IMG/VR virus record: IMGVR_UViG_3300031994_000010
Location: 96,001 to 160,000 of that record
Strand: one strand, 5' to 3'
Length of the DNA stretch: 64,000 nucleotides
Source of the DNA: a virus
Lineage: Duplodnaviria > Caudoviricetes
Part shown: one piece after another, positions 1 to 64,000 of the stretch
How positions within the stretch are numbered: the first letter of the stretch is position 1
Layout of the letters: the number at the start of each line of letters is the position of its first letter
Translations under genes and position numbers: made by a program
Notes under the pieces: generated by a model
Told to the model about the DNA's origin: nothing
Databases searched by the model: none
The model's input: only the letters and a program-made list of their open reading frames with translations

Positions 1-288
1 ATATCTTGAACCAATTTATTATTATAATAATCAATAAGGGATTCTCTAAATTCTTCCCAAAGTATAAGACACTTTGCATATTCTTTAGGTGTGAACTTGT
101 ATCCCATTACTTCTAAGTCTCCAGCATTCCAAGATGTGACAAATATACGTTCTTTGTCAAAATAAAGATCATAAGGTATATTTGAAGTAGTTTTAAAATT
201 TACAACTATTTGCTCATTCTTTTTATAAATCCTATTTATAAGTTGAGGATTATTCTTTAAATAACTTAATAACTTTTTCCAGTCCATA
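1..288 (-). CDS. hypothetical protein (runs off window edge), N-terminal paralog of 290..598
   Basis: ATG at 288; open frame MDWKKLLSYLKNN...; same start as the neighbour (MDWKKLLEHLKDN). Confidence 0.7.
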
Positions 289-289
289 A

Positions 290-598
290 TTAATCGATTT
301 TCTTAGTATTTATAAATTGATTAATCTTTCCCGTATGATAAATATCAAAATTCTTACTTATCTCTTCAATTAATAGTGCAGCTTCAGCATATTCTAAAGA
401 ATTTAATGTTTTACTAAAAATATTGGTATGCCATACATCTCCTTTGTATGAAACAATTATTTTACTATCACGTAATAATATCCAATAATTATTATGGTCA
501 TAATTAAATTCTAAATTATACCCACCAAGAATATATTGTATATTAGTTAAATACTGCACATTATCCTTTAAATGTTCTAATAACTTTTTCCAGTCCAT
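290..598 (-). CDS. hypothetical protein
   Basis: 102 aa ORF in tightly packed operon. Confidence 0.7.
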   Translation of the reverse strand: MDWKKLLEHLKDNVQYLTNIQYILGGYNLEFNYDHNNYWILLRDSKIIVSYKGDVWHTNIFSKTLNSLEYAEAALLIEEISKNFDIYHTGKINQFINTKKID

Positions 599-600
599 AA

Positions 601-1065
601 TTAATCAATGTTCATTAATATTTTTTCAAAATCTGAGTATTTGATTTCAGAGAAAAAACTATTTAACCATTTAAGTGCTTCTAAGTCTTCCTCTTGTTCT
701 TTTAATATATCTTTTTCTTCTATCAATTGATTTAAAGTATCTAAGTCTGGAGTTACTCCAAGTTCTTTTAATACTTCAATTTTGTTTTGATGGGACTTTT
801 TACTATCTTCTAATTCTTCTTGTAATTGATAGATGATACTTTTTATATCTCCTTCTTTCAATTCGTCATATTTAGGTTCATCCACTCCTATATAAGTAGG
901 GTGTAAATATTCATAAAAGTTTCTGTATATAGAAGAATTACGAGAAAAACTCATCAGAGCCAAAGGTTCTCCTTTAGAAATTTCAACTTCTTCTGAAGTT
1001 CCATCTTCTTTATAATGAGTTTTAGTTCTTTTTGGAACTAAATAAAATGTTAAATAACTACTCAT
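601..1065 (-). CDS. hypothetical protein
   Basis: 154 aa ORF, ATGA overlap with upstream gene. Confidence 0.75.
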   Translation of the reverse strand: MSSYLTFYLVPKRTKTHYKEDGTSEEVEISKGEPLALMSFSRNSSIYRNFYEYLHPTYIGVDEPKYDELKEGDIKSIIYQLQEELEDSKKSHQNKIEVLKELGVTPDLDTLNQLIEEKDILKEQEEDLEALKWLNSFFSEIKYSDFEKILMNID

Positions 1066-2669
1066 ACATTTTCAAAAGTACCACTAGTTCTTACATTATT
1101 AATAAACAAATCATAGGAAATACCATGAGCATTTCTACTATAATTAAAGTTAGAGTAATCGGAAGCTCCGAATAAACTTAAAACATTTCTATAATCAAAT
1201 AAATTACAAGAACTTAACGCATTAGAATGTAGGTCTCCTTTAACAAAATGAGTTTTACTTCCCATTTTTATATTGTTATCTTCCATCCATTCATAAATCA
1301 TTACCTTAGTACGCTCATCAAGTACCAATGGCATAGGTCTCTTCATAAACATACTATCTTTCCCATGGCAAATACAATACGTGTGATCAAATACTTTAAA
1401 ACTACCTATAAATTCTTTAAATAGAGTGAAAGGAACTTCCTTATAATAGTTGTTTACAAGGTTCTTTAAAGCTAAAGTAGCAACATACCCAGTAATCCCA
1501 TCATGATTTCCTTCTTTTACAGAATAAATTTCTAGATGTTCACAACAAGTTCTTAAATTATCAATAAATGGAACCATAACTTCAAGGAAAGTTTCAATTT
1601 GTTCCATATTATCCATATTCTGAGGCATTATATGGTCTCGTCTTGCTGTTTGCCCGTCCATTCCATCCAAGTTATCGCCAAGCAAACATAACACAATCTT
1701 ATAATAAGGACCAATTTTCGACACCCTAGTAATAGTGTTGTCCAAACGCTCTTTAAGCTCTTCTCTATTCCAATCATTTTCATATAAAGTATAAGAATTA
1801 CATTTTGCTCCAATATGCATATCAGATAAAAATAGGACTATAGTTCTTTCCTCAGAGTTTGTGGATAGTTCTGCTTTTGGAGAAGGAGTAAATCCTGTTA
1901 AATCAACTTTAATAGTATCTAAAGATTCAAGTTGTGCCTGAAGTTCTCTATTCTCTCTAGCTAGTTTAACAGCAGTATGTCTAATATCATTAAGTTCGTC
2001 TTTTTCTATCTTCTTTAAGAAATCATTTTCTTTTTCTCTAAGATGATATTCTTTTAACTCTTCTTCGGTCTTCTCTTCATACATATGTGGAGCAAATGGA
2101 CCACTTGCTTTAGTTATGTTAAAAGCACGAAGAATACGTTTAAAATCTTGTAAAGAATAATCAGGAAAATGTCTACTTACTTCTCTTTGAGTTATAGAAG
2201 CTCCGTAATAAGAATACAAACGATAAATAGTCTGCATTTCATCCCTTGTAAGAGTTCCTTGTACAGGAGTTTTATCTCTTCTATATACTTTAAAACTATA
2301 TCCAACAATCTTACCTTCAGAGTTTCTTACAAAAGAAGATTCTATTTTATCATCAGTATCTTGAACTTCTTCAGTATGTTCAGCTTCTAATTGTAACCCT
2401 GGGATAATTAATTCTGTCCCTTCATTATATAAGTTATCTATTTCTGCTCCTCTATACTTAAGAGAATTATATTTTAATATAATATTATTAACTATATCAT
2501 ATAATTCATTCTCAGGAGTTATAGATTCTTGTTTAAGTTTACACATTAAACTATAAAAATAAGAAGGAGATTTTCCCTCACTATTAAAATATGCGTTGAT
2601 AGAAAGTCCAGATTTCTCAATGGAATTTACTAAATTATTTAATTTTTCAATGGTTGTTTTTCTTATCAT
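1062..2669 (-). CDS. calcineurin-like metallophosphoesterase domain protein
   Basis: motifs SDMHIG, LGDNLDG, GNHD, CHG, GDLH. Confidence 0.85.
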   Translation of the reverse strand: MIRKTTIEKLNNLVNSIEKSGLSINAYFNSEGKSPSYFYSLMCKLKQESITPENELYDIVNNIILKYNSLKYRGAEIDNLYNEGTELIIPGLQLEAEHTEEVQDTDDKIESSFVRNSEGKIVGYSFKVYRRDKTPVQGTLTRDEMQTIYRLYSYYGASITQREVSRHFPDYSLQDFKRILRAFNITKASGPFAPHMYEEKTEEELKEYHLREKENDFLKKIEKDELNDIRHTAVKLARENRELQAQLESLDTIKVDLTGFTPSPKAELSTNSEERTIVLFLSDMHIGAKCNSYTLYENDWNREELKERLDNTITRVSKIGPYYKIVLCLLGDNLDGMDGQTARRDHIMPQNMDNMEQIETFLEVMVPFIDNLRTCCEHLEIYSVKEGNHDGITGYVATLALKNLVNNYYKEVPFTLFKEFIGSFKVFDHTYCICHGKDSMFMKRPMPLVLDERTKVMIYEWMEDNNIKMGSKTHFVKGDLHSNALSSCNLFDYRNVLSLFGASDYSNFNYSRNAHGISYDLFINNVRTSGTFENV

Positions 2670-2710
2670 TTTTCAATGTTTTAAATTTATGAGTTGTTAC
2701 ACCGTTAATA

Positions 2711-2747
2711 AATAAAAAAGGTAGCTACCCTCACGGGCAACTACCTT
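2711..2747 (-). terminator. rho-independent terminator
   Basis: AAGGTAG..CCC/GGG..CTACCTT hairpin with U-run on minus strand. Confidence 0.6.
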
Positions 2748-2784
2748 AATAAAAAAACAAAAGTTATATTATGAAAACAAAAAA

Positions 2785-3336
2785 TTAAAGCTTCTCAAGA
2801 CCGAAGACAACATACTCGCCAATACGAGCGCTCTTAGAGGGAACATAATCCCAAGTGAAAGCTACACTTTCGCCTTCAGTAACTACATACTGAATCTCAC
2901 ACTTACCACCAGCCTTCAAGCCTTTCTTCATAAGAGCCTTTACAGCCTCCTCAGCAGTCTTCTTAGTGCCGTGAATCTTATCAAGAATATTACCCTGATT
3001 GTCAATCAAAGTATATACACGACCAATCTTTCTGCGACCCTGCTCGTTCTTAACATTATTGAACTTATAAGGACGAGTACGAGTACTCTCAACAGCAGCA
3101 GTCTTTGTAATATAATATCCTGCACCGGCCTTGTTACCCTTCTTTGCAAGATAATCTACCATAAAGTCCTTAACATCCTTCTCAGTGTAATTAGCACCAA
3201 CTTTCTTCTGCCAATTCTTAAATGCCTGAGTAGCATCACCCATAATCACTAAATCTTCTGCCTTATCAAGAGCTTCCTTCTTAGTTTCACCTACTACGCT
3301 AAAGTTCACAAACTTACCATTAATTACATTACTCAT
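2785..3336 (-). CDS. hypothetical basic protein
   Basis: 183 aa ORF followed by its own terminator. Confidence 0.75.
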   Translation of the reverse strand: MSNVINGKFVNFSVVGETKKEALDKAEDLVIMGDATQAFKNWQKKVGANYTEKDVKDFMVDYLAKKGNKAGAGYYITKTAAVESTRTRPYKFNNVKNEQGRRKIGRVYTLIDNQGNILDKIHGTKKTAEEAVKALMKKGLKAGGKCEIQYVVTEGESVAFTWDYVPSKSARIGEYVVFGLEKL

Positions 3337-3470
3337 AAAATTTTCCTTTCAACATTAATTCATAAAAAACTTAAATAATCTGCGTTCTCTCATCGGAGAA
3401 GTGATACAAGTATATCTATGAATAACCAAAAATCAAAGAGATAATATGTTAAAAAATGTTAACGATTGTT

Positions 3471-3827
3471 TTAAAATGGTAATCGTTTTTTAAGTATCTC
3501 TTTTACTGTTTTGGGCATATCTGCGGGTTTAATGTTAAAAGTTGGAAATTCTGTGCATTCATATCCAAAATTTTCACACATAACTGCCAATCCTTTTATT
3601 TCATTATCATCTAGTCCTGTGCCCTCGCACAGTTTATTGACTACTTTGTAGTAGGTCACATCTGGTTTTTTCTTTTTCATTGATGTGGTGATGAAGCATA
3701 TCAATGAAATAAGAGCAAATTTAGTGTTTATATCGGAAGCAATAGCTCCTAAATTGAAATATTCACTAAATATTGCTTCTAATTGCTTATATGATAAATT
3801 ACCATCCATTGAACTTATAATAAGCAA
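3471..3827 (-). CDS. hypothetical protein (true start probably ATG ~3809)
   Basis: ORF overlapping end of nuclease gene. Confidence 0.65.
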   Translation of the reverse strand: MLIISSMDGNLSYKQLEAIFSEYFNLGAIASDINTKFALISLICFITTSMKKKKPDVTYYKVVNKLCEGTGLDDNEIKGLAVMCENFGYECTEFPTFNIKPADMPKTVKEILKKRLPF

Positions 3828-4809
3828 CTAATTTAAGCAAGGTCTTAAATTCATTAAAACCTCTTTGTAAATCTTTATTTGTTAACGGATATACACAACC
3901 ATTATAATCTGGAAATGTTTCAAGAACCAAACAATTTGCTTCCATTTTAGGTTTGTCTAAGTCATAAAATTTCTTAGCACATAAACTTAGAAGCCACATA
4001 TACATTCCTAATTCTCTATAATAATGGTATTTATTAAATGCTCCTTTGAACATATTAATAGGTTTACTTGATGTTTTTAAATCATTTACCATAATAAGGT
4101 TTTCATCCTTATTTATAGAGAAATTATCTAACTTAGATTTAAGTCTAAGTATAATAGGTTCTTTGTCTTCAACAGAAGCTTCTACATCTAAAAGAATAGT
4201 TTTCTCATTACCTGTCACAGGTGGTTCTAATATTCCTTCAGGTTGTAACAACTTATGAAATTCATCATATCCTTCATAAGTATTTAACATTCCAGCAACG
4301 GCATCACGTTTCTTTTCATCTAGGAATATAGGAGTTTTAGTTTCATATTGATGAGCATCCTCCCAATCAGTTCTAGTTCTCCAATAAGTAGAACATTTTT
4401 CTTTAAGGTCTTGAATCTTCTTAGAATTCATTTTACCCTTATAATAGTCTATTTTATCAGATGCTGCTATAATTTCTTCATCAGTAGGCAGTTTACCAAA
4501 TTTATAAAGAGTATCTGCCATAAACCCAGCTTTTGCAGTAGGTCTATTTACACCTTCAACAATAAAATAAGACTCTGGTTGAAGTATCATTGAATGAACA
4601 GCACTTCCTAGAACTAAACTATCTAAATATAAAGAAGGTCTTTCTTTAAAATATTTCTCTGGAGAACCTTCTTGTTCTGGATTAATCAAAGAAAGTCTAG
4701 AATTAGAAACATAGTCTGAATATTTCTCACTGAAATATATTTCATCAGATATATCTTCTAATCTTAGACTTTCTAGTATAGGTTTAATTTTAACGTCCTT
4801 AAAAGTCAC
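3799..4809 (-). CDS. PD-(D/E)XK exonuclease (RecE/exo VIII-like)
   Basis: SNSRL, LGSAVHSMIL, KSKLD, DLKTS, YHYYRELGMY motifs. Confidence 0.8.
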   Translation of the reverse strand: MTFKDVKIKPILESLRLEDISDEIYFSEKYSDYVSNSRLSLINPEQEGSPEKYFKERPSLYLDSLVLGSAVHSMILQPESYFIVEGVNRPTAKAGFMADTLYKFGKLPTDEEIIAASDKIDYYKGKMNSKKIQDLKEKCSTYWRTRTDWEDAHQYETKTPIFLDEKKRDAVAGMLNTYEGYDEFHKLLQPEGILEPPVTGNEKTILLDVEASVEDKEPIILRLKSKLDNFSINKDENLIMVNDLKTSSKPINMFKGAFNKYHYYRELGMYMWLLSLCAKKFYDLDKPKMEANCLVLETFPDYNGCVYPLTNKDLQRGFNEFKTLLKLVAYYKFNGW

Positions 4810-4947
4810 AAATAATTTGTATATTAATAGTTTGTCCAGTTAGTCGTGAATATAGTAATTTAGCTGCATTAGAATTCTCTGCATACATTGTGACAAATCC
4901 ATAATATGGAATTTTATCACCATCACCTCTAGCTAAAATGTACTTTT

Positions 4948-5469
4948 TCATAATAAACTTTTAAAGTTGCTGAAAATATCACTTTCAACGGCTAAATTAT
5001 AAGCATCTTCTATTTCGTTATAATCTAAACTATAAATTCTACAGATTGGTCCCCATTCTTGATTTTTAGGAGAGTCAATTAGTAAACAAGGTATACCATG
5101 TAAATTTAAATCTATAAAATTCTTTAAGGAATCTTCAATAAAAACATCTACTCTTCCTTTTAAAGTTTTAGCTTTACTTATATGGTATCCAGGTAATTGA
5201 TATAGAGGACTATTAGGTAAATCGTGATCACTAAGATACCTTTTTGTCCAGATTTTTTTGCTAACTCTTGCAGAACAATATAATTTTGGAGTAAAGTTAG
5301 GCCTTCTTAATACTGGAAGACCTAACCAAAACTCTCTTTCATTAATTAGGATATGTTCCACATTTCTAGTAATAGCCCAATCATAATTAGGCCATTTACC
5401 AAAACGTTTCAGATACCCACCGTCAAAGTCTGCAATAGTGCCATCAATATCAAGCCCTATCCTCAACAT
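4948..5469 (-). CDS. HAD-family 5'(3')-nucleotidase-like protein
   Basis: N-terminal LDIDGTIADF and FIEDS motifs. Confidence 0.75.
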   Translation of the reverse strand: MLRIGLDIDGTIADFDGGYLKRFGKWPNYDWAITRNVEHILINEREFWLGLPVLRRPNFTPKLYCSARVSKKIWTKRYLSDHDLPNSPLYQLPGYHISKAKTLKGRVDVFIEDSLKNFIDLNLHGIPCLLIDSPKNQEWGPICRIYSLDYNEIEDAYNLAVESDIFSNFKSLL

Positions 5470-5639
5470 CTGTCTTAGTTTCCTTTAAACCTGGGATAAT
5501 CTTCGGACCCATTGGAATGTTTCCTACAGAATTCTTAGCAGTTAAACCAGTTTCATTGCAAAACATTTTCTTTTCCTCGTTAGAAAGGTTTTTGTAAGAC
5601 GTAATAAGTCTCTTTACATAAGTTTCTCTTTTCATAATT

Positions 5640-6020
5640 TTAAATTTTGTTACCGTTTTGAATAATTAAATCTACTATTTGATCTAAGGTTAAACAATAA
5701 CCTACATTTCCTTCGTCTAAGAATTCGCCCATCATATCACGTAACCAGTTTATAATACTTCTACGATCCTTTAATTGCTCGGCTTCTTCTTCCATAAGAT
5801 CTTCGACTCTACGATCAAATTCTTTCTTTGCTTCAGGTAGGATAGTTTTAATTTCTTCCTTAGTTATGTCTGGATTGTCATACTCAAGAGCTGCAATGAA
5901 GCTATCTCTAGTTCCCTCCCAGTCATCTGGCCACCAGTCATACTCGAATAACATTTCTAGAATTTCAGGAATTGATACTTCTTCCTCAACTTCTACTAAC
6001 TTAGTCTTTTTAACTTTCAT
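5640..6020 (-). CDS. hypothetical acidic protein
   Basis: 126 aa ORF, ATGA-coupled to radical SAM gene. Confidence 0.7.
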   Translation of the reverse strand: MKVKKTKLVEVEEEVSIPEILEMLFEYDWWPDDWEGTRDSFIAALEYDNPDITKEEIKTILPEAKKEFDRRVEDLMEEEAEQLKDRRSIINWLRDMMGEFLDEGNVGYCLTLDQIVDLIIQNGNKI

Positions 6021-6952
6021 ACTTTAATTACTTTTATAGGATTTAAATTAAATGAACTTGGAGTAATAGTAACTTTACCATTATCCAATAAAATATTTTT
6101 AGAGTAGGCTTCTTGTGGATAAGTAGAAATAGGAAGTTTAGTTCCCTTATTTATATAAGGATAGAAATTAGCTCCAAATGCCACATTACTAATGTTATTT
6201 TTAATAATTTCTTCTTCAAGATACTCATATACTCCATCCTCTATACCTTTAGTACTTCTACCATGAGCCATTAAAGGTAAAAGAACGTGATAGTGAATAT
6301 CTTTACCAAAGTTTTTAGCATACACTATAAAATCTTCAACAGATTTCTTATTAGAAATAATATGATGAATCATTACTTTACAGTCGCCATATTTAAGAAG
6401 ATTATAGATAGCTTTTAAAGCATTTAAACGAACTAACTCATTTCCAAAAGAAACAGCTACTCCTCCAACAAAGTTCTTTGTATATTCAAGAATTTCCTGA
6501 CACCAAGGATCAGAATAATCAGATAAGATTAAACCATTAGTAGTATAGTTGGGAACTACATCAGTTTCAAATACTGTTTGAATAAACTTAGTAAATTGTT
6601 TAGAACAAGTAGGTTCTCCAGTTGAACCAATTGCTATCTGGTATGGGCGTAAACTAGTAGAAACATTACCTCTCTTCTTAATAGGATATTGTTCCATCCA
6701 ACGTTTCCATGTTCCACAAATATCTTCAAAGTCTCTTCCACCCTTACCAGCAGATACATAACAAAATGGACACATTAAGTTACATCTTGTAGTAATTCCT
6801 ACATCATAAAACTCAGATAACTCAGGAGGAAGTTCAATGATTTCTTCATCATCTTCTCCAAGTCTTATAGTAACTAAATTATTCCAAATTGCTCTATAAT
6901 TATAGTCTTTAAGAGTACGAATCTTAGTACCCCAACTTTTAAAATCTTTCAT
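6017..6952 (-). CDS. radical SAM domain protein
   Basis: CxxxCxxC (CNLMCPFC), GEPT and TTNG motifs. Confidence 0.9.
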   Translation of the reverse strand: MKDFKSWGTKIRTLKDYNYRAIWNNLVTIRLGEDDEEIIELPPELSEFYDVGITTRCNLMCPFCYVSAGKGGRDFEDICGTWKRWMEQYPIKKRGNVSTSLRPYQIAIGSTGEPTCSKQFTKFIQTVFETDVVPNYTTNGLILSDYSDPWCQEILEYTKNFVGGVAVSFGNELVRLNALKAIYNLLKYGDCKVMIHHIISNKKSVEDFIVYAKNFGKDIHYHVLLPLMAHGRSTKGIEDGVYEYLEEEIIKNNISNVAFGANFYPYINKGTKLPISTYPQEAYSKNILLDNGKVTITPSSFNLNPIKVIKV

Positions 6953-7091
6953 GCTTCTGTTACTAAATCAATTTTATCTATATTCCAATGTTCTCTACGA
7001 ACTAACTCTGCAGCGGCTTCTGGACAAGTAGCAGTACACCATTCTTTGTCATAGTCACCATCTTTTGTAGTAAATCGTACAATATACTTTT

Positions 7092-7274
7092 TCATCCTAA
7101 AGCATCGTCTAAATCACCAATTTCACCACCTAATCCTAAATTATCTGGTTCCCAATTATTTGGAATAAACCAACAATTCTTATCAGGATCAAAGTAACAC
7201 TCTTTTGGATAATCTGGATTATCCATATAATCCTGAATTTCAGGCCATTCTACTTTTCTATACAAATCTGTCAT
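7092..7274 (-). CDS. small hypothetical protein
   Basis: 60 aa ORF in operon. Confidence 0.55.
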   Translation of the reverse strand: MTDLYRKVEWPEIQDYMDNPDYPKECYFDPDKNCWFIPNNWEPDNLGLGGEIGDLDDALG

Positions 7275-7566
7275 AATGAAAATTCATTATTACTGGTTTA
7301 TCTTTACATAATTCTTCTACTACTGCTTTATAAAGGTCTAAAAACTTATCCTTATGATAAGGGACATCAATTTTTATTGTATTGTCGTCCCTCTTATCAA
7401 ATTCACTTAGACAAAGGGTTTGCTCTCTTTCCTGTCTCCAACAGTCAAAGAACTCATATAAATCAGTGTGAATATTATCGAGAATTTCTGGATCAGTTCC
7501 AGATATAACGCAAAAAACCTCACTACTAGAATTAGTAATGAGGTCACTTATACTTTTAATTTTCAT
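7258..7566 (-). CDS. SDxITNSSSEVF-leader family protein (copy 4)
   Basis: starts MKIKSISDLITNSSSEVF. Confidence 0.8.
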   Translation of the reverse strand: MKIKSISDLITNSSSEVFCVISGTDPEILDNIHTDLYEFFDCWRQEREQTLCLSEFDKRDDNTIKIDVPYHKDKFLDLYKAVVEELCKDKPVIMNFHYDRFV

Positions 7567-8015
7567 CCTAGATGGTGTCTTTGAATTGATTCAATAGGTT
7601 TCTTTTTATGCTTTAAACCAGGTTCATCAGGTTTATGATTCCAATCGTAGTAAGGTAATTCTACTTCACCTAAATCTTTTGCCCAATATCCTTGAAATTT
7701 ATCTCGAAATTTCTTATTCCAATATAAATTATCAATAATACTCATTAACCAACTTGGTATAGTATTATCACTAGTAGAATGAATTAACAAATCATTCTTA
7801 TGAACATAGTAATACCACTCGTCATCAATATAAGTTTCATCAGATATTGTAGTATATAACATATCATCAATATCTTCTTCAAATAAGTCACAAATACTTT
7901 TTAAGAACTCAGGAATTTCTTGATTAATTTCATCCTGAAATTCTGGTTTAGCGTGAATTATAAATACTTCACTAGAAGAATTTGTAATTACGTCAGATAC
8001 ACTAATAATTTTCAT
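7563..8015 (-). CDS. SDxITNSSSEVF-leader family protein (copy 3)
   Basis: starts MKIISVSDVITNSSSEVF. Confidence 0.8.
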   Translation of the reverse strand: MKIISVSDVITNSSSEVFIIHAKPEFQDEINQEIPEFLKSICDLFEEDIDDMLYTTISDETYIDDEWYYYVHKNDLLIHSTSDNTIPSWLMSIIDNLYWNKKFRDKFQGYWAKDLGEVELPYYDWNHKPDEPGLKHKKKPIESIQRHHLG

Positions 8016-8410
8016 GCTCGATCTTTAATATATTCAATGTTATTATTAAGTAATTCATCTTCAACTAAACATATACGTGAATAACCTGAGTCTGAATCAT
8101 CATCCTCTTCAAAAATTGCTTTATCGAGAAGATCCTTCAAGAAAATTTCTAAAACAGAAGTTGCTTTGTCATTATCCAATTTACTTATCTCTTCTATAAA
8201 GTCGTAATCACTAAGAAAACTAGGAAGACATAGAGTATCTATTACATCACGAAGTTCATAATTTAAAAATTTTTCGAAAACGTTTTGCTTAGTTATAGTT
8301 TTAAAATATTTTTGACATTCTGGAGGAAGTTTATTTAAATCCTTACTATCAATAATAAAAACTTCACTTGACGAATTAGTAATTACGTCAGATACACTTA
8401 ATATTTTCAT
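8012..8410 (-). CDS. SDxITNSSSEVF-leader family protein (copy 2)
   Basis: starts MKILSVSDVITNSSSEVF. Confidence 0.8.
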   Translation of the reverse strand: MKILSVSDVITNSSSEVFIIDSKDLNKLPPECQKYFKTITKQNVFEKFLNYELRDVIDTLCLPSFLSDYDFIEEISKLDNDKATSVLEIFLKDLLDKAIFEEDDDSDSGYSRICLVEDELLNNNIEYIKDRA

Positions 8411-9026
8411 AATTCATAAAAGTTTTTAACCCAGATGCTTTTATTTGATCAATTACATATTTAATAAATTCTGGTTCTCTTTCAAATATGGATTCCTTAT
8501 TTAATATATCATAGGCAAAATCTGGATAAGGAATTTTATCTTCTTCGCGAGTGTCTCCTCCTAAAATAGTGCAATTCTTATATATGTAATCTCTTGTAGC
8601 ATCCTGTGCTTGGTCTGAATCCAAATATAGTAGATTTTCTATATCAGAAATATTGTATTCTTCTAACCAATCTTTTACAGTATATGAAAATTCCTTTTTA
8701 TCAAGGTCTGGATATTTTTCATAATATTCGGATACATCTTCCCAAGTTATGTCATTTTCTGGATCGTTTATCATTTCCTCCCAGTCTCCTAACATACCTT
8801 TACGTATAAACCATAAATCAGCAGCTTGAGAAATATAAAAGACAGTCCAATCACCAATATCAAAAATTCCTCCCATTCCAGAACCTCTGTCTATTTTTCC
8901 TTCATAACCATCTTTATGAATTTCCAACAAGATGTCTTTTAACTCTTTAGCTTTGTACTGAGATGTAAGAAGAAAAACTTCAGAACTACTATTAGTAATT
9001 ACATCAGATACACTTAATATTTTCAT
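8388..9026 (-). CDS. SDxITNSSSEVF-leader family protein (copy 1)
   Basis: starts MKILSVSDVITNSSSEVF. Confidence 0.8.
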   Translation of the reverse strand: MKILSVSDVITNSSSEVFLLTSQYKAKELKDILLEIHKDGYEGKIDRGSGMGGIFDIGDWTVFYISQAADLWFIRKGMLGDWEEMINDPENDITWEDVSEYYEKYPDLDKKEFSYTVKDWLEEYNISDIENLLYLDSDQAQDATRDYIYKNCTILGGDTREEDKIPYPDFAYDILNKESIFEREPEFIKYVIDQIKASGLKTFMNYENIKCI

Positions 9027-9241
9027 ATTTCATCTATTTCCAATAAGTCAGAAACATAAATTGCATAATTATTACACTCTTCAATAACTTCATCCCAATC
9101 AAGTCCAATCAAATCTAAATTTTCATTTAATTGTTCAAGTTTAGAACTAGCTTTATCTACTGCATTTTGATAACCAGTTGCAGTAATCTTTTTAATCTGG
9201 TTCACTTCATTTACTGTATAAGCAAATATATAAGTATTCAT
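9023..9241 (-). CDS. hypothetical protein
   Basis: 72 aa ORF with ATGA overlaps on both sides. Confidence 0.65.
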   Translation of the reverse strand: MNTYIFAYTVNEVNQIKKITATGYQNAVDKASSKLEQLNENLDLIGLDWDEVIEECNNYAIYVSDLLEIDEI

Positions 9242-9786
9242 AATATATGATTTTGTTTAGTGTACGCATCAAGTAATTGATAAAAGAAATAATCTGGAAT
9301 AATAAATACTGTATTATCTGTAGTTAATGTATTTTTCTTCCAACATAAACAGAATGGTTTAGACTTATCTGAACATTGCTCTCTAATATTGAAATAACTA
9401 GGAGTGTTTGCATAATTCTTTGCTTGAATATTCACTGGTAACTTACCTTCTACATCACAAATATCAACTTTATCTGCGTCTAGAGAACGGCTTTGTCCCG
9501 CAGAACGTTCACACCCTACATATCCAATAGCTCTAAGTTGGTCTCTTATTTGATACTCTAAATCTTTACCTTTGGTTTTAGATTTTTTAGCACGATATGA
9601 CCTCTTAGTATGTTCATCTAACCATTCACAGCTTATCCCATCTTTAGGAGTAGTATTTTTATTAGCTCTTATCTTAATTGCTTGTACACTTAATCCACTA
9701 TTTTCACTAGCTTCTTCTATAGAAGCATATTCTTCTGTACGTCCATCTTTATAAGTAAGACGTACAGATGTATTTAGCTACTTCAT
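9238..9786 (-). CDS. Hjc-like Holliday junction resolvase with N-terminal NUMOD1-like HTH; in-frame TAG (Gln) at codon 3
   Basis: ATG AAG TAG CTA... overlaps primase TGA (ATGA); 182 aa frame includes YASIEEASENSG and SKTKGKDLE...RSLDADKVDI...NIQAK; ORF track shows only the last 65 aa. Confidence 0.8.
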
Positions 9787-10778
9787 TTTACACGTTTTTT
9801 AATATTCTCTTTTATAAATTCAATAGTTTTATCTTTTCCAAACATCTTATAGAAATCTGATATATCCTTTGCTCCATATTTACGAGGTATCCAAAAATAA
9901 TTAAGTTCTGGATGCTCTTTTTTAATCTTATTCATATTAGATATTCCAGGTAAATCATTATCATAAAATACAACGATATGATTAAATCTAGTTTTTAAAT
10001 CTGACAACATTTTATCCGAAATAAATAAATTTTCAGAATTAGGGGCTATTGCAGCTATTCCCATACTATAAAGTACCATACAATCTTTCATAGATTTAGT
10101 AATAACTAGTAATTTACTTTTTTTAGGAAGTTGTGCATACCCTTGAACAAGTTTAGATGGAGTATTAGATAAAAATCTATAAGTGGTTCGTTTTGGAAAA
10201 TAAATTCTCCAATATTCTAATCCGTCCTTTTTTCCTTCATAATAACCAAACATCATACTATCTTTAGAAGAAGTAATAAATAAGTTACCATTTAAGAAAA
10301 TGTTTTTACAACTAAATACTTTGTATTTGTTTAGAATTTCTGGAGTTATTCCAAAACTCTTCCACCAATCTAATTCTTTCTTAGAATATTCTTTTATCTC
10401 TACTCGTATATCGGATGTACCATTATCTACAAACTTTTCAACAGTTGGAATCTTTTTAACTTTAGCTGATTTACCTGAAATAAATCCAAAATCTATAGCT
10501 ATTTGATTTAAAGCTTGATAATAGCTAAGACCGTATTTATACATTACTACAGCTACAAAGTTTCCATAAAAAGAACCATTAAAATCTTTAAAGATAAGTT
10601 CTCCAGCTTTATTTCTATAAAAGGAACAAGTAGGAGATTTGTCTTTTCTAAGAGGAGATTTAAACAATCCTTTCTTAACTGGAATGTCTAGATAATAAGT
10701 CATATAGACTTCTTCAGAATGTTTAGATAAAAGATATTCCTTAGTAATTCTGGGTTCAAAATCAAATTTAAGTTCCAT
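9783..10778 (-). CDS. DNA primase (phage DnaG/TOPRIM type)
   Basis: SPLRKDKSPTC N-terminal region; TOPRIM-like ITKSMKD and YDND motifs. Confidence 0.85.
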   Translation of the reverse strand: MELKFDFEPRITKEYLLSKHSEEVYMTYYLDIPVKKGLFKSPLRKDKSPTCSFYRNKAGELIFKDFNGSFYGNFVAVVMYKYGLSYYQALNQIAIDFGFISGKSAKVKKIPTVEKFVDNGTSDIRVEIKEYSKKELDWWKSFGITPEILNKYKVFSCKNIFLNGNLFITSSKDSMMFGYYEGKKDGLEYWRIYFPKRTTYRFLSNTPSKLVQGYAQLPKKSKLLVITKSMKDCMVLYSMGIAAIAPNSENLFISDKMLSDLKTRFNHIVVFYDNDLPGISNMNKIKKEHPELNYFWIPRKYGAKDISDFYKMFGKDKTIEFIKENIKKRVK

Positions 10779-10846
10779 ATATCTTTTATTTATTAGTTGA
10801 ACCCAAAATTACTAAAGATTATTGAATTATAAAAGTCAATTAATTA

Positions 10847-11551
10847 TTAATCGTTAAATAAATCATCAAAATCATCATCTCCATTAGAAGCAGAAGATCC
10901 ATCAATATCAGTAGTTATGGGTTTATGAGCTTCTGGGTCAGAGGGAGATGCAGATTCATACTTCTTCTTTTCTCCTTCTTCCCAAGAACTAAAACTAAGT
11001 TTCTTACCAAGGAAGGCAGACATAAATGCTTTACCATCTTGACCAATTGCACAGTTGGTAATACGGGCATATACTTTACCATCTTGAGTCTTTCTTCCAC
11101 AAAGTTTAAGCTGAATATCATTTTCAGCAGTAGGCATAACAGGTTTAGCTAAAAGCTTCTTAACAACTTCAATAAATTGATCGAAAGTCTTAATCTTACC
11201 AGTACTAGTTAATTCCTTAAGTTTCTCAAATCCAGCTGGATTGTAAACTCCAAGAACCTGAGCAATAAAACATTGACTTCTCTCGAAATCAGAAGGCATA
11301 GGCTTTCCATTATACTCACCACGCTCAGTAGTGGTTGGTTCAAAGATTCTCTCTTTATAAATACCATCTTCACATTCAAATGTGAAATCCCATGCTTTCC
11401 AAGAAGCACCATCTTTACGAGAACCTGTTACTGCATCAGAAACTCCACCAAATTTCACTTTCTTATAAATGTTCCAAGGCTTAAGATAATTACTTTCGGT
11501 TGGAGTAGAAATCTCAGAAAAACTTTTAAAACCTGCACTAAAATCCATCAT
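10847..11551 (-). CDS. putative single-stranded DNA-binding protein
   Basis: replication module position, acidic C-terminal tail (DDDFDDLFND). Confidence 0.5.
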   Translation of the reverse strand: MMDFSAGFKSFSEISTPTESNYLKPWNIYKKVKFGGVSDAVTGSRKDGASWKAWDFTFECEDGIYKERIFEPTTTERGEYNGKPMPSDFERSQCFIAQVLGVYNPAGFEKLKELTSTGKIKTFDQFIEVVKKLLAKPVMPTAENDIQLKLCGRKTQDGKVYARITNCAIGQDGKAFMSAFLGKKLSFSSWEEGEKKKYESASPSDPEAHKPITTDIDGSSASNGDDDFDDLFND

Positions 11552-11553
11552 AA

Positions 11554-12153
11554 TTAATCGTCTAAATTATCAAGAGTAAAATCCAATTCATCTACCATTT
11601 CTGTTTCTTCATCTGTTAAATTACTATTAAGTTCATCTAATTCTTCTTGAACACTAACTGCTACTGCATCATTCTCTTCTTCTACAGCAGGGTCAGCATT
11701 TCTATTCTTTAATACAAACAATCCATTAGTCTTAGGATGAATATCTAAAACAAATATGTCACCAAACTTTGCTAATTCAGTATTATTCTTTCCACCATAC
11801 CTAATAGTATGTGACTTAGTTAATAGATTACCACCTTTATCGCCAAAAGTTTCTTCTAGACCAATTACTGGATACCGTTTACGATTAATAACTTGCATCT
11901 TAATGTTAATCCTATCACCTTCTTCTACTTTCATAGCAGTGACTGCAGCTTCATTAAGAATTAACTTATTATCCTCTCTGATGAGAAGAGGAGTATCATC
12001 ATCATCCCATTCATTCTTCTTTTTCTTTCTAGTAGTCTTTGGTTTAGAAGCTTTAACTGATTCATCACCAAATTCTCTAGTATCTGTAGTAATTTCTCCA
12101 GTAGCTTCATCAAGAAACTCAGTAACTAAGGTTTGTCTAAGTATTTTAATCAT
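11554..12153 (-). CDS. hypothetical protein with acidic tail
   Basis: 199 aa ORF in replication operon. Confidence 0.7.
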   Translation of the reverse strand: MIKILRQTLVTEFLDEATGEITTDTREFGDESVKASKPKTTRKKKKNEWDDDDTPLLIREDNKLILNEAAVTAMKVEEGDRINIKMQVINRKRYPVIGLEETFGDKGGNLLTKSHTIRYGGKNNTELAKFGDIFVLDIHPKTNGLFVLKNRNADPAVEEENDAVAVSVQEELDELNSNLTDEETEMVDELDFTLDNLDD

Positions 12154-12856
12154 TTAGTGGTTCTCCATTTTCAAAAGCGTTAATAGTATCTATAACCAAT
12201 TTCATATTGGGTTCTATATACTCATCTTCAAAACAACCTGCAGTACATCTACAAGTATCATGCATTCCTCCTTTAGTTCTAAATTTATATTCAACGGATT
12301 CTCCGTCATCAGAACTAATTTTCTCAGCATAGATAATATAATTAAACAATCCGTCGATATTTACCTTACTAGTTAACATTTTACCAGTAGTAAACATACG
12401 AATTTCTGGGTCTAAATCAGAACCATCATTTACTAAGTGTGAAATAAACACTACAGTTAGGTCGTCTCTTAGAGTCATACTCATTAAAACGAAATCATAG
12501 TAGTTTTTTGCAAGTAACGTGAACTTTTCATACCCTTTCTCGCTAGCTTTAGCAAAGGTCTCTTCACTAAGTAAATAATTTACATCATCTATTACCAATA
12601 CTTTAATTTCTGGCATTTTTAAACTAACTAATTTAGCTATTTGAGTAACTTTATCAAATTTATTACTAAAATACCAATTACCAGACCAATTTCCTTCACT
12701 GTCTTTAGATAACTTTTTATAGTTCTTTCTAAATCCAGGTATTGATAACTGTTTAGGAGTACAACTAATAATAAATGTTGTCTTTGGATCTAAATACTTT
12801 AAACTGGAGCTTTTACCGCTACCACTAAATCCAGCTAATGCTATAATTTGACTCAC
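12146..12856 (-). CDS. AAA-family ATPase (AAA_24/Sak4-like)
   Basis: Walker A GFSGSGKS, Walker B VLVIDD. Confidence 0.8.
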   Translation of the reverse strand: MSQIIALAGFSGSGKSSSLKYLDPKTTFIISCTPKQLSIPGFRKNYKKLSKDSEGNWSGNWYFSNKFDKVTQIAKLVSLKMPEIKVLVIDDVNYLLSEETFAKASEKGYEKFTLLAKNYYDFVLMSMTLRDDLTVVFISHLVNDGSDLDPEIRMFTTGKMLTSKVNIDGLFNYIIYAEKISSDDGESVEYKFRTKGGMHDTCRCTAGCFEDEYIEPNMKLVIDTINAFENGEPLND

Positions 12857-13926
12857 AATGTAAATGTTAAATTATCCATTTTTTCATCTTTTTCTTCTTT
12901 AGGTTTATCTGCTTTAAATATATTATCATAGTCATAAATTTCTGTAGGCTTAGGAAGCTCTCTAAAATAGCCAGTTAGTCCATCAAAATATAAGACATCA
13001 GCAGCATCGGATTCTCCGTATCTATTCTTTAAACAAATAACAGAACGACATCTTCCGCCTAATTTTTTAATGTCATAACCCCTATAACTAGATAACTTAT
13101 CTTTAATTGGACTATAAACAGCTAAAACAGTTTCAGCATCAAAGCCTGGAACTGAACTATCCATAATATCCTCGATTCTGCTTTCCGAAAACCCTCCTTG
13201 CACGCGAGCCATGCTAGTTCCAGTACGATTTGCTTGCATAATCCATAGAAAACTACTATTAGTCCAGTTTCTAAACTTGACACACCAATCAGAGATACCA
13301 TCTATCTCCTGTTTCTTAGTAGTTCCATTTTGAGGCCGTGCAAGGTTCAAATGGTCTCCGATGAACAATATTACCTTGTCAGGGTTATTAGGCTCATAGC
13401 CGCGACTGGGATGGTCTATATCCGTAAATTTTCCTCGGTCTTTCAAGAAATTTATAACTTTAAAATAGAAACTTTTTGAAGTCATAACTCCATCATCAAA
13501 GTGCAAAATTTTACATACTTTCTCTAACCACTGTCGAGACTCTTGAACTTTTGCATAATCCTCATCGGATAATTTATAGTTCATTTCAATAGATAGAATT
13601 TGTTTAGCTCCTAACCTTATATTATAAGTCTCATAAAGATATAAACTAAGTAATTTAGCTAAAATAAATTCTTTTTTCATCTCTAAGTTAAAGAAAAGTA
13701 TTTCTAATTTATCATCTTCAAGATGTTGTTGAATTGGTTTATACACATAACTATATAAAGTAACCGTACTCTTACCTACTCCCGAAAGAGCAAACAAAAC
13801 AGTATAATTAGCTTTCTTTACTCCATCAGTTAACTTATCTAGTTTAGGTAAACCAGTACTATAACCCCAGTTTCTACCTTGTCTGCCAGTATCAATTTCA
13901 TTATAAAAAGAATCAAGAACGGTCAT
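12853..13926 (-). CDS. DnaB-like replicative helicase
   Basis: TGLPKLD, ALSGVGKS, FNLEM, DHLNL, QANR, LKNRYG. Confidence 0.85.
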   Translation of the reverse strand: MTVLDSFYNEIDTGRQGRNWGYSTGLPKLDKLTDGVKKANYTVLFALSGVGKSTVTLYSYVYKPIQQHLEDDKLEILFFNLEMKKEFILAKLLSLYLYETYNIRLGAKQILSIEMNYKLSDEDYAKVQESRQWLEKVCKILHFDDGVMTSKSFYFKVINFLKDRGKFTDIDHPSRGYEPNNPDKVILFIGDHLNLARPQNGTTKKQEIDGISDWCVKFRNWTNSSFLWIMQANRTGTSMARVQGGFSESRIEDIMDSSVPGFDAETVLAVYSPIKDKLSSYRGYDIKKLGGRCRSVICLKNRYGESDAADVLYFDGLTGYFRELPKPTEIYDYDNIFKADKPKEEKDEKMDNLTFTL

Positions 13927-14531
13927 AAACTCCTAATGGTTTCATAGTTGATGTTTGCTAGTTTACCATCTTTAAGAGCTTGTAACTCATTCCATTTCCT
14001 ATCTATGATGAATGAGCTGAGAGACATATTAATAAAATGTACTTCATTATTCTGTTCCCATTTAATTAAGTCTATTATTTCTTTGTGTTTCTCTGGATTC
14101 CAATTAATTGACTTACTATAATACCTAAAAGCATCTTCTGGAGTATTAAACTTCTTAGATATAGAACGGATTGAAACAATTGAACCGTTAATATTAGCAA
14201 ACATTGGATAAGTTTCAAATAATTCTGAACCCATCTCAAACGATGCTTTCCAAAATGTTTTAATAACATTCTTATTTAATTCCACATCAAGAGGATTAAA
14301 TTTTTCTCCTTTGCCAGGTATTTTATAAGACTTGAGTATGACTCCTTTATTTTGAAGAGAAAGTAGAATCTCTCTAAAAGTACTTTTATTGGAATCAATC
14401 TGTAAATATCGATATAGATAATCTTTATTATCTTCGAATAGAAGTATAGTCTTTAGAACAAATAGTTCCGTTGGATTAAGTCTATACTTCTCTAAAATAA
14501 CTATGTCATCATCAATATTATAAGTGTTCAA
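13923..14531 (-). CDS. hypothetical protein, possible helicase loader
   Basis: 202 aa, coupled to DnaB-like gene; ELFETYP motif. Confidence 0.55.
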   Translation of the reverse strand: MNTYNIDDDIVILEKYRLNPTELFVLKTILLFEDNKDYLYRYLQIDSNKSTFREILLSLQNKGVILKSYKIPGKGEKFNPLDVELNKNVIKTFWKASFEMGSELFETYPMFANINGSIVSIRSISKKFNTPEDAFRYYSKSINWNPEKHKEIIDLIKWEQNNEVHFINMSLSSFIIDRKWNELQALKDGKLANINYETIRSL

Positions 14532-14601
14532 TGTAGTATAAAAATGTTTACACTACGAAATAGTTAATATCCTCTCGGATTTGTAATAATTTGTATAAGA
14601 G

Positions 14602-15882
14602 TTACCAACGAAAATACAAGTTAGTCAAAGACTTACTTGTTGGAGTTATCTCCTCTCCAGCTAATATTTCATCTAATTCTTTTTCATCAATTTTTGTTAT
14701 GTTTGCTCCATAAGCATTCTTTAACCAAGATTCTTCAACGGTTCCTCTAATAACAAGTATAAAGTTCTCAGCAACTTTACCTTTTTCCATTCTAATAACA
14801 CGTCCTCTTTTTTGAATAGCTTTAGTCTTACTACTGTCTATACCTAAATGAATAGCAACACTTAAACCTTTCAAGTCTGCACCTTCATTTAATTTTTGGC
14901 AAGAGTTAATTAGAGCTGGAGCGGGCATTTCACTAAATTCTTCTAATGTAGCTCGTCCTTTTTTCTTAGACATTTTACCTGTGTAAACATATCCTATACC
15001 AATAGACTCTGCCATCTTGACATTATTAGAAAAAGTGATTATTTTTTTATCAGAACGTGCTTCAATTATTTTTCGAGCTATCTCGACCTTTTTAGGATGG
15101 TTATTAATGAACTTTTTACGAGCTTGCATTACTCTCATAAAGCCTGCTGAGTGTATTATAATTGACTTTAAAACTTGAGATTTTTCTTCTTTTGTTCCCT
15201 TTGGACACATTCTATCCCGAAGTCTAAGTCTCCCGTTTAAACCATTAGGTCCCACGCAGGACATGACTAATCCAAAATCGTGGTTAAAGAACTCAAAGTG
15301 CTCATAAAACTCTTTATTTAATTGATTGTAGTAGTCTATGTCGTCTACATCAATTAGAACTGCGTACTCTTTATACTTGCTTATCCACCCATTAAAAAGA
15401 GCTTCTTCAGTGGAGATTTTATCAATAACTGGACAGTATTTAGCTATTAACTCTTCTTTTCCATCCAATCTTTCAAATGTTGCAGTTAATCCTAAGATAT
15501 ATTTGTAATTAACTACATTAAATATCTTAGAGAATAATTCTGACCCATAACGATGGAGTTCATCAAGTACTAAGATAGTTGTTTTCCAATTTACCTTAAC
15601 TGCACTATTAATAATTTGAACTTCTCCATTAAAGGAAAGGCCTCTTTCATCGAGTTGAGCCAACCATTGGTCTTGTAATGCTTGTGTAGGAACTATAACA
15701 AGATATTTTACATTAGGGTTGTGCTTAATTGCCTTAGAAAGAATATTAAGCCCAATTCTGGTTTTTCCTAGGCCAGTGGGTGCAACTATACACCCCTTTC
15801 CTCGGTGTTTAAACCAGTTTTTCATGCACATTTCTTGTCTTTCGTCCCTTGTATAAGGAGTAAACAGTTCTAATTGTTTCAC
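14602..15882 (-). CDS. superfamily 2 helicase
   Basis: PTGLGKT, DELH, GLTAT, LNEGADL, QKRGRVIR. Confidence 0.9.
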   Translation of the reverse strand: MKQLELFTPYTRDERQEMCMKNWFKHRGKGCIVAPTGLGKTRIGLNILSKAIKHNPNVKYLVIVPTQALQDQWLAQLDERGLSFNGEVQIINSAVKVNWKTTILVLDELHRYGSELFSKIFNVVNYKYILGLTATFERLDGKEELIAKYCPVIDKISTEEALFNGWISKYKEYAVLIDVDDIDYYNQLNKEFYEHFEFFNHDFGLVMSCVGPNGLNGRLRLRDRMCPKGTKEEKSQVLKSIIIHSAGFMRVMQARKKFINNHPKKVEIARKIIEARSDKKIITFSNNVKMAESIGIGYVYTGKMSKKKGRATLEEFSEMPAPALINSCQKLNEGADLKGLSVAIHLGIDSSKTKAIQKRGRVIRMEKGKVAENFILVIRGTVEESWLKNAYGANITKIDEKELDEILAGEEITPTSKSLTNLYFRW

Positions 15883-15886
15883 CTAA

Positions 15887-16777
15887 TTACTCATTTGGTC
15901 TGTGTGACTTAAGTTCAATTCCACGAACCTTACAAACTTCTTCAATTTGTGAAATTCTGGTTTCCCATTGAACTATATGATTTTCAATTTCTTCAATAAA
16001 TCTAAACAGGATTTTATTTCGGAGAAGAACAAGTTGGTCAGTAGTAAGCTCAGAATACTTCTTGGTACGAAGATTTAACATAGCTCGTAATTCTGCATAT
16101 GTTAATCCAGCTTGATTAGTCTTAAGTCTTACCTTATCACTGAGATTATGACGATGCTTAATAGTCACTAATCTATCAATCAGTTGACCCTTACTATCAT
16201 ATTCCTTTAAATCTTCACGCTCTTGTGGAGTAAACCAAATACCCAACTTAGTAATGAAGTTAAGAGACAAGTGAGTACGGTCAAAGATTCCAAGACTATC
16301 CAAACAAGCATCTCTAACTTGTTCAATAGTGATGTCCCTAAATTCTGCAGGAAATTCAGCATCAGATGTTACATTATCAATAGTTACTTCAGAATATTTC
16401 TCTTTTGGAAGAACGTCTAGATTATTATCTAAGAGTTCTTTCAAATCCATATAATACAAATGCCTAGAATACAGAGGTCTTCCGTTTGAATTCAAATACT
16501 TTCCTTCAACATATCTGATAAATAGTTCAACATTACATTTAGCTTGTTGCTCCTTTACCATTTTAAGTAGTACATATCTTCCAGGATTCTTTCTATCTGT
16601 ATTATACAACATAGAAAGACAATGATCGTAAAACTTATTTAATTGCTCTTCAGTAGCATCCATTAACTTTATAGTTGGTTGCATTACTTCTCCAGCAACT
16701 TCACGTTTTGGGCCTTTCCAAATATAACCATCTATACTATTCAAAGCCTCCTGCAATTTTTCTCCAAGTACTCCCAT
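15887..16777 (-). CDS. hypothetical protein
   Basis: 296 aa ORF. Confidence 0.75.
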   Translation of the reverse strand: MGVLGEKLQEALNSIDGYIWKGPKREVAGEVMQPTIKLMDATEEQLNKFYDHCLSMLYNTDRKNPGRYVLLKMVKEQQAKCNVELFIRYVEGKYLNSNGRPLYSRHLYYMDLKELLDNNLDVLPKEKYSEVTIDNVTSDAEFPAEFRDITIEQVRDACLDSLGIFDRTHLSLNFITKLGIWFTPQEREDLKEYDSKGQLIDRLVTIKHRHNLSDKVRLKTNQAGLTYAELRAMLNLRTKKYSELTTDQLVLLRNKILFRFIEEIENHIVQWETRISQIEEVCKVRGIELKSHRPNE

Positions 16778-16795
16778 AATTAAATTTTCTTTTAA

Positions 16796-17116
16796 TCATA
16801 AAACAATATCTTTATTAAAATTATCTGGTAAATCTAATATAAACTTAAGAAATTGAATATTAGTATACTTATATGGAACTTGTGTATTAGTATTAGTATC
16901 ATACCAAGTGTCTTCACCAGCAATAATCTCAGCATACGTGAGAAATCCTGTATCAAAAAGTTTAAAAGACTCATTATCCCAATTAGGATATCTAACACAC
17001 ATTATATATTTATTTGTCCAATGATTAGATTCTAAATTACAAAATACATAAGTTATATATCCATCTATATCTATATTATAATCTACTAATTTAGCCCGAA
17101 TTGTTATTTTCTGCAT
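16796..17116 (-). CDS. hypothetical protein
   Basis: 106 aa ORF. Confidence 0.7.
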   Translation of the reverse strand: MQKITIRAKLVDYNIDIDGYITYVFCNLESNHWTNKYIMCVRYPNWDNESFKLFDTGFLTYAEIIAGEDTWYDTNTNTQVPYKYTNIQFLKFILDLPDNFNKDIVL

Positions 17117-17241
17117 AGTCTATACATCCATATTTAGCAAAATCACATCTACAATGATCAGCTTGCCCATCAAAACACGGATATTTCCTACACTCTATAC
17201 AAGTTCGTTCAGGAAATTTAAATTTAATTCCCCATTTATCT

Positions 17242-17604
17242 TTACTTTCCACAGATTAATAATATCAAAGATACAACAAATCCTACTCCAGTACCAGTTA
17301 TTAAAGTATTTTTAACTTTAATAGATTTATTTAACTTTTTAATTCTTGCTTCTTGGTCACTAATAACAGATTGATAAACAAGACTGTTTGTTTCACATTC
17401 AGTATTAAGTTCCTTTAAATCAGTAATTTCTTGTTCTAATAAAGGAACTTTTTTACTTAGAAACTCATGCTCAGCAAAAATCATATTAGTTAGCTTTAAC
17501 TGTTCTGCTGTTATGGTGTAAGTTGTATCGTTCGAGATAGTCTGAGAAAAACAGTGTGTCAGCGGCAAAAGACTGATTAAAAATGATAGAACAATTCTTT
17601 TCAT
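17242..17604 (-). CDS. membrane-anchored coiled-coil protein (possible spanin component)
   Basis: signal peptide, coiled coil, C-terminal hydrophobic helix; overlaps 17486..17773. Confidence 0.45.
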   Translation of the reverse strand: MKRIVLSFLISLLPLTHCFSQTISNDTTYTITAEQLKLTNMIFAEHEFLSKKVPLLEQEITDLKELNTECETNSLVYQSVISDQEARIKKLNKSIKVKNTLITGTGVGFVVSLILLICGK

Positions 17605-17773
17605 AATTAGTATTTAATATGAGGATACTATCTTCGATATTTTCAATCTCATGTTTCAAACTATCAGTAGGAGAGATTATTTTAGATTGTGGTTTATTAC
17701 AATAGTAAAAAATCCCTCCTACTATGAGCAAACTAATTGTTGCTAAGAGACTCCAAGTTATCGCTTTCATCAA
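17486..17773 (-). CDS. N-terminal TM protein (possible spanin component)
   Basis: N-terminal TM helix then coiled coil; overlaps next gene in another frame. Confidence 0.4.
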   Translation of the reverse strand: MMKAITWSLLATISLLIVGGIFYYCNKPQSKIISPTDSLKHEIENIEDSILILNTNYEKNCSIIFNQSFAADTLFFSDYLERYNLHHNSRTVKAN

Positions 17774-18158
17774 AAATCAAATCATCATATTTGTTATAAG
17801 CATAATCCCAATTGGCTAGCTCCTGATTTAGATAGTCTATTACTAACTCAGAAATCTTTCTGCCAATCTTGTAAACTTTCCTATAAGCTTTGGCTTCTGC
17901 TATTCTCTTACCAACAATTTCATCGTAAGTGTCTCGTCCTCCGCAAACAGTTTTAGCTTCTACTTCAAAGGTATGATAACCATATCCTACTTTATGCTTA
18001 AACGCAGGCTGTGTGAAATACTCACCTAATTTATGTACCAACCGAGGACCCATAAAGTTATATACATCTGACTCTGGAACTTTAACTCCACAATAAAGTT
18101 TACAAATAGTGACATTGCCACTCTTAAAGATTTTCTTGTCTACAATTTCGATTTTCAT
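17733..18158 (-). CDS. hypothetical phage protein
   Basis: C-x4-D-x-Y-D-E-x2-GKRIAEAKA motif; ends in TAG. Confidence 0.7.
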   Translation of the reverse strand: MKIEIVDKKIFKSGNVTICKLYCGVKVPESDVYNFMGPRLVHKLGEYFTQPAFKHKVGYGYHTFEVEAKTVCGGRDTYDEIVGKRIAEAKAYRKVYKIGRKISELVIDYLNQELANWDYAYNKYDDLIFDESDNLESLSNN

Positions 18159-18547
18159 AATTTAAATCTGTTAAATAATTTTTTGATTTTAGTATTTAAA
18201 TCTATATCATATATTGAACACCAGTCATTTGAGTTGTATATGTCTAATATTTCTTCTGGAGATAAATCTTCTTCTGAAGTGATTTCAGAATGTTTAAGAG
18301 GATTTATTTCAATACCTTCTGCTCTTAACCAAACATGAAAACATCCGTCTCCTTCAGGTTCTCCGTCAAATAAAACTGTGTATTCAACTTCTAATTCAGA
18401 TAACTTTTGAGCTATTACGCTAGCCACATAGCAACACCCTCCTCGATTAATATAATATTTATTATCGAGATATACACAAAGATTGTTAATACGTCTTATT
18501 AAACGTTTGACTCTGTAATATCCGGGTCTATTGGTAACTTCTTGCAT
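18155..18547 (-). CDS. hypothetical protein (papain-like GGCC...HVW motif)
   Basis: INRGGCCYVA...FHVW. Confidence 0.55.
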   Translation of the reverse strand: MQEVTNRPGYYRVKRLIRRINNLCVYLDNKYYINRGGCCYVASVIAQKLSELEVEYTVLFDGEPEGDGCFHVWLRAEGIEINPLKHSEITSEEDLSPEEILDIYNSNDWCSIYDIDLNTKIKKLFNRFKL

Positions 18548-18810
18548 TTTTCTGTTAATTCGTCTATTATTTCTCTATATTCCTTAAGGTACTCCGACAT
18601 AGTTAAAGCTTCCTCAGGATGTTTATTATGCATCCTATAGGCAGCAATGACCAATATAGCATGGTCCAAAGTATAACCATATCCTTCTAGCTTAAATTCT
18701 TCTCTAGAAGCACATCCTTTCGGTTTAATAGTTTTTAATAAGTACAAATCCCAGAAAATAGCAGAGTTACTAATTTGCTCTAACCTATAATCAGACTCTT
18801 CTATAATCAT
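18499..18810 (-). CDS. hypothetical protein
   Basis: 103 aa ORF. Confidence 0.65.
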   Translation of the reverse strand: MIIEESDYRLEQISNSAIFWDLYLLKTIKPKGCASREEFKLEGYGYTLDHAILVIAAYRMHNKHPEEALTMSEYLKEYREIIDELTEKCKKLPIDPDITESNV

Positions 18811-18843
18811 TTCTTTTCTGAACCAGGTCTTGTAGTTGCGTTT

Positions 18844-19143
18844 TTATGACTCTGTGGATAACTGTCCCACTCCTTCTGTCTCGCTTGTAGCTTCTTTATC
18901 CGATTTTTCTGTTTCATAAAACTCGCTAATTTCATTAAACATATTTCTTAGATCTTTTCTAATCTTTTCTTCTGAACTATCTAAATCTTTTTGTTTAAGA
19001 AGTTCTACACTACTTTCTATGTAAGCAGATGTTACAATAGCTAATGCAGATAGTCCTTCTAAAATAGTAGGTGCAGAAGCTTGAAACACAGCATTAATAG
19101 CTGTAGTTAATTGTTCAATTTTTTCTAATTCTTCGTTATTCAT
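18844..19143 (-). CDS. hypothetical protein
   Basis: 99 aa ORF. Confidence 0.65.
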   Translation of the reverse strand: MNNEELEKIEQLTTAINAVFQASAPTILEGLSALAIVTSAYIESSVELLKQKDLDSSEEKIRKDLRNMFNEISEFYETEKSDKEATSETEGVGQLSTES

Positions 19144-19151
19144 ATAACAAT

Positions 19152-19197
19152 AAAAAAATAAGGGAGTACCAAAGCATTACTGCTCTGATACTCCCTT
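19152..19197 (-). terminator. rho-independent terminator
   Basis: AAGGGAGTA/TACTCCCTT stem with U-run on minus strand after RNase H. Confidence 0.55.
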
Positions 19198-19198
19198 G

Positions 19199-19612
19199 TT
19201 AATCCATAAATTCTTTACTAGCTGCTACAGCTAATGAATCACATAGATTATTAAAGGAGTTGGAAGCATGTCCTTCGACCCATTCAAATTCGATTTTAGT
19301 CTTAACTAATGCCTGTGCTTTAGCAAAAACTTTATCAAATTGTTCCCAAAGAGAAACATTCTTTTTACGTTTCCAACCTTTAGTAGCACATCCTATGACA
19401 TACATACTATCGGTTTTAATCGTTAAAGAATCAATTGGCTGTTTAATAGAACCTAGAGCTAATATGACTGCTCCTAATTCCATTTTATTATTTGTAACAC
19501 CTTTATATGCTTTAGAGTACCTATATAACTCTTTTTCATTTTCAGTTGCTACTAATGCCAATCCCCCTTGGTCTCTGGCGGAAGAATAACTACCATCGGT
19601 ATAAATTACCAT
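19199..19612 (-). CDS. rnhA: ribonuclease HI
   Basis: YTDGS, TNNKMEL, TDSMY, WVEGH, N-x-x-CDSLA. Confidence 0.9.
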   Translation of the reverse strand: MVIYTDGSYSSARDQGGLALVATENEKELYRYSKAYKGVTNNKMELGAVILALGSIKQPIDSLTIKTDSMYVIGCATKGWKRKKNVSLWEQFDKVFAKAQALVKTKIEFEWVEGHASNSFNNLCDSLAVAASKEFMD

Positions 19613-19770
19613 TACTCGCTCATCTATGCGATTGTATCTACATTAACTGTGTCTACCAATGTATCCACAACTTCTGTAGAATCAGAATTATCTACTACGT
19701 TTTCTACTTTGTTTCCAGTACAAGCCATCATAAATAATGAGGCTACAAACACAAAAATTAACTTTTTCAT
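19612..19770 (-). CDS. small lipoprotein; TAG near C-terminus read as Gln
   Basis: MKKLIFVFVASLFMMAC lipobox; readthrough ends at TAA overlapping RNase H ATG (TAATG). Confidence 0.65.
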
Positions 19771-20162
19771 TTTTTTCTCTAATTTACTATACGTTTAAGA
19801 CATTTTGTATATAAGGTATTACCTTTGCCGGCATACCCAAGATTTTCTAAAAATTTATAATAATCTCCACCCTTATACTTAGATTGAATCAATTTTTTAT
19901 AGGCCTTTACTGACTCAGCCCAGTGAGTATAGGTTCTATAGCCCCTTGCACTATTTAAACCAAAGAGATTATTCTTTACTCGGCAGATTCTTGAAGTGTA
20001 GTTGCCAGTCTCGAGTTTGGCTTGAGCTAACACTATTTCAGGAAATTTAATATCGTTTTTTATTAATTCTGCCATCAATGTACTGTCATTTAAGGTTTGA
20101 GAGTTAGCTAAGCTCACACTACCTATAAATAAGACAATACATAAAACTAATTTTTTCATCAT
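19767..20162 (-). CDS. glucosaminidase (GH73-like) peptidoglycan hydrolase; possible upstream start at 20192 through a TAG
   Basis: LAQAKLETG, NNLFGL, GYA motifs; TAG at 19779 reads through to TGA overlapping next ATG. Confidence 0.8.
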
Positions 20163-20346
20163 CTACTGATATGATTTCATTAATCTGCTCATAAACATGG
20201 ATTCACTCCTGCTTTTATTGCTGGACCATACATTTTGCTCCAACTGTTAACATAAGCTCTTCCAATTCTCTTAACTAAACTAATTGCTCTCTTCATAATT
20301 GTTCTTAAATTTAAAGTTTAATAAATAAATAATCTGAGAGGACGGA

Positions 20347-20420
20347 GGGAGTTTGATAGGGTTCGAACCTATGTATACCAGAACCACAATCTGGCGCCTA
20401 ACCACTCGGCCACAAGCTCC
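20347..20420 (-). tRNA. tRNA-His(GUG)
   Basis: cloverleaf; CCAGA-TTGTGGT-TCTGG anticodon arm, GTTCGAA T-loop. Confidence 0.85.
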
Positions 20421-20881
20421 ATATCAAAATTTTGATTCATCAGACCTGCTGAAAAGGTAAAAGGACGGGCTAATTCAGCCCGGCCTTATATATAATATAC
20501 TACTTAATATACTACTCTCTACCATTAAATAGGGTGTGTAGTAACGTAGTTATTTTATATATAATAACAACAACTGCCTCAGTAACAGTAAATTTAATAG
20601 AAATTTCGACATAAAACAAATAAAATTTCTATCAGTAAACTATCTGACTGTTATCGAACACAATTTTATAAATTTTTTTCGAGACTACCAAATTAAAAAA
20701 TTTTGAAGCTAATTGGTCAATTTTTTCAAAAATACAAAAAGAGAGTTTAATCCAGGTAGTTTGTTAGCCCTATCCCTTCATAAACTCTCTCCCATGTCCT
20801 TTTAGTAAAAGAACTAAAAACCCGCAGATTTTCATGTTGTAAATCCACGGCAAAAAGTCACTAACAATTTAATAAAAATAA

Positions 20882-21091
20882 TTAATTGGTGCAAATAACA
20901 GACACCACCTTTGTAGTTCCGTTTACTGCACCAATCATTCTATCATCAGCTTTATATTGCCATTCTACGTCTCGAATCCCAAAATGGCCCAAAGCATTAA
21001 CAACTTCCTGTCCCTTTTGAACAGGTTCTTCTATTCCACCACACTGATATACACCAGTACTAGTGTCAACAATTTGTACAAATACTTTCAT
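20882..21091 (-). CDS. hypothetical protein
   Basis: 69 aa ORF between tRNAs. Confidence 0.55.
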   Translation of the reverse strand: MKVFVQIVDTSTGVYQCGGIEEPVQKGQEVVNALGHFGIRDVEWQYKADDRMIGAVNGTTKVVSVICTN

Positions 21092-21179
21092 AACTATTCG
21101 TAATAGTACTCATATTTAGATACTATGTTATATCTAATGAGTAATTTAATAAAAAAGAATTTAATTTTATACATAATAG

Positions 21180-21251
21180 AGCTTCATACCGGGCTCGAAC
21201 CGATATCTTTACATTACAAGTGTAATATTCTACCAATTAAACTAATGAAGC
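21180..21251 (-). tRNA. tRNA-Thr(UGU)
   Basis: TTACA-CTTGTAA-TGTAA anticodon arm, GTTCGAG T-loop. Confidence 0.85.
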
Positions 21252-21261
21252 AATTTTTAAG

Positions 21262-21334
21262 TGGGACAGGGTGGTTACGCTCCACCTCCTCTGGATTTTC
21301 AGTCCAGCGCTTCTACTAAGTTAGCTTCTCTCCC
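21262..21334 (-). tRNA. tRNA-Phe(GAA), non-canonical T-loop
   Basis: CTGGA-CTGAAAA-TCCAG; T-loop AGCGTAA. Confidence 0.8.
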
Positions 21335-21414
21335 TAAAATGAAGTACCCATGCTTCAAACAAACTACCCTAGAAATAGTTCTAACACAAATACTCCATAA
21401 CCTTGCCAGGTTGG

Positions 21415-21487
21415 GCTGGAATGGAGAATTACGATATCTCGACCGACGGCTTAACGGGCCGTTGCTCTGCCTCTGAGCTACATTCCA
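21415..21487 (-). tRNA. tRNA-Asn(GUU)
   Basis: ACGGC-CCGTTAA-GCCGT (C33); D-arm GCTCAGAGGCAGAGC. Confidence 0.75.
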
Positions 21488-21723
21488 ATAATTACATTCC
21501 ACTATCCTGTTACAAGGAGCGTCTTTACCTCTCACTCTTTAATTATCGACTTGCCTACAGTAACTTCTCCAACTTTTTAAAGGTTGGCGTTTCCTTCCTT
21601 ATATTCGTTTAATAATCTATTTTTTAATTGCCATTTATCTCTTAAATCAGAATCCCAATCAAACCATTCTGTCCATTGGATTCCATCTTTTGTCCAAAAT
21701 TGATAACGTTTCTGTACCATAAG

Positions 21724-22325
21724 TACCCCAAGCAGGACTCGAACCTGCGACCCATTGCTTAGCTTACCACACTATGTTACCATAGCCAAACAATTAAAGG
21801 AACTTTCGTGGAATTTGTATATTTATACTATATGTTCCTCTCACTTCATACATATTACTATGCACCTTCTTCGAGTTGTTTGTTGTAGTCTGGAATACAT
21901 TATTACCCTATCGAAATTCTTGCAAGTAATAACTTTTCCGTTAAAACGAGCTTTATCTGCCCTAGGAATCATTATAATTTCAACTTAGGTATCTCCTCTA
22001 TATTCTCTACACATTTATGATACTTACATATTGATTTTTACACGATAACTCCGAGTTAATTCTCAATTAAGTATGCACATAGGTTTGCAAGCTATCCACA
22101 TACGTTATAGTCAATAAAATATCAATAGTTTTCTCAATTTAGCACGGTATTATCCTTACACATTATTGGTTAGTGTTCTGTCCCTACGGTGCTGCTATAA
22201 CAGATTTCGTGTTGCAGGGTTGAGGAAAGGACTTCCACCGTTTTAGGGAGATTCTAACAAGGACTTTCGTGCCTTGTCACTCCTTTTTTTAAGGCAATTG
22301 CTCTAATCCACTGAGCTATTGGGGC
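21724..22325 (-). tRNA. tRNA-Arg(UCU) split by group I intron
   Basis: 5' exon GCCCCAATAGCTCAGTGGATTAGAGCAATTGCCTT (22325-22291) + 3' exon CTAAGCAATGGGTCGCAGGTTCGAGTCCTGCTTGGGGTA (21762-21724); joined loop CTTCTAA. Confidence 0.85.
21763..22290 (-). ncRNA. group I intron in tRNA-Arg(UCU), 528 nt, inserted after U34
   Basis: exon ends in U, intron ends in G; P1 CUU/GAG; core-like AATACCGTGCTAA and TGTGTAGAGAATATA; terminal TATG-GTAA-CATA hairpin. Confidence 0.8.
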
Positions 22326-22519
22326 ATAAGATTATCAATCCCATTCTTCTTCTATAGGTTTAGAATACTTAGGACGGTTGCTACAATGACATTTATTGTT
22401 TTGTGGATCTGATGAAACTATCATTATCTTTTTATCAGAATCTATCTTAATTACTACTGTTTCAGGCTTTACATACTTCTTTTTCTTCTTTTCCATATCG
22501 TTTAGTTTTAAAGATTAAG

Positions 22520-22594
22520 TGGACCCCCTCAGGCATGATCTGAGACTCTCGCAGCTTATGAGGCTGGTGTTTTAACCAATTAAACTAGAGGTCC
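22520..22594 (-). tRNA. tRNA with CAU anticodon (Met or Ile2)
   Basis: CAGC-CTCATAA-GCTG; acceptor GGACCTC/GGGGTCC; atypical T-loop. Confidence 0.75.
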
Positions 22595-22619
22595 TTATAG
22601 GAAGCAATTACGCTTCCAA

Positions 22620-23189
22620 TTATTGTTCGTCTGGAAATGCAGGATCTGAACTTCTTGCTTCTCCAGTCTTAGTGTCTATCCAAATTTGTTCTTCAACATT
22701 ACCAAACACCCATTGAGCGTTACAATCCAGTGGTCCTATAGGCAATCTCAAACAAACATGGCGAGAATGTGGTTTAGGAAGATTAACTTGAGATATTAAT
22801 TCACAAGCTTTGGTATAAGAGATTTTTAAGTCATTATAATTCAAAGGATGATCCTCAATCCAAAAACCGTGAATAGAATCTGTAGTAACAGTTCCATCAG
22901 AGAAATGTTGAGTTTTATAAACATAAACATCACCATCATTAACAACTTGATAGATATTTACAAGTTCAGCAACTTTCATGTCTGAGTCGGAATCAAGATA
23001 ATCTTCTAACAGAATAAGACTCTCATACCAACGGAAATCTTTATCTCCATATTTAGCAGTCATAGAATCTAAATCTGCTTTAATTGTCTTATCCACTGTG
23101 GTGGTAACTTGTGGAACAGGCTCTACTTTTTTATGCTGACAAGCAGCTAGCATAAGAATTAGCGAAAATAAAAATAGAAATTTCTTCAT
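22620..23189 (-). CDS. lipoprotein
   Basis: MKKFLFLFSLILMLAAC lipobox. Confidence 0.75.
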   Translation of the reverse strand: MKKFLFLFSLILMLAACQHKKVEPVPQVTTTVDKTIKADLDSMTAKYGDKDFRWYESLILLEDYLDSDSDMKVAELVNIYQVVNDGDVYVYKTQHFSDGTVTTDSIHGFWIEDHPLNYNDLKISYTKACELISQVNLPKPHSRHVCLRLPIGPLDCNAQWVFGNVEEQIWIDTKTGEARSSDPAFPDEQ

Positions 23190-23476
23190 TTTGATTAGTT
23201 TAAAGTTAATAAAGTATCACCTCTCCACAGCTGACTTTGGTAAAATCCAAGGCTGGAGAGGTGATATAGTTAAGAGTAAGAAATAACGATGTAGTCAAAG
23301 ACTATGACTAAAGCAAAGACCAGTCCATTCATCAAAGACGAAGGCCTATAAATTTTAAGCGAATGGACTGCCGGGGGTTAATAACCATGCTTTAAGATTT
23401 ATATAATGTTATTCCTTATTCTTATAAAGTTGAAGAATATTGTTACCTATGTAATCTCAGTCTTCAACACCTAAAA

Positions 23477-24355
23477 TTAATTATTGTTACCTAAAGAGTT
23501 TAGGTGTTCGTACAGAGGTTGGAATTTTTCAGGAATCACAATCTTTAATGCAGAAATCCGCTGATTTTCTTGAGTTTTATATATTTTAAATTGTGTTGTG
23601 ATATTATCAAGTTCTGTAGTGTACTTATTAAAAGCATCCTCATAAGCTTGTTGTAACTGAATATTTCTTTTATTAACCTCTTCCTTAAGTTTAAATTTAA
23701 TTGAATTTAGTTGCTTTTCATACTCCCTATGGAGTTTTTGCAAATCAGTAAATACCTTTTCAACCTCGCTAGGTTGAACTGAACACGTAGAAGTATAGAT
23801 AATTAAATCCCTCCCACTGCCAACAACTTGAGTTGGATTAGCCAAATCCTCATACATCTTCTTTCTAGAACTAGATAGATTAGATGTAGACTGAGGATGA
23901 ATAACCTGTCCTATTGTAGAAGCCAATGCTTCTAGTCTCAAATAGTTTTGACGTTCTTTTATATTAAGGAAACCCAATACATCCTCTTCAGTAATTTCTT
24001 CAGGTCGAACAGGTCTTTTCGGATAAGTAATGCCTTTAAGCTCACAAAACTCATCAATGGACAAATTACTGTTTTTGACGAGAAGAGCCTCTTTATCAGC
24101 AATAGCTTCTCTTAACCATGCACAGAACGCATTTAATTCTCCTATACGAATTACAGATTCACGTATAAAGTCCAGATTAGATAATCCAACTTTAAAACGT
24201 TTCTTTTCCCCATTAATAAGTTCTACATCTACATTAGTTAATTGTAGATTCTTAAGCTTTTGGGTATCAGCTTCCCGTTGTTCCTTAGCTAAGTTTGCTA
24301 GGAAATTGGCCGAAGTACTAGTTATTCCTTGGCCATCAGTTAAAAATACACTCAT
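23477..24355 (-). CDS. coiled-coil hypothetical protein
   Basis: 292 aa ORF, GITSTSANFLANLAKE N-terminus. Confidence 0.75.
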   Translation of the reverse strand: MSVFLTDGQGITSTSANFLANLAKEQREADTQKLKNLQLTNVDVELINGEKKRFKVGLSNLDFIRESVIRIGELNAFCAWLREAIADKEALLVKNSNLSIDEFCELKGITYPKRPVRPEEITEEDVLGFLNIKERQNYLRLEALASTIGQVIHPQSTSNLSSSRKKMYEDLANPTQVVGSGRDLIIYTSTCSVQPSEVEKVFTDLQKLHREYEKQLNSIKFKLKEEVNKRNIQLQQAYEDAFNKYTTELDNITTQFKIYKTQENQRISALKIVIPEKFQPLYEHLNSLGNNN

Positions 24356-24825
24356 AAAATTAAATTAATTAACACTATATTCTAATAAAAAAGCTGTTAT
24401 CATAAACCAACTACTAAGAATGGTTAAGATAATAATTATACTAACTAATATCTTTTTTAACATAATAGCGAGCTTTTATTGTATCTAACAGAGAATCTTT
24501 ACTAATTTGAAAACGTCTACAAATATCAGCTAAAGAACATTCTATGTTCTTATAAAGATCTTCGTTCATATGGAATAAACATATTATCTTTACTACTGCA
24601 AGTAAAACGTTTTACCAACTTGTCTGTTTTAGGGTAGTTACGCACATATCGTGCGCACTTTTCACGCTTAACACATGAATGATTGTTACATAAAGTGTTC
24701 ATCTTAAAATAATACTAGCTAAAATACTTACTAATAGAAAATACGTAGCAATAAACCAGGGGACAAGTGCTTTTACAACACTTTTTACAATTTCTTTTTG
24801 CATAATTAATTAATTTTTAAGTTAG

Positions 24826-24898
24826 TCGAGGTGACCCGACTCGGACGGGCGACCACAGCATCCCAAATGCCGCATTCTACCAACTGAACTACACCTCG
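24826..24898 (-). tRNA. tRNA-Pro(UGG)
   Basis: CGGCA-TTTGGGA-TGCTG; C1-G72. Confidence 0.85.
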
Positions 24899-24903
24899 TG
24901 TTG

Positions 24904-24975
24904 AGCGTTGTAAGAGATTCGAACTCTCTCCTTGGCCTTGGAAGGGCTATATGCTACCATTAACACCAACAACGC
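24904..24975 (-). tRNA. tRNA-Gly(UCC)
   Basis: loop CTTCCAA, GTTCGAA T-loop, U73. Confidence 0.85.
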
Positions 24976-25076
24976 AAAAAATACTGGCTTCGAGCGGTTT
25001 TATCTCTACTTTATATTACTCACATATTCCTAAAAGGCCCAGTTATTGTAATATCCCGGTATCAAGCTTCAGTATT

Positions 25077-25150
25077 TGGTTCGGGGACCTAGAATCGAAC
25101 TAGGAGCAATAGCTTATGAGACTATTATGTTACCCTTACACTATCCCCGT
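25077..25150 (-). tRNA. tRNA-Met(CAU), initiator-like 1:72 mismatch, encoded CCA
   Basis: ATAGT-CTCATAA-GCTAT; ends ...CCCCGAACCA. Confidence 0.8.
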
Positions 25151-25151
25151 G

Positions 25152-25223
25152 TCACGCCGCCCAGAATCGAACTGGGATTCCAACATAGAAAGTGTTGTGT
25201 CCTAACCATTAGACGACGGCGCG
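25152..25223 (-). tRNA. tRNA-Glu(UUC)
   Basis: GTCTAATGGTTAGGAC D-arm; CAACA-CTTTCTA-TGTTG. Confidence 0.85.
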
Positions 25224-25369
25224 GTAAAAGATGGTCACTCTGTAATAACCATCTTTCTTTTTCAATTAGTTTTCTTCAGGATTGTCAGGAAAACTAATAA
25301 AAGACTTCTACTCACTTCCACCAGTAGAAGGTGGGCATATCGCTGACCTAGATATGCTAAGGACAGAAG

Positions 25370-25442
25370 TGGAGCTATCGAGACTCGAACTCGAAAAAAT
25401 AGCTTGCAAAGCTACTATGATATCCAATTTCATCATAACCCC
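25370..25442 (-). tRNA. tRNA-Ala(UGC)
   Basis: G3.U70 pair; loop TTTGCAA. Confidence 0.85.
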
Positions 25443-25705
25443 AGTTTGCTAGGACTTCCTCTACCTAGCTTTGCAGATTTATATTAATAATATGACTTGC
25501 TTCAGTTTCTCTTTTCTTAGATACTCAAGGTACCACACAAGTCTTTTTACTAGAAATGTTTTAGAACTTCGGCTGCGGAAACTAACAGGAGTTCTTGCGG
25601 CTAGCGATATTAATAAAGGTTTACCTATACTAAAGCAATAGGTTGCTTCTGTGCCTATTCACAGCTCACAGGTTCTGCTTAACCTTACCCGAAAAGGATT
25701 ATAGA

Positions 25706-25775
25706 CAGCCATACTGGAGTCGAACCAGTTTAAGTGATTTTGCAGACCACTACATAGCCGTTCTGACAATGGCTG
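25706..25775 (-). tRNA. tRNA-Cys(GCA)
   Basis: GTGGT-CTGCAAA-ATCAC; U73. Confidence 0.8.
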
Positions 25776-25777
25776 TG

Positions 25778-25849
25778 TACGCCTACTAGGTGCCGCCCCT
25801 AGGACCCCAATCTTAAAAGGATTGTGCTCTACTGCTGAGCTATAGGCGT
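25778..25849 (-). tRNA. tRNA-Lys(UUU), non-canonical T-loop
   Basis: CAATC-CTTTTAA-GATTG; T-loop GGCGGCA. Confidence 0.8.
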
Positions 25850-25858
25850 GAAAGATGT

Positions 25859-26866
25859 TTAATGAACATCTATAATAACAATTCTCTGAGATTCATCAGA
25901 GACAGCTCCATATCCTCTTAAAGAGTTAACTTTAACTCCACGCATTCTAAGATACATAGCTGTGTTAATAGCACGTCTTTCAGATAAGTCATTATTGAAC
26001 TCTGGACTTCCTTCTGGAGAAGCAAATCCATAAACATCAACATTGACCTCTGACGGAATGTTGTTTAGAATATTCTTAGCATCATTAGTAAGAACATCGC
26101 TTCCCTTAGCAAATGTTATAACATAAGGATTTATAATAGGAGTATTAACATACTCAGTAATAACTCTAGCAGGTTTGTTTGCTTCTGCTCTAAGTTTATT
26201 AATCCTATCATTATAATCGCCTATATTATGCATTATAAAGTTCTTATGACTAACTCCAAAGTGATAAACATAAGAGATGTTTATACCAAGATATGCATGT
26301 GTCCTATTAAAATGAACTGCATCTCCTTTATTAGTAAGATTCCAATAAACTGCTGGACTTATAACAAATGAATGTGTTCTATCCCAAGAGTTAAATTGAA
26401 AATCTAAACCAGTCTTAGAAGTTAGTTCATCATTATCACCATGTCCTATTCCCCAGATATGAGCCCAACCAATACCAGTATTAGTTTTTAATTCAAAAGG
26501 TCTAACGTCATATCCACAAATAGCATTAGTTAAATTAATAGTACCACTAACAGTAGTATTGATACCTTTAAAAGCGGTCTTACTTCCAAGAGTATTAATA
26601 TAGCCATCGTGATGTCCACTAATATGGTCATTTAATGATACTATACTTTCTATTTCAACACCATAAACAGGAGTAATTTCTTTACCCGCCTTTAAACCAA
26701 CTACCTCATTAACAGGAAACATTTGATTGAAACTAAGTGGAGTATTAACACCACCAGTAATTCCAATGTACATATTGTCAAAGAACTTTGTATTCTCAGT
26801 TGCTACCTGAGCTGACAGGGACAATGTTAGCAACATTCCACATAAAAAACAAAGAAGTTTTTTCAT
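25859..26866 (-). CDS. OmpA-family outer membrane protein (Bacteroidales type)
   Basis: signal peptide MKKLLCFL...SLSA, beta-barrel-like N-domain, C-terminal GFASPEG...NNDLSERRA. Confidence 0.85.
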   Translation of the reverse strand: MKKLLCFLCGMLLTLSLSAQVATENTKFFDNMYIGITGGVNTPLSFNQMFPVNEVVGLKAGKEITPVYGVEIESIVSLNDHISGHHDGYINTLGSKTAFKGINTTVSGTINLTNAICGYDVRPFELKTNTGIGWAHIWGIGHGDNDELTSKTGLDFQFNSWDRTHSFVISPAVYWNLTNKGDAVHFNRTHAYLGINISYVYHFGVSHKNFIMHNIGDYNDRINKLRAEANKPARVITEYVNTPIINPYVITFAKGSDVLTNDAKNILNNIPSEVNVDVYGFASPEGSPEFNNDLSERRAINTAMYLRMRGVKVNSLRGYGAVSDESQRIVIIDVH

Positions 26867-26889
26867 TTTAAGATTTTTTAAATTTAACA

Positions 26890-27117
26890 TTATTTTCGCA
26901 TAAATTTCTTATCTAATTTATTGTTCCAATCGGCCAATCCATCGGAACTAAAACTCCAAGTGTTAGAACACTCCTTTAATCTGTGCAAGGGTTCTTTACC
27001 TATCTTAATAAATATTCGAGAGAGCCTACGAAACAATCTATTAGCTAACCTTTTATCCTTTTTATTGGATTTACAGGTCCATGTAATACATGGGTGCTTT
27101 TTGTAACTTCTACTCAT
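26890..27117 (-). CDS. small basic hypothetical protein (MSRSYKKHP...)
   Basis: start trimmed to ATG 27117 because the longer ORF overlaps tRNA-Gln. Confidence 0.6.
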   Translation of the reverse strand: MSRSYKKHPCITWTCKSNKKDKRLANRLFRRLSRIFIKIGKEPLHRLKECSNTWSFSSDGLADWNNKLDKKFMRK

Positions 27118-27132
27118 AATATTAAGGGTTAG

Positions 27133-27205
27133 TTGGGATGGGCAGAGTCGGACTGCCATTACCAGAGTCAAAGTCTGGTGTAATAAACCGTTATACCACA
27201 TCCCA
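27133..27205 (-). tRNA. tRNA-Gln(UUG)
   Basis: U1-A72; CCAGA-CTTTGAC-TCTGG. Confidence 0.85.
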
Positions 27206-27318
27206 AAATGCCACTTTTTGTAAGGAAAGTAGCTAAACCTAGTTCTGTTCTTTAACTCCCGAACTAAGGAGCACAATATTAATAACTAAAAATCAAACAT
27301 CCAAATTTTTAACAGAAA

Positions 27319-28023
27319 TTAACTATCATAATACTCTTTAATAACTTCCATAAGTAATTCTTGAATATCCTCTGGAAAATTATCAATAAAGTACTTCTTA
27401 TCTTTAGTTGTCAACATTTCTCTTAATTCAGAGTCAGTTGTTAACTTCTGAATTAAATCAGCTGCTTCTTCACAATCATTTTTAAGAATCTTGTTTTCTT
27501 CTTCAAGATCGGAGATGGTCTGTTTATATTCAGAAGCTTTAGAACGAGCTATTTTTAAATCAGCTAAATATGAATCTGTTTTATTATGTTCTTTTAATTC
27601 AGTTATTGTAGATAACAAAGAAGTTTTTTCTGAGTTTACTTTATTTAAAGTATCTTGTAAAGAGTCAACTAATTGTTTTAAGTGCACTAATTGTGATTTA
27701 GCTTTATCTAATTGAGTTTGCATATTCAATTCGGGCTCACAATCCTCAATATAATACTTATGAATTAGTAAATCTCCAACCTTCTGATAGGAAGCATAAT
27801 AATAAAGATGTCTATTAATCTCTACACAAAACCCCTTATCATAGTCCAGCGAAAATACTTTAATACAAGATCCTCCTCGACTTTTACTAGGAGTATGATT
27901 AGCTATTCTAGCTAACAAATATTTATCTTTGAATAAATAAACTGATCCAGTAGCTGCTTCTTGAATTTCATAATTAACTTTCTGTTGGACATATTTAATT
28001 AGTTTGTGAACTTTCTCGTCCAT
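27319..28023 (-). CDS. coiled-coil hypothetical protein
   Basis: 234 aa ORF. Confidence 0.7.
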   Translation of the reverse strand: MDEKVHKLIKYVQQKVNYEIQEAATGSVYLFKDKYLLARIANHTPSKSRGGSCIKVFSLDYDKGFCVEINRHLYYYASYQKVGDLLIHKYYIEDCEPELNMQTQLDKAKSQLVHLKQLVDSLQDTLNKVNSEKTSLLSTITELKEHNKTDSYLADLKIARSKASEYKQTISDLEEENKILKNDCEEAADLIQKLTTDSELREMLTTKDKKYFIDNFPEDIQELLMEVIKEYYDS

Positions 28024-28243
28024 CCGATTCTAATTTGTTAGCAGTTTCTTTGATTTTTGCCATAGCTTTAGAATAGAAACTAATATTCCTAAGGAGTCTG
28101 CTTATAGGTTTACTCCCTGCATGTTTACCGTCAAGATGCAACCTCTGAGTTTGACAAATAATCATTTCATGTCTTTTATCTACTGGCTTATGATTCTGTT
28201 CGGGGTCTAAATAATTACCCCAAGGAGATGTTTTTGTCCACAT
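27995..28243 (-). CDS. hypothetical protein
   Basis: 82 aa ORF in operon. Confidence 0.55.
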   Translation of the reverse strand: MWTKTSPWGNYLDPEQNHKPVDKRHEMIICQTQRLHLDGKHAGSKPISRLLRNISFYSKAMAKIKETANKLESDGRESSQTN

Positions 28244-28246
28244 AGC

Positions 28247-28438
28247 TTACTTCTTCTTTTTAGTTGTAAACATTATTGCCCAATTACAGTAGTGTTCGAG
28301 ATAATCTAATTTTCCGCACATATGAATTGATAGCGGAGTTCCTACTGGGATACGAACTACCTGATGTAGATAGTCAATATCTGCTTGCCACTGAGTTTTT
28401 AACTGAGCAAGCACACTTCTTTCATCATGTTTTTTCAT
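28247..28438 (-). CDS. hypothetical protein
   Basis: 63 aa ORF in operon. Confidence 0.55.
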   Translation of the reverse strand: MKKHDERSVLAQLKTQWQADIDYLHQVVRIPVGTPLSIHMCGKLDYLEHYCNWAIMFTTKKKK

Positions 28439-28452
28439 TTTACAAAAGTGTT

Positions 28453-28668
28453 TTACATTTTACCAATTAATTTTGTTTTAAGATTTTTGATTTCACTAAG
28501 AAATCTAGAGCATTCTTCATCATAGGTACGACCCTTATGATGAATTTTTCTACCATTTCTAGTAGATTCCCAAGGAGCCTTATCTTTATTGGCTGCTTTA
28601 AACTGTTCGTAACTTTTCTCCAATCTTGCCAGAGCAGCTCTCTGACGAATAATCTTCTTCGTATTCAT
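28453..28668 (-). CDS. hypothetical basic protein
   Basis: 71 aa ORF. Confidence 0.6.
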   Translation of the reverse strand: MNTKKIIRQRAALARLEKSYEQFKAANKDKAPWESTRNGRKIHHKGRTYDEECSRFLSEIKNLKTKLIGKM

Positions 28669-28700
28669 TACTTAATTAATTAAAAAAATTAAACAAATAG

Positions 28701-28783
28701 TGCACCTAGTGAGACTCGAACTCACACTCCCGAAGGAACTAGCTCCTAAGGCTAGCGCGTGCTACCAATTTCGCCATAGGTGC
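28701..28783 (-). tRNA. tRNA-Leu(UAG)
   Basis: CTAGC-CTTAGGA-GCTAG, long variable arm TCC-TTCG-GGA. Confidence 0.85.
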
Positions 28784-28793
28784 TCCTAATTTT

Positions 28794-29090
28794 TTATGAG
28801 TGACTAAGACCATACCCAAGTTCAAAGAAATGTTTGGCAATATCTTCATTACTTGGAATAAATTGATAATCAATACCTTTACTTCTTGTGATTATTGGTT
28901 GGTTATTAAAATAATCTTTAATTTCTTTCTCTAAGTCCACCTCTTTTACTTCAAGGGTGTCGATGAAAGAAAGAATCTCTTTGCATTCCTTTTCTGCATA
29001 AGGTGCTGGTGCGAGCGCACGTTTAGACCCCCAAAATTCTTTCCTTCTCTCTATCTCCGCCACTACATCCGCTTTGTCAATCAATTCCAT
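28794..29090 (-). CDS. hypothetical protein (EVKEVDLEKE module)
   Basis: paralog of 31833..32294. Confidence 0.7.
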   Translation of the reverse strand: MELIDKADVVAEIERRKEFWGSKRALAPAPYAEKECKEILSFIDTLEVKEVDLEKEIKDYFNNQPIITRSKGIDYQFIPSNEDIAKHFFELGYGLSHS

Positions 29091-29325
29091 AATCGTTATA
29101 ATTTAAGTCATCATTTGTTATATCCATATCACATTTAAAAACCAACTCATAGTCTTGGTATCTCCAAACAAATTCCTCCCATGCCGCCTTTGCTTCATCT
29201 TTCCATGATTGGGGTACAGCGAGTTCACATAACGCCCTTTCCGCTTCATAATGCCTTTCGCAAGCATTAAGTAATTTTTCTTGAACTTTCTGCTTTATAG
29301 CGTCTTTGTCTATGTACTGTTTCAT
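29077..29325 (-). CDS. hypothetical protein
   Basis: 82 aa ORF. Confidence 0.6.
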   Translation of the reverse strand: MKQYIDKDAIKQKVQEKLLNACERHYEAERALCELAVPQSWKDEAKAAWEEFVWRYQDYELVFKCDMDITNDDLNYNDYGID

Positions 29326-29338
29326 AACTTATTCTCCT

Positions 29339-30820
29339 TTATCCTCCTATTCTTTGTTTAATAGATTTGAGCCAATCTGATGTTACGGTATGGCCTGAGT
29401 TTTCGCATAGATTATAAGCCGCTTTATATTGTAATTCATCCCATTTACTCCATTCTTGTTTTGGTTGAACACGAACTTTGTTTTTAAGTGAATAAATCCA
29501 ATCAATATCGGATTCAACACTGCTTCTATATTGCTCTACTTTAGCATTCTTAGCTTCCATTAACAATATATTCAATATATTTGACATGTGATTTTTATCA
29601 TCTTCAGTCCAATCTTTTTGTATTTCGCTAATAGCATCTGCTTTTCCCCTTTCATATTCTGCATTAAAGAAATCAGATAATATAGGACGGTTCTCAATCT
29701 TCTTCAACTCTTTTTTCTCGGAATCCCATTCATAGCCATCTTCTTTCATCTTTTGAAACAATAAATCGCGTTGTTCTTTGGTTGCTGGATGAACATTTGT
29801 ACGATGTCCACACTCACCCCCATAAAATATACCACTAAAACCAATAAAACAATATGAATTAAAGTAGTCTAAACCACGCTCTTTGTAAATAGCAACAAAT
29901 GGATACTGATAATCATCAATAGGTTCTATTGCAAGTATATCACCAGGCTTTGCATCATTGATAGTCCAAAGATGATAGTCATTTTCTAAGTCATTGAAAT
30001 AAAAAGTATTAAAATCTTCACCATCAAGAACATAAGACTTATTTGTCATGTTGACAATTTGTCTTATAACTTTTCTACCATCTGACATATCATGTACTAC
30101 CCAATTACCAACATTAAATTTTGGCTCAACCTTATCAGCAGGCTTATGTTCAACAGGCTTACAAAAATGAGGGTCTATACTATTGTAGTCTTGTATAGGG
30201 GTTTGTTCATCTTGCTTTTTAGCGGGCTTATAAGTTCCGTCATTTTGAACTACATTTAGCCAAAAACTAAGACTTCCTATAAGTTCTTCTTTAGGAAGAC
30301 TGTCAAACTTTCCAATAAGGGCTTGCAATCTTGTATCAAACTCGGTTGGATTTATTTCCACAGGTTTACCTTGCTTTTCAAGTTCAGCGTATTTATCGAG
30401 AATTTCTTGTTTGCCCTCACGATAACCTCTCCAGTACTCTTTATTTGCATTATCTACGTTAGAGTTTTGTTTTTCAAGCCAAGCAAGCGCCTTTTGAACC
30501 ATCGGTACATTTATGTCATTTTGCTTCATTGTTCTAATGAGATACTGCCTAACCTCTTCATCTTCTTTATTGATGTTTTTGGTTAGTTTTTGCTTTTCAA
30601 GCCAATCAATATAGCGTTCTTCATTAGGAATATTAACTTTGACAAATTTAATTAGTTCTTTCCTTATCTTCTCATCCTCACTCTCTTTGAGTTCGGGGAA
30701 GATTTCTTCAAAGTCCTTTTCGTAGGTGATTATTGTCCACCCATTTTCCTTGCCTTTTTCGATTAGTTCTCTAATCTTTTGCAATGCTTCTTTGTATTTC
30801 TTTTCGTAGTCCATAATCAC
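29339..30820 (-). CDS. modular hypothetical protein (IFPELKESEDEKIRK / WLEKQ repeats)
   Basis: 493 aa; modules shared with 34111..34635. Confidence 0.75.
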   Translation of the reverse strand: MIMDYEKKYKEALQKIRELIEKGKENGWTIITYEKDFEEIFPELKESEDEKIRKELIKFVKVNIPNEERYIDWLEKQKLTKNINKEDEEVRQYLIRTMKQNDINVPMVQKALAWLEKQNSNVDNANKEYWRGYREGKQEILDKYAELEKQGKPVEINPTEFDTRLQALIGKFDSLPKEELIGSLSFWLNVVQNDGTYKPAKKQDEQTPIQDYNSIDPHFCKPVEHKPADKVEPKFNVGNWVVHDMSDGRKVIRQIVNMTNKSYVLDGEDFNTFYFNDLENDYHLWTINDAKPGDILAIEPIDDYQYPFVAIYKERGLDYFNSYCFIGFSGIFYGGECGHRTNVHPATKEQRDLLFQKMKEDGYEWDSEKKELKKIENRPILSDFFNAEYERGKADAISEIQKDWTEDDKNHMSNILNILLMEAKNAKVEQYRSSVESDIDWIYSLKNKVRVQPKQEWSKWDELQYKAAYNLCENSGHTVTSDWLKSIKQRIGG

Positions 30821-31182
30821 AATAAATTAAGTTCATGAAGTTTAATAATCATTTTGTAGCAAGCATCTATAAGGTTGTCTGCTTTAAAATGTAAACCACT
30901 CATGTGTGGGTATGTGATATAGTTGTCATAAAGTGATATTACTGGTTTGCTACCTTGAATTTCCGGTAAAACACAAAGCAATGCTGCAAGACTCCAACAA
31001 GGAACAACATCAACTTCCTTGCCAACAAGAAGACCTTTATATTCTTCTTTCCATTCAGAATATGGACGAAGAATCACATCATAAGGGTCTTCACCAATAC
31101 ATTTATAGCACATGTCTGCACTCTCAAGTGGCAGAAACTCTACCAACTTTTTACTTTGTTCTAATGATGTATAACTTTTCAT
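30817..31182 (-). CDS. hypothetical protein (MKSYT...ESADM...PCWSLAAL family)
   Basis: tandem paralog of 31185..31559; start trimmed to MKSYT. Confidence 0.7.
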   Translation of the reverse strand: MKSYTSLEQSKKLVEFLPLESADMCYKCIGEDPYDVILRPYSEWKEEYKGLLVGKEVDVVPCWSLAALLCVLPEIQGSKPVISLYDNYITYPHMSGLHFKADNLIDACYKMIIKLHELNLL

Positions 31183-31184
31183 AA

Positions 31185-31559
31185 TTAAATATATTCTTCT
31201 TTTTTTAACCAACAAACCATTTCAAATATAACATCTATCATATTATAAGATTCTTCACAAATATGTATACTAACATCGTCACTTTTGTAATAAGCAACCC
31301 ATCTGTTTATACCATCTTTTGAAAGATAAAACTTATAAACATTTCCATTATCATCCATTATTGAAGGTAGAATAAAATTAGATAATGCGGCAAGACTCCA
31401 ACAAGGTAATTGATTATATATTATAGAATAATCTCCTATATGTGGTATAGGGCGATAACCATTTTCAAAAGAATGATTAGAATAATACATATCAGCACTT
31501 TTAAGTGGTAGAAATTCTGCTAACTTACGACTCTGTTCTATATCTGTATAACTTTTCAT
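31185..31559 (-). CDS. hypothetical protein (MKSYT...SADM...PCWSLAAL family)
   Basis: tandem paralog. Confidence 0.7.
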   Translation of the reverse strand: MKSYTDIEQSRKLAEFLPLKSADMYYSNHSFENGYRPIPHIGDYSIIYNQLPCWSLAALSNFILPSIMDDNGNVYKFYLSKDGINRWVAYYKSDDVSIHICEESYNMIDVIFEMVCWLKKEEYI

Positions 31560-31562
31560 ATT

Positions 31563-31829
31563 TTACTCTTCTTTCATATATTTCTTAATATCCTCAATCA
31601 ACGTATCTATTCCATAAGAATTCCCAAAATGAAAATTTCTAATAATGTAACCACTAAGTAAATGTTCAATTCCTTCACAAACCTTTTCAATAAAGGCATC
31701 AGTGCGGATGTATTCAATATCTCTATGAAAATTTAAATGGCTTTTACTAAACGTTGCAAGTAAAACATTATCTGGTTCTCCAAAAGAAGGAGTCATATAA
31801 ATCTTCTCTGGTGCTTCGTTTGCTTTCAT
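31563..31829 (-). CDS. hypothetical protein
   Basis: 88 aa ORF. Confidence 0.65.
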   Translation of the reverse strand: MKANEAPEKIYMTPSFGEPDNVLLATFSKSHLNFHRDIEYIRTDAFIEKVCEGIEHLLSGYIIRNFHFGNSYGIDTLIEDIKKYMKEE

Positions 31830-31832
31830 AAC

Positions 31833-32294
31833 TTATCCCACTTTTGCTTTAAATCCAAGTTCAAAGAAACGTCTTGCCGTATATAACGCATATAAATCAT
31901 TAAATATATAGTTCTCACAACATTTATCAAATTCTTTCTCTAAGTCAACCTCTTTTACCTCAACATTAAAACTATTTGTATTCAGTAAATCATCAAGATA
32001 TGCCCATTTTACAGTGCCATTAACAATTTTTCCTATTGTTGAAACTGCTAAACCATCTTCTTTTATACAAATAATTTGATTTGTACTATCTTCAGGAACG
32101 GTTGTTCTTGCATTATTCCAAATAAAATTTTCCACCTCTTTCACTTCAAGGGTGTTGATGAAAGAAAGTAATTCGTTTAAATCTTCAATATTACTTTCAT
32201 ATACAGGTTTTATCATCTGTATATTTTCATAATACTTTTTTATTCTCTCTATCTCCGTCACTATAGCGGCTTTGTCTACCAGTTTCATAATCAA
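31833..32294 (-). CDS. hypothetical protein (EVKEVDLEKE module)
   Basis: paralog of 28794..29090. Confidence 0.7.
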   Translation of the reverse strand: MIMKLVDKAAIVTEIERIKKYYENIQMIKPVYESNIEDLNELLSFINTLEVKEVENFIWNNARTTVPEDSTNQIICIKEDGLAVSTIGKIVNGTVKWAYLDDLLNTNSFNVEVKEVDLEKEFDKCCENYIFNDLYALYTARRFFELGFKAKVG

Positions 32295-32476
32295 TCTTTT
32301 ATATGTTTATCAACAAATATCATCCACTTAATCTGTAATGCGACCAAAACAATAATGAATATAATTGTACCAAATAATACCAGAGCATGTTCAAGACCCC
32401 AAGAAATCCACATTAGAATAAATAGTATCATACAAAGAGGAACTATTGTTATCAAAAACTTTAAAAACTTTTTCAT
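32291..32476 (-). CDS. small two-TM membrane protein
   Basis: two hydrophobic helices. Confidence 0.55.
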   Translation of the reverse strand: MKKFLKFLITIVPLCMILFILMWISWGLEHALVLFGTIIFIIVLVALQIKWMIFVDKHIKD

Positions 32477-32581
32477 TTGTAAATCGTGTTGTTAGCTGTA
32501 ATCTTCTACATTAATTTATTTCTGCCGTTCTTCAACAATTAGTTCAATTCCTTTCATATCTGTAATCATGTTAACAAGTTC

Positions 32582-33163
32582 TTAGTTTTGAAATTTATTA
32601 TAGTATTCGTGTATTAAATTATCTATATTATTTTTTTCTACACCCATTCTCATATTTCTCCACCTTGTTATCAATTCGTAGTTCAATCTAATTGGATTAG
32701 GAATTTTCTCATTATTAAGAATACCAACACATAATTTTACTTCTCTTGAAGTGATACCTTCGAATCCGTCGGTTTGTACGAAGTTGAAAAGTTGTTCGTC
32801 TTTAAAATCATCATCATCGTCAAGAATGACATAACTTTCGAGTTCTTCTTTATGATTATCAACCCACCTTTGTATTTCATCACCTCTCCAAGTACCTTTA
32901 CTATCTGTTATATCATAAATCTGATTAACAAAATTTTCAAAAGGTGTTTTTATATTTTTGGAACATTTTTTATTATATATTTTGTTTTTGAAATCCTCAA
33001 CATTATCATTTTCATGTTTCCATGATGAACTGACAACAATCTTTGCGTCTGTTTGTTGTATAATCTCGTCAAGTAATTTTAACTTTTCAACATCAATATT
33101 CCAATGGCTGTAATATGTTGTTATTACACCATCGAAATCAAGAAATATTACTTTCATTTTCAA
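32582..33163 (-). CDS. HAD domain protein (Swiss-army-knife RNA repair type)
   Basis: FLDFDGV, IVVSSSW, RGDEI, YVILDD. Confidence 0.8.
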   Translation of the reverse strand: MKMKVIFLDFDGVITTYYSHWNIDVEKLKLLDEIIQQTDAKIVVSSSWKHENDNVEDFKNKIYNKKCSKNIKTPFENFVNQIYDITDSKGTWRGDEIQRWVDNHKEELESYVILDDDDDFKDEQLFNFVQTDGFEGITSREVKLCVGILNNEKIPNPIRLNYELITRWRNMRMGVEKNNIDNLIHEYYNKFQN

Positions 33164-33291
33164 TCTTCTTTCTTAACTTTTGCTTTCTTGTATTTCTACT
33201 TATACAATCAGTAATGTTTTCCCACCAATTTATCCAACCTTTCTTTGGATGAACATCTCGCTTTGTAGGAAACTTAACTGTTTTTCTTCCC

Positions 33292-33705
33292 TCAGGTTTC
33301 ATAAAGATTATTTTCTTCAGTTACTTCAATAGCCAATTCGCGTTTTATGAGGCCTCGGAAATCAAAATGACGAGCATTAAGCCAATCTAAATATTCTGAA
33401 AAAGTTTCTTTATTAAGTTCCTGATGCTCATGTGCCTGAAAAGTAAATTTATATTGAAATGTATAATACTCTTTCATCTCTTCCTCGGTCATAGATGACA
33501 TTGGACGGAGATATGGTTTAAGATATATTTCATCTTGAATATACAAGCCAAACACATCGGTATTTAATGTTAAACAACCTTCACTACATATTCTTAATCT
33601 ATCACTACTGCCATGCTCTTTGCTGTAGGTAATATCAACCTTGACATTATAAGGCAATCTTGCAGAAAGGTCTTTTAATAATAGTTCTTTATCTTCTTGT
33701 GTCAT
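33292..33705 (-). CDS. hypothetical protein (MTQEDKELLLKDL family)
   Basis: 137 aa ORF. Confidence 0.7.
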   Translation of the reverse strand: MTQEDKELLLKDLSARLPYNVKVDITYSKEHGSSDRLRICSEGCLTLNTDVFGLYIQDEIYLKPYLRPMSSMTEEEMKEYYTFQYKFTFQAHEHQELNKETFSEYLDWLNARHFDFRGLIKRELAIEVTEENNLYET

Positions 33706-33864
33706 AGATTCCTTTATTTATAAGATTATTCATTTCTTTTCTAAAATATTCAAGTTGAGTTGGAAGAACATTATTAATCCATTCATCAATGTAATGATGA
33801 TATTTATTATGCCAACTTGTTTTGCATCGCCATAATAAATAATCTTTTTCTTCCTGTGTCATAG

Positions 33865-34098
33865 TTATTTATCTTTAAAAACCACGACACTATCTATAGG
33901 AATACTATCTACATAGGTAATTTTAAGTGTAGTCTTTCCTTGATAGACATCCATTGCTGTAGGATGATTACCTGCAATAAAAATTATAATTCCTACGGTT
34001 ACTGCAAATATTCCTACTATAGCTCTTAAATCACAATCAGTAACAGCAGTAATGATTATTACACCGAGCGAAACTAATATAGCACCTACATAAATCAT
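33865..34098 (-). CDS. small membrane protein
   Basis: two TM helices then PTAMDVYQGKTTL. Confidence 0.6.
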   Translation of the reverse strand: MIYVGAILVSLGVIIITAVTDCDLRAIVGIFAVTVGIIIFIAGNHPTAMDVYQGKTTLKITYVDSIPIDSVVVFKDK

Positions 34099-34110
34099 AA
34101 TTATTTTTTT

Positions 34111-34635
34111 TTAATCAGTAATAGGTTTTCCGAAATACGGATCAATACTATTGTAATCTTTAACATTAGAATTATCCTGTTCCCCTTGCTTTTTGCTTGG
34201 TTTAGCCACTCTCTTTAATTGTGAAAGATTTACAAGAACACCATCTCTATTGCGTGTTACTTTATCTCCTATTTGAATCTTATTACAAAAATTAGCGTAT
34301 GCACCTTGTCTTTCAAGCCATGTAATACATTTTTCTATGCAAGACACATCACTTACATAACATTTTTGCTGATTGAGATAAAATATGCACGTTTCTTTCA
34401 TTTCTTCATCCTCTTCACTATTTGTAGATGTTTGTTTCCTACAAATATAATTGATATATCTTTGGGCTTCTTCATACGGAACATTATCCCAAAGTATTTT
34501 ACATATCTTTTTCCTTATCTTCTCATCATTAGATTCTTTAAGTTCTGGAAAGATATATGCAAGGCTTTCTGTAATAGTGCCTTGTTCATACAATTTCTTA
34601 GCTTTTTCTAAAGCTTCGTTATATTTGTCCAACAT
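34111..34635 (-). CDS. modular hypothetical protein
   Basis: shares IFPELKES and DYNSIDP modules with 29339..30820. Confidence 0.7.
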   Translation of the reverse strand: MLDKYNEALEKAKKLYEQGTITESLAYIFPELKESNDEKIRKKICKILWDNVPYEEAQRYINYICRKQTSTNSEEDEEMKETCIFYLNQQKCYVSDVSCIEKCITWLERQGAYANFCNKIQIGDKVTRNRDGVLVNLSQLKRVAKPSKKQGEQDNSNVKDYNSIDPYFGKPITD

Positions 34636-34844
34636 TTATAATGGTTTTCTTATGCAAATCTTTTCTGTCCATTTTAATAGCCATTTCAGCTTTTTCTAAA
34701 GTATCATAGAAACCTGTTGTATAGGCATCTATATTTTCAAAGTTCCACCAGAATAATCCAAGTATTTTCTTTTGTGCTTCGTAAGCTACGTCACCATTAG
34801 GATATTCGTGCTTTACAATTCTATATTTTGCCAAAGTATTTTTA

Positions 34845-34881
34845 TATAAAAAATGCTCCTCTCTATATAGAAAGGAGCATT
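34845..34881 (-). terminator. rho-independent terminator after sigma gene
   Basis: AATGCTCCT/AGGAGCATT stem with U-run. Confidence 0.6.
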
Positions 34882-34949
34882 ATTACTTTAAAGAGTAAAA
34901 AAAAAATAATATACAAAGAGTTACTGGACAAAGCTGTTTTATACGTTTC

Positions 34950-35795
34950 CTAGGCCATATATTTCTTTAAAAGAGTAAGACCTTTACAATGTCTCAGTTT
35001 ATCAAGACTTTTTTCTTTAAGTTGTCTTGTTCTTTCTCTAGTCAATCCAAGCTCTATAGCTATTTCATCTAAAGACTGTGGAATACAATTAATACCAAAG
35101 AATTTTTTCAGTATTACAATTTCTCGTTCATCAAGTACCTTACTAAGAACAGCATTAAGCTCTATAGTTAATGAAGAAGAATCTTTAGTTTCTTCTGCTT
35201 GCAGAATATTTGAAAATGGCATATTATCATTGTCTAACAACAAGTTATCCAATGAAAGATGTTTCTTATCTGCAATAAGAATTGGTTTAATTTTACTTTC
35301 TTTAATATTAAATTTATTTGCAATTTCATAGGAAGTAGGTGGTCTTCCATTTTCCTGTTCAAAACTCTCTTTATAAGTATTTATTTTATGTAAGAGAGTT
35401 GCCTGATTTAAAGGAATATGAACCATTCTACTTTGTTCTGAAAGTGCTAGCAGAATGCTTTGACGTATCCACCAAATAGCATAAGAAATAAATTTAAATC
35501 CCCTAGTCTCATCAAACCGTTCAGCAGCAGTTATTAATCCAAAATTACCTTCATTTATTAAATCAATTAAAGATAATCCTTGATACTGATATTGCTTTGC
35601 TACTGAAACAACAAAACGAAGATTTGCTTTTATGAGTTCGTCTTTAGCTTGTTTGTCTCCTTTATGGATTCTTCGTGCTAATTCTTCTTCTTCTAAAGGA
35701 GAAATAGTTTTAATTTTTGAAATATCTGAAAGATATTTTGCTAGTGCTCTATCTGTACGATTTGTCAAATTGACATTAATCTTTAGTTGTCTCAT
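34950..35795 (-). CDS. RNA polymerase sigma-70 factor (Bacteroidetes RpoD-like); stop is TAG
   Basis: ANLRFVVSVAKQY, DLINEGN, RGFKFISYAIWWIRQSI, LTRERTRQ. Confidence 0.92.
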   Translation of the reverse strand: MRQLKINVNLTNRTDRALAKYLSDISKIKTISPLEEEELARRIHKGDKQAKDELIKANLRFVVSVAKQYQYQGLSLIDLINEGNFGLITAAERFDETRGFKFISYAIWWIRQSILLALSEQSRMVHIPLNQATLLHKINTYKESFEQENGRPPTSYEIANKFNIKESKIKPILIADKKHLSLDNLLLDNDNMPFSNILQAEETKDSSSLTIELNAVLSKVLDEREIVILKKFFGINCIPQSLDEIAIELGLTRERTRQLKEKSLDKLRHCKGLTLLKKYMA

Positions 35796-35813
35796 CTTTC
35801 TTTTAATACAATT

Positions 35814-36908
35814 TTAGTTAACTGTTCTATATTCTGATGTCTTCATTGCTAATGTTATTGCTTCTCCTACGAGTGCGAGATTGGCAAGTAGATAGTGGTC
35901 TCCGACGGTTGTTCCCGCGATTTCCGCAGTTGTAAGTAGTTGGGAACGTAGCTTTCGGTCGTTGCACATTGTTGCAGCTCCGATAGCAAAAGCTGTTCCT
36001 GAAGGACTGAGATTGAAGATTATTGGTCCTGCATCAATATCGAATCCGAAGAGACATTTTTCTTGATGATATTCTTTGATTCCCGGAATTGGGAGATTTT
36101 GTTTGAAGAGTTTCTTAAATGTCCCGAACTGTTGTTTTGCGAAATCGATGTCTATTAATGACAAGTAGTAACAATTGAGTGCAGAATAGGATCCTTTAAT
36201 AGTTGAACTTATAGTTCCATCGTCTTCCAAATAAGATGTGAGTAATCCTGTATTCTTTTCAATCCATTCCGTTTTTGCTTTACTCATCCATTTGTCTACG
36301 AGGTCTTGGTATTTTCCATTATATAGCTTACTATAGATATTTAATGCTACAATTGCAACAAGCATATCTGGAATGTAGATTTGTTCGTAGGGGTAAGTAG
36401 GAATGTTAAGTATAGGACTGTTACTAATTCGTTTATACATTGCTTTACAAAGAGAATGATATAAGTAATCGAATTGATTATCATTATAGACGGACTTATA
36501 TTCTCCTATCATCCATGCTAAATGACTGTAATAGGAAAGATGACTAAGATTTCCATCTAATCCTTTAATAGGATCTTCGTACCATCTTTTTGTATCGTAC
36601 TCTCTGATTTCTTCAGACATAGCAATTTTGATAATCTTAACTATTTGTTCTTTGTAACTTGGCTTTGCTATGTTTGTAAGTGCCTTACAGGCCATCGAAC
36701 AAGAATAGATAGCCCATTCTCCCTGAAATTGTGATCCAATTTGTTGGGGCATTTCAGAAAGAAGTTGTTGAGATGAGGTTGCTATTTTGGAGATGAGATA
36801 ATTAGCCCGTTTAAGGACGTCTTTTTTCTCACTTCTTAGTCTGAATATTATAACCCATATTATTTTTACAATAATGGGAAACAACAGAATTGTGAAAAGG
36901 ATTTTCAT
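35814..36908 (-). CDS. hypothetical protein, N-terminal TM, possible linalool dehydratase-like alpha-barrel
   Basis: 364 aa TAG-free ORF; DIDAGPI motif; fold guess only. Confidence 0.55.
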   Translation of the reverse strand: MKILFTILLFPIIVKIIWVIIFRLRSEKKDVLKRANYLISKIATSSQQLLSEMPQQIGSQFQGEWAIYSCSMACKALTNIAKPSYKEQIVKIIKIAMSEEIREYDTKRWYEDPIKGLDGNLSHLSYYSHLAWMIGEYKSVYNDNQFDYLYHSLCKAMYKRISNSPILNIPTYPYEQIYIPDMLVAIVALNIYSKLYNGKYQDLVDKWMSKAKTEWIEKNTGLLTSYLEDDGTISSTIKGSYSALNCYYLSLIDIDFAKQQFGTFKKLFKQNLPIPGIKEYHQEKCLFGFDIDAGPIIFNLSPSGTAFAIGAATMCNDRKLRSQLLTTAEIAGTTVGDHYLLANLALVGEAITLAMKTSEYRTVN

Positions 36909-37059
36909 TGTTTTTAATTTTAATTAGACTTATGCCTATTTTTATGCCACTCTTCCATAGAGTAAAGAACAGCTACCATTGTAAAAACAAATCCTAGCAA
37001 TAATGCTAGCATAATTCCAAGAATAATTAATAGATCTGTTAACATATAATTTATTAAAA

Positions 37060-38484
37060 TTATGGAGTAAGATTACTTAGATCAATATAAATTTCAGGGG
37101 GAGGTGATGCTAAATCTCCTGTTAAGGGTATTTTTTTCGGAGTATTAGAAGTCGCTGCCTCCCAAGGAGTTCTAACAATTACAGGTGTTCCAGCACGATC
37201 GGTAGCCTCTAAACCTACTCTCATTAAAGCTTTCTGCCAAAGAGGAGTGTAGTGATCATCATCACTATTTAACCACTTTTTCATATATTCTTTAGGTTTA
37301 AACTTCCATATATCCTATTCCATTGTATACCTGGTTCCAGCAGCATCAACTCCTTCGAATAACCGATGTCCAGCGGCATCGTATCCAACATTTACATCGG
37401 TATCTATCATTGACGTAACTCCTTGTGATCCAGTAGTTCTTACTTTACCCGACATAGGTTCAGTTTTAGAAGTGCCGTATACTTGAATATTTTTAGCTTT
37501 ACCAGAATAATTATCAGCTACATAATCAGTATGTGTTCCAAAATCTTTTCCTTGAGCTTTTTTATAAAGTCCAAATCCAGAGTCTATTTCTTTTCCATAA
37601 AGAAAAGCATCTATTACATCATCTTTTCCTCTAAGGTTTTCTGGAATCCAATCAAAACCTCCGTAATAGTATTCTTCTGGTGAAGCAAATCTAAATGAAT
37701 TATAATAACCTTTGTTTCCAGTAGGAGTACCTGTAAGAATATACTTTCCGATTGCTCTCATTCTTTGGTAATCTTTACTAGCTATGATATCTTTTATATT
37801 ATTTAGATTGGATTTTAATCCATCCTACATAGGAGAAGTTCTCATGAAAGTTTCTATTCCTCTTCTTGAAACATTAGTTCCATATTTAGGAACCCAGTAT
37901 CCTCCTACCCACATTCCTGGATTTGTCCATTCTGCAGGTTCTTTGTCAAGACCTGTCCAATCATGCATATTTTCGGCCCACGATTTACCTGTAGCAAGAT
38001 TCATGCCAAAGTCTACGGCTTTACTTCCTGCCCATCCTCCTGCCATTGCAGCAGCGGCAGTGATAGGTGCCGAAAACGCTGCACCTCCCAATCCTCCAAT
38101 GATTATTCCTGGTACGGTGTATTTTCCTGGAAGAACTTCATTGTGAGAAAGTCGATAGTTGAGTTCCCGGAAGTATTGGTTGGCTGCGTCTACAGGTGCA
38201 GAAACCTCTTCCGCTGGTTTAACTTCTCCTTGGTTTGCATCAGGATAATTAGTTTCTCCTTGTGCATCTATGTAGGGTTTGTTGTAGTTGATCTGCTAAA
38301 TGTATTCTTGTATTTGCTGCAAGAGTTCTGGTGATGGATTATCGACGACTGTTCCGTCGGGAGCTACTATTTTAAGATTTTTTGCTCCCAACGCAGAATT
38401 TTTAATATTATACTTCTATCCTTCTTTTGTAGTAAGAACGTAAGAAGTTTCATCAGTGGGTTCGTTATTAATTGTTAATGCCAT
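37060..38484 (-). CDS. code-15 protein, 474 aa (probable virion/late protein)
   Basis: ATG 38484 (MALTINNE...); joins ORF fragments 37825-38091, 37315-37761, 37060-37284 in one frame broken only by TAG. Confidence 0.8.
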
Positions 38485-38729
38485 TCTAATTAATATTTAT
38501 TAAGGTAAAATAGGGCAATGCCTCTATTTTGGCGATTATTAATTGTTCTTATACATTACTTTTTATGCCCAAGAAGCTGGACAGTATAATGGTTCGCGAG
38601 ATTTGTTAGAATTGATTTTTTTGTCAATCCTATCCATAAGTTCCTCTAAAGTAATACCTTCTTTTTTGGCCCTTAATTCTAATACTAAACGATCAATCAT
38701 ATTTTACTTAGATTTCTTTTAACATAAAT

Positions 38730-40406
38730 TTAGTCAGAATTTGACTGACCATTTATTTTGATATTTCCTCCTTTTTTAAGGAAGCGTTCATTATATAGTT
38801 GAATGTCGATAGGATCATAATAGTTTAGAATATCTGATATGTCAAGATTTCCATGGCTTTTTCCTTTATTAATCATACTGTTGAACGCGGAATTTACTTT
38901 TTGTTCGAAAATCTCTGGACTAGTTTTTTCTAGTTCTGGATATCTTCGTCTTAGAACATCTTTAACTGTTTCTCTTGCGGAAACAACTCGTGCTCTAACT
39001 TCTTCAGGCATTCGATAATATGATGATGGATTATTTTTAAATTTTGGTAACAGCCCATTATTATGTTCTATCATTTTTGCTAAAGTTGGGTTTAATTCAT
39101 TCCATTCTGAAATAATACTAGGGTCTGCCCCTAATGTATCCTAATAGAAATTATATATGTTACCAGATGCTGCATGTCCATTAACTTCATGAATTGCTGT
39201 ATCTCTTAATCCTGAGTATGTTCGATTCTAATTATGTCCTCGAATTAAACTACTAGTAAGATTATTATCCACACTTAAAGAAACATCGGATTTGGGAGCG
39301 TGATTGGGATCATCTAAATACTACCAATAGTAGAAATCATTTTCAGTATTAAACTGACCAAGTGAATCGTCAGTTATGTGTCCCTCTCCTTCCATCAACT
39401 GTGTTCCTTCCAAATTATTCCGATATATATCTTTTGCTTCTTGTATCTCTCTTTCAGAGAATCCAGCATTTCGCATTCTTTGCTCCCAAACTGGACTACC
39501 ATACATATCATATCCAGCTTGTTTAGCATCACTAAACGCAAGAGCTTTATCCATATCATCGAGGGATAATGTCCTTGGTTCTATAGTTGTTGCTTTATCA
39601 GTATAAGAAGACTTCTGCTATGCTGAATAAGGTCTACGTAAAACTCCTTGTCCATTAACCGTAACTCCTCCAGTTTCTTGTACTGCATTTTGTACACCAG
39701 ACTATGGTTTTTCTACTAAGTCAGTAGCTACCTGTCTTGGTTTAAATCTTGAAGTCCATTTAGAAGCAGCTGTTCGGGCATTCTTAAATGCCTTAGCCGC
39801 AGCTGGAGTTACTCCTAAGTCAAACATAAGATCTAAATCCTAATCTTCAAAGAATCCAGGATTTTCTGGATCCCAAGGAGCTTTGCCACTTTTAATTGTT
39901 CCTATTAAACGGCTAGGCATCATAGAAGGAAATACATACTAAGCAGTAAAGTTCGATACAGGAGTATCAATATTTTGTAAATAATTATAAGTTGGATTCG
40001 TTACTCCAGTATAAACCATAGAAGGATTCATACTAGCAGAGCTGACCATACTTCTTTCTAGGTTTTGCATACCTGGAAGTAATACTCTGTCTCCAAACCA
40101 CTCTAATCCTGCTCTTACTGGTTTTATTGCTGCTCTTGGATCAAATGCAGAACTATAAGTATATCTAGGATTCCAATGAAATTCCTTACCTGCATCAAAG
40201 AAATTACGAGGAGTATTCTACTAATCAATTTGACTCTTTATTTTTCCAGCTAACTCAGGAGTAACTTCAATTGGATTACCATCCGGTCCTGATATTTTTA
40301 GATTATCTTTTAAAGTCCCACTTTCAGATATTGCTGTATCAAAAATCCTATAAGGCTATCCATCTATTTCAAATTCATACAATACTTTTTTATTATCTGT
40401 AGGCAT
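38730..40406 (-). CDS. code-15 protein, 558 aa, zincin-like HEVNGH motif
   Basis: ATG 40406 (MPTDNKK...); fragments 39321-39554 and 38730-39074 in same frame; AIHEVNGH...PEEVRAR. Confidence 0.75.
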
Positions 40407-40497
40407 AGGTATTAAATTTTTAAAATATATTATTCAAATATTTATCTATTATATAAAATTCTTGTTCCATTTTGCTCCGTATTTTATAGTAGATTTG

Positions 40498-40923
40498 TTA
40501 TATCAATAAATAAAGGATAATATAGATGAGAATAGGAACAACTACACAGATAATAACCGATGCAGTCCAATAGTCCCATCCTATTCGTTGAAACTTTAGC
40601 AAGAATTCTACCGAGAGTTGAAATACCGTATCACACCATTTGCTAAAGAACTTGCGTTTTGTTATGATGATATATGTCCAAAGAGTTACCCATAATGTTG
40701 TAAGTATAGGTAACTGATATAAACAATCTACCATCATACACCACGTTAATGGTATGATAAGATAATATCCAATGATGTTAACTTCATTGTATGTTAGGTG
40801 AAGACACTTTGCTATAATTCTCAGACTTGCAGCTGTTGCCCCGAAGACGCCTAACACGATCAGCATGGGGGCCGCAATAATTAGGGTCTTTGATGTTTTC
40901 AAAAAATTCATTTTTTTCTTCAT
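40498..40923 (-). CDS. multi-pass membrane protein (TAG-free)
   Basis: hydrophobic 141 aa ORF. Confidence 0.7.
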   Translation of the reverse strand: MKKKMNFLKTSKTLIIAAPMLIVLGVFGATAASLRIIAKCLHLTYNEVNIIGYYLIIPLTWCMMVDCLYQLPILTTLWVTLWTYIIITKRKFFSKWCDTVFQLSVEFLLKFQRIGWDYWTASVIICVVVPILIYIILYLLI

Positions 40924-41080
40924 CGGTTAAACTATTAAGATAACATTTAAGTGTTAATAAATCTCCATCTGGCTGAATTGGCGGGCATTTCTCGTCAATA
41001 CATAATCCTGCTCCTGCAATAAGGAATAGGTATCCAAGACAGAGGATAATAACGAATAGAATAATTAGAATTAATTCCAT
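40784..41080 (-). CDS. hypothetical membrane protein
   Basis: N-terminal TM; overlaps next gene. Confidence 0.5.
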   Translation of the reverse strand: MELILIILFVIILCLGYLFLIAGAGLCIDEKCPPIQPDGDLLTLKCYLNSLTDEEKNEFFENIKDPNYCGPHADRVRRLRGNSCKSENYSKVSSPNIQ

Positions 41081-41128
41081 TTTTCCTGCTAAGTTACGAA
41101 ATATATTTAAATTAAGCGAATCCGTTGA

Positions 41129-42784
41129 TTATTCATTAATTGTGGATTCGGCACGATTTTTGTTATATTCAAAATTGTATAAAGGATATGTTAGATTCCT
41201 CTATGCAAAGTTAAAGTTGAATGGCTAATCAAGTGAAACTTCAAATGGGGTAGAATAGCGAGCTCCTGGTATTTGTTCATTGGCAAATAAATTCATCGTA
41301 TTACCTTTAAGGAAATAATCTCCAACACTTCCCGATTTTGCTACAGAAGTTTTTACTGCAAAGGGATGTTCAAGAGTGAATGGCTTTGCTCCTACCATTC
41401 TTCCTACTTCTCTATTAATCCATGGAGTATTGCCAATATTTTTCATGGTTTTCTATAGTTTATCTCCAGTACTCCAAATGAAATTTCCTACTTTAGTACC
41501 AGCCTATTCACCTAATAAAGAAGTTGTCTTATCCATAGCTGTACCTCCAAATGAAAACAATTTATCATTGATATATTTTCCTGCTTGATTAAAAAGCGAT
41601 CTTAGTGGTTGAAGGTCCCAAACATCACGCATCATGTAACGATTAAACGAAGTTCCATCTGGTGCCTAGAATTGTCCATCGTATCTTATTCCAACACTTC
41701 CTCCATTGTTTCCTATAAAATCACTATGTACGTCGTATCCATTTCTAGTAGCCTATCTTATAGAAACTTCTGGATGTCTTTCTTTAAATAATCCAAACAG
41801 ATTATAAGGCGACTACTCTGCGTCATACTGATATGTTCCATTCTCATTTTTCTTATAAAAGGGTGTACTTTCCTCTGGGGCACCTGCATATTTTGAAACA
41901 GCTTGTGCTCTTCCGACTTCAGAAGGAGCATATTCTTCATCACCACCATAAGTCCTAAGTTTACCTTTTTCTACTAAGGTTACTGACTAATCCCCAGTTT
42001 CTGGGTTTATCTTAACTTTTGGATATTCTTTAACTCCTCCTTTAGTAAGTGTTGTTATAAAAGATGGAACTCGCTACGCTTGACTATATCCATAACTTGT
42101 TCCAAATTCATTTGCAAATGTTCTAGCTACAGTTGGTTGAATTGCTTTATTAAAAAGACTGAATCCTATTGGTGCTGCGAAAGATCCAATTATCTATCCT
42201 GCTTCTTTATTTCCAAATTCTTCACCAATTTTTCCTCCGGCATAACCTCCTAACATAGAAGTTCCAAGTCCAAAGAGTGCAGTATGTGGTGCAGCAGCAA
42301 AATTCCCTGCCATTGCCATAGCAAGAGGCGTATCTCTTCCTACGAAACGGGCGAAGGATGGGGTTGCTCTCCATTGGTCGGATACATTTGTCATCTACCC
42401 AAGACCACTATGTAGTCCCCATCCTGCCATAGCATTATTGAGCCATACTTGATTACCATCCCTGATTTCTCCGTGAGTGGCTGCATAAGCATCAGACTAC
42501 TGTTGTGTAGGTTCGGTATGTGTTATTCCATATTGTTTATCTTGTAGTCCTTTTTGGTATCTCCGATAGCTTTTATTTGCGTTTTCTGTTGCTATTCTGC
42601 GATTTGCTCGTCTTGTTTGTTGTTTTACCTTTTGATCTTCTTCTAGCTATTTTCTATTAACTGTTACGTTTGAATTTGTGTTTGTCCCAGGGACGGCTGT
42701 TGCTTCTTTCTCCCATTTGGCTAATTGTGCTGGGGAAATATTAATTTTCAGCCGTCCTGATGGGTTTTGAAATTTTTGAATCAT
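41129..42784 (-). CDS. code-15 protein, 551 aa (probable virion/late protein)
   Basis: ATG 42784 (MIQKFQNPSG); only TAG interruptions to TAA 41129; DVWDLQP...KPF motif. Confidence 0.8.
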
Positions 42785-42794
42785 TTTCTTTTTT

Positions 42795-43328
42795 TTATTG
42801 AATCAGGTCCGAGGGTGCCACAACGAGTTGGTCGGGCGACATTCCTCTTTTTTTCATTTTGTCTTTTAACCCTGCGATATTATACTCGCTGATTTTTCTT
42901 GGCTTGCATAGTTCTATACCGAATTGGTTTTTATAGATTTCCCATACAAGTTCTGAGCAATAGTACTTTCCGTTGTTGAACTTAAAAGCAAGGTCGTAGG
43001 GTATTCCAAGATATTGCTTATAACGTACTTTTACGGGTTGTTCGATCACTCTCACTTTCTTTACCTTATGAAGCCGTCCTCTTGCTGTCCATTCCTTAAT
43101 GGGTGTCAGCTTGACTGTGCTGGAGGCCTCAAGTACATAGAGCTGGTTGTTTTTCTCGACTACAATTCCACAATGTGACCAAGGTGAAGCTGTAGCATAC
43201 TGAATGAGCGGTGACTGCCTACTTGTTGACATCTGGAAAACGATGTCGCCTTCCTTGTAGGAGGTGTCATTCACCATAAACGATACACTTGCGATAGCGA
43301 GTGCGACTAGTAATAACGCTTTTTTCAT
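42795..43328 (-). CDS. YiiX/YebB-like permuted papain-like (NlpC/P60) hydrolase
   Basis: EGDIVFQ, SHCGIV, PYDLAF, YYCSELVW. Confidence 0.88.
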   Translation of the reverse strand: MKKALLLVALAIASVSFMVNDTSYKEGDIVFQMSTSRQSPLIQYATASPWSHCGIVVEKNNQLYVLEASSTVKLTPIKEWTARGRLHKVKKVRVIEQPVKVRYKQYLGIPYDLAFKFNNGKYYCSELVWEIYKNQFGIELCKPRKISEYNIAGLKDKMKKRGMSPDQLVVAPSDLIQ

Positions 43329-43334
43329 GTAATA

Positions 43335-43904
43335 TTAGGGTTTTATATATTCTCCAGTAGGTCCCCAATAAGGGACTATTCCATGTGGGGTTCCCCAAGT
43401 ATAAGGTCCAAACCCACTAAATTTATACCAGGGCATTGATCTTTTTAGTATTGTTGCACCATAAGTACCGCAATTGTGATCAAGTATCCTATAAGGGGTA
43501 TTAACATAAAAACCATTTTCTCTATCTCCAGATTCAGCACTTTGCATTAATTTTATCATTTTATCTTCGTCTGCACCTTTGATATAGTGGACTCGTGTAA
43601 CACCCCCAGAATGACCATACATGGCATCTAATTGTCTTGCATAGTTATCAAGTTCTTTACTAGTTGGATTTCCAGGTGATTTCATTCTAAATGAAGGAAC
43701 ACTAATTCTTCTAGCTACTCCCTAGTTTTCTCTATCATATCTTCCGTATTCCGAACCTCTTGTAGTTCCAGTGTCTTCATCAACAGCTATTACAGCACCG
43801 TGACCAAGACCAACTCTTCCACTAGATCCAGGAACCTTTACCTAATAAGCTGGAAATTCTACATACAGTCCATCAGGAGATTGTTGATTAATTGTTAAAG
43901 CCAT
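43335..43904 (-). CDS. code-15 permuted papain-like domain protein, 189 aa
   Basis: ATG 43904 (MALTINQQ...), two TAG; GHGAVI...EYGRY...HNCGT. Confidence 0.75.
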
Positions 43905-44422
43905 TTTATTTTATGTTTTCCTTGTATTAAATTGTTTATATAATTATAGTAGTCTTTAGGTGAAATATTAATATGTGCCCAATGCCAACCATCAGAATTT
44001 CTAAAAATTTGATATTCTCCTTTATCTCGATAACAATTATTTGGAAAAATATTTTTTTGTTTAAAATCGGAAATCCATTGATCTCCATTCCAGATGGCTA
44101 TATGCCCAAAAACCGATTTATTATTCTGAGGTAATACAACTACATCACCTTTAATTGGAACATAGTTTTCTACAGTAATCTCTTGGTATCCTAATTGCGG
44201 CAATACTTTATTATAAGCATATGCCGGAAGAATTGGACATTGAAAACATCCTCCATGATGAATTGCTCTCATACAATACCAAGCACACATACATCTAGAA
44301 CGTTCATTTGAATGTTCTGTAATGTAGTTAACTACTAAATTATTATTATATCTATAAGGTAAATTAGATCCGATAATAACAGCTAAAATAATTATCATCG
44401 AATACTTAAATAATCTCTTCAT
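43895..44422 (-). CDS. CHAP/NlpC-P60-like peptidoglycan amidase
   Basis: CAWYCMRAI...GDVVV...GHIAIWNGDQWISDFKQ. Confidence 0.8.
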   Translation of the reverse strand: MKRLFKYSMIIILAVIIGSNLPYRYNNNLVVNYITEHSNERSRCMCAWYCMRAIHHGGCFQCPILPAYAYNKVLPQLGYQEITVENYVPIKGDVVVLPQNNKSVFGHIAIWNGDQWISDFKQKNIFPNNCYRDKGEYQIFRNSDGWHWAHINISPKDYYNYINNLIQGKHKIKWL

Positions 44423-44443
44423 ATAAAAAATCTTTTAAAAATA

Positions 44444-45619
44444 TTATTGATTCATTATGTATACATCGCTACCAGCGGCCCTAGCTGCTCTTGCATAGCT
44501 ATCAGTGCCTCCTGGAACAAATGTCCAAGCTCTAGCTGCGGGTGAATATCCTCCCCAGTTAAAAATATTTTCAGGATTAAATTGAGAACTTCTACGGAAC
44601 GGTAAAGTAGCAGAACAAGCTCCGGTTGCACAAGTATTTGTTATACTATATTCATCTCGATTAGGATCATTAGCTTGTCCATATATCCATTCTGTAGCTC
44701 TTTGAGTATCAACATCTGGTATAGTTATTGCCTAATATGCTCCAGTTTTAGTATCAGGTAATAATCCTTGAACTCTGGCAACATATGTTGAATCATTGTC
44801 ACTGGATCCATAACTTGGTAATGATATTCTTCTCCAGTTACCACCTTTTACAGTTGGACGTACGTGTCCAAAACCACTAGTATATCGTCCATACTCATAA
44901 TAATTACTAGCACCATCTGGACCAACCAATATAAATGCAGAATGTCCTACAGGAACATCTGGATTTCCTATAGCAGCTCCAACATCTACTCCACCAACTT
45001 TTAAAGCATTTGCAGATTTTCCCACAAAGTTAGGGTAATGAAGATAAATAGCATGTTCAGTACCACTAGTAGTTGTAGGGGTATTACTTTCTTCTTTTTT
45101 AGTAGAAGACGAACTTTTAGAAGACTGCTAAGGAGCTGGAGGAATATACCCGGCACCTCCTGTTGTAACTGGTCTAGGGTTGTTAGCACGTGCTTGTTCT
45201 TCCCGTTGTTGTCTTGCTTCTGATACTGTACGGCCATTAACAGTAGTTCTTGTTTGCTACGCTCTTGCAGAATAACCTCTAGGATTTGCAGTTACAGTAA
45301 CTTCTGGTAAACCATAACCCTATCCTGGAGCTAGTCTTCCTCCTAAAATTGGATTATATCCTGGTACATTTGTGGGATCATTACTCGTCTAACCATACTT
45401 TGGACCAAAATTAGAAGAAGACTGGGAACCTCCTATTCTTACATTTGTAACAGTTCCTTTATTTAAGTCTACATAATAGCCCATCTTTAAAGCTTTTGTA
45501 ACAGCATCTCTAGTTCTTCTTCCCATTTTACCGTCAACTTCAGCTGCTCTAGTAGCATTTTTTCCATAGGCTCCTATATCAAATAGTCTTGCCTATAGTT
45601 GTTTAAGTTTTTCGTTCAT
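44444..45619 (-). CDS. code-15 peptidoglycan-binding domain + permuted papain-like domain (candidate lysin), 391 aa
   Basis: KQL[TAG]ARL...VDGKMGRRTRDAV PG-binding motif; GHSAFI...EYGRY...NTCAT. Confidence 0.78.
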
Positions 45620-45647
45620 AATTTGTTTATTTATTTAATTTATTGAT

Positions 45648-45688
45648 AAAAAATAAAGGCCCTACCCCCACTCAGGGAGCAGGGCCTT
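45648..45688 (-). terminator. rho-independent terminator closing hairpin array
   Basis: AAGGCCCT/AGGGCCTT stem with U-run on minus strand. Confidence 0.6.
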
Positions 45689-45967
45689 GGCGAGAAGTAA
45701 ATTTCGTTCTTATTATTAAAATAGGAACTTCTTTAGCCTGCTAAGCGGAGAGTAAATATTAATCCTTAATTAAAATAGGAACTCTCTTAGCTTTTGACGG
45801 GGAGTAAAAAATTCTTAATCCTGTAAAAATAGGAACTCCCTTAGTCTTGTTGTAGCGAGAAGTAAAACTTATCCTTAATATTTTAAATAGGAACTTCTTT
45901 AGCTACGAATCTTAACGGAGAGTAAAATAATCAGCTTTAATGATAAATAGGAACTCTCTTAGTTAAG
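45689..45967. repeat. five tandem ~55 nt covarying hairpin units (putative ncRNA array)
   Basis: unit CG-RRRAGTAAA-N~17-AAATAGGAACTYYY-TTAG; inner and outer stems differ per unit but stay paired. Confidence 0.85.
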
Positions 45968-46366
45968 TTAAAATAAGCTTCCTACATCTGTCATAGAGCA
46001 ATTAACTCAAAGGCAAATAGACTTCATATTCGATGCAGAATTACTTCTACAAGTTTTCAATCCATCACCACTTTTATTTACCTCGAAGTGCAGATTCTCA
46101 CTGCTTTTCTCTTTCACAGTCTCCATCTGGTTGCTTTACCAATCGCGCTGACCTCAATCACGTGTTTGCCACTACAAGGTCTTTCAACTGTCAATTCAGT
46201 ATGCCCATTGAAGATTAAATCTTCGCCCTCGGAAGCTTATTATAATACTACTAACTCTTCACACAGCCTTTCGGATTGTGCTAAACTAACCGACCCGTAG
46301 CTCATACTTTGGAGGCCATCCCAGTAAGGTTTCGTTGATTTCGGTATAGTAGTATTTTTCTCAGAG

Positions 46367-48070
46367 TCAGTTCCCTGAGAAAAAGTTTATCAAGTCACCT
46401 TTAGAGGTGAGTTTGATTTCAGAGTCTTCAGAGATTCGAATCCCTTTCATTTGAAGCACTTTCCTTACCGTAAGGTAATTGCAGTCAACTAAATGATTGA
46501 GAATCTTTTCTCTAATGGATGTAGGAACCAACCCTTGACCTACATTACACGAATGGAACACAAACTTTCCATCCTTGAAATATCCAAGAGTGACATCTCT
46601 CATACCTGAGAAAAACATTTCTGCTTTATAGATAATGTTACGTGGATCTACCATGTAACCTCTACCAAAATCAGTAGCGTCTTCTTGAGCAACAAAGAGG
46701 TCATACTTGTAATTGGTACTTCCATTATATTCATTAACTGAAACAATGGAATCTTGTGGTTTGTTCCTAAACCATAGAATCTCAGTAGCTTCAGGATCTG
46801 CATCAGTCATATCCCCAGAAAATACTATTTCTTCATCGGCATTGTAATTGGCATTCCAACCAATACCATAACCGTCTATAGTACAACAATGCAAATCAAG
46901 ATCTCTGCATCCCCATTTATTGCGCCAATAAATACCAATCATAGTATTTCTATCAGCACAATTAATGTAAGAACCAAGAGGAATGTTACCGATGAAATTC
47001 TTTTCTGATGTTGGCATTGCAAGTTCAATTCCTTTAGGAAGAGATATTGACTCTACTTCTGGAACTTTACTAACAATAGCTGTCAGAAGGTGATTCTTCA
47101 GTTCTTTAGAAAGTTTCCTCTTGGAAGATTCTTTGTAGAATGCTTTACCATTCCTTATGACATAATAGCCAGTAGGATTAGTTAAAACATTATATATTTG
47201 AACTAACTTAAAGATTGGAGCCTTAATAAAGAGTTGTTCTCTCTCATAATAATCCATTTCTTCAAGTTGTAGCCACGGAGATTTTCTCATTGGTTTATGC
47301 AATTTAGTTGCAAGTTTCCTTATCATATTTATTGTGTGACAAAGTTCTTTACACTTTTTAAACTGCATAAAGACATCTTTATTTCTGTAGAAGACTGATG
47401 CAAGAACTTCTTTGTTCTTAGTAAGAACAGGTAACATACTTGATTCAGGTCGAATCTGAGCAAATGTTTCCTTGTTCTTAATAAGCATAGAAATGTTGAA
47501 CCACTTCCACAGAATCCAGAGTAAACACTCTTGACCATCCTTGAACTTGTAATCTATAGGAATAAGCCTAAGCTTTAACTCTCTATTCTTTACCTTATCT
47601 AAAGAAAGAGTAATGTTATACTCTTTAACTAGATCGGTAATAGAAATTAGAGTGTCAGCAGTCATAGCAATGTTGCTATATGCTAACTTAATCAAAGCCT
47701 CTTTAAACTCTTCAAGAGTAAAGCTTTCGAGAACTTTTAACTCCTTATATGGAAATTCTGGTAAATCTCCATCATTAGGAGTCCAAGCTTCTCCTTCAAA
47801 GTTTGTTCCATAAGTAGACATATAATGTTTTACTTGATCTAAGAATAATTCCCAACGAGTTTTAGATGTTACATCATTCCAACTTTTATAAAAAGTTGAA
47901 TTGACGTTTATCTGCTGCTCACGGAAATATTCATAGAGCCACCTGTAACACAGGTTTTCTGGAACAAACACTCCTTGTTTAAGGGTCAGCTCATTCATTT
48001 GATTAAATGAGACTTTGGGCTTACTAGTCAATAAGACCTTGCCAAAGATTTTAAATACTTTCTTTTCCAT
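46367..48070 (-). CDS. large hypothetical protein with C-terminal TerD-like domain
   Basis: 567 aa; GIYW...DLDLH...GWN...FSGDMTDA...ATE resembles TerD domains. Confidence 0.6.
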   Translation of the reverse strand: MEKKVFKIFGKVLLTSKPKVSFNQMNELTLKQGVFVPENLCYRWLYEYFREQQINVNSTFYKSWNDVTSKTRWELFLDQVKHYMSTYGTNFEGEAWTPNDGDLPEFPYKELKVLESFTLEEFKEALIKLAYSNIAMTADTLISITDLVKEYNITLSLDKVKNRELKLRLIPIDYKFKDGQECLLWILWKWFNISMLIKNKETFAQIRPESSMLPVLTKNKEVLASVFYRNKDVFMQFKKCKELCHTINMIRKLATKLHKPMRKSPWLQLEEMDYYEREQLFIKAPIFKLVQIYNVLTNPTGYYVIRNGKAFYKESSKRKLSKELKNHLLTAIVSKVPEVESISLPKGIELAMPTSEKNFIGNIPLGSYINCADRNTMIGIYWRNKWGCRDLDLHCCTIDGYGIGWNANYNADEEIVFSGDMTDADPEATEILWFRNKPQDSIVSVNEYNGSTNYKYDLFVAQEDATDFGRGYMVDPRNIIYKAEMFFSGMRDVTLGYFKDGKFVFHSCNVGQGLVPTSIREKILNHLVDCNYLTVRKVLQMKGIRISEDSEIKLTSKGDLINFFSGN

Positions 48071-48087
48071 TTTCTTGTTTTATTTAG

Positions 48088-48659
48088 TAGCGCAGACGGG
48101 ACTCGGACCCGTACGTTCATTACTGAACACTGGATTTTCCTGCCACTCTATGTTACCATAGCCAAATGATTAGCCATCTACTTGGCAATGACCGCCGCAT
48201 CTTTCAGCGACCGTAGAGATTCGCACTCTTCCTATTTTTTCAAGGCAGTGTAATCATCTGTTGTGGTCTGGCACCAAACTAATGTTTGGTGGAGGTTAAA
48301 CCTCACTGTCTCAGTACCATATTGAATTCTTGCGCAAGTTGTGTCTGTTTCAGTGATAGTAGCACATGTAAGTCTACCCATTTGACAGGCCACACAATTC
48401 AACTTAGGTATCTCCCGTTCAGTCTCTACACGATTATGAGAATTACTATGAGGTGTTCTTATGTTATCTCTTGTTCATTCTCATTTTCGCTCGGTGTTGT
48501 CCTTCCACATTATTGATTAGTGAGGTTACATATTTTCTCTCTTACGAAGGCTAACGTCTTTAAGGAGTTTCACCGAATTTAGGAGATTCTACATAGGGAT
48601 TTCTCGCCTATGCACTCAATTTTTAAGTCCAGGGCGTCTACCAATTCCGCCACTGCGCC
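48088..48659 (-). tRNA. tRNA-Leu(UAA) split by group I intron
   Basis: 5' exon GGCGCAGTGGCGGAATTGGTAGACGCCCTGGACTT + 3' exon AAAATCCAG...GTCCGAGTCCCGTCTGCGCTA; joined loop CTTAAAA. Confidence 0.88.
48139..48624 (-). ncRNA. group I intron in tRNA-Leu(UAA), 486 nt, after U34
   Basis: P1 ACUU/GAGU, AAATTCGGTGAAAC, GTGTAGAGACT core, terminal G; same site as cyanobacterial tRNA-Leu introns. Confidence 0.85.
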
Positions 48660-48802
48660 TTATGAAGCTATTAGTTAAGTAGTTTTAAAACCCTATAACT
48701 AACAACTTGAAAAGTAGAGAGAGAATCAAGAATTACTTCTCAATTCTCTCTTTGAGCTAACTTAACTATTATATTTCAAATAGTCAAGTCCAAGTCTACC
48801 CT

Positions 48803-49213
48803 TTATAAAGTAATCCATTTTATAAAGTTTCTGACTGGAGAATCAGGACATTTCAGTGCTGTCTCAACATCAACTTGAGGCTTAGACACTTTATATCCTA
48901 ATTTTTTTAGGAATGCTGTAGCAGATTCTTCAGAAAGAACTGAAGATACCTTCTTTATAGGCTTCTTCGATGCCGTATCTCTGATTGCCTGTAGCTTTGA
49001 GATGTGCACGGGTTCCTTTGAGAACCTATACTTACCTCTCTCTGTCTTTATCAGCACTCCGAGTTTGACCGCAGCTGACACGTACTTTGTTCCTTTGAAA
49101 CCAAAGTTCTTGAAAATGTCAAGAATCTGGTTATATGTGTATACTGCGAAATTGTCTGCACGGAACTTATTAAAGTCCGCACACAGTTCTTTACTGATTA
49201 TTATCTTCTTCAT
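48803..49213 (-). CDS. hypothetical basic protein
   Basis: 136 aa ORF. Confidence 0.65.
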   Translation of the reverse strand: MKKIIISKELCADFNKFRADNFAVYTYNQILDIFKNFGFKGTKYVSAAVKLGVLIKTERGKYRFSKEPVHISKLQAIRDTASKKPIKKVSSVLSEESATAFLKKLGYKVSKPQVDVETALKCPDSPVRNFIKWITL

Positions 49214-49400
49214 CGTAGAAACAATCTGCTACATTAGTTAATACTTGTACTAATTCTCCCTCGTTATTGGGAGCAAGAGTCAGAATCTGCTGTCCACGCA
49301 ACTGATTTAACAGCTCAGGACGTCCTGAAACGTCACAGATAGCCCAGTTCTTGTTGTACTGGACTTCTATACCATTAATCTTTACCTTATTAGGTTTCAT
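49191..49400 (-). CDS. hypothetical protein (start uncertain)
   Basis: C-terminal part of 49191..49502 from approx MKPNKVK. Confidence 0.45.
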   Translation of the reverse strand: MKPNKVKINGIEVQYNKNWAICDVSGRPELLNQLRGQQILTLAPNNEGELVQVLTNVADCFYDEEDNNQ

Positions 49401-49572
49401 ACCTTTTTTCTGCCTGCCCAGAATATTTAATACAGGAAATTCCAGTTTCTGCTGGCAATATCCACATTTTAACCAACTGTTACTATTATTCGCAGCATTC
49501 AATAGTGGCCTAAGGAAAAGTATACTATTTTCACAAACCGTATACTTAAATTCAAATTACAATAGTATGATT

Positions 49573-50007
49573 TTAAACATACTTTCTCAAATGCTGTTCA
49601 ATAGCACTTACATTTGAGATAAGGTGGTTTTGATACTGTTCCATCAGAAGTTCTCCAATGGAAATCCCTTCACCCCACTCTTCTTCCAAGTAAGGAAGCC
49701 AGCCTGGAATGTTTCTGGTATTGATACCATAAATGTCTCCAAGGAATACTTCAGACGGCCTCATAGTCCTAATGTCATTTGTACGGAACATTCCATAAGG
49801 ACAAGGACCAATGTTCTCATTCTGGTAACCTAAGTTCCAGAGCCATTTATGGCATTCAAACAACTCCATAAGTGACTTACAGTTATTAATCTTCTTAATA
49901 ACTTTTGGAGCATTCTTGATAAGCTCCAAATCTCTTGCTCGCTGACTAGCGAGTTGCCTAAACTTGAAAATCTTATTCCAAGTTGTAAGCTCTAATCTTT
50001 TGTTCAT
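49573..50007 (-). CDS. hypothetical protein
   Basis: 144 aa ORF. Confidence 0.7.
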   Translation of the reverse strand: MNKRLELTTWNKIFKFRQLASQRARDLELIKNAPKVIKKINNCKSLMELFECHKWLWNLGYQNENIGPCPYGMFRTNDIRTMRPSEVFLGDIYGINTRNIPGWLPYLEEEWGEGISIGELLMEQYQNHLISNVSAIEQHLRKYV

Positions 50008-50393
50008 ATTGTTTAAAGTTTAAAGGTTTAGATTGTTTTGTAAATAAAAGAGGGACTATCACTAGCCCCTCCATTACCCTAAAAACAAAAACAATTTCGG
50101 GAGATTATTTATAGTCGCTTTGCTCCCCACTACCTATTGAAGATAGCGAATCCACCCATTAATCGATGGTAATCATCAGTAAACCTGCGACTTAACAAAC
50201 ATGGCAGTTTATATTGTTTTTGTTAAAACCTTCTCCACGTTTCACAACGCAGAGAAGTAAAATAAGAGATATTATTTAACCCATTCATCAATCGCCTCTT
50301 GTGGAGTTAAACCTGCTGCTAACTCCATGCGAATTTCCTCTTCTAAGCCATATTTTCTTGCCAAGAAAATAGCTTCTTTTGGAGTGTTTACTA

Positions 50394-50780
50394 TCATATC
50401 AAATACTGATTTGTTCCTATTTGTTTCCACTGCTCCCCATTAATGAACACTGCATTATCAGGAAATTTCTCTTTCCACTCTAAAGGAGGTTCTCCCTGGC
50501 ACCAGAGATTCGTAGTGGTAACTACAGTTCCATCATTAAATTTAATGTGGAATTCCCGGCCACCAAACCCACGAAAGTAATCATTGGAATCCTCATTACC
50601 TATTATATAATGAGTTCCATCGATCATACACCATTTATGAGGAGGAAGTTCAGCATCCTCCGCCAATCTTTCTCTCCAGAAGTTGCATCTAAAACACATC
50701 TGATGTTCTAACATTGCTTTAGAACAATCAGATATGTAACGATCAGCATCTACTGGAGAACCGCAAATTTTACAGTTCAT
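50394..50780 (-). CDS. hypothetical Cys-rich protein (CxxC..CxxC; GFGG..TTNLWCQG)
   Basis: start trimmed to MNCKIC. Confidence 0.7.
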   Translation of the reverse strand: MNCKICGSPVDADRYISDCSKAMLEHQMCFRCNFWRERLAEDAELPPHKWCMIDGTHYIIGNEDSNDYFRGFGGREFHIKFNDGTVVTTTNLWCQGEPPLEWKEKFPDNAVFINGEQWKQIGTNQYLI

Positions 50781-50906
50781 AATACAAAGATGCAACAATT
50801 AGAGAGAAACCTAAACATAGTCCTAATTTATCTCCACTTAATAGGAGACAACTAAGTGTCGCAAACACTGTTACGGCACTTAGCATAGAGTATTTAATGA
50901 GTTTCT

Positions 50907-51170
50907 TCATAATACTAACAATAATATGTCAAAAGCCATTATAGTCACTATACAAGCCATTAATGCCTGTTGTCTCTTGGACAACTCTTCAAAGTATTCT
51001 GAGTTATAATAAACCCATTGAAGAATTGTTCCATTTGAGTATATCATGGCTAGTAATGCTACTGGCACATCAATATTCTCACACATTATAAGAGAAATAG
51101 GCAGCACGACTTCAAGTATTACTGCCAATACCATTGACAGCAGTACTACGAGAATTCCTAAATGTTTCAT
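50907..51170 (-). CDS. membrane protein
   Basis: hydrophobic 87 aa ORF. Confidence 0.55.
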   Translation of the reverse strand: MKHLGILVVLLSMVLAVILEVVLPISLIMCENIDVPVALLAMIYSNGTILQWVYYNSEYFEELSKRQQALMACIVTIMAFDILLLVL

Positions 51171-51291
51171 AATTGTGAATCAGCTAAATCACAGTAATGA
51201 ATAGACTTCCAATCTTCTTCTGTTAATTCTTCTTTAGGAACAGAAATCTCCTCAAGGGAGATTTCTTTCCAATTAGAGAAGTCAGCTCTTT

Positions 51292-51795
51292 TCATTTTTG
51301 TGGTCCAAATGCATGAACTTCACAGAGGAAACTCACAAGGTTTGAATACTTGAGCTTGCCACAATCACTGTGGTCTTGCTCAGTATCATTAAGCAGAGCT
51401 TTGAGAGTCTGGTCAATCCATACAGGATTGTTAGCAAACTCTCGCCAACAACTCTGCTTGAGAGCTTTTACAGCATCCTGCATAGCCTTGAAGGAAGGTA
51501 CATTGAATTGACCAATGCTTCCATCCTTACGGCGGTACTCAATATGACCACCCTCATCTGAGTAAATCACATCGTCAAGATGACGAATGAGATTCTCTTG
51601 ACACGCACGCATACGTCTTTCGAGAGAAGCAATCATACGCTTAGAGAATGACCCAATAAGGTCAAATACCCAAGCCTCTCTCTTCTTTCGAGCTGAGTCG
51701 ATGTCAAAATCAGAACCAGCTCGATTAACGAACGGAACTTGTACAGTCAGATTCAGTTCTGTGTACTCAGGATAGACATTAATCTTTGTCTCCAC
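51292..51795 (-). CDS. hypothetical protein
   Basis: 167 aa ORF, GTG start. Confidence 0.65.
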   Translation of the reverse strand: METKINVYPEYTELNLTVQVPFVNRAGSDFDIDSARKKREAWVFDLIGSFSKRMIASLERRMRACQENLIRHLDDVIYSDEGGHIEYRRKDGSIGQFNVPSFKAMQDAVKALKQSCWREFANNPVWIDQTLKALLNDTEQDHSDCGKLKYSNLVSFLCEVHAFGPQK

Positions 51796-54196
51796 GGTTG
51801 TTAACTACAGGATAGATGCTGTAGTACCATCAAAACGCATGATAATGCACACGAAACATACCCCCATATTGGTGGCCGTCACAACCCCTCTACCTGACTA
51901 GGGAAAGCTTACTATACTTCTGCTTTTACGTATCTTGTTAAAGATATTTAAAGAAGAATAATTGGAGTTTCTCAGTTAAGAGTTCTTCCGTTGCCCAAAA
52001 GTAATTAAAGCGGGACGACTACAATGTACCTATCTATTGTACTATCCGGACATACCGGTCCAATTATTTAAAGTGTAGCTCTCAAAAGTATCTATAGACA
52101 TATAATAACAAATTATTATTGCTTTACACGTGTTTTGATTCACATTAATAAAATATTATTCTATGTATATAATTGTCAATTGAAAAGGAATTCTCCGAAC
52201 TCAGACTTATTGGTATTGCTTGTATTGGTAAGGAGGAAATTCCATGTGAACTCGGTTTCTTTATTATACCGCAATTTAGTTACGGACTCTAATGCTTATG
52301 TTCACATTATTCAGCAAAAGAGAACGTTCGTGAAATAAATTTCTTACACAGCTAGATTGTCTCAAAGAGATTTTTCATAGCATCCTTTGGAAAGCCTTTA
52401 CAGCTATATTATCCTACCTCAGTATTCATTAAATGATACTCCTCCTCAGAAATTTATCACAAACCAATGGAGAGTTTCAGTTATAAGCTCCTATACCACG
52501 TCAAGGTACTCTCATTAATAGGAGATTTCGCCCCATGAAGGGCAGGAATTTCAACCTTAAATTACCCTCTTACGTCTTCGAGGATTATATGCCTAATATT
52601 CATCCGACGTTGCTCCATTTAAAGAGTCGTAAATAGGTCATTATTATCTCCTCACTTCCTTGGAGATCAAGCTTAACATTCGGAGACTCTTCTTGAGTAG
52701 TTAAGTCTACATACGTCAATCTATAGTGCCAGCTATAGACGATACGGAACACAATATACTGGCATATATTGTGAACAATGTAAATGGAGGTCATCCCAAT
52801 TACTTATGGTATTTTTTGATACCAAATCCTCACTCTCATTACCCTACATCTTTACGGATTACCAAGATTTTGGGGATAGTTTTGTTCAGTTTACTTCTCT
52901 ACACTATCAACGGGAAGTCACACCTGCAGAGTGTGAATTGTAAGGAATAGCGCGTCACCTTACTATAACTGTGCACCTTTTCGTTGCTCATTTTATAAAA
53001 TGAGTATCCAAGACAGTCTTAGTAACACACATTATATCGATGGCATTACCAGCACCGCCAAGCTTTTTATTTTACTTCCCCTCTTGGAAATCGGAAGGTT
53101 ACATTTAGCTTACTCCTGATGCCTTTTCTTTACTTCGTAAAGCAAAGTAACCACGTTTAGTTTATACTCCAGTAAGCAAAGAGTTGTGTGGACTAGCTGA
53201 TCACCACACTGTAGGTTCTGACCGCGTGCAACCCTTTAGAGAGGTTATTATACTGTAATGTCAGCCTCTTCTCTCATCGACAACATACAGTACCTAGACA
53301 TGAAACTCTGGCACGAACTAGGATTTTGTGTTTTACGCCTAAAACTTATTCTTTCTCATATCTCGGTATGCAATTTGCAGTCGACCTGACCTGTCAATCA
53401 CATTAGGGAAGAAGTGATTGCTCATAGGCGAATAAGAAACTGGCGTCCTCAACATCTTGGAAATCCCTAGCAACGTGCAATTAAGCCAAGTCGGTGGGAT
53501 ATTTTATATTGAGTTTTTTAAATAACAGGCTACCTGTTTTCTGGTCATCTCCAGAGTATCCTTTTTTATCGTAAAAATGGACAAAAACGAATGGTTTTAT
53601 CTCTCGTTCTAACCAATAACGAATCTACAATGGTTTACCTCTTACCTCTGTTGTAGAACCATACTCTGTGTCTTATACATTTTACACGTGGTCTTGGACA
53701 GTTATTATCACAGCTTTTCCTTCCTACCACATAACTGATTAAGTTCCGTTGTCCCCGGAAACACCGATATTTGTGTATTCTCGATACACTTGGGGCCAGC
53801 ACCTCTTGACCATTACTTGGTTTCGTCCTAGTCTCATCAGAAGAGATTTTTTAACGAGCTCCTAGGCTGCTCAAAAAGAAAAAGTGCCCTATTTTCTCAA
53901 ATAAGGCACTTTTAGTTGTTTCACTAATTAATTTAAATTTTTTATGACGACATTTTTGACTTAAAATTTCTTCCTGAGAGATAAATGTTTTCGTCTTCTG
54001 ATTTACCCCTTAGGAAGAAATTTGAGTAAGTAGTAAGCTCCCCGGTTATTCTGGAGCAGATTCCAGTACCCCACTTCACCCAGGAAACCTATCCAATTCT
54101 TACGTTCCGTTGACCAGTTTGACAACTGAACGGATAACTGAGAGGACACTATGATAGTGCCCTCATCAGTTAATTTGCCGAATAGCGTGAGAAGCC

Positions 54197-54784
54197 TCAC
54201 GCGTAATCAAAGTAAGGCAGTGAAGTCGTACGAATGCCCGATATGACATTCTTAGAAACTCCATTGACCACTTCCTGAGTAAATCGAGCCGTAGAAAGGT
54301 TCTCTTCGACACGCTTCACTACGATCTTCTTGCCTGCCAACAGACGAGCAATAGCACCAATAGTGGCAGCCTTGCGCACATCTTTGCCCAGCTGAGTCAG
54401 TTCAGTAGCTGCTGGATGCTGAACAGGACGTCCGTTGCTGTCACGAACTATTTCAATGGCTCCTGTTACATCGTCCTTCTTGTACTCGAGCACAGTCTTC
54501 TTCAACGTGCTAGCATACAAGAGTTTGCCCTTGCCATTGCAGTCAACCGCGAATGCACCAAGGTCGCGGCCGTTAAATGGACGTACGATACAGCTAGCCT
54601 TGAGCGTCTCAAGGTCTGGCATCTGAACTTCATCACCCTCATTCCACTGAGCTTCCGACGGATCAGTGTTAGGGATTTTGTCGAGTGCCTCATAAGCACT
54701 AATTCCAACCTTGGTACCCTTCTCTGCAGAGTACCTGTCGACGATGACCTGTGCGGCCTCGCTGATGTTAGTTTTCTTTTCCAT
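54197..54784 (-). CDS. hypothetical early protein
   Basis: 195 aa ORF, visibly higher GC. Confidence 0.75.
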   Translation of the reverse strand: MEKKTNISEAAQVIVDRYSAEKGTKVGISAYEALDKIPNTDPSEAQWNEGDEVQMPDLETLKASCIVRPFNGRDLGAFAVDCNGKGKLLYASTLKKTVLEYKKDDVTGAIEIVRDSNGRPVQHPAATELTQLGKDVRKAATIGAIARLLAGKKIVVKRVEENLSTARFTQEVVNGVSKNVISGIRTTSLPYFDYA

Positions 54785-54860
54785 TTGTGAAAAAATTTTT
54801 AAAGTGTAACTGTAAATGTGTGCTCCCTGTTTAACGCACAGGGAGCAAAAGCGTTATAGA

Positions 54861-55295
54861 TTACTTACGGTATACCTTAATTACACCGTTCTCCTCAAGA
54901 GCGGCAAGATTAAGGGTCGTAGTGTTGTTCTCGTCAATCAAGACTTTCTGGATTGTATAGTCCTCAGTCTGACGACTGTACCCAGCACCGTAGTAGGTAG
55001 CTTTATCCGCCTCTTCCTGAGTCTTGAACCAGCGCTCCACAGCACGCTCATAACTTACTTCCAACTGTAAACGAGAAGATAAGCGAATGTCCTTGATTTT
55101 ACAGCAATTCGGGGAAACTGCTCCCATCAACTGCCCCTTATCTAATACCTCGAATGAAATAGGTATTCCTAGGATTAACGTCTCAAGAGCTTCCTCACCA
55201 GACTGACCAGCAGCGAAGATAGAACAAATACGGTTCTCGAATTCTTCATGGTTCTTCTGAGAAGCTACCACGAATTTTGTAATAGTCTTATTCAT
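54861..55295 (-). CDS. hypothetical early protein
   Basis: 144 aa ORF. Confidence 0.7.
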   Translation of the reverse strand: MNKTITKFVVASQKNHEEFENRICSIFAAGQSGEEALETLILGIPISFEVLDKGQLMGAVSPNCCKIKDIRLSSRLQLEVSYERAVERWFKTQEEADKATYYGAGYSRQTEDYTIQKVLIDENNTTTLNLAALEENGVIKVYRK

Positions 55296-55458
55296 TGTTT
55301 TTAGGTATTATACATAATTTTCTCTCTATAAATGGTAGCTGTTATACAATTGGCTTACATTCTCGTAACCGAAGGTTACGAAAACTCGTTTCGTGTCGCA
55401 CGAAACGACACAAAACGAGTGAAAAGAGAAAAGGAATGAAACAAAAGAAAAGAGCCGT

Positions 55459-55935
55459 TTATGAAAGCGGCTCAGTTCCCACAAAACGAGACAACATCTC
55501 AACCCCGTTGCTATAATAGTCTTTTTTGACTATTATTTTGCATTTCCAGTTTGCTGTCTTTAATAGGTCATAAAGCTGGGTCGGTGTCGTGGATGTCTCC
55601 ACAACTCCCTTGCTTTCTAAAACTCCACCTTCAGCCAGAGGCTGGATTTTAGAACGACTCTTAAAAACTTTTTCAGTAGCGAAAAAGATTTTTCCAGATT
55701 TCTCGCCTTTTAGGGCAAAACATGGGAATGCCGCATCGGTGCCGTTAATTTGGCATGGGACTTTGCGAAGCCCTGCAAACGTCACCGACTCACCGTCAAT
55801 GAGTTCGCAGATATTCAACATTTTAGACGCGTGACGGGTGTCAGCATCTTTTAACAATTCTTCGGCAGCCTTTTTGCCAGCCTTGGTGCTTTCGTCAATT
55901 TCGACAGGCGCACCCATAATCTTAAATGTACTCAT
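55459..55935 (-). CDS. hypothetical early protein
   Basis: 158 aa; first gene of the leftward arm. Confidence 0.7.
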   Translation of the reverse strand: MSTFKIMGAPVEIDESTKAGKKAAEELLKDADTRHASKMLNICELIDGESVTFAGLRKVPCQINGTDAAFPCFALKGEKSGKIFFATEKVFKSRSKIQPLAEGGVLESKGVVETSTTPTQLYDLLKTANWKCKIIVKKDYYSNGVEMLSRFVGTEPLS

Positions 55936-56045
55936 AAAAAAATTAAATTAAGAATGAAACAAAACGGGGAAAATAGTTTATTTTGTTGTGATACCCCTTA
56001 TGTAATATAGACATACTACTTTTGACTTATTTTCCATATCCGAAG

Positions 56046-56254
56046 CCCCGGGGGGCTGACGGATATGTGGACTCTCCCTCCCATACCTTACAAAATTTTT
56101 CTACAAAGAAAATAGACTCCCTCGTCCACAACTTTCAAGAAAATTTTCTCCACAAAAATTCGTTGGACTCTCTCCCTCACAACTCTCCAAAAATTTTTTC
56201 CACAGTCAACTTTATTTTTCAAAAAAATTTTCCAAAAAGAGACCCCAGGGGGGT
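56046..56254. repeat. degenerate direct repeats (GACTC(T)CCCTC...AAAATTTT) between CCCC-GGGGGG elements
   Basis: three copies near 56070, 56115 and 56166, at the coding strand switch. Confidence 0.55.
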
Positions 56255-56323
56255 CTAATTTAAAGAAGTGTATATCTGAAAAATAAAAATTTTAGTTAAT
56301 GTAACTACCAACTAATCTAGTTT

Positions 56324-56448
56324 CTCTTGGCGCACACGCTTAAGTATATTTCATATAAGTATATATAAGTATACTTTAGCTATCAATCTGTGCGCATATC
56401 ATATCAATCTGTGCGCACTTTATATCACTCTTGGCGCAGACTGCGCAC
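56324..56448 (+). repeat. iteron-like repeats, candidate replication origin
   Basis: TATCAATCTGTGCGCA at 56381 and 56402, TATCACTCTTGGCGCA at 56423 (21 bp period); CTCTTGGCGCA at 56324; AT-rich spacer. Confidence 0.65.
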
Positions 56449-56536
56449 AGGATGACATAATATTAAAAAATGTTAAAAATTTGATTTTTAATAAAATAAT
56501 TAATATACTCGTATTAAGTTAAAATTATAAAAAGAT

Positions 56537-57274
56537 ATGGAACAAACAGAAGAAAAAAGGCATGTGCAGTTGCCAAATAATGCAACAAAAAACTCAGAAT
56601 TAACAGCTAAAGATTGGTTGATTTACTTATATATTAAATCCTATAAGAAATCTCCAAATGCAAAGATACATCCATCATTAGAAACACTACATCAGCGTTC
56701 AGGAGCATCAATTAACACTATTAGAAAATGTATTCAGAATTTAGTAGATGCTGGAAAAATAAGAATAGTAAAAAAGGGAAGATCGAATTACTATGAATTT
56801 TTAGATAAATACGATAAATTTGAACCATTTAGTAATGAATTCCTAGATAAGAAGGATTTAACTTTTTTGGAAAAGGCACAATTAGTTGTAAGTCAACAAT
56901 ATTTATTTAAAAATCCAGAAACTGGAGATGGTGTAACAAATTATTCAAATAGACAACTAGCTGAAATCATAAAAATGCCGGAGTCTACAATTAGAAAGAA
57001 TTTAAATAGCCTTATTAATAAAGGATATGTAGAAATTAAAGAAGTAAAAGATGAGTTTACTGGTTTAGTTACAAAACAAAAAATTTATCACCTTACTAAA
57101 CTTGAACAAGCTATTGTCTTTATACTAAAGAATCATGAAGATAGATTAAATGATCAAGAAGATAGATTAACGCAACAAGAACAAGAGTTAAAACAATTAA
57201 AAGAGTTTTTACTTCAGAATCCTGCTCTTAAAGAACAATATAAACAGTTTACAGAGTCTAATATTACTCTTTAA
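56537..57274 (+). CDS. tandem winged-HTH protein, putative replication initiator
   Basis: HPSLETLHQRSGASINTIRKCIQNLVDAG and SNRQLAEIIKMPESTIRKNLNSLINKGY HTHs; C-terminal coiled coil. Confidence 0.7.
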   Translation: MEQTEEKRHVQLPNNATKNSELTAKDWLIYLYIKSYKKSPNAKIHPSLETLHQRSGASINTIRKCIQNLVDAGKIRIVKKGRSNYYEFLDKYDKFEPFSNEFLDKKDLTFLEKAQLVVSQQYLFKNPETGDGVTNYSNRQLAEIIKMPESTIRKNLNSLINKGYVEIKEVKDEFTGLVTKQKIYHLTKLEQAIVFILKNHEDRLNDQEDRLTQQEQELKQLKEFLLQNPALKEQYKQFTESNITL

Positions 57275-57357
57275 TAAATTTTAACACACATTAACTTGTC
57301 TTTAACAATTAAATATATTAAACTTGCATTAGTTAAATAATTAAAAAATATAAATAT

Positions 57358-57687
57358 ATGGAACAAGAAAAAATTGAACAATTAATTGATTAGATACTCA
57401 CAGAGTATCAATTAGAAACTGATGGAGAAGTTTCAGTAGAAGTAACCACAGAAGATAATACCTTTGATATACATATCTCTGGTAAATTGAAAGATAATGA
57501 TTTTGAAAAGTATTTAAAAGGAATGAGCGATGAACTATTTCAAGAAGTTTGTGAAAGGTTTGAAGAAGAAACTGGTATTACCCTCAACGATTTTGCTCAT
57601 GACGTTAATCCCACCCTCTTTAAACAAGTGGTCTCAAAAATCTGTAGAGAAAAAATAATGGACTTGACTAAATTCATTCTTGAATAA
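57358..57687 (+). CDS. acidic hypothetical protein with single TAG at codon 12
   Basis: ATG 57358 MEQEKIEQLID[TAG]ILTEY... in frame with ORF 57487..57687. Confidence 0.7.
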
Positions 57688-57755
57688 TATTAGTGGCCGG
57701 TGATGATAACTAATATATATTTTCTAAGCACCTGAAAGGCATCAGGTGCAAATTT

Positions 57756-58029
57756 TGGCCTATGGTGTAACGGTAGTCACAGGGGACTCTTAAAAAAAGG
57801 AGCATTATAAAGAAATTTATAATTGAACAGTTCGCTAATTCGGTGAAACTCTTATAAAGACAACGCCGAGCAAGGTTTTTAAAACTATGTGTAGAGACTT
57901 TATACGAACTACCTAAGTCGTTAAGATATGGTAAAGACAAAGTCCGGACTACAACAATCATAGATTGGTTATGGTAACATAATGTAGTGAAGAAATCCCT
58001 TAGTCTGGGTTCGAATCCTAGTGGGCCAA
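57756..58029 (+). tRNA. amber suppressor tRNA (CUA anticodon, Gln-type body) split by group I intron
   Basis: 5' exon TGGCCTATGGTGTAACGGTAGTCACAGGGGACTCT (57756-57790) + 3' exon AAATCCCTTAGTCTGGGTTCGAATCCTAGTGGGCCAA (57993-58029); joined GGGGA-CTCTAAA-TCCCT; U1-A72. Confidence 0.8.
57791..57992 (+). ncRNA. compact group I intron (202 nt) in suppressor tRNA anticodon
   Basis: P1 CUCU/GGAG with U.G; AATTCGGTGAAAC, AACGCCGAGCAA, GTGTAGAGACT, AAAGTCC; TATG-GTAA-CATA hairpin; terminal G. Confidence 0.82.
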
Positions 58030-58033
58030 CAAA

Positions 58034-58360
58034 ATGGAAACTACTTTTATTTATAATGGTAAAACAATTACCACTCCGAATCTTCAAAAGAAGTTAAAGA
58101 GAATGAAAATTACAGAAGCGGATATAAAAATTATACCTAATCCGACTAAAGAAGAGACTAAATCTGAATTAGATATTCCGTTAGAAAATTATCACGCTTA
58201 TAAATATCCAGACCAATCATTGTGGCATATTTATATAACTGATAATCCTCCAGATACTATAATATGGAATAATCAAGTTTTAGAAAGGGATATTGCCTAT
58301 GAAGAAAATAATCTTCGATTTCTTAAAGATGAACTTAGAGCAAATAGAATTAGCCTATAA
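58034..58360 (+). CDS. hypothetical protein
   Basis: 108 aa ORF right after the tRNA. Confidence 0.6.
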   Translation: METTFIYNGKTITTPNLQKKLKRMKITEADIKIIPNPTKEETKSELDIPLENYHAYKYPDQSLWHIYITDNPPDTIIWNNQVLERDIAYEENNLRFLKDELRANRISL

Positions 58361-58439
58361 ACTGAGTTTAGAATATGGTCTTACAGATACACAAGAATTT
58401 ATTAATTGGCAAGATAAATTAAATGAATACAGTATAAAA

Positions 58440-58473
58440 TAAAAAAAGGTCGGAGACTGTCCGACCTTTATTT
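58440..58473. terminator. bidirectional terminator between convergent units
   Basis: AAAGGTCGGA/TCCGACCTTT with A- and T-runs either side. Confidence 0.7.
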
Positions 58474-58475
58474 GT

Positions 58476-58934
58476 TTATCTACTAAAATAACACCATATC
58501 TTAGATTCTCCATAAGGATTATCTTCATCGTTAATCCAATTAACTGCTAACTATACCATCTTTTGTTCTAACATCTTATCACTATCTTCAGGAAACCACT
58601 CTTTTAGTAATGGTAACATATCACTACAAATCATATTAAGAGTAACTTCAAAGTCCCACTTATTATAAGGATATATCAGTTTCCTTTTATTCTAAGAGTA
58701 TAAAGATGTAACATCGTCCCAGTATGGCCCATAATGTTTCCGTCCATTCTCTTCGTAATACATTTTAGAAATCTATTCTTTAGCAAATTCTTCATCGAAA
58801 TGTTTACCTTGAGTACTTTCATAAACTTTCTTAGCAAGTTTAGTAAGTTCTTCTTTAGGTACATATTCTTCCATTGCTTCAGAAAGTATTTCCATATTAC
58901 CGCCATACTTCTTTACAATATTTTTAATGTCCAT
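58476..58934 (-). CDS. code-15 hypothetical protein, 152 aa
   Basis: MDIKNIVKKY...HFDEEFAKE[TAG]...YNKWDFEVTLNM...NDED...KIWCY. Confidence 0.75.
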
Positions 58935-59403
58935 TGTTTACAGCTTTTAAAATTTGAGAAAGAGTTGACTCGATTCCACCAATAGATTGTTCGATTCGGA
59001 CAAATCTTTCTTCAGTCTACTACTGCTATTTATAAACTACATCTAGTTCAGCTACTAAACCTTTAGCAACTTCTAATCGTTTCTAACAATTATCTACTCC
59101 ATCTATATAAGTCTAACATTCACTCTCTATAGATTTAAGAATAGAAACTAAAGGAACTTTATCAGTAGCTATTATTATATTAGAATCAGACTACATTTCT
59201 GCAGTCTACTAATCTGCAGGTAATGTCCATATCTTAATTTGTCCTTCGGATTCAATTGAAACATCGACTAACATTGGCTGACCAAACACTGTATTCATTC
59301 TTGGTGGAGTAGCATCCTAAACTACTTTACCCTACTAATAAGATAAATTCTCTTTATTAAGAATGTATACAGGGAATCCTTTTTTCAACTCTTTAAAATT
59401 CAT
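58924..59403 (-). CDS. code-15 coiled-coil protein, 159 aa
   Basis: MNFKELKKGFPVYILNK...; only TAG interruptions; ATGA overlap upstream. Confidence 0.75.
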
Positions 59404-60302
59404 GAATTAGTACTCGACTAAGTTTCTTTAGTTAAAGTTACTGCATATCCAGGAACATAAGCCTGAGGATATGTAGGCAACTAATGAGCAGCAATAGCAT
59501 TAACTTGAGCCTATATTGGGGCAACAGCAGCGGCTATAGCAGCTGTATCAGCGGCTTGAATCTCTAAAACATTAAGTCTATCACGAAGAGCATTCTTTTC
59601 TTCAAGTAAGTCAGCATATCTACCTTGTTCCCAAGCGTTTCTAAATGCATCAATAGATGCGCGAGTCAGAGTATTCTCTGCTCTCATTCCAGTGAGTAAG
59701 TCTTGTGTCTAATTAATTGTACGAATCTAATTCTCGTAACCCTAATTAGTAATAGCACTATTTAAAGTGTTAGTCTACTGAACAGTCTATAACTAGTTCT
59801 AGAAACCAGACTACTGAACTTCAGTTCTTAAAGTGCAGCAACAATCTTTTAAACTTTGAATTATATTCAAGTTACCAGAAGCAACTGCATTTTGTACACC
59901 AACAATACTCAGACCTGTTTGAGCAGCGGTTTGAGCTATACCCATATTTACAGAATTAATAGCTTGAACTATTGCATTATAATCAACATTTAAATTCTAA
60001 GCTAATTGAGACTGTGCAAATTGATTACCCTACAGAGCACTCAGTATAGAATCAGTACTTTGGTTCTAAGAGATTTGATTAGCTAAAGCATTTAATTTAG
60101 CATCTACATCGGTTGCTACGACTGCTCCAGCTACTCCACCTCCACCATTTCCGAATCTGTTACCGAACCCACCATTCTAAAAAATGGAAAGCAAGATTAA
60201 ATAAGCCCAAGGGTTATTAAACATAGAGTTCTACTGCATAGCCAGCATACTTGCAGTATCCATTCCTCCAGTAGGAATAGTAATTACTTTATCTTCATTC
60301 AT
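59400..60302 (-). CDS. code-15 Gly/Asn/Gln-rich coiled-coil protein with DCCC motif, 300 aa
   Basis: MNEDKVITIP...NNPWAYLI...GGFGNRFGNGG...DCCC; >12 TAG, no internal TAA/TGA. Confidence 0.8.
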
Positions 60303-60371
60303 AGTTTGTAAAAATTAATTAAAGTTTTAAGGAAAAAATCTGAATACATTTATATTATCTCGCACGTGCAA

Positions 60372-60410
60372 TGCAAACATATAAATAGTATTTTAGAAAA
60401 CCAAATTAAA
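60372..60410 (-). promoter_or_regulatory. Bacteroidetes-type promoter (TTTG ... TAnnTTTG)
   Basis: minus strand TTTGG-N-TATGTTTGC upstream of 60302. Confidence 0.4.
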
Positions 60411-60440
60411 TTTTTTCAACCAGATTGAAGCATAAAGTAA

Positions 60441-60487
60441 AAAAATTAAAGGCCAACTCCAAAATATGGAGCTGGCCTTTTCTTTTT
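60441..60487 (-). terminator. rho-independent terminator
   Basis: AAAGGCCA.CTCCA/TGGAG.TGGCCTTT stem. Confidence 0.6.
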
Positions 60488-60532
60488 GTTTATAAAAAAT
60501 TTTTTAGACTATCTAATACTATAAAAATCTTA

Positions 60533-61546
60533 TTATTGTTCAACCTTAGTCCAACCATATGAGCCAAGGTAATAGTCTCCTGTTCCCATCCATACGTCAT
60601 ATCCACTACTGCCACTTGGCACTGTTAATGTGCCATTGGTTTTGACACTTTGAAATGTACCATTTTGTATTGTAGGTGCTGTTGTTGCTAATGAAGTTAT
60701 ATTTGTTAAAGCACTACAACCATAGAAAGCAGCACCAATGCTTGTAACTCCATTACCAATTGTTACACTTGTCAAACCAATACATTCGTAGAAAGCCGCA
60801 TTACCAATACTTATAACACTATCTGGTATTGTTAGTGTTGTTAAACCAATACAATGGCCGAAAGCATTATCACCAATGCTTGTAACACCATTACCTATTG
60901 TTACGCTTGTTAAACCTGTACAACTACCGAAAGCATTAAGACCAATTGATGGTGTGGAATCGCCGATTACTACGGTTTTAAGATTCAACCAAAAAGTCTT
61001 AATTGAGGCATTTAATTCACATTTGGCGTTATAGTTTAATACTTCAAGTGCTTCAGTTCCAACGAAAGCCTCATTACCAATGCTTGTAACGCTACTTGGT
61101 ATTGTAATGCTTGTTAAAGCACTGCAATTATAGAAAGCCTTAGTGCCGATGGATGTCACGCTGTTGGGGATAGTGACGGAGGTCAGACCGGTGCAATCAT
61201 AGAAAGCATAATTGCCGATGGATGTAAAAGTATCAGCGATAACAACATGTTTAATTGTTGCTATACTACTGAATAGTGGGGCGTTATTTCCTACTGTCGT
61301 TGGGTCATTAAACTCATACTTTATTATGTGCTCACCCACGCTGTCAAACTGATAAGTTGTCACTACACTATCAAGTAATACACCATCAACCTCAATAGAT
61401 TTTATACTACTATCATAATTAGTACAAATAGTTGTAGGAGCACTTATATCTTGTATATCATAATAAACAACAAGTCTTGTTTCCTATTCTTCTTCCATCT
61501 TAGGAATTGGCACGTGTGCCATTGAATATCCGATTATTTCTTTCAT
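60533..61546 (-). CDS. BspA-type leucine-rich repeat (LRR_5) protein; one TAG at codon 21
   Basis: repeats CTGLTSVTIPNSVTSIG..AF; in-frame ATG 61546 MKEIIGYSMAHVP. Confidence 0.85.
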
Positions 61547-61560
61547 AATTTTTTTTTAAA

Positions 61561-61728
61561 TTAATTAGTTTGTATTGCTTGTATTCTATTTTTATAATTA
61601 CTCAAAACAGATGCCGCTTTATAAGCACTAACTGACCCTGCTGGTACATAGATAGTAACAGCATTTTTCCAAGAGTTATCATCTGGAGTCTATAAAAATG
61701 GTGATATACTATTAAATTTATTATTCAT
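61561..61728 (-). CDS. 55 aa LRR C-cap remnant (code 15)
   Basis: MNNKFNSISPFL[TAG]TPDD...TIYVPAGSVSAYKAAS...RIQAI. Confidence 0.55.
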
Positions 61729-62917
61729 TCTTTATTTTATTTATTACTATTCCAGTAACAACTGGAACTTTTATCTGTGATAATTTAAAATTCTAAACCC
61801 ACTATGGAATCTATGACTTAGGAAGTTCAGCTAATCCTGTAGCGTAATCTTCCATATATCCGTTTGTCTTCACTGTATTAAAAAGATTAACCACCTAGTC
61901 GTCAGTTAAACTATTTATATAAGTATTTAATTCTTCATAAGTGGGCTAATGTCCTAACTAATCTGCTAAATATTTTCTAATCTCTGCGTTAGTAGCTCCC
62001 ATTTCTGATACTAACTTTGAATCCGCATGAGCTACTCTTCTAGGTAATAAATATGTGTCTTTAAGTAATTTACTTTGTGCTCTACTATAAGGAACTAACT
62101 ATTGATAACCGTGAGTTCCTTCATGTAAAGCAGTACTAGCAGCATCTGGTGACCAAATATCATTAAGATAGTTTCCAGAACTAGTATGGACTCCCTAAAT
62201 ATCTTCAGCTATAGGTCTATAATTTAAAGCTTCCATTTCTGCTTTAGGCATAGCCTACATATTGCTATAAGTAGTAACCGAAGGAGACTTAACTGCTTCC
62301 TATGCTTTTAAAGCTCTATTATAAGAACGTCTCGCAGTTATTCTCTATCTCCAAGGTAACTAAATTACTGCTGTAGGTTGACTTGTTCTTCCAGTAGTTA
62401 TCATCTAAGTTACTGGTTTCTAAGCAGATTGTGGTAGCCAAGACAGTTCTCTTAATACATTCTACTATATTAAATAGTTATCTGGAATCTATAAAGTTTC
62501 TGGATTATATATAAGGTTATCAGTTTGAAACTAAGCTAAAGCATCATCAGATACTTTTGTATCTACAGTATAAGCTTTACCGTCAATTCCTTTGGTAGTT
62601 CTTACTTTGTATCTTGTTTTAGCTAAAGGACGTACTACCTTAGCTAAAGGAGATAAAGCAGCTCCTTCTACTATAAATGTTCCAACTGGATCTGCTCCAG
62701 AAAGTCCTATTATTCTAGGACTAAAACTATACTAATCTTTCTTTCCCTACAACTTTTCTCTAACGGTTGTTTTCTTTCTTAATGTTGGTTTCATTTCAGA
62801 ATGAGGAAGAGTTCGGGCTTGCTATTGTTTTCTTTTCTAATATTGCTAAGCCTAAACTCCTTCTCTTCTATATTTACTACCTTGAATAGTATCTCCGTTC
62901 TATAAACGAAGTATCAT
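61721..62917 (-). CDS. code-15 zincin-like (HEGTH) protein, 398 aa
   Basis: ATG 62917 overlaps upstream TGA; about 25 TAG and no TAA/TGA until 61721; ALHEGTH...EMGATNAEIR. Confidence 0.8.
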
Positions 62918-63147
62918 AATAACAAGGCAAGAACTGCTAAGGCACAACCAATCAATCCGAAGACTGCTACTTTATCATTTACTGGATTACCAAGCATTTG
63001 ATTATTAACAATCTCTTTGGCTATAACAAAAATGGCACCAAAGATTACAGCAAACCAAATGTCAGCTAATCCAAAGTAACCAAGTAATGTCATCCCTACT
63101 CCAAACAAAAATCCTACAAAGGAATTATTCATTAAATTATTCCACAT
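62914..63147 (-). CDS. small multi-TM protein (holin-like topology)
   Basis: three hydrophobic segments in 77 aa. Confidence 0.5.
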   Translation of the reverse strand: MWNNLMNNSFVGFLFGVGMTLLGYFGLADIWFAVIFGAIFVIAKEIVNNQMLGNPVNDKVAVFGLIGCALAVLALLL

Positions 63148-63149
63148 AA

Positions 63150-63593
63150 TTAATAATACTATTTACCATTATTTGTATTTTCAGTTATCTTATTCTTTAA
63201 ATTTTTATCTACATAAATAGGAATCTTCCTACGAGGAGCACCATTCCTATTTTTTAATTTCAAGTTTAACTAATATCCTGTAAAGAAGGAAGCAATAAAA
63301 TCTACATCCATCCATTTCCCATTCTATCTAGCTCTAACAAAATCTTCACCCTAAGTCTTTTCCATATAAATCTAAGCTAAAGAATTAGGAAACTCAAAAG
63401 TAACATTGTTATCTATAATATCATTGATAACAAGTTTTACAGAATCTTTAAATATTTGAATTGCAAGGACGTCTCGATGTCTGGTATATCCCATAATATC
63501 TTGACAATCCTTGCAGTTTATTTTTAGTTTTTTTAAATTGAAATTCTCAAACAAATGTCTTAGGTGAAAAGCATGCCCTAATGCGAATCTCAT
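63150..63593 (-). CDS. code-15 hypothetical protein, 147 aa
   Basis: MRFALGHAF... continues through TAGs to TAA 63150. Confidence 0.7.
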
Positions 63594-64000
63594 TATGCTG
63601 TTTGTACTGTCCAACCATTTGGAATACCATCATTACCTGTAACATTCCATTCAGCAGCAGAATTCTTTACAAATGTACCACTTGATGCAACGCCACTTAC
63701 CCAATTGTATGTATAACTATAACTTGGTATTGTCGTGAACATTGCCTTGATATAGTTAAGACTTGTACAACGATTGAACATATAATTATAACAGCTAGCT
63801 TCCAATTTAGTAGCGGGTAATACAGGGGCTGTTGTTAGACTTGTACAATCAGAGAACATTCTGATATAACAATCATTTGCCAATGTAGTAGCAGGTAATT
63901 CAGGTGCAGTTGTAAGACCTGTACAACCACTGAACATATAATAATAACATTTTTGTGTCAATGTTGTAGCTGGTAATCTGCTTGGTGCAGTTGTAAGACT
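63593..64000 (-). CDS. LRR-type surface/tail protein (start outside window)
   Basis: repeats LTTAPELPATTLA..CY..MFSGCT. Confidence 0.8.
   Translation of the reverse strand, partial: SLTTAPSRLPATTLTQKCYYYMFSGCTGLTTAPELPATTLANDCYIRMFSDCTSLTTAPVLPATKLEASCYNYMFNRCTSLNYIKAMFTTIPSYSYTYNWVSGVASSGTFVKNSAAEWNVTGNDGIPNGWTVQTA

Follow-up and report, generated by a model that had tools for sequence, protein, structure and literature searches.

A near-invariant N-terminal tag on small phage proteins and its linkage to a radical SAM enzyme gene

The 64-kb window analysed here, the whole stretch of phage DNA under study, contains four tandem genes for small proteins that share a near-invariant N-terminal leader. 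They are followed on the same strand by two tiny open reading frames and the gene of a radical SAM (rSAM) enzyme (Table 1). The preliminary description of this DNA had reported both features, and the open reading frame list, an alignment of the four proteins and the CX3CX2C motif of the enzyme confirm them. It had also called the genes translationally coupled. The overlaps are real, since every start/stop junction between 9026 and 6017 overlaps, by 4, 17 or 23 nt, and they make coupling itself plausible. Judged across 20 representative loci the 48-aa ORF is poorly conserved; the 60-aa ORF is poorly conserved as well, which probably places it outside the core of the module. A six-frame scan of the window found the tag motif at the four N-termini only, and the whole 174-kb genome holds no copies beyond these four. 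The RNA encoding the p102 tag can fold into a terminator-like hairpin with a U-run after it (MFE -19.6 kcal/mol, z -4.7). Read-through of the TAG stop codon of p102 was also considered, and discarded with a gain of only 6 residues.

Table 1. Genes of the tag and radical SAM locus, in order of transcription (positions are those of the window)
Feature	Position	Strand	Remarks
Tagged protein 1 (p212), 212 aa	8388..9026	-	Tag = codons 1-18 (8973-9026)
Tagged protein 2, 132 aa	8012..8410	-	Tag 8357-8410; own body family
Tagged protein 3 (p150), 150 aa	7563..8015	-	Tag 7962-8015; ferredoxin-like body in AF2 model
Tagged protein 4 (p102), 102 aa	7258..7566	-	Tag 7513-7566
Untagged ORF, 60 aa	7092..7274	-	Homologue found in 2 of the 20 representatives
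Untagged ORF, 48 aa	6949..7095	-	Homologue found in 1 of the 20 representatives
Radical SAM enzyme, 311 aa	6017..6952	-	C57-x3-C61-x2-C64; AF2 model

The tag of the four window proteins reads MKIxSxSDxITNSSSEVF. It is invariant at 15 of its 18 residues, and the alignment of the four proteins has just one invariant column beyond it. The family-wide consensus is hIxSxSD[VIL]ITNSS[ST]E[VIL][FY], a sequence without any Gly. The T, N, S and S are present in 100% of 354 unique tagged proteins, a set assembled with a filter that demanded T and N and restricted the next positions to Ser/Thr-type residues. Positions free of this filter are also conserved, S(-6) in 98% and D(-3) in 97% of the proteins, and at (+5), where the filter permitted E, D or K, 99% have E. 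The T of the TN pair lies within 25 residues of the start in 352 of the 354.

Is the conservation a property of the protein or of the nucleic acid that encodes it? Each invariant Ser is encoded by all six Ser codons among 109 distinct leader DNAs, and synonymous differences separate the four window copies, some of them AGY/TCN switches in Ser codons. This codon diversity rules out gene conversion or an RNA-level cause of the conserved 5' ends; conservation of the tag acts at the protein level. At the variable tag positions, similarity is 0.564 within a genome versus 0.478 between genomes, a difference reached by 0 of 1000 permutations, and 57% of the identical residues between tags of the same genome use different codons. 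Likeness within a genome despite differing codons fits a shared, genome-specific partner of the tags.

Behind the tag the proteins had been described as unrelated, and at the level of sequence this holds for the four window types: their leader-trimmed body families gave hhalign probabilities of 0.1-0.7% in profile-profile comparison, and a fold is modelled well for p150 only. A single divergent body superfamily was considered when 283 of 384 bodies fell together under single-linkage clustering; given profile-profile probabilities below 1%, this merging is taken as chaining. The p212 body carries a conserved SGMGG-x-x-D-I-x-D-W motif, of which S49, G50, M51, G52 and G53 are invariant in 15 full-length relatives (45-82% identity); its ESM Atlas model is unusably poor (pLDDT 0.37). 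The p150 body has a GDLxIxSxxDNSIP motif and a C-terminal RxHLG that is restricted to p150-type proteins. In the AF2 model this body is ferredoxin-like with a pLDDT of 91, and residues 1-11 of the tag are unpacked on it with a pLDDT below 50, a low value that could in part stem from ragged N-termini of the input alignment. Of the tag only EVFxx packs, as strand 1 beginning at E16; in this model the motif is thus not simply a buried strand of the fold. Foldseek searches of PDB, VIA-wide, ESM Atlas and BFVD matched the p150 fold to a generic ferredoxin-like sandwich only (Z≤6.9). Tag-bearing proteins reach about 330 aa; the larger ones are free of Pfam domains, and fusions to the rSAM enzyme are absent among them.

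The tagged proteins form at least 221 clusters at 50% identity and occur almost only in phages, and the enzyme forms at least 1,466 clusters at 90% identity. The module is carried by large uncultured phages, on contigs of roughly 80-400 kb, with 1-7 tag genes per genome beside one enzyme gene. The preliminary description knew of no named family, which the searches bear out. The four window proteins match no Pfam, PHROG or NCBIfam family, 147 tagged representatives have no Pfam or PHROG family common to more than one of them, and a profile of the tagged proteins found PDB sequences only at E>0.4. The motif string led to unrelated papers only in the literature, and no cultured relative was found among 50,697 GenBank phage records (blastn with the region; tblastn with p150 and the rSAM enzyme). 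The two-part module of rSAM enzyme and tagged proteins is so far undescribed.

Linkage of the leader to rSAM genes had been set beforehand as the point on which a functional association could fail, and it proved to be strong and reciprocal. Starting from the tag, this rSAM adjoins tag genes in 79 of 81 loci, and starting from the enzyme, tag genes lie within 8 kb in 73 of 76 new loci (72, plus a variant tag in locus L141), raw counts that overstate independence as many of the loci come from related phages. The two non-adjacent cases among the 81 are of different kinds. In L010 the rSAM gene is 33 kb off on the same contig. In L021 a different but bona fide Radical_SAM protein (PF04055, 42 bits), which resembles this subfamily in the cluster loop only, is encoded one gene downstream, and the linkage thus outlasts a swap to another rSAM subfamily. 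In one 305-kb genome found from the enzyme, the tag genes are about 100 kb away. The 20 representatives, which are the fairer sample, have the enzyme in 18, whereas primase, DnaB and other neighbours are present in only 10-13, with no further conserved gene beside the pair that would relate to a substrate. Five of these representatives (L015, L030, L047, L059 and L074) retain the pair without the primase/DnaB neighbourhood, so that the linkage holds outside replication synteny. Gene order also varies, with the rSAM gene upstream in L059 and L065 and between two tag genes in L047.

C57, C61 and C64 of the enzyme are invariant in 18 diverse homologues, and one subclade has CX4CX2C in place of CX3CX2C. 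The window protein scores 25.6 bits against Pfam PF04055, just below the 29.5 cut-off; its motifs include VPNYTTNG and the conserved GSxGEP. Its AF2 model (pLDDT 91.4) matches 107 PDB rSAM structures at E≤1e-3. With the cluster motif, a partial TIM-barrel and a GGE-like motif (GSxGEP), the protein belongs to the radical SAM superfamily. In structural comparison the model comes closest to two RiPP maturases, SkfB (Z 20.4) and SuiB (Z 19.4 over 269 aligned residues). Both alignments, given as ranges and not residue pairs, take in the model from residues 6-8 on and the chain from residues 4-12 on, whereas viperin, anSME and PFL-AE align from model residue 41-47 only. The N-terminal domain that is thus included has three strands (9-14, 19-24 and 27-31). 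An RRE (PqqD-like) is a winged helix of three strands and three helices, to which a leader peptide binds as an added strand. The AF2 model has three strands and no helices, and by the alignment ranges the domain is at most a candidate RRE-like one.

The C-terminal region of the enzyme forms a beta-hairpin without Cys. Among the 18 homologues there is no conserved Cys column beyond C57, C61 and C64, and the window protein is Cys-free after residue 191, so that the enzyme has no SPASM/twitch auxiliary cluster. The viperin model NF038283 gives 22.5 bits against a cut-off of 180 and covers residues 53-154 only, and the NrdG2 model TIGR02495 gives 10.1 bits against a cut-off of 131; the enzyme is accordingly classed neither as a viperin nor as a glycyl-radical activase. 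A resemblance to M6 gp53, a DNA-hypermodification rSAM that is spore-photoproduct-lyase-like (SPL-like), was rejected, with an SPL sequence match at only E 0.3 and SPL outside the top folds.

What might join such an enzyme to such proteins? We see about an even chance that a single rSAM maturase recognises and modifies many small tagged proteins, the two making up a two-component phage module. The preliminary description had proposed a post-translational modification system, and the linkage and an enzyme fold like that of RiPP maturases now lend the proposal partial support, modification of the tag being the inferred step. This analysis establishes the tag and the protein-level selection on it, the linkage, the fold class of the enzyme and, in the model, a tag that is left unpacked. 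In the mechanism that we envisage, the alternating KIxSxSD would dock as a beta-strand on the conserved three-strand N-terminal domain of the enzyme, by analogy with RiPP leader peptides on RRE-type domains. Docking would bring the T-N-S-S-S loop, which is invariant, to the SAM/[4Fe-4S] site, where the 5'-deoxyadenosyl radical would take a hydrogen atom from one T-N-S-S-S residue. Because the enzyme is without auxiliary-cluster cysteines, a redox-neutral or reductive outcome (D-residue epimerisation, radical dehydration) would be likelier than a cross-link of the thioether or C-C type. The cargo proteins evolve fast, vary widely and have their genes in an early/replication operon; most likely they would act in host takeover or anti-defence, and their stability, activity or delivery would depend on the modified tag. 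As a counterpoint to the maturase reading, without an auxiliary cluster the chemistry of the closest structural relatives is lost. Complex prediction for the rSAM enzyme with SAM, 4Fe-4S and p150 gave scores of 0.01 and 0.13, where 0.32 was the mark, and counts neither for nor against the proposal. Rather tentatively, and at somewhat under even confidence, we extend the proposal to viruses that run RiPP-like maturation on whole folded proteins. A single-cluster rSAM would install a radical-derived modification (D-residues, a dehydro-residue or a cross-link, for example) in the universal 12-residue T-N-S-S-S tag of hypervariable early effectors, which would need it for function.

Several known systems resemble parts of this module. 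The SkfB/SuiB-type RiPP maturases give the best fold match from the N-terminal domain through the barrel, and the candidate substrates here likewise begin with a conserved segment, and their genes lie immediately upstream and often number several. Unlike them, the phage enzyme is without SPASM/twitch Cys and its N-terminal domain has three strands only; the 'cores' would be folded proteins of 80-250 residues, and the system is phage-encoded. In the prochlorosin system one promiscuous maturase, a lanthipeptide synthetase, serves many precursors with a conserved leader and a hypervariable remainder. One enzyme gene with 1-7 tag genes per genome and unrelated remainders follows a similar logic, but the enzyme here is an rSAM, and a whole domain varies behind a conserved stretch of no more than about 18 residues. 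The anaerobic sulfatase maturase anSME (Z 15.2) is an rSAM that serves many different folded proteins, the sulfatases, by altering a single residue of their short conserved near-N-terminal motif, C/S-x-P-x-R. That motif is unrelated to the tag, however, anSME needs the SPASM auxiliary clusters that are absent here, and as its alignment starts from model residue 45 only, the N-terminal domain is not common to the two. PFL-AE (Z 13.6) and NrdG are compact single-cluster rSAMs whose target is a loop in a folded protein, but the tag has no Gly-radical motif.

A different role for the tag would be that of a docking peptide, the small proteins being interchangeable specificity or regulatory subunits that steer the rSAM to nucleotides, DNA or host proteins. 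This explains the reciprocal linkage equally well, it suits bodies that are folded and diverse, such as the ferredoxin-like sandwich, as well as a location among replication genes, and viperin-type nucleotide enzymes are also near in structure (Z about 17). We nevertheless think it unlikely, as docking strands rarely demand five invariant polar residues (T-N-S-S-S) when the enzymes are only about 40% identical, and the pair comes without any other conserved gene related to a substrate.

The boundary between tag and body suggests a further reading, in which the tag sends the cargo into the prohead, a prohead protease cuts after S-x-E before V17, and the rSAM is only indirectly related. The internal proteins (IP) of T4 have a capsid-targeting sequence, and the propeptides of phiKZ-type phages are cut at S/A/G-x-E, the site of their prohead protease. 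The module shares with these a conserved N-terminal tag on small polymorphic phage proteins, a tag that is always N-terminal (by the position of its T), and an S-S-E at the tag/body boundary, where S-S-E/V-F coincides with the start of the folded body in the p150 model. In those systems, however, there is no rSAM partner, whereas here linkage to an rSAM defines the system, and neither that reciprocal linkage nor the swap to another rSAM subfamily is explained. The genes lie in an early/replication operon, and the invariance of the tag extends to very distant phages without any shared neighbourhood. Searches of the genome found no S77, S78 or ClpP-type prohead protease, and the S77 control search was equally empty. 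On balance we regard processing in the prohead as improbable.

Little probability attaches, too, to the tag as an intrinsic self-processing or ligand/metal-binding element, an alternative of which the preliminary description had mentioned autoproteolysis at N/S or S/S; cleavage there would leave a pyruvoyl N-terminus, with the rSAM elsewhere in the pathway. Ser, Thr, Asn, Asp and Glu abound in the motif, and by ferredoxin topology the RxHLG strand (E144-148) of the p150 model could adjoin strand 1 (E16-20), giving a composite His/Ser/acid site. With RxHLG restricted to a single body type and no homology detected between the four body families, these are unlikely to share a catalytic architecture, and the AF2 model leaves residues 1-11 off the p150 body. 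That the two genes are neighbours merely through synteny inherited in one phage lineage is highly improbable: many loci are closely related and have the replication module in common, but the pair persists without primase/DnaB, in altered order, with its two partners far apart in two genomes, and with the non-orthologous rSAM of L021.

If the enzyme modifies the tag, the module would be a new post-translational modification system and, to our knowledge, the first known viral leader-guided rSAM maturase for a folded-protein family rather than for short peptides. Given the abundance of the module, a single explanation would then cover thousands of 'hypothetical' genes. Being short, portable and enzyme-addressable, such an N-terminal tag could serve as a handle for protein engineering, and the variable cargo would be a ready catalogue of candidate host-takeover and anti-defence proteins.

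The four genes for tagged proteins (p212, p132, p150 and p102, named by length) lead into the radical SAM gene, with start/stop overlaps of 4, 17 or 23 nt at all junctions between 9026 and 6017. In the alignment of the four proteins, 15 of the first 18 positions are identical throughout (M1, K2, I3, S5, S7, D8, I10, T11, N12, S13, S14, S15, E16, V17 and F18), and beyond this N-terminal tag, MKIxSxSDxITNSSSEVF, there is just one invariant column. The most economical reading is a maturation module in which one enzyme serves many substrates, with the tag as substrate or recognition element, and we give it about an even chance. No further tag motif was found in the window or the 174-kb phage genome. 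The module's arm is wholly co-directional and contains replication genes (Toprim primase, AAA_24, DnaB-type helicase and PD-(D/E)XK nuclease). The only TAG stop in the module is that of p102; were it read as sense, the protein would grow by just 6 residues, and recoding would thus alter the gene little.

Coordinates of the module in the window and of related features at other loci
Feature	Position	Strand	Source
p212 tagged protein, 212 residues	8388-9026	minus	ORF listing
Tagged protein 2 (p132), 132 residues	8012-8410	minus	ORF listing
p150 tagged protein, 150 residues	7563-8015	minus	ORF listing
p102 tagged protein, 102 residues	7258-7566	minus	ORF listing
Hairpin in p102 tag codons	7516-7545	minus	
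TAG stop of p102 gene	7258-7260		
Two small ORFs, 60 and 48 aa	between p102 gene and radical SAM gene		
Radical SAM enzyme, 311 aa, C57-x3-C61-x2-C64	6017-6952		
Variant tag ITNSSTS[IV][FY]	L009:9248; L052:9108 and 9472; L141:7191		
CX4CX2C enzyme (example)	L062:11003-11965		
Radical SAM gene split by insert	L063:10309-12449		
Radical SAM ORF with intein-like start	L030:10780-12270		

Without their tags, the four window bodies gave no matches to one another, and profile-profile probabilities between their families were 0.1-0.7%. The p150-type body is a domain of ~100 residues that is widespread and carries GDLxIxSxxDNSIP and, at the extreme C-terminus, RxHLG; H-[LIV] is found within the last four residues in 104 of 283 clustered bodies, mostly as an HLG ending. 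SGMGG is invariant in the p212 type. No Pfam or PHROG family was common to any two of 147 representative members. Tagged forms can be as long as ~330 residues; these longer ones contain no known domain, and none of them is a fusion with the radical SAM enzyme. The tagged proteins are outside every described family. Might they be adaptor subunits that direct the enzyme to other targets? We consider this rather unlikely.

The AlphaFold model of p150 (pLDDT 91) is an alpha+beta sandwich that matches only generic ferredoxin-like folds (best structural alignment Z score 6.9) and clusters of phage hypothetical proteins. Residues 1-11 have pLDDT <50, to which ragged alignment ends may add, and the first strand is E16-I20. 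Over its first two-thirds, therefore, the best-conserved segment shows no predicted packing against the protein's own body, and in this model the EVFxx end would be the sole structural part of the tag. It is improbable that the tag is a propeptide or capsid-targeting signal cut after S-S-E, and we are just as doubtful that it is an intrinsic self-processing or ligand site.

The four window copies of the tag differ synonymously, with Ser codons alternating between AGY and TCN, and among the leaders of related loci (109 distinct sequences of 42 nt) all six Ser codons are seen at every invariant Ser. This codon diversity indicates protein-level selection on the tag; neither gene conversion nor a recombination cassette nor an RNA signal can account for its conservation. 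The consensus of 354 unique members is h-I-x-S-h-[ST]-D-[VIL]-I-T-N-S-S-[ST]-E-[VIL]-[FY]-h-h, with S(-6) at 98%, D(-3) at 97% and E(+5) at 99%; T, N, S and S are at 100%, positions constrained by the collection filter, which required T and N, limited the following positions to Ser/Thr-type and left S(-6) and D(-3) free. For 352 of the 354, the T falls no further than 25 residues from the N-terminus. Variable tag positions are more similar within a genome (0.564) than between genomes (0.478; 0/1000 permutations), and identical residues differ in codon in 57%. The higher within-genome likeness would fit one shared partner, with sequence relatedness as a caveat. A recurrent variant tag carries Ser at the position that is otherwise 99% Glu; in loci L009 and L052 it shares one array with canonical tags. 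A 13-pair terminator-like hairpin followed by a U-run lies within the p102 tag codons (MFE -19.6 kcal/mol, z -4.7; the other three tags, z 0 to -1), with identical DNA in loci L001 and L166. Its role may be that of an attenuator that sets how much tagged protein is made relative to enzyme.

An exhaustive profile search (E<=1e-3) found 221 clusters at 50% identity, nearly all beginning with the tag. IMG/VR contigs with tag genes are ~80-280 kb, enzyme-seeded loci lie on contigs of up to ~400 kb, and all but one IMG/VR locus have one to six tag genes, in tandem as a rule. There was no match among GenBank phage records, and the motif string was not found in the searchable literature. Among prokaryotes (one genome per species, 185,579 species) there were three tag loci only, all on MAG contigs. 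Phage tag genes of L165 (CASEGV010000001.1, 371 kb) and L164 are on contigs binned as 'uncultured Mycoplasmatota' MAGs; because L165 has tag peptide and flanking DNA identical to those of IMG/VR locus L021 (48 nt compared), both are probably phage contigs misplaced in bacterial bins.

A homologue of the window enzyme was present in 79 of 81 tag-seeded loci (E 1e-22 to 1e-219), directly downstream in nearly all but upstream of the tag genes in L059 and L065; in L047 it has a tag gene on either side. The exceptions are L010, with the enzyme 33 kb off on the same contig, and L021, where a variant-tag protein has a different but bona fide Radical_SAM protein (PF04055, 42 bits) one gene downstream. 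The likeness of this protein to the window-enzyme subfamily is confined to the cluster loop, and it appears from its sequence to be a non-orthologous replacement with the chemistry kept. Conversely, tag genes were within 8 kb in 72 of 76 further loci seeded with the enzyme; beyond these, L141 carries a tag of the variant form, three tag genes lie ~100 kb from the enzyme in a 305-kb genome, and one of the loci left over is on a fragment rated 7% complete. In 20 representative loci the enzyme is kept in 18, while the primase, DnaB, AAA_24 and nuclease are each present in only 10-13, so that in five loci (L015, L030, L047, L059 and L074), where the replication module is absent, the pair travels independently of it. 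That the association is mere synteny is highly improbable.

The enzyme family is very large (at least 1,466 clusters at 90% identity) and mostly unnamed; names, where given, are generic, most often 'MoaA/NifB/PqqE/SkfB family'. Curated models match the enzyme weakly, in the cluster region only. Many radical SAM structures match its AlphaFold model (pLDDT 91.4), the top alignments being with two RiPP maturases, SkfB (Z 20.4 over 253 residues) and SuiB (Z 19.4 over 269 residues). These begin at model residues 6-8; for viperin (Z 17.2), anSME (Z 15.2) and PFL-AE (Z 13.6) the alignment starts no earlier than residue 41-47. The extra three-strand N-terminal domain has invariant N18, Y19, A21, W23, T28 and R30. 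No Cys other than the three cluster ligands is conserved in the enzyme alignment, and the enzyme is thus without a SPASM/twitch auxiliary cluster. A subclade (L062, L006 and L074) has CX4CX2C instead of CX3CX2C.

Selfish elements target the radical SAM gene where its motifs are best conserved. In L063, L032 and L073, inserts of ~1.1-1.6 kb split it within the IAIGS/TGEP SAM-binding motif; that of L063 (~1.2 kb) encodes a GIY-YIG-type ORF and resembles a group I intron that carries a homing endonuclease. In L030 the radical SAM ORF starts with intein-like C-terminal F/G blocks, VHN standing just before the third cluster Cys, and an HNH-motif ORF lies directly upstream in a different frame; in L015 the same enzyme is uninterrupted.

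If the tagged proteins are substrates of one maturation enzyme, the flexible tag would be recognised by the enzyme, probably via its N-terminal domain, and hydrogen abstraction would occur at the invariant T-N-S-S-S loop. With no auxiliary cluster present, epimerisation or radical dehydration (redox-neutral or reductive chemistry) would be more plausible than thioether or C-C cross-linking, judging from the known radical SAM classes. The enzyme falls outside the SPASM/twitch, viperin and glycyl-radical activase families. In its logic the module would resemble leader-guided RiPP maturation, and also the service of many sulfatases by anSME.

Follow-up and report, generated by a model that had tools for sequence, protein, structure and literature searches.

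An early amber codon as a probable translational gate on a predicted Hjc-like nuclease gene of a phage with block-wise recoding

Why does a gene in the replication block of a phage carry a stop codon almost directly behind its start codon, and under which circumstances can its product be made? This question is raised by a predicted nuclease gene on the minus strand (9238-9786) of a 64,000-nucleotide stretch of phage DNA, here referred to as the window, which corresponds to bases 96,001-160,000 of a 174,440-bp genome with 32% G+C. The initial annotation of the locus had proposed that a single amber codon keeps a junction resolvase off until a suppressor tRNA matures.

The nuclease gene and its product

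The start codon of the nuclease gene (ATG, 9784-9786, minus strand) overlaps the stop codon of the gene directly upstream (TGA, 9785-9783) as ATGA. It is followed by AAG (9783-9781) as codon 2 and by the in-frame amber codon TAG (9778-9780, minus strand) as codon 3, which constitutes the proposed gate and is conserved in homologues. Behind the TAG, the frame continues with CTA AAT ACA TCT GTA and comprises 179 sense codons up to a TGA at 9240-9238, amounting to 182 codons if TAG is read as glutamine. The succession of ATG AAG TAG overlapping the upstream TGA and of 179 further sense codons, as put forward by the initial annotation, was confirmed at coordinates 9786-9238 of the minus strand. 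Likewise, the genes flanking the nuclease gene proved to be free of internal TAG codons, as had been claimed, and the remaining glutamine codons of the nuclease gene, for which CAA and CAG had been stated, are CAA in all eight cases.

The upstream gene (9783-10778, minus strand) is an ORF of 331 amino acids without any TAG, which encodes a DnaG-type primase (PHROG 12622, 'DNA primase', E 1.4e-45), and a DnaB-like helicase gene is located farther upstream. On the downstream side, the ATG of a gene for 72 amino acids (9023-9241, minus strand) overlaps the TGA of the nuclease gene, again as ATGA. These stop/start overlaps form a chain that leads from the primase gene via the nuclease gene and the 72-aa gene to a gene for 212 amino acids (window 9023-10778, minus strand). 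If ribosomes terminate early, at the amber codon, the coupled translation of the genes downstream of the nuclease gene might be lowered as well; the downstream members of the chain are weakly conserved in relatives, conservation of the 72-aa gene being poor.

The N-terminal part of the predicted protein (residues 4-59; 9610-9777, minus strand) resembles DNA-binding domains of the I-HmuI and NUMOD-like type according to Pfam, Foldseek and VIA. In particular, PF22083 (I-HmuI NUMOD-like) was matched below threshold at E 0.021, Foldseek paired the domain with 1u3e at E 6e-3, and VIA aligned 58 positions of residues ~1-59 with the DNA-binding domain of I-HmuI (1u3e) at Z 7.0, while I-TevI (1t2t) reached Z 5.2. 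The C-terminal part (residues 69-177; 9256-9582, minus strand) is a Hjc-like nuclease domain of the PD-(D/E)XK type as judged by PHROG 244, a PDB profile search and VIA. PHROG 244, which is annotated as junction resolvase, was matched at E 1.2e-10, and a family profile built from 35 sequences retrieved archaeal Hjc chains from the PDB at E 0.005-0.011, with E77, D108, Q121 and K123 being paired with E12, D42, E55 and K57 of Hjc. The AF2 (AlphaFold) model of the nuclease reached an average pLDDT of 87.9. VIA matched residues 69-177 to Hje at Z 7.0 (1ob8, 95 aligned), to Hjc at Z 6.6 (1gef), to 2wcw at Z 5.9 and to the Hjc-like resolvase of phage 15-6 at Z 5.0 (7bgs); measured against a caution line of Z 8, even the best of these nuclease matches (Z 7.0) is modest.

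The catalytic tetrad E...D...E-x-K is not fully present, since the glutamate of the ExK motif is replaced by Gln121, which is invariant in 35 of 35 sequences; an extra invariant residue, D111, might stand in for it. Hence, the protein shares the PD-(D/E)XK core with Hjc and Hje (1gef, 1hh1, 1ob8, 2eo0) and with the resolvase of Thermus phage 15-6 (7bgs), and its domains are similar in size to those of Hjc and Hje, but it differs from the latter by the invariant Q121 at the position of the ExK glutamate, by the additional D111 and by the fused N-terminal domain of the I-HmuI type. This likeness is known from sequence and model, with marginal sequence similarity (E ~0.005) and Z-scores of at most 7.0. 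Given the modest scores and the invariant glutamine in place of the ExK glutamate, the protein is designated as a predicted, Hjc-like nuclease and is not assigned to the Hjc family, for which Pfam gave no match up to E 0.1. The proposed composition of a helix-turn-helix plus a Hjc-like PD-(D/E)XK nuclease is thereby supported with moderate strength by Pfam, PHROG, profile and fold matches. Another Pfam family, PF24608 (PDDEXK_15), aligned over positions 1-66 of its 164 profile positions with 17.2 bits and E 0.0049 (16.6 bits in the genome search), which does not reach its gathering threshold of 27 bits. Since the homologues P0047 and P0048 carry a precomputed PF24608 hit, this family is probably a distant relative of the nuclease.

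The position of the gene is as characteristic as its product. In 76 of 83 homologous loci the primase gene is located directly upstream, and it is found within 700 nt in all 82 loci that extend far enough in this direction. Conversely, a search starting from the primase revealed the nuclease in all loci with a primase at least 50% identical and with room downstream. A DNA-binding module of the homing endonuclease type (I-HmuI / I-TevI-like) is present, and a free-standing homing endonuclease was considered as well; this was rejected, given that the nuclease is a core gene, syntenic with the primase and neither sporadic nor mobile. No homologue of RuvC or endonuclease VII was found in the genome. 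Yutin et al. (2021, PMC7886860) described a nuclease, termed PDDEXK_b, that crAss-like phages encode in their replication block, and the protein studied here likewise is a PD-(D/E)XK nuclease in a replication block next to DnaG primase and DnaB helicase. The match to PDDEXK_b rests on this description and on the position between primase/helicase and other early genes; unlike PDDEXK_b as described, the gene of this phage features a probable amber gate.

Block-wise use of TAG in the genome

Under the standard code, ORFs of at least 150 amino acids add up to 22,497 amino acids, as compared to 48,995 amino acids with TAG as a sense codon, and the longest ORF grows from 757 to 3,577 amino acids. 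The late blocks on the plus strand contain 605 TAG codons versus 651 CAA and CAG codons in a total of 25,234 codons, i.e. about half of the glutamine-type codons in late genes are TAG, and single late proteins feature 93-98 TAG codons, 98 being the maximum. Late genes that are open only with TAG as a sense codon also occur on the minus strand, for instance at 38730-40406 (558 codons, 10 TAG) and at 61721-62947 (408 codons, 25 TAG).

In contrast, the minus-strand early block encompasses 85 ORFs with 18,051 codons and 18 TAG codons within TAA/TGA-delimited frames, and among these 85 ORFs the nuclease gene is the sole one that needs read-through of TAG. The remaining TAG codons either lie 1-4 codons ahead of a canonical start codon or represent a natural stop, with the exception of an ORF of 476 codons with two TAGs (14602-16032), in which the first TAG is located 10 codons ahead of the start. 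The absence of TAG from the early genes alongside its use in the late genes argues for translation of the early genes while UAG still terminates. A few early genes stop at TAG (window 7258-7566, 17733-18158 and 34950-35795, minus strand) and are followed by an in-frame TAA or TGA 5-35 codons further on; these genes would obtain short C-terminal extensions after the code switch.

The identity of the amino acid at TAG was assessed by genome-wide tblastn, recording the codons of four related complete genomes at the TAG positions of this genome. CAA is the commonest codon at these positions in all four relatives, and the joint share of CAA and CAG ranges from 15 to 28% across relatives; the TGA-recoded relative G003, for example, has CAA or CAG at 58 of 208 positions. 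For other crAss-like phages, proteomics has established that TAG is read as glutamine (PMC9523058). The codon comparison fits an assignment of TAG to glutamine in this genome as well, which is recoded block-wise, with genetic code 15 in the late genes and a switch that presumably takes place late. PHROG scans of the window's TAG-rich late genes yielded almost no annotation, comparison of the late gene at 41129-42784 with five relatives gave no match, and neither did megablast of 4 kb around the nuclease gene against phage records.

The size of the genome, its density of introns and its partial recoding are all in line with the Zeta group, which is characterized by genomes of 145-192 kb, many introns and reassignment of TAG or TGA in late genes (PMC7886860). 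The genome is probably complete, given its direct terminal repeat: bases 1-242 recur at 174199-174440, outside the window. The record's own class is 'linear, no end repeats' despite this direct terminal repeat of ~242 bases.

Conservation of the amber codon among relatives

The 83 homologous loci were gathered from GenBank phage records and IMG/VR. About 73 of them feature an in-frame TAG 2-6 codons past an ATG and 0-3 codons before an (E/D)LNT motif, the ATG being present at this distance in all TAG-bearing homologues, and in these loci the gate is almost always the single TAG of the gene. The nucleotide surroundings of the TAG fall into some 50 distinct contexts, in which the flanking codons vary synonymously (AAA/AAG; TTA/TTG/CTA/CTT/CTG; AAT/AAC; ACA/ACT/ACC/ACG) while TAG stays constant. 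This arrangement bears directly on the trivial explanation by a sequencing error or a decaying pseudogene, since a fresh nonsense mutation would indeed look like a stop at codon 3. The same stop, however, recurs in approximately 73 independent assemblies, and the reading frame behind it is intact with 27 invariant residues and is syntenic in all close relatives, which leaves practically no room for such an explanation. Moreover, homologues were matched at E-values down to 1e-114, which together with the 27 invariant columns implies that the frame did not arise by chance. The early TAG, on whose conservation the initial annotation had made its reading depend, was thus strongly borne out (~73 of 83 loci), and an erroneous or non-conserved codon was not found.

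The contrast between the N-terminal tail and the body of the gene is pronounced. Among 71 unique genes, the tail from the ATG to the LNT motif contains 64 TAG, 2 CAA and no CAG codons, whereas the gene bodies of the same set contain 2 TAG codons compared to 198 CAA and 39 CAG codons (237 in sum). The neighbouring replication genes of the relatives are entirely free of TAG in ~135,000 aligned codons, comprising the primase (26,832 aligned codons at 82 loci), the helicase (21,518 aligned codons) and six further genes. That TAG is held in the tail, while CAA and CAG are used in the body and TAG is lacking from the neighbours, can hardly be accounted for by anything other than selection for the stop codon itself.

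These numbers also weigh on the possibility that the suppressor is partly active throughout infection and that the TAG merely lowers the yield of the nuclease. Coupling to the primase via ATGA would otherwise lead to similar translation rates of both genes, and small quantities of a resolvase usually suffice. If UAG were readable early, though, the lack of TAG from ~135,000 neighbouring codons would be without reason, and the late genes employ TAG for about half of their glutamine-type codons. Since late proteins with 93-98 TAG codons require nearly complete suppression, one TAG would hardly attenuate. Attenuation is therefore considered unlikely, and the single TAG of the nuclease gene may rather be regarded as a switch, conferring an on/off dependence on suppression, than as a dimmer.

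A maximum-likelihood tree of the nuclease was built from 65 unique proteins with the tail left aside. On this midpoint-rooted tree, TAG occurs in 59 of the 65 proteins and on both sides of the root, with 3-4 losses of the gate (a clade of L056 and L020/L021; L024; L018). In L024, CAA occupies the site at which its closest relatives have the TAG. The loci L006 and L010 (genome G004) lack an N-terminal TAG and contain a single TAG at codon 20 instead, whereas L124 (3960-4538) has retained a TAG at codon 4 (M-A-K-TAG) despite a replaced N-terminal domain; the latter is Cys-rich (CPxH...CPxC) instead of I-HmuI-like. As some TAG-recoded relatives without the gate exist, e.g. locus L021 of genome G002, the gate seems to be advantageous and not essential. 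A parallel gate made of TGA was sought in TGA-recoded relatives and is absent from L056 of genome G003. In G006, a TGA at the invariant Trp149 was considered and rejected as a gate, because primase and helicase of this genome contain six and three TGA codons, respectively, indicating genome-wide recoding. G006 is TGA-recoded genome-wide with its replication genes included (L181-L189, e.g. 63919-65296), and its nuclease is shortened and lacks the DNA-binding domain.

Another reading takes the TAG as a permanent stop: ATG...TAG would be a mini-ORF for a leader peptide of 2-6 residues, and the nuclease would arise by restart of translation. About 45% of the distinct TAG-bearing variants do have a TTG, GTG or ATG 0-3 codons past the TAG, and many database proteins beginning with 'MELNTSC...' are code-11 calls from a GTG directly behind it. 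In the window, however, the first in-frame ATG, GTG or TTG past the TAG (table 11) is a GTG at 9435, which is codon 118, the refuting case of a start farther downstream having been checked in this way. Since this codon lies past the invariant residues E77, D103, D108 and D111, none of which the shortened product would contain, no functional protein is to be expected from a downstream start. Likewise, the L001 group has CTG at the corresponding place and many others have TTA, CTA or CTT, while the TTG cases represent one synonymous leucine codon of the conserved LNT motif. Moreover, a leader peptide could as well terminate at TAA or TGA, but TAG is used every time. Restart after the TAG was hence rejected for this window and many relatives, in which there is no nearby start codon, and as a general account of the family it is very unlikely, although it would be conceivable for the ~45% of variants that do have such a codon. 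Immediately after the TAG, the conserved part of the sequence sets in, and the first beta-strand of the model starts there as well. The amber gate explains why annotation with code 11 truncates or misses the nuclease gene.

The proposed gate and its suppressor tRNA

In view of these findings, the TAG at codon 3 is probably a translational gate, which would keep the nuclease off until the suppressor of the phage acts and would reserve it for late use on branched DNA. As long as UAG is a stop codon, ribosomes that initiate at the primase-coupled ATG would release the dipeptide Met-Lys and no nuclease would be formed, while the TAG-free replication genes would be translated in this very state. 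Once the phage tRNA(CUA) is available, UAG would be read as glutamine, yielding the full protein of 182 residues; in this genome, the tRNA would have to lose a group I intron beforehand. Since the early block is presumably read while UAG terminates and the sole route to the nuclease leads through a UAG, the enzyme would be off in that state, and it can probably be made only when the phage's own UAG-reading tRNA works. A TAG right after the start would waste no more than a di- to hexapeptide and would leave no DNA-binding fragment behind. The gating itself is well supported, whereas we infer its timing and the resolution of junctions. Most likely, the gate would serve to prevent a structure-cutting nuclease from acting on phage DNA that is still being replicated and recombined, up to the late recoded phase, in which branched concatemers would be cleaned up for packaging. 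Late suppression, the cutting of junctions or branches and harm from early expression are presumed components of this scheme.

Alternatively, the gate could serve as a safety lock against expression outside of productive infection, e.g. in a carrier state, upon abortive entry or after DNA transfer, and not as a timer for packaging. The dependence on a phage-encoded tRNA would be the same, a gate near the N-terminus would here, too, avoid a DNA-binding fragment, and persistence of crAss-like phages alongside their hosts has been reported (PMC12386605); as a purpose, such a lock is as compatible with the evidence as timing is. On the other hand, the neighbouring replication genes are unlocked, and the lock would then be needed for the nuclease alone. 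A pure safety function is considered rather improbable compared to the gate that opens in the late phase.

The general idea that recoded stop codons regulate phage genes is already published: Borges et al. (bioRxiv 10.1101/2021.08.26.457843) proposed regulation of late and lytic genes by stop-codon recoding in gut phages. They described a TGA-laden homing endonuclease of a group I intron in an early gene of Agate phages and explicitly proposed that in-frame recoded stops restrain a nuclease encoded in the early region (10.1101/2021.08.26.457843). The system described here equals theirs in the standard-code host, the standard-code early block and a recoded stop that would prevent translation as long as no suppressor tRNA of the phage is active. 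It differs by relying on one codon, whose N-terminal position is conserved, in a replication-block gene that is core and not mobile, by the maintenance of the gate across a deep tree and by the sharp contrast in codon usage between tail and body. The text of Borges et al. contains no mention of a resolvase, of an N-terminal placement or of a single-codon gate. A conserved single amber codon on a replication-block nuclease is described neither there nor by Yutin et al., and it is absent from the Zeta-group paper and from a preprint of 2026 that deals with a crAss-like phage in which amber is reassigned. Newly added by the present analysis are the contrast in codon usage between tail and body, the TAG that has moved, the variant with a swapped domain and, in the genome of this window, the suppressor split by an intron. 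While the case for recoded stops as timers rests mostly on the block-wise distribution of codons, here one codon in the unconstrained N-terminal tail of a core gene stays TAG across a deep family.

That a single UAG can tie the synthesis of a gene product strictly to a suppressor tRNA is familiar from the laboratory. Amber (sus/am) conditional-lethal phage mutants grow on suppressor hosts; unlike in these mutants, the amber codon of the nuclease gene is natural, selected and conserved, and its suppressor is supplied by the phage. The resolvase of phage T4 offers a functional comparison: in early transcripts, the start of T4 gene 49 (endonuclease VII) is reportedly hidden by a hairpin, as Barth, Powell, Trupin and Mosig are said to have found in 1988, and the enzyme is reportedly made mainly late. 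Like gene 49, the gene studied here would be a phage resolvase-like gene that is transcribed along with earlier genes and translated mainly late, ahead of packaging. The means are different, with mRNA structure in T4 as opposed to a recoded stop and a tRNA, and so are the enzymes, since endonuclease VII is HNH-like and unrelated to a PD-(D/E)XK nuclease. If the protein is indeed a debranching nuclease, its gate would be a new solution to a problem that T4 solves by an mRNA hairpin.

The suppressor tRNA(CUA) resides in the window on the plus strand and is the genome's only amber suppressor. Its exon 1 (57756-57790) ends with ...CUCU and is separated from exon 2 (57993-58030) by a group I intron of 202 nt within the anticodon (57791-57992). 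Rfam RF00028 recognizes the intron with 42.2 bits and E 1.7e-9, which is below the gathering score of 50. In its P1 element, CUCU of the exon pairs with GGAG, including a U-G pair at the splice site, and the 3' end of the intron is a G. When the exons are joined, ARAGORN in default mode reports a canonical tRNA(CUA) with the anticodon loop CUCUAAA. The intact suppressor of the relative G004 aligns with this genome as two segments separated by about 230 nt, and exon 2 is identical to it in 23 of 23 nt.

With default ARAGORN and with Rfam at gathering thresholds, 14 tRNAs and no suppressor were obtained. In its intron mode, ARAGORN miscalls the split suppressor (57756-58030) as tRNA-Lys(ctt). 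Low-threshold ARAGORN candidates with the anticodons cta or ttag (genome positions 124465, 166137 and 123242) were rejected because of poor folds. Yutin et al. noted that some recoded genomes lack a detectable suppressor (PMC7886860), and the intron-split tRNA illustrates why some recoded phages seem to be devoid of one. The search for a release-factor gene in the genome gave no match.

Intact tRNA(CUA) genes, one to three in each genome, are present in G002, G003, G004, G005 and G007. As relatives with an intact tRNA(CUA) keep the gate, the intron is not integral to it, which agrees with the view of the intron as a mobile passenger. The claim that the suppressor must mature before the nuclease can be made therefore holds for this window insofar as its tRNA(CUA) is split by an intron, and does not extend to the gate of the relatives. 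G002 carries two tRNA(CUA) in tandem (1831-1981, L084), G007 carries three (L190, L198, L199), and in G004 a tRNA(UUA) lies beside the tRNA(CUA) (141349-141421, L100).

A further-reaching and more tentative possibility is that selection has made the amber codon a one-codon licence, under which a branch-cutting nuclease of the early operon could be translated only after the phage has switched the genetic code of the cell, with self-splicing of the intron as a second key in this genome. If this were the case, the gene would report the code switch naturally and in the most minimal form and would provide the cleanest evolutionary evidence so far for regulatory recoding as opposed to neutral drift. 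A simple test system would consist of ten codons of the gene joined to a reporter, in the presence or absence of the tRNA.

The intron of the suppressor appears to have a counterpart in the same window: the gene for tRNA-Arg(UCU) (21723-22325, minus strand) is interrupted by an insert of 528 nt. The ends of this insert, AAAAAAAGGAG ... GGTAACATARTGTRGTRAAG, resemble the ends of the suppressor intron, which suggests that both belong to the same intron family.

What the first reader, a model, noticed from the sequence alone, without database searches (positions are those of the whole stretch)
45648..48070. Array of five covarying RNA hairpins with invariant loop motifs downstream of a TerD-like-domain gene
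Seen: five ~55-nt units at about 45689, 45743, 45796, 45852 and 45911. Inner stems differ but pair (AGAAGT/ACTTCT, GAGAGT/ACTCTC, GGGAGT/ACTCCC). Outer stems also differ but pair (GGC/GCC, AAGC/GCTT, GAC/GTC, GTAGC/GCTAC, CTTAAC/GTTAAG). The internal loop (G vs TTA) and AAATAGGA are invariant; the ~17-20 nt apical loop varies. A minus-strand terminator closes the array. Inference: selection on RNA structure, such as repeated protein-binding or decoy RNAs, or processed small RNAs, possibly ligands of the 567-aa protein (by analogy with Ro60/Y RNA).
Basis: partly seen in the sequence, partly recalled or inferred. Interest (0 to 1): 0.8.

Follow-up and report, generated by a model that had tools for sequence, protein, structure and literature searches.

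The report
Handle-and-cargo RNAs beside TerD-fold protein
Five small folded RNAs that follow an unstudied phage protein gene belong to a widespread RNA family, absent from the databases searched, that almost always sits next to that protein's gene or inside tRNA gene clusters, so the two probably form a particle comparable to, but unrelated to, the Ro60/Y-RNA particle.

Summary
Five 50-57-nt units lie at 45689-45967, are read on the minus (gene-sense) strand and end at a strong terminator. Each has an outer stem, a UAA bulge opposite a bulged C, a 6-bp inner stem, an invariant GUUCCUA and a variable insert ("cargo").

A covariance model built from 43 units finds only these five in the 174-kb phage genome. 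It also finds units beside homologues of the 567-aa protein in 14 of the 15 distinct phage or metagenome loci checked, and in 53 of 60 bacterial, archaeal or MAG loci. All 71 matches in the latter set lie on the gene's strand. In other large phages, single units sit inside tRNA arrays. Some of these carry a whole tRNA-like domain as cargo.

Stems are 98% paired and 7-8 of 10 pairs covary. G-U pairs occur only on the sense strand.

The protein has a C-terminal TerD fold (Z 10.6) and a confidently modelled N-terminal helical domain with no fold match. No TROVE domain or Y-RNA signature was detected.

Best reading: these are handle-and-cargo RNAs bound by this protein, analogous to Ro60/Y RNA. 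Binding is inferred, not shown.

The scan had already noted the same pair on other DNA. I found no database entry or paper describing it.

A second unassigned RNA of about 264 nt lies between the gene and the array.

The parts
48087..48659 (-). tRNA-Leu(UAA) gene interrupted by a long insertion. It ends about 17 nt before the protein's start codon and heads the transcription unit.
   Evidence: An earlier scan note (e1-5752252) reads it as an intron-containing tRNA. I checked this only partly. The 5' half matches the uninterrupted tRNA-Leu(UAA) of L017 at 48653-48634, and the 3' end matches at 48101-48087. Relatives L017, L019 and L020 have tRNA-Leu(UAA) upstream of the homologue. A terminator-like site at 48751-48718 precedes it.
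46367..48070 (-). Gene for the 567-aa protein P0001: an N-terminal helical domain (about 1-345), a TerD-fold beta-sandwich (about 372-527) and a short C-terminal helical tail. It has no in-frame TAG.
   Evidence: ORF; no significant Pfam, PHROG, NCBIfam or PADLOC match (only a marginal PADLOC JetB hit at E 0.015). TerD fold. N-terminal model has pLDDT 90.7 and a best Z of only 5.7; more than 450 close homologues and 1364 clusters at 50% identity.
46355..46384 (-). A 10-bp hairpin (UUUUUCUCAG / CUGAGAAAAA) whose loop contains the gene's TGA stop codon.
   Evidence: Read directly. An equivalent hairpin at the stop codon is present in L017, L041 and L042. Its function is not tested.
46246..46354 (-). 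Element W: an approximately 109-nt structured stretch closed by UACUACUA / UAGUAGUA.
   Evidence: Fold. Found otherwise only in the 86%-identity relative L042. A 22-mer from it has no match in viral contigs. No meaningful Rfam match (only chance-level hits at E 0.46-8.5, none in this stretch).
45975..46238 (-). Element X: a 264-nt structured RNA closed by AAGCUUCC / GGAAGCUU, with a T-loop-type hairpin GCAG-UGAGAAU-CUGC.
   Evidence: It is 83-96% identical to stretches in 16 other phage contigs fetched here. Most lie in or beside tRNA gene runs on the tRNA strand, several between tRNA-Glu and tRNA-Ser. The closing stem and three inner helices covary. No meaningful Rfam match (only chance-level hits at E 0.46-8.5, none in this stretch). 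It is absent from L041 and L017 at this position.
45911..45967 (-). Unit 1: P1 CUUAAC/GUUAAG, P2 GAGAGU/ACUCUC.
   Evidence: CM 55.2 bits. Its orthologue in L042 is 91% identical.
45852..45906 (-). Unit 2: P1 GUAGC/GCUAC, P2 AGAAGU/ACUUCU.
   Evidence: CM 64.4 bits. Orthologues are 96% (L042) and 91% (L017) identical.
45796..45846 (-). Unit 3: P1 GAC/GUC, P2 GGGAGU/ACUCCC.
   Evidence: CM 52.1 bits. Its orthologue in L041 is 87% identical.
45743..45793 (-). Unit 4: P1 AAGC/GCUU, P2 GAGAGU/ACUCUC.
   Evidence: CM 60.8 bits. Orthologues are 88-90% identical.
45689..45738 (-). Unit 5: P1 GGC/GCC, P2 AGAAGU/ACUUCU.
   Evidence: CM 59.8 bits. Orthologues are 87-92% identical in L041, L042, L017 and L020.
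45646..45688 (-). Intrinsic terminator that closes the unit: a 14-bp stem with 9 G-C pairs, then UAUUUUUU.
   Evidence: The same terminator follows the array in L041 and L042.

Best explanation
The five units are genes for small 'handle-and-cargo' RNAs, transcribed on the minus strand with tRNA-Leu(UAA), the 567-aa protein gene and two other structured RNAs, up to one terminator.

The handle is constant. It consists of outer stem P1 ending in a C-G pair, an A-rich 3-nt bulge opposite a single bulged C, a 6-bp stem P2 ending G-C and U-A, the invariant GUUCCUA on the 5' side, and an invariant U before the 3' strand of P2. The cargo is the variable insert. In this phage it is 17-20 nt and AU-rich, often with UAAGG. 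In other phages it can be a hairpin, an anticodon-arm look-alike or a whole tRNA-like domain.

Shown here: the RNA family is real, structured and strand-specific, and it is tightly linked to this protein family.

Inferred: the protein (TerD-fold domain plus a helical domain of unknown fold) binds the handle and forms a ribonucleoprotein. The cargo then presents tRNA-like or other modules to partners or targets, much as Y RNAs do for Ro60.

Further inference, weaker: the particle acts in tRNA or RNA handling during infection, for example quality control, or baiting or sensing enzymes that target tRNA. Where one unit sits just before the start codon, as in most Bacteroidota loci, the protein may also feed back on its own synthesis.
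For: Structure:
- RNAalifold, unaided, returns exactly P1 and P2.
- 98.1% and 98.3% of cells are paired in two alignments. Of 10 pairs, 7 and 8 show compensatory changes. No shuffle of 500 reaches the covariation score, and slid controls fall to 29-54% paired.

Strand:
- 20 G-U pairs against 0 A-C on the sense strand.
- All 71 hits in genome loci are on the gene's strand.
- Units in tRNA arrays share the tRNAs' strand.
- A terminator follows the array.

Linkage, searching from the protein:
- Units flank the homologue in L017, L019, L020, L041, L042, L043, L022, L023, L024, L025, L027, L029, L004 and L016 (protein identities 27-87%), but not in L028.
- They flank it in 53 of 60 genome-contig loci. 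Four of the seven misses lack upstream sequence.
- In the 98%-complete 411-kb phage G007, one of 8 units lies 70 nt upstream of the homologue.

Other support:
- In the window's own genome the only five units lie beside the gene.
- Units are individually conserved: orthologues are 87-96% identical, paralogues 72-81%.
- tRNA-like cargo occurs in L010, L002, L007 and L025, including one circularly permuted form.
- The protein family is large and unannotated.
Against: - No binding, expression or processing data exist, so the protein-RNA contact is inferred from synteny alone.
- TerD domains are known as Ca2+-binding stress proteins, not RNA binders. The N-terminal domain has no informative fold match.
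- Many units in tRNA arrays lie far from the protein gene. One complete 35.5-kb phage (L006) has a unit upstream of an unrelated 614-aa ORF and no detectable homologue.
- The units used for the first alignment were picked with a pattern that required pairing, and the second set with the model, so the pair counts lean towards the structure.
- The five cargos of this window show no clear tRNA mimicry.
Confidence: 0.65

Rival explanations
1. The units are purely cis-acting: leader, attenuator or 3'-UTR elements that control transcription, translation or stability of the adjacent protein mRNA, with no role in trans.
For: In most Bacteroidota loci a single unit ends 11-120 nt before the ATG and is often followed by a U run, like an attenuator. 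In the window the array lies in the gene's 3' untranslated region, before the terminator.
Against: Several units lie inside tRNA arrays tens of kilobases from the gene (G007 has 8 units, 7 of them far away). Arrays of 4-9 distinct, individually conserved units are hard to explain as one regulator. Cargo can be a full tRNA-like domain. Feedback regulation is compatible with the main explanation rather than a replacement for it.
Confidence: 0.12
2. The RNAs are substrates or antidotes of an enzyme, as in type III toxin-antitoxin systems (ToxIN), where a nuclease cuts a repeat array into units that then inhibit it.
For: A protein gene is co-transcribed with a tandem RNA array and a terminator. 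The N-terminal domain keeps invariant His, Arg, Lys and Asn residues that could be catalytic (H82, R229, K231, N248, H258, R306, N307).
Against: The repeats are not near-identical (72-81%). Their position relative to the gene varies: upstream, downstream or both. Single units occur in tRNA arrays. There is no ToxN-like fold and no significant PADLOC match (only a marginal JetB hit at E 0.015). In type III systems the array precedes the toxin, with a terminator between them.
Confidence: 0.1
3. The units are independent stable RNAs of tRNA operons, for example processing spacers or tRNA-derived relics. Their closeness to the protein gene would only reflect shared residence in tRNA-rich regions.
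For: The units and the protein gene both sit among tRNA genes in many phages. Some cargos are tRNA-like.
Against: In 53 of 60 genome loci the unit lies directly before the gene. Seven of the ten such loci scanned had no tRNA within 2.5 kb. The window's genome has its 14-tRNA cluster about 17 kb away, yet its only five units lie beside the gene. The handle has no tRNA features, and ARAGORN and the Rfam tRNA model do not call the five units.
Confidence: 0.06
4. The repeats act as DNA: recombination sites, iterons, or hairpin promoters or origins.
For: They are tandem repeats with dyad symmetry. From memory only, GAAGTTCCTATT resembles the FLP-binding arm of the yeast FRT site.
Against: Compensatory changes keep the pairing while the sequence drifts. 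G-U pairs occur on one strand only. The bulges are asymmetric. Inserts of up to 110 nt are tolerated inside the stem. Orientation always matches the transcribed strand. The dyad covers only 6 nt, not a full recombinase arm.
Confidence: 0.02

Closest known systems
Ro60 (Rsr) with Y RNAs, especially bacterial and phage YrlA/YrlB (Chen et al. 2014, PMC4201824)
   Same: Small RNA genes, often several, lie next to the gene of one large protein. The RNA ends form a stem with a conserved, bulged protein-binding region. The inner part is a variable module that in some members is a tRNA-like domain, including permuted forms. Both occur in phages as well as cells. In size and layout the proteins are comparable: a helical N-terminal part and a separate C-terminal domain, about 540-600 aa in all.
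   Different: No TROVE or vWA domain by Pfam, by PDB sequence profile or by fold search; the C-terminal domain is a TerD beta-sandwich. No Rfam Y_RNA or YrlA match. The handle (GC-AUA-NNNNGU-UCCUA ... U-ACNNNN-C-GC) lacks the Ro-binding motifs GNCGAAN0-1G and GGUCCGA quoted in PMC4201824. The five units here have short, non-tRNA cargos.
TerD/TerZ/TerE tellurite-resistance proteins (PDB 2qz7, 2kxt, 3ibz, 2qng)
   Same: The fold of residues about 372-527 (Z 10.6 and 9.4). The family keeps D390, D392 and the SGD motif at 418-420, followed by acidic residues, which recalls the TerD Ca2+ sites. The link to Ca2+ sites is my inference from memory of the 2kxt work.
   Different: TerD proteins are single-domain, about 190 aa, and sit in ter operons. 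Here the domain is fused to a 345-aa helical domain, is not recognised by the Pfam TerD model, and is linked to RNA genes, not ter genes.
Type III toxin-antitoxin systems (ToxIN, CptIN, TenpIN)
   Same: A tandem array of short structured RNA repeats is co-transcribed with one protein gene and bounded by a terminator. Both are phage-related.
   Different: Those repeats are near-identical and precede the toxin, and the protein is a small endoribonuclease. Here the units are diverged paralogues, the order varies, the protein is unrelated, and single units lie in tRNA arrays.
tRNA-like and orphan stable RNAs in phage tRNA clusters, for example the anonymous candidates in the catalogue of over 10,000 viral structured RNAs (PMC10690425)
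   Same: Small structured RNAs embedded in phage tRNA gene runs, some overlapping ARAGORN calls with odd anticodons.
   Different: That catalogue gives no handle definition and no protein partner in its main text. I could not check whether this motif is among its entries, because its supplements are not held.

Membership tests
Ro60/Rsr (TROVE) protein family | TROVE domain detectable by sequence (Pfam PF05731) | tested here: not met
   No Pfam hit for P0001 at E<=0.1. PF05731 finds nothing in the whole 174-kb genome, while the controls D. radiodurans and B. thetaiotaomicron are found. A profile of 15 homologues matches no PDB chain at E<=1.
Ro60/Rsr (TROVE) protein family | HEAT-repeat ring fold in the N-terminal part | tested here: inconclusive
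   The N-terminal model is confident (pLDDT 90.7), but no Ro60 chain appears among the 50 listed rows (best 500 matches counted) of the Foldseek pdb search or the top 50 of the VIA wide search. The best Z is 5.7, over 58 residues. Absence from a list does not exclude a distant relation.
Ro60/Rsr (TROVE) protein family | C-terminal von Willebrand A domain | tested here: not met
   The C-terminal domain is a TerD-type beta-sandwich (Z 10.6 to 2qz7, 9.4 to 2kxt).
Y RNA / YrlA (Rfam Y_RNA, YrlA) | Match to the Rfam covariance models | tested here: not met
   No such match at gathering score in the window or in seven related loci, and none at E<=10 over 45600-46420.
Y RNA / YrlA (Rfam Y_RNA, YrlA) | Ro-binding sequence GNCGAAN0-1G (bacteria) or GGUCCGA (vertebrates) in the terminal stem (PMC4201824) | tested here: not met
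   The invariant handle positions are C, GUUCCUA, UAC and CG. Neither motif is present in the five units.
Y RNA / YrlA (Rfam Y_RNA, YrlA) | Terminal stem enclosing a tRNA-like domain | tested here: inconclusive
   Met by some family members elsewhere (L010, L002, L007, L025), but not by the five units of this window, whose cargos are 17-20 nt.
TerD domain family (Pfam PF02342) | TerD beta-sandwich fold | tested here: met
   VIA Z 10.6 (131 residues aligned, rmsd 3.4) and 9.4. Foldseek E 5e-4 and 7e-4, probability 1.00.
TerD domain family (Pfam PF02342) | Recognition by the Pfam sequence model | tested here: not met
   No Pfam hit at E<=0.1. The protein atlas lists a TerD-bearing cluster only as a weak neighbour: score 0.90, with 22% of members carrying the domain.
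Type III toxin-antitoxin | Near-identical tandem repeats upstream of a ToxN/AbiEii-type endoribonuclease | tested here: not met
   Units are 72-81% identical to each other. Here the array is downstream. There is no nuclease fold match and no significant PADLOC match (only a marginal JetB hit at E 0.015).
CRISPR array or solitary repeat units | Identical repeats alternating with unique spacers; match to a CRISPR repeat family | tested here: not met
   Tandem Repeats Finder reports no array here. The stems covary between units. There is no Rfam CRISPR-DR match.
tRNA | Cloverleaf recognised by ARAGORN or Rfam RF00005 | tested here: not met
   Both tools find the window's 14 tRNAs at 20.3-28.8 kb. 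Neither calls anything at 45689-45967.

The most novel reading that the evidence does not exclude
This is an independent, convergent counterpart of the Ro60/Y-RNA particle, built from an unrelated protein (a helical domain with no detected fold match plus a TerD fold) and an unrelated RNA handle. It is widespread in large phages and Bacteroidota. Its interchangeable cargos (tRNA pieces, anticodon-arm look-alikes, short loops) would bait, sense or recruit enzymes that act on tRNA. That would make it a programmable RNA-based layer of the phage-host conflict over tRNAs.
Probability: 0.35. Interest if true: 0.9.

Novelty: new variant of a known kind. Interest (0 to 1): 0.8.

Why it matters
The protein family has 1364 clusters at 50% identity and no annotation. 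The RNA family has no Rfam model. Each now gives the other a context.

If the protein binds the handle, this would be a second way, apparently evolved separately, of building a Y-RNA-like particle. That would suggest such particles are a general solution in RNA surveillance rather than a peculiarity of Ro60.

The modular cargos, which include complete and permuted tRNA look-alikes placed inside phage tRNA arrays, make the question of why large phages carry tRNA clusters directly testable. It becomes possible to ask which tRNA-binding enzymes or tRNA-cutting defence nucleases meet these RNAs.

In practice, the covariance model lets annotators label many 'empty' intergenic stretches and odd ARAGORN calls in phage genomes. 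Cultivable carriers (Tenacibaculum isolates, a Flagellimonas chromosome) offer a route to genetics.

Tried and rejected
- Rfam at gathering score on the window and seven loci, and at E<=10 on 45600-46420, gave only tRNAs and chance-level hits.
- Pfam, PHROGs, NCBIfam and PADLOC on P0001 gave nothing usable.
- blastn of the region against 50,697 phage records found no match.
- A close-relative peptide scan of viral contigs found none. An alignment-based scan was needed.
- The first genome-contig scan, with closely related sequences, found nothing, and the A3 alignment was too diverse to seed a scan. A4 worked.
- CsrB/RsmZ-like GGA sponge: rejected, because the GGA lies on the non-transcribed strand or is not general.
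- K-turn: rejected. The pairs next to the 3-nt bulge are compensated Watson-Crick pairs, not sheared G-A.
- A third helix between the handle's UCCU and AGGA in the cargo: AGG is enriched in phage-array units (33% against 12% in shuffles) but not in the units before genes (12% against 8%). It is therefore clade-specific at best.
- Anticodon-loop mimicry by the five cargos of this window: only unit 1 gives a 7-nt loop on a 4-bp stem, so this is not supported here.
- Ro60 fold: not listed by Foldseek or VIA for either model.
- RNase P-like reading of element X: no RNase P match at E<=10, so it stays unassigned.
- Protein partner in the genomes of units found by RNA pattern: most of those records are 1-46% complete, so absence there says nothing.
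- RNase T, RF-1 and TPR neighbours: seen only in three near-identical Tenacibaculum loci.
- Supplements of PMC10690425 are not held, so I could not check whether its catalogue lists this motif.
Full report
**Setting**

The window is part of a 174,440-bp virus record, positions 96001-160000. It is AT-rich. Nearly all genes are on the minus strand, and 14 tRNA genes lie at 20.3-28.8 kb. Several late genes become open only if TAG is read as a sense codon, for example 44444-45619 just downstream of the finding. The 567-aa gene at 46367-48070 has no in-frame TAG.

**The observation**

Five units lie at 45689-45738, 45743-45793, 45796-45846, 45852-45906 and 45911-45967. Read on the minus strand, each unit consists of:
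- outer stem P1 (3-6 bp, ending in a C-G pair);
- a UAA bulge;
- inner stem P2 (6 bp, RRRAGU with ACUYYY);
- UCCUAUUU;
- a 17-20-nt AU-rich insert;
- UUU, then the 3' strand of P2, a bulged C, and the 3' strand of P1.

The exact 11-mer AGTTCCTATTT occurs five times in the window, all in the array. MFE folds of the whole intergenic region on either strand show five separate hairpins. A strong minus-strand terminator (14-bp stem at 45688-45656, then a T run) closes the array.

It was written on the complementary strand, and it overlooked about 390 nt between the gene and the array.

**The RNA family**

A search of viral contigs with a loose pattern taken from the units returned 16 loci. In 13 of them the match turned out to be a complete unit with its own P1, a 3-nt A-rich bulge and a bulged C, although the pattern had required none of these.

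I collected 49 distinct units and aligned 43 of them (A2). The invariant positions are:
- the C-G pair that closes P1;
- G-U-U-C-C-U-A after P2;
- U-A-C at the 3' side;
- C-G (the bulged C and the first base of the 3' strand of P1).

RNAalifold, given only the alignment, returns exactly P1 and P2. Pair counts are as follows:

| Measure | Result |
|---|---|
| Cells paired | 98.1% |
| Pairs with changes on both sides | 7 of 10 |
| Cells with changes on both sides | 107 |
| Covariation score | 0.648, against 0.235 in shuffles (0 of 500 reach it) |
| Paired when the 3' partner is slid | 29-54% |

One caution applies. My collecting pattern required pairing, so this set leans towards the structure.

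A second set came from a covariance model (R1) run on 60 loci that were found through the protein alone. It gives 98.3% paired and 8 of 10 covarying pairs. That set in turn leans on the model.

The strand is settled by four points:
- 20 G-U pairs and no A-C on the sense strand;
- all 71 model hits in the genome loci are on the gene's strand;
- units in tRNA arrays share the tRNAs' strand;
- a terminator follows the array.

**Linkage to the protein**

P0001 has more than 450 homologues in the 90%-clustered collection and 1364 representatives at 50% identity, 967 of them at E<=1e-30. None carries a name or a Pfam domain.

| Set of loci (found through the protein) | Result |
|---|---|
| Relatives at 55-87% identity (L017, L019, L020, L041, L042, L043) | The same kind of array starts right after the stop codon: six units in L017 (one degenerate) and four each in L019, L020, L041 and L042; L043 ends inside its second unit |
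| Relatives at 27-36% identity from viral contigs | Units lie just upstream (L022 three, L024 six, L025 nine, L027 two, L029 two weak, L016 three), or on both sides (L023, L004). Only L028 has none. |
| The 98%-complete 411-kb phage G007 | Eight units: one 70 nt upstream of the homologue, the rest near tRNAs |
| 60 loci from prokaryote genome assemblies | 53 have a unit. Four of the seven without one lack upstream sequence. |

The 60 genome loci are mostly Bacteroidales MAGs. They also include Fibrobacter, Treponema, a Methanobacterium MAG, three Tenacibaculum loci (two from isolates, one from an uncultured assembly) and a complete 4.4-Mb Flagellimonas chromosome. In these loci the unit usually ends 11-120 nt before the ATG and is often followed by a U run.

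In the window's own genome the model finds only the five units beside the gene.

One exception needs noting. A complete 35.5-kb phage (L006) has a good unit 40 nt upstream of a 614-aa ORF with no detectable similarity to P0001.

**Cargo**

In other large phages, single units occupy slots between tRNA genes (L001, L007, L008, L010).

Several long hits enclose a complete tRNA-like domain: D arm, T arm and an acceptor stem with encoded CCA, with the anticodon loop replaced by a tetraloop. These are L010 10786-10896, L002 4428-4542, L007 4420-4537 and L025 2029-2142. One more, L025 2153-2277, is circularly permuted, with the acceptor stem capped by a loop. Two others carry a D-arm-like hairpin plus a stem with a canonical 7-nt anticodon-type loop (L002 2582-2654, L014 2139-2208).

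The five cargos of this window are short. Three contain UAAGGAU or UUAAGAAU, which can pair with the handle's UCCU. That pairing is not general, however: AGG is enriched only in phage-array units.

The units are not recent copies. Each has an orthologue at 87-96% identity in relatives, whereas paralogues within the array are 72-81% identical. Relatives have also gained or lost single units.

**The protein**

An AlphaFold model of the whole protein (pLDDT 80.7) matches TerD structures over residues 372-527: VIA Z 10.6 to 2qz7 and 9.4 to 2kxt, Foldseek E 5e-4 to 2qng and 7e-4 to 3ibz.

The N-terminal 345 residues, modelled with 86 sequences (pLDDT 90.7), form a helical domain. It has no match above Z 5.7 and no Foldseek match at E<=0.001.

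Invariant residues across 86 diverse members include Y83, R229, N248, R306 and N307. Nearly invariant are H82, K231, H258, D390, D392 and S-G-D at 418-420.

No TROVE domain is found in the protein or anywhere in the genome, with positive controls. RtcB is absent. An RNA-ligase-family gene lies about 54 kb away, outside the window.

**What lies between the gene and the array**

Four features occupy this stretch, in order of transcription:
- A 10-bp hairpin encloses the stop codon (46384-46355).
- Element W (46354-46246) is shared only with L042.
- Element X (46238-45975, 264 nt) is a separate structured RNA. Stretches 83-96% identical to it occur in 16 other phage contigs fetched here. Most lie in or beside tRNA gene runs on the tRNA strand, several between tRNA-Glu and tRNA-Ser. 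Its closing stem and three inner helices covary, and Rfam has no match.
- X is missing at this position in L041 and L017. The relative L042 has a version with an internal deletion.

So 48659-45646 looks like one stable-RNA operon that also carries one protein gene.

**Interpretation**

Shown: this is a real, strand-specific, structured RNA family, tightly linked to one protein family across phages and cells.

Inferred: the protein binds the handle, and the cargo is a variable functional module. The closest analogue is Ro60 with Y RNAs, whose bacterial and phage forms (YrlA) also combine a protein-binding stem with a tRNA-like domain and lie next to the protein gene (PMC4201824).

Membership in that family fails on each sequence-level feature that could be tested: TROVE, vWA, the Rfam models and the Ro-binding motif. 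The relation is therefore one of resemblance in working, not of family.

Rival readings are weighed in their own sections: a cis-regulatory leader only, a type III toxin-antitoxin-like pair, unrelated residents of tRNA regions, and DNA repeats. Feedback control by the unit in front of the gene is compatible with the main reading.

**Earlier notes of this scan**

After reaching the above, I found that the scan had already described the same RNA-protein pair on other genomes (e1-5682054, e1-5382342, e1-5688758, e1-5647246, e1-5325292), with the same comparison to Ro60/Y RNA. Two further notes (e1-5760121, e1-5747045) describe look-alikes of element X. These are unchecked AI notes. My conclusions rest on the calls cited here.

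I found no paper or database entry that describes the pair.

Noticed in passing
window 45975-46238 (minus strand): Element X, a 264-nt structured RNA with a covarying closing stem and a T-loop-type hairpin. Stretches 83-96% identical occur in 16 other phage contigs fetched here, most in or beside tRNA gene runs and several between tRNA-Glu and tRNA-Ser. No Rfam match. It is optional at this position: absent in L041 and L017, internally deleted in L042.
   Followed up: partly
window 46246-46354 (minus strand): Element W, an approximately 109-nt stretch closed by UACUACUA/UAGUAGUA. It is shared only with the 86%-identity relative L042. No match in viral contigs for a 22-mer from it, and no Rfam match.
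   Followed up: partly
window 46355-46384: A 10-bp hairpin whose loop holds the TGA stop codon of the 567-aa gene. Relatives have an equivalent hairpin, so it may be a processing or stabilising site.
   Followed up: no
window 37060-45619 and 58476-63614: Many minus-strand genes are open only if TAG is read as an amino acid (for example 44444-45619 with 6 TAGs, 61721-62947 with 25). The 567-aa gene and the replication genes are TAG-free.
   Followed up: partly
L010 10786-10896, L002 4428-4542, L007 4420-4537, L025 2029-2142 and 2153-2277: Handle units whose cargo is a whole tRNA-like domain with a tetraloop in place of the anticodon loop and an encoded CCA. One is circularly permuted. ARAGORN calls three of them (in L002, L007 and L010) as tRNAs with 2-nt anticodons.
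   Followed up: partly
L110-L169 (for example L142 2436-2486, L133 2434-2490): In Bacteroidota, Fibrobacter and other genome loci, one unit ends 11-120 nt before the homologue's ATG and is often followed by a U run. This looks like an attenuator or a feedback site.
   Followed up: partly
L165 374-6386 (Tenacibaculum sp. MAR_2009_124; the same in L164 and L169): Gene order: RF-1-domain protein, TPR protein, two to four handle units (two in L165, four each in L164 and L169), the TerD-fold protein, an RNase T-type 3'-5' exonuclease starting 7 nt later, then a cluster of four or five tRNA genes. The exonuclease neighbour recalls Ro60 working with PNPase, but it was seen only in this one lineage.
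   Followed up: partly
L006 9194-9253 (complete 35.5-kb phage): A good handle unit (42 bits) lies 40 nt upstream of a 614-aa ORF that shows no similarity to the TerD-fold protein family by profile comparison. This may be a second kind of partner, or a borrowed handle.
   Followed up: partly
own genome outside the window (G000 87920-88468 and 84983-85414): Two ORFs match the RNA_ligase family (PF09414), one above the curated cut-off. No RtcB and no TROVE protein in the genome.
   Followed up: no
window 45689-45967: In units with P2 = AGAAGU, the string GAAGTTCCTATT is nearly the FLP-binding arm of the yeast FRT site (from memory). Only GTTCCTA is conserved in the family, so this is a coincidence, but it could trip vector-contamination screens.
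   Followed up: no

Follow-up and report, generated by a model that had tools for sequence, protein, structure and literature searches.

A Phage Amber Suppressor tRNA Gene Probably Split Within Its Anticodon by a Small Group I Intron

Results

Organization of the Locus

The phage genome is a single contig of 174,440 bp (CheckV 96% complete), and the window, i.e., the whole 64,000-nt stretch of DNA analyzed here, comprises its positions 96001-160000. At 57756-58029 (+) of the window lies a 274-nt gene in which two tRNA halves flank a 202-nt insert. This gene belongs to a plus-strand unit with the order DnaD-like gene, small ORF, hairpin, tRNA, 108-aa ORF, and bidirectional terminator:

56537-57274 (+), gene for a wHTH DnaD-like, replication-initiation-like protein, upstream and co-oriented (Pfam HTH_36 and DnaD_N; PHROG 186; no TAG)
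57729-57749 (+), GC-rich hairpin GCACCUGA...UCAGGUGC with AAAUUUU after it, immediately 5' of the tRNA (read from the sequence)
57756-57790 (+), tRNA exon 1: acceptor 5' strand, D arm, anticodon stem 5' strand, and loop residues C32, U33, C34, and U35; 3' end ...GGGGACUCU
57782-57786 (+), anticodon stem 5' strand, GGGGA
57791-57992 (+), group I intron of 202 nt without an ORF; starts UAAAAAAAGGAGC, ends ...GUAGUGAAG
57993-58029 (+), tRNA exon 2: 5' end AAAUCCCU; A36, A37, and A38, anticodon stem 3' strand, variable loop, T arm, and acceptor 3' strand
57996-58000 (+), anticodon stem 3' strand, UCCCU
58034-58360 (+), 108-aa ORF, downstream and co-oriented, no TAG; a homologous ORF follows the tRNA in the related contigs G001 and G002, and downstream similarity extends to intron-less contigs
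58445-58469 (unstranded), bidirectional terminator-like hairpin (terminator scan) that closes the plus-strand unit against TAG-rich minus-strand genes

The hairpin at 57729-57749, which may serve in processing or attenuation, failed the terminator scan and is read through in one RNA-library contig. A search for related loci with the DnaD-like neighbor returned one distant locus (L005). No riboswitch or other sensor RNA adjoining the intron was found in an Rfam search of the locus (600 nt). The position of the gene fits expression alongside non-recoded genes, and says nothing on the rate of splicing.

Joining the exons at CUCU|AAA produces a clean 72-nt cloverleaf with the loop CUCUAAA, the anticodon CUA, U33, and the purine A37. 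The insert is located between U35 and A36, such that the anticodon itself is divided (CU|A). For the ligated exons, ARAGORN returns a tRNA of 73 nt whose anticodon is cta and whose anticodon stem has 6 bp, and the product has the canonical form of a suppressor cloverleaf, i.e., a 7-nt loop (C-U-CUA-A-A) on a stem of 5 to 6 bp. The discriminator A is at 58029 and CCA is not encoded in the gene. Compared with the homologs in Lak-B1, G001, and G002 described below, the acceptor, anticodon, and T stems all carry compensatory changes.

The original prediction, made from the sequence alone, had described two tRNA halves around a 202-nt element with group I features, and both the sequence and the core strings that it quoted are present at this locus. 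It had also called the tRNA body Gln-like; this is true of U1-A72, A73, and the UAACGGU D loop, which are common to the ligated tRNA and the phage's own tRNA-Gln(UUG), but not of the overall identity, which at 41/72 is below that to tRNA-Cys. Default ARAGORN and the Rfam tRNA model both fail to detect the split gene, as it had anticipated for a plain tRNA scan. The intron-aware mode that it proposed as a check (ARAGORN -i) does find the gene, but places the intron wrongly and calls it tRNA-Lys(ctt) i(37,201), a model whose intron is 201 nt long and whose anticodon stem contains an A.A mismatch. This mode misplaces the intron in relatives too, giving Ser(cga) in Lak-B1 and His(atg) in G001 and G002. 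Elsewhere in the window, at 48087-48659 (-), its call of a tRNA-Phe(aaa) containing an intron of 491 nt is dubious and likely spurious.

Split Genes in Related Phages

We located the same split gene in the Prevotella megaphages Lak-B1, B3, B6, and B9 by blastn and in two IMG/VR contigs of 159 and 180 kb (G001 and G002, respectively) by pattern scans; earlier exon patterns in such scans had matched the Lak copies only. Both G001 and G002 are TAG-recoded, with ORF coverage rising from about 0.5 to 0.88 when TAG is read as sense. No intron-less CUA tRNA was found in the present phage (G000), G001, or G002, and no other CUA tRNA was found in Lak-B1 in the regions around 33 Rfam tRNA matches. The helicase of the present phage gave weak tblastn matches only, including one to a crAss-like record, and another protein of the window gave none; the phage is tentatively assigned to the zeta crAss-like group on the strength of its genome size, its recoding, and the sizes of the related contigs.

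A scan of IMG/VR with the core motif of the intron matched more than 119 loci; among the 80 loci listed, most are in tRNA genes with group I introns, including those for Leu(UAA), Asn, Thr, Pro, and others. The scan also recovered additional split CUA genes whose tRNA bodies differ (L118, L122, and L128/L132). Within the window, the tRNA-Arg(UCU) gene at 21723-22325 (-) is split between U34 and C35 by a related intron of 528 nt, which starts AAAAAAAGGAG, contains GUGUAGAGAAUA...AUUCCAGACUACAA, and ends ...GGCUAUGGUAACAUAGUGUGGUAAG. Outside the window, a sub-threshold Intron_gpI match at 16472-16622 (+) of the genome (38.8 bits, E 1.5e-9) probably represents a group I intron that interrupts a protein-coding gene.

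Structure and Covariation of the Intron

The predicted elements of the intron are as follows:

57787-57802 (+), P1: exon CUCU plus intron U (57787-57791) paired with the internal guide AGGAG (57798-57802)
57804-57823 (+), P2: 8-bp hairpin with a GAAA tetraloop cap; the stem differs in each homolog and the GNRA cap is kept
57829-57834 (+), P3 5' strand, AGUUCG, pairing with 57905-57910
57840-57869 (+), P4 (57840-45/57864-69), J4/5 AAA, and P5 (57850-53/57857-60), from Rfam alignment and folding
57870-57890 (+), P6, from Rfam alignment and folding
57896-57900 (+), P7 5' strand, GACUU inside the GUGUAGAGACU element, pairing with 57940-57944 and giving the P3/P7 pseudoknot
57905-57910 (+), P3 3' strand, CGAACU
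57911-57932 (+), P8 hairpin with outer ACC/GGU
57940-57944 (+), P7 3' strand, AAGUC within the conserved element AGUCCRGACUACAA
57948-57988 (+), P9 domain: outer CUAC(A)/(U)GUAG, P9a hairpin (57955-57967), and P9b hairpin with a GUAA loop (57968-57983)

Rfam Intron_gpI matches 57779-57963 with 42.2 bits (E 2e-9 in a 600-nt search; E 1.4e-10 genome-wide). The Infernal search suggested in the original prediction was hence positive by E-value, but its score lies below the Rfam gathering score of 50. The intron of the closest homolog (L118) scores 58.2 bits, above that threshold. Lak-type introns gave no Intron_gpI match at E 0.01 and the 528-nt tRNA-Arg(UCU) intron gave no Rfam match at E 0.1. 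We read these missing matches as bias of the model since covariation supports the fold; the available text of Williams (2020; bioRxiv 10.1101/2020.01.27.920355) states that the seeds of Intron_gpI include no bacterial sequence.

Covariation was assessed across seven distinct split CUA genes (window, L118, Lak-B1, G001, G002, L122, and L128), with helices extracted sequence by sequence because MAFFT misaligned L118 in P2-P6. In P3, 6/6 positions have undergone compensatory change, and pairing holds in 41 of 42 cells across the homologs. All cells of P7 are paired (35/35), and its last pair is U-A in the window and A-U in the six homologs, i.e., one compensatory pair. In P8, the outer bases differ between sequences but remain paired (AUC/GAU, CAUCU/AGAUG, AUCC/GGAU, and GCC/GGU). 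Compensatory changes also occur at 3/3 positions in P9a and 5/5 in P9b. In the Lak-type relatives, a P4 pair N-N' covaries (AU, CG, and GC) and so do P5, P6, and P6a, as judged by RNAalifold for P4-P6. P1 does not covary, because the anticodon loop fixes its exon strand: CUCU/GGAG with the U.G is invariant in 7/7 homologs, the wobble pair at the 5' splice site being U57790.G57799 in the window. The omega-G is G57992, just before exon 2 (AAAUC), and all homologs have a G at the same place.

When the precursor is folded without constraints, its MFE structure contains the acceptor, anticodon, and T stems together with P1, P2, P4/P5, P6, P8, P9a, and P9b; the folding z-score is a modest -1.7. No evident P10 pairing was found in the window intron. 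The compact P1-P9 architecture has GNRA loops on L2 (GAAA) and L9b (GUAA), and its core motif is common to phage tRNA-Leu(UAA) introns. Altogether, the comparative sequence evidence identifies the insert as a group I intron with a covarying P3-P8 core that includes the P3/P7 pseudoknot. It may be IC3-like, a tentative assignment that follows Williams (2020).

Intron-Less Alleles and the Splice Junction

Brute-force enumeration of splice sites with ARAGORN was ambiguous, and we used intron-less alleles for the junction instead. Metagenome contigs were scanned with a degenerate pattern of the predicted ligated sequence. Intron-less tRNA(CUA) genes of the same tRNA family are carried by 84 contigs, many of 150-225 kb, and 79 of the 79 scorable genes are cta. 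One of them (L234) equals the ligated exons of the window save for one extra D-loop T, and two others (L241 and L260) are identical at 72/72 positions to the ligated exons of the sister phage G001. Several intron-less contigs align with G001 at 93-98% identity on both flanks with a gap of the size of an intron; in L241, the missing stretch of ~220 nt matches the intron of G001.

The intron-less alleles read ...GACTCTAAATC..., and T57791 thus belongs to the intron. No boundaries other than CUCU|U...G|AAA yield the intron-less sequence, by which the junction is settled at the DNA level. A CUA anticodon that arises only on joining the halves at CUCU|AAA, as originally proposed, is borne out both by the cta call on the ligated exons and by the identical loop of these alleles.

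The Lak-B phages are divided at this locus. An intron-less suppressor with the loop CUCUAAA occurs in five genomes (Lak-B2/B4/B5/B7/B8) at the locus that holds the split gene in four (B1/B3/B6/B9), and the split and intron-less suppressors differ in tRNA body while having the same loop. The comparison suggests a cassette-like replacement at the Lak-B suppressor locus. Between Lak-B1 (L001, 412033-412353) and Lak-B2 (L047:1115-1187), flanks about 99% identical enclose two different tRNA(CUA) genes.

Recoding of TAG and the Search for Another Decoder

ORFs of at least 100 aa cover 0.53 of the genome under code 11 vs 0.91 with TAG as sense, which agrees with the many TAG-interrupted genes reported in the original prediction, and the longest ORF extends from 757 to 3577 aa. 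A standard-code block is located at about 70-110 kb of the genome. An alignment was made of 11 full-length homologs with a 551-aa protein whose gene has 13 TAG codons. The TAG columns contain Q in 37/137 homolog cells vs a background of 5%, and one column is invariant Q. Since these columns align with Q above background, TAG is read as Gln in this phage, which extends to it the TAG-to-Gln recoding that the original prediction had cited from crAss-like phages.

Two minus-strand genes beside the tRNA unit are extremely TAG-dense, with ~5-6% of codons being TAG: 59400-60302 (-) has 16 TAG in 300 codons and 61721-62947 (-) has 25 in 408. A family match was obtained for the former only (PHROG 16490), and none for the latter.

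ARAGORN and Infernal identified 14 ordinary tRNAs in the whole genome. Neither program found a CUA tRNA besides the split gene in the 174,440 bp, including an intron-less copy; the statement that this is the only CUA tRNA, originally made for the window, hence holds for the full genome. No release factor and no GlnRS domain are encoded in the genome. The split gene is the sole recognizable code-changing component of the genome.

The ligated tRNA contains U1-A72, G2-C71, G3-C70, and U35, which we take to be GlnRS identity elements. These, together with the alignment of TAG with Q, suggest that tRNA(CUA) is most likely charged with glutamine by the host GlnRS.

RNA-Library Contigs

We also inspected assembled contigs of four RNA-library runs. 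One sheep-gut RNA-library contig spans 57596-57996, i.e., the leader, exon 1, and the whole intron, and ends 4 nt past the omega-G. No contig joining the exons was found among the assembled contigs of the four runs, which is uninformative either way; only the unspliced form is represented and carry-over of DNA is possible. The 26-nt tail of the spanning contig is the reverse complement of 58634-58609 of the window, joined to the plus strand at 57996. A 17-nt near-repeat, 57965-57981 / 58604-58620, contains the palindrome AUGGUAACAU, and the tail is probably a chimera at this near-repeat.

Discussion

An amber suppressor tRNA(CUA) gene split inside its anticodon by a small group I intron is, with high confidence, the best overall explanation of this locus. 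According to this model, the primary transcript would decode nothing while the intron is present. P1, with its U.G wobble at the site of cleavage, would form between the loop CUCU and the guide GGAG, and behind it the P3-P9 core would fold. The intron, which is predicted to be self-splicing, would then excise itself using a guanosine cofactor while the tRNA's own anticodon stem keeps the exons together, and ligation would create the loop CUCUAAA. In-frame TAG codons, which are very numerous in the late and structural genes, could then be read by the mature tRNA.

The intron resembles the IC3 introns found in anticodon loops of bacterial and plastid tRNAs in being a small ORF-less ribozyme with a U.G wobble at U-1 in P1, a terminal omega-G, the core strings AAUUCGGUGAAAC, GUGUAGAGACU, and AGUCC, and GNRA tetraloops on L2 and L9. 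In the available text of Williams (2020; bioRxiv 10.1101/2020.01.27.920355), the hosts of these introns are tRNA-Leu(UAA) ("Leu.3Ug"), tRNA-fMet, tRNA-Ile(CAU), and tRNA-Arg(CCU), and a total of 21 tRNA settings are given, four classical and 17 new; that text covers bacterial genomes only. In contrast, the host gene here is the amber suppressor tRNA of a stop-codon-recoded phage, and the insertion site falls between residues 35 and 36 (position 4 of the loop as Williams numbers it).

With the intron-less suppressor tRNA(CUA) genes of zeta crAss-like and Lak phages (PMC7886860; PMC6784885; bioRxiv 10.1101/2021.08.26.457843), the present gene shares its tRNA family, the loop CUCUAAA, and the role in TAG-to-Gln reading; it differs from them in being split and invisible to tRNAscan-type searches and default ARAGORN. 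Introns within tRNA genes of TAG-recoded phages have been described in Lak megaphages, where they were termed "enigmatic," were not classed as group I, and were reported in Tyr, Phe, Gly, and Thr tRNAs and in no suppressor (Devoto et al., 2019, PMC6784885; jumbo phages, PMC13037316). Table S2 of Devoto et al. (2019; PMC6784885), as far as it was available, gives Sup CTA coordinates within the Lak-B2, B4, and B5 loci that are intron-less here and has no Sup CTA entry at the position of the split gene in B1/B3/B6/B9. We take this to mean that the split CUA gene of the Lak-B phages went unrecognized in that study.

The original prediction went further and proposed a ribozyme-gated switch of the genetic code. 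One part of it stands: TAG reading would depend on splicing of the tRNA, because no other component of the genome can decode TAG. The other part, that slow or regulated splicing (through guanosine nucleotide, Mg2+, or a phage factor) times the translation of TAG-containing late and lysis genes, we consider unlikely, and a timer has low odds overall. Translation of TAG-rich genes must indeed await the spliced tRNA in a genome that encodes neither a second CUA tRNA nor a release factor or GlnRS, and the gene sits in a TAG-free unit beside a replication-initiator-like gene; moreover, split CUA genes recur in several recoded phage lineages, and a single split UCA (opal) tRNA was observed as well. 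Set against this, near-identical phages (93-98% identity on the flanks) manage without the intron, either allele serves among the Lak-B sisters, introns of this family are frequent in phage tRNAs other than suppressors, and no sensor RNA adjoins the intron. In vitro, group I introns in tRNAs, such as those of Anabaena and Azoarcus, need only seconds to minutes to splice, a rate too high to be of use as a timer unless splicing is inhibited. Splicing as a gate on expression has a known precedent in the group I intron of Clostridioides difficile controlled by a c-di-GMP riboswitch, an allosteric ribozyme; that intron has an adjacent ligand-sensing aptamer, whereas the Rfam search of the locus found no sensor beside the phage intron.

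The intron is instead best interpreted as a selfish element, mobile or inherited, that is tolerated in a code-changing tRNA, not as a device that evolved as a timer. This reading follows from its presence or absence among near-identical phages and from the occurrence of the same intron family in ordinary phage tRNAs, including the tRNA-Arg(UCU) of this genome. Splicing is presumably not regulatory. It is improbable that rate-limiting or regulated splicing delays or tunes the TAG=Gln switch, late translation, and lysis in intron-plus compared to intron-minus sisters.

It is very improbable that the gene is dead, i.e., that the intron inactivated the tRNA, that no splicing occurs, and that TAG is read by a host tRNA or another mechanism. 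Splicing is a prediction and the window intron scores under the Rfam gathering threshold, which would suit such a reading, yet divergent lineages have kept both the exons and the ribozyme core, with compensatory changes, and a relative's contig has 2 differences in the 274-nt gene vs about 20 in ~870 nt of flanks. Furthermore, three recoded genomes would otherwise encode no suppressor. A different spliced product, either the 8-nt loop CUCUUAAA (a possible four-base decoder) from a cut one nucleotide later, against which the original prediction had cautioned, or the tRNA-Lys(CUU) called by ARAGORN, has a negligible probability: although ARAGORN -i returns that call and a 3-bp alternative P1 (CUU/GAG) can be drawn, the actual P1 has 5 bp, the tRNA-Lys model requires the A.A mismatch, the intron-less alleles put T57791 in the intron, and the later site does not exist in L118 because the base after CUCU is A there, which refutes the cautioned cut.

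For the split suppressor gene, the novelty is the setting, i.e., an amber suppressor tRNA as host of an already known kind of element, the group I intron. Our literature search, with coverage of sources outside subscription journals, found no paper linking group I introns to suppressor tRNAs. Recoded phage genomes without a detectable suppressor have been noted repeatedly (Yutin et al., 2021, PMC7886860; Borges et al., 2021, bioRxiv 10.1101/2021.08.26.457843; Crisci et al., 2021; a 2025 zeta-crAss paper). Three surveys report many TAG-reassigned genomes without a suppressor and propose "divergent" tRNAs or host factors (PMC7886860; 10.1101/2021.08.26.457843; PMC12386605). A gene that is present but intron-split would explain the missing suppressor in at least three crAss-like genomes of zeta size and in four genomes of Lak-B megaphages. 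Intron-aware tRNA annotation would recover split suppressors and improve the calling of phage genetic codes. The reading of a reassigned codon would be conditional on one ribozyme reaction, and the intron-plus and intron-minus sister phages offer a clean natural system for asking whether splicing ever limits the code switch.

Three minor observations concern the relatives. UUA (ochre-reading) tRNAs were called in G001 at 100452-100533 (-) and in Lak-B1 at 344976-345047 (+), and these relatives have no sign of TAA recoding; UUA tRNAs of Lak phages have already been remarked on in the Lak literature. In a 100-kb phage contig, a Hatchet ribozyme (RF02678, 103.5 bits; L128:11311-11434, +) lies ~8 kb from another split CUA tRNA. 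Lastly, a 134-kb IMG/VR contig (L066:384-819, +) contains a UCA tRNA of the opal suppressor type that is split CUU|CAAA by a 341-nt intron of the same family.
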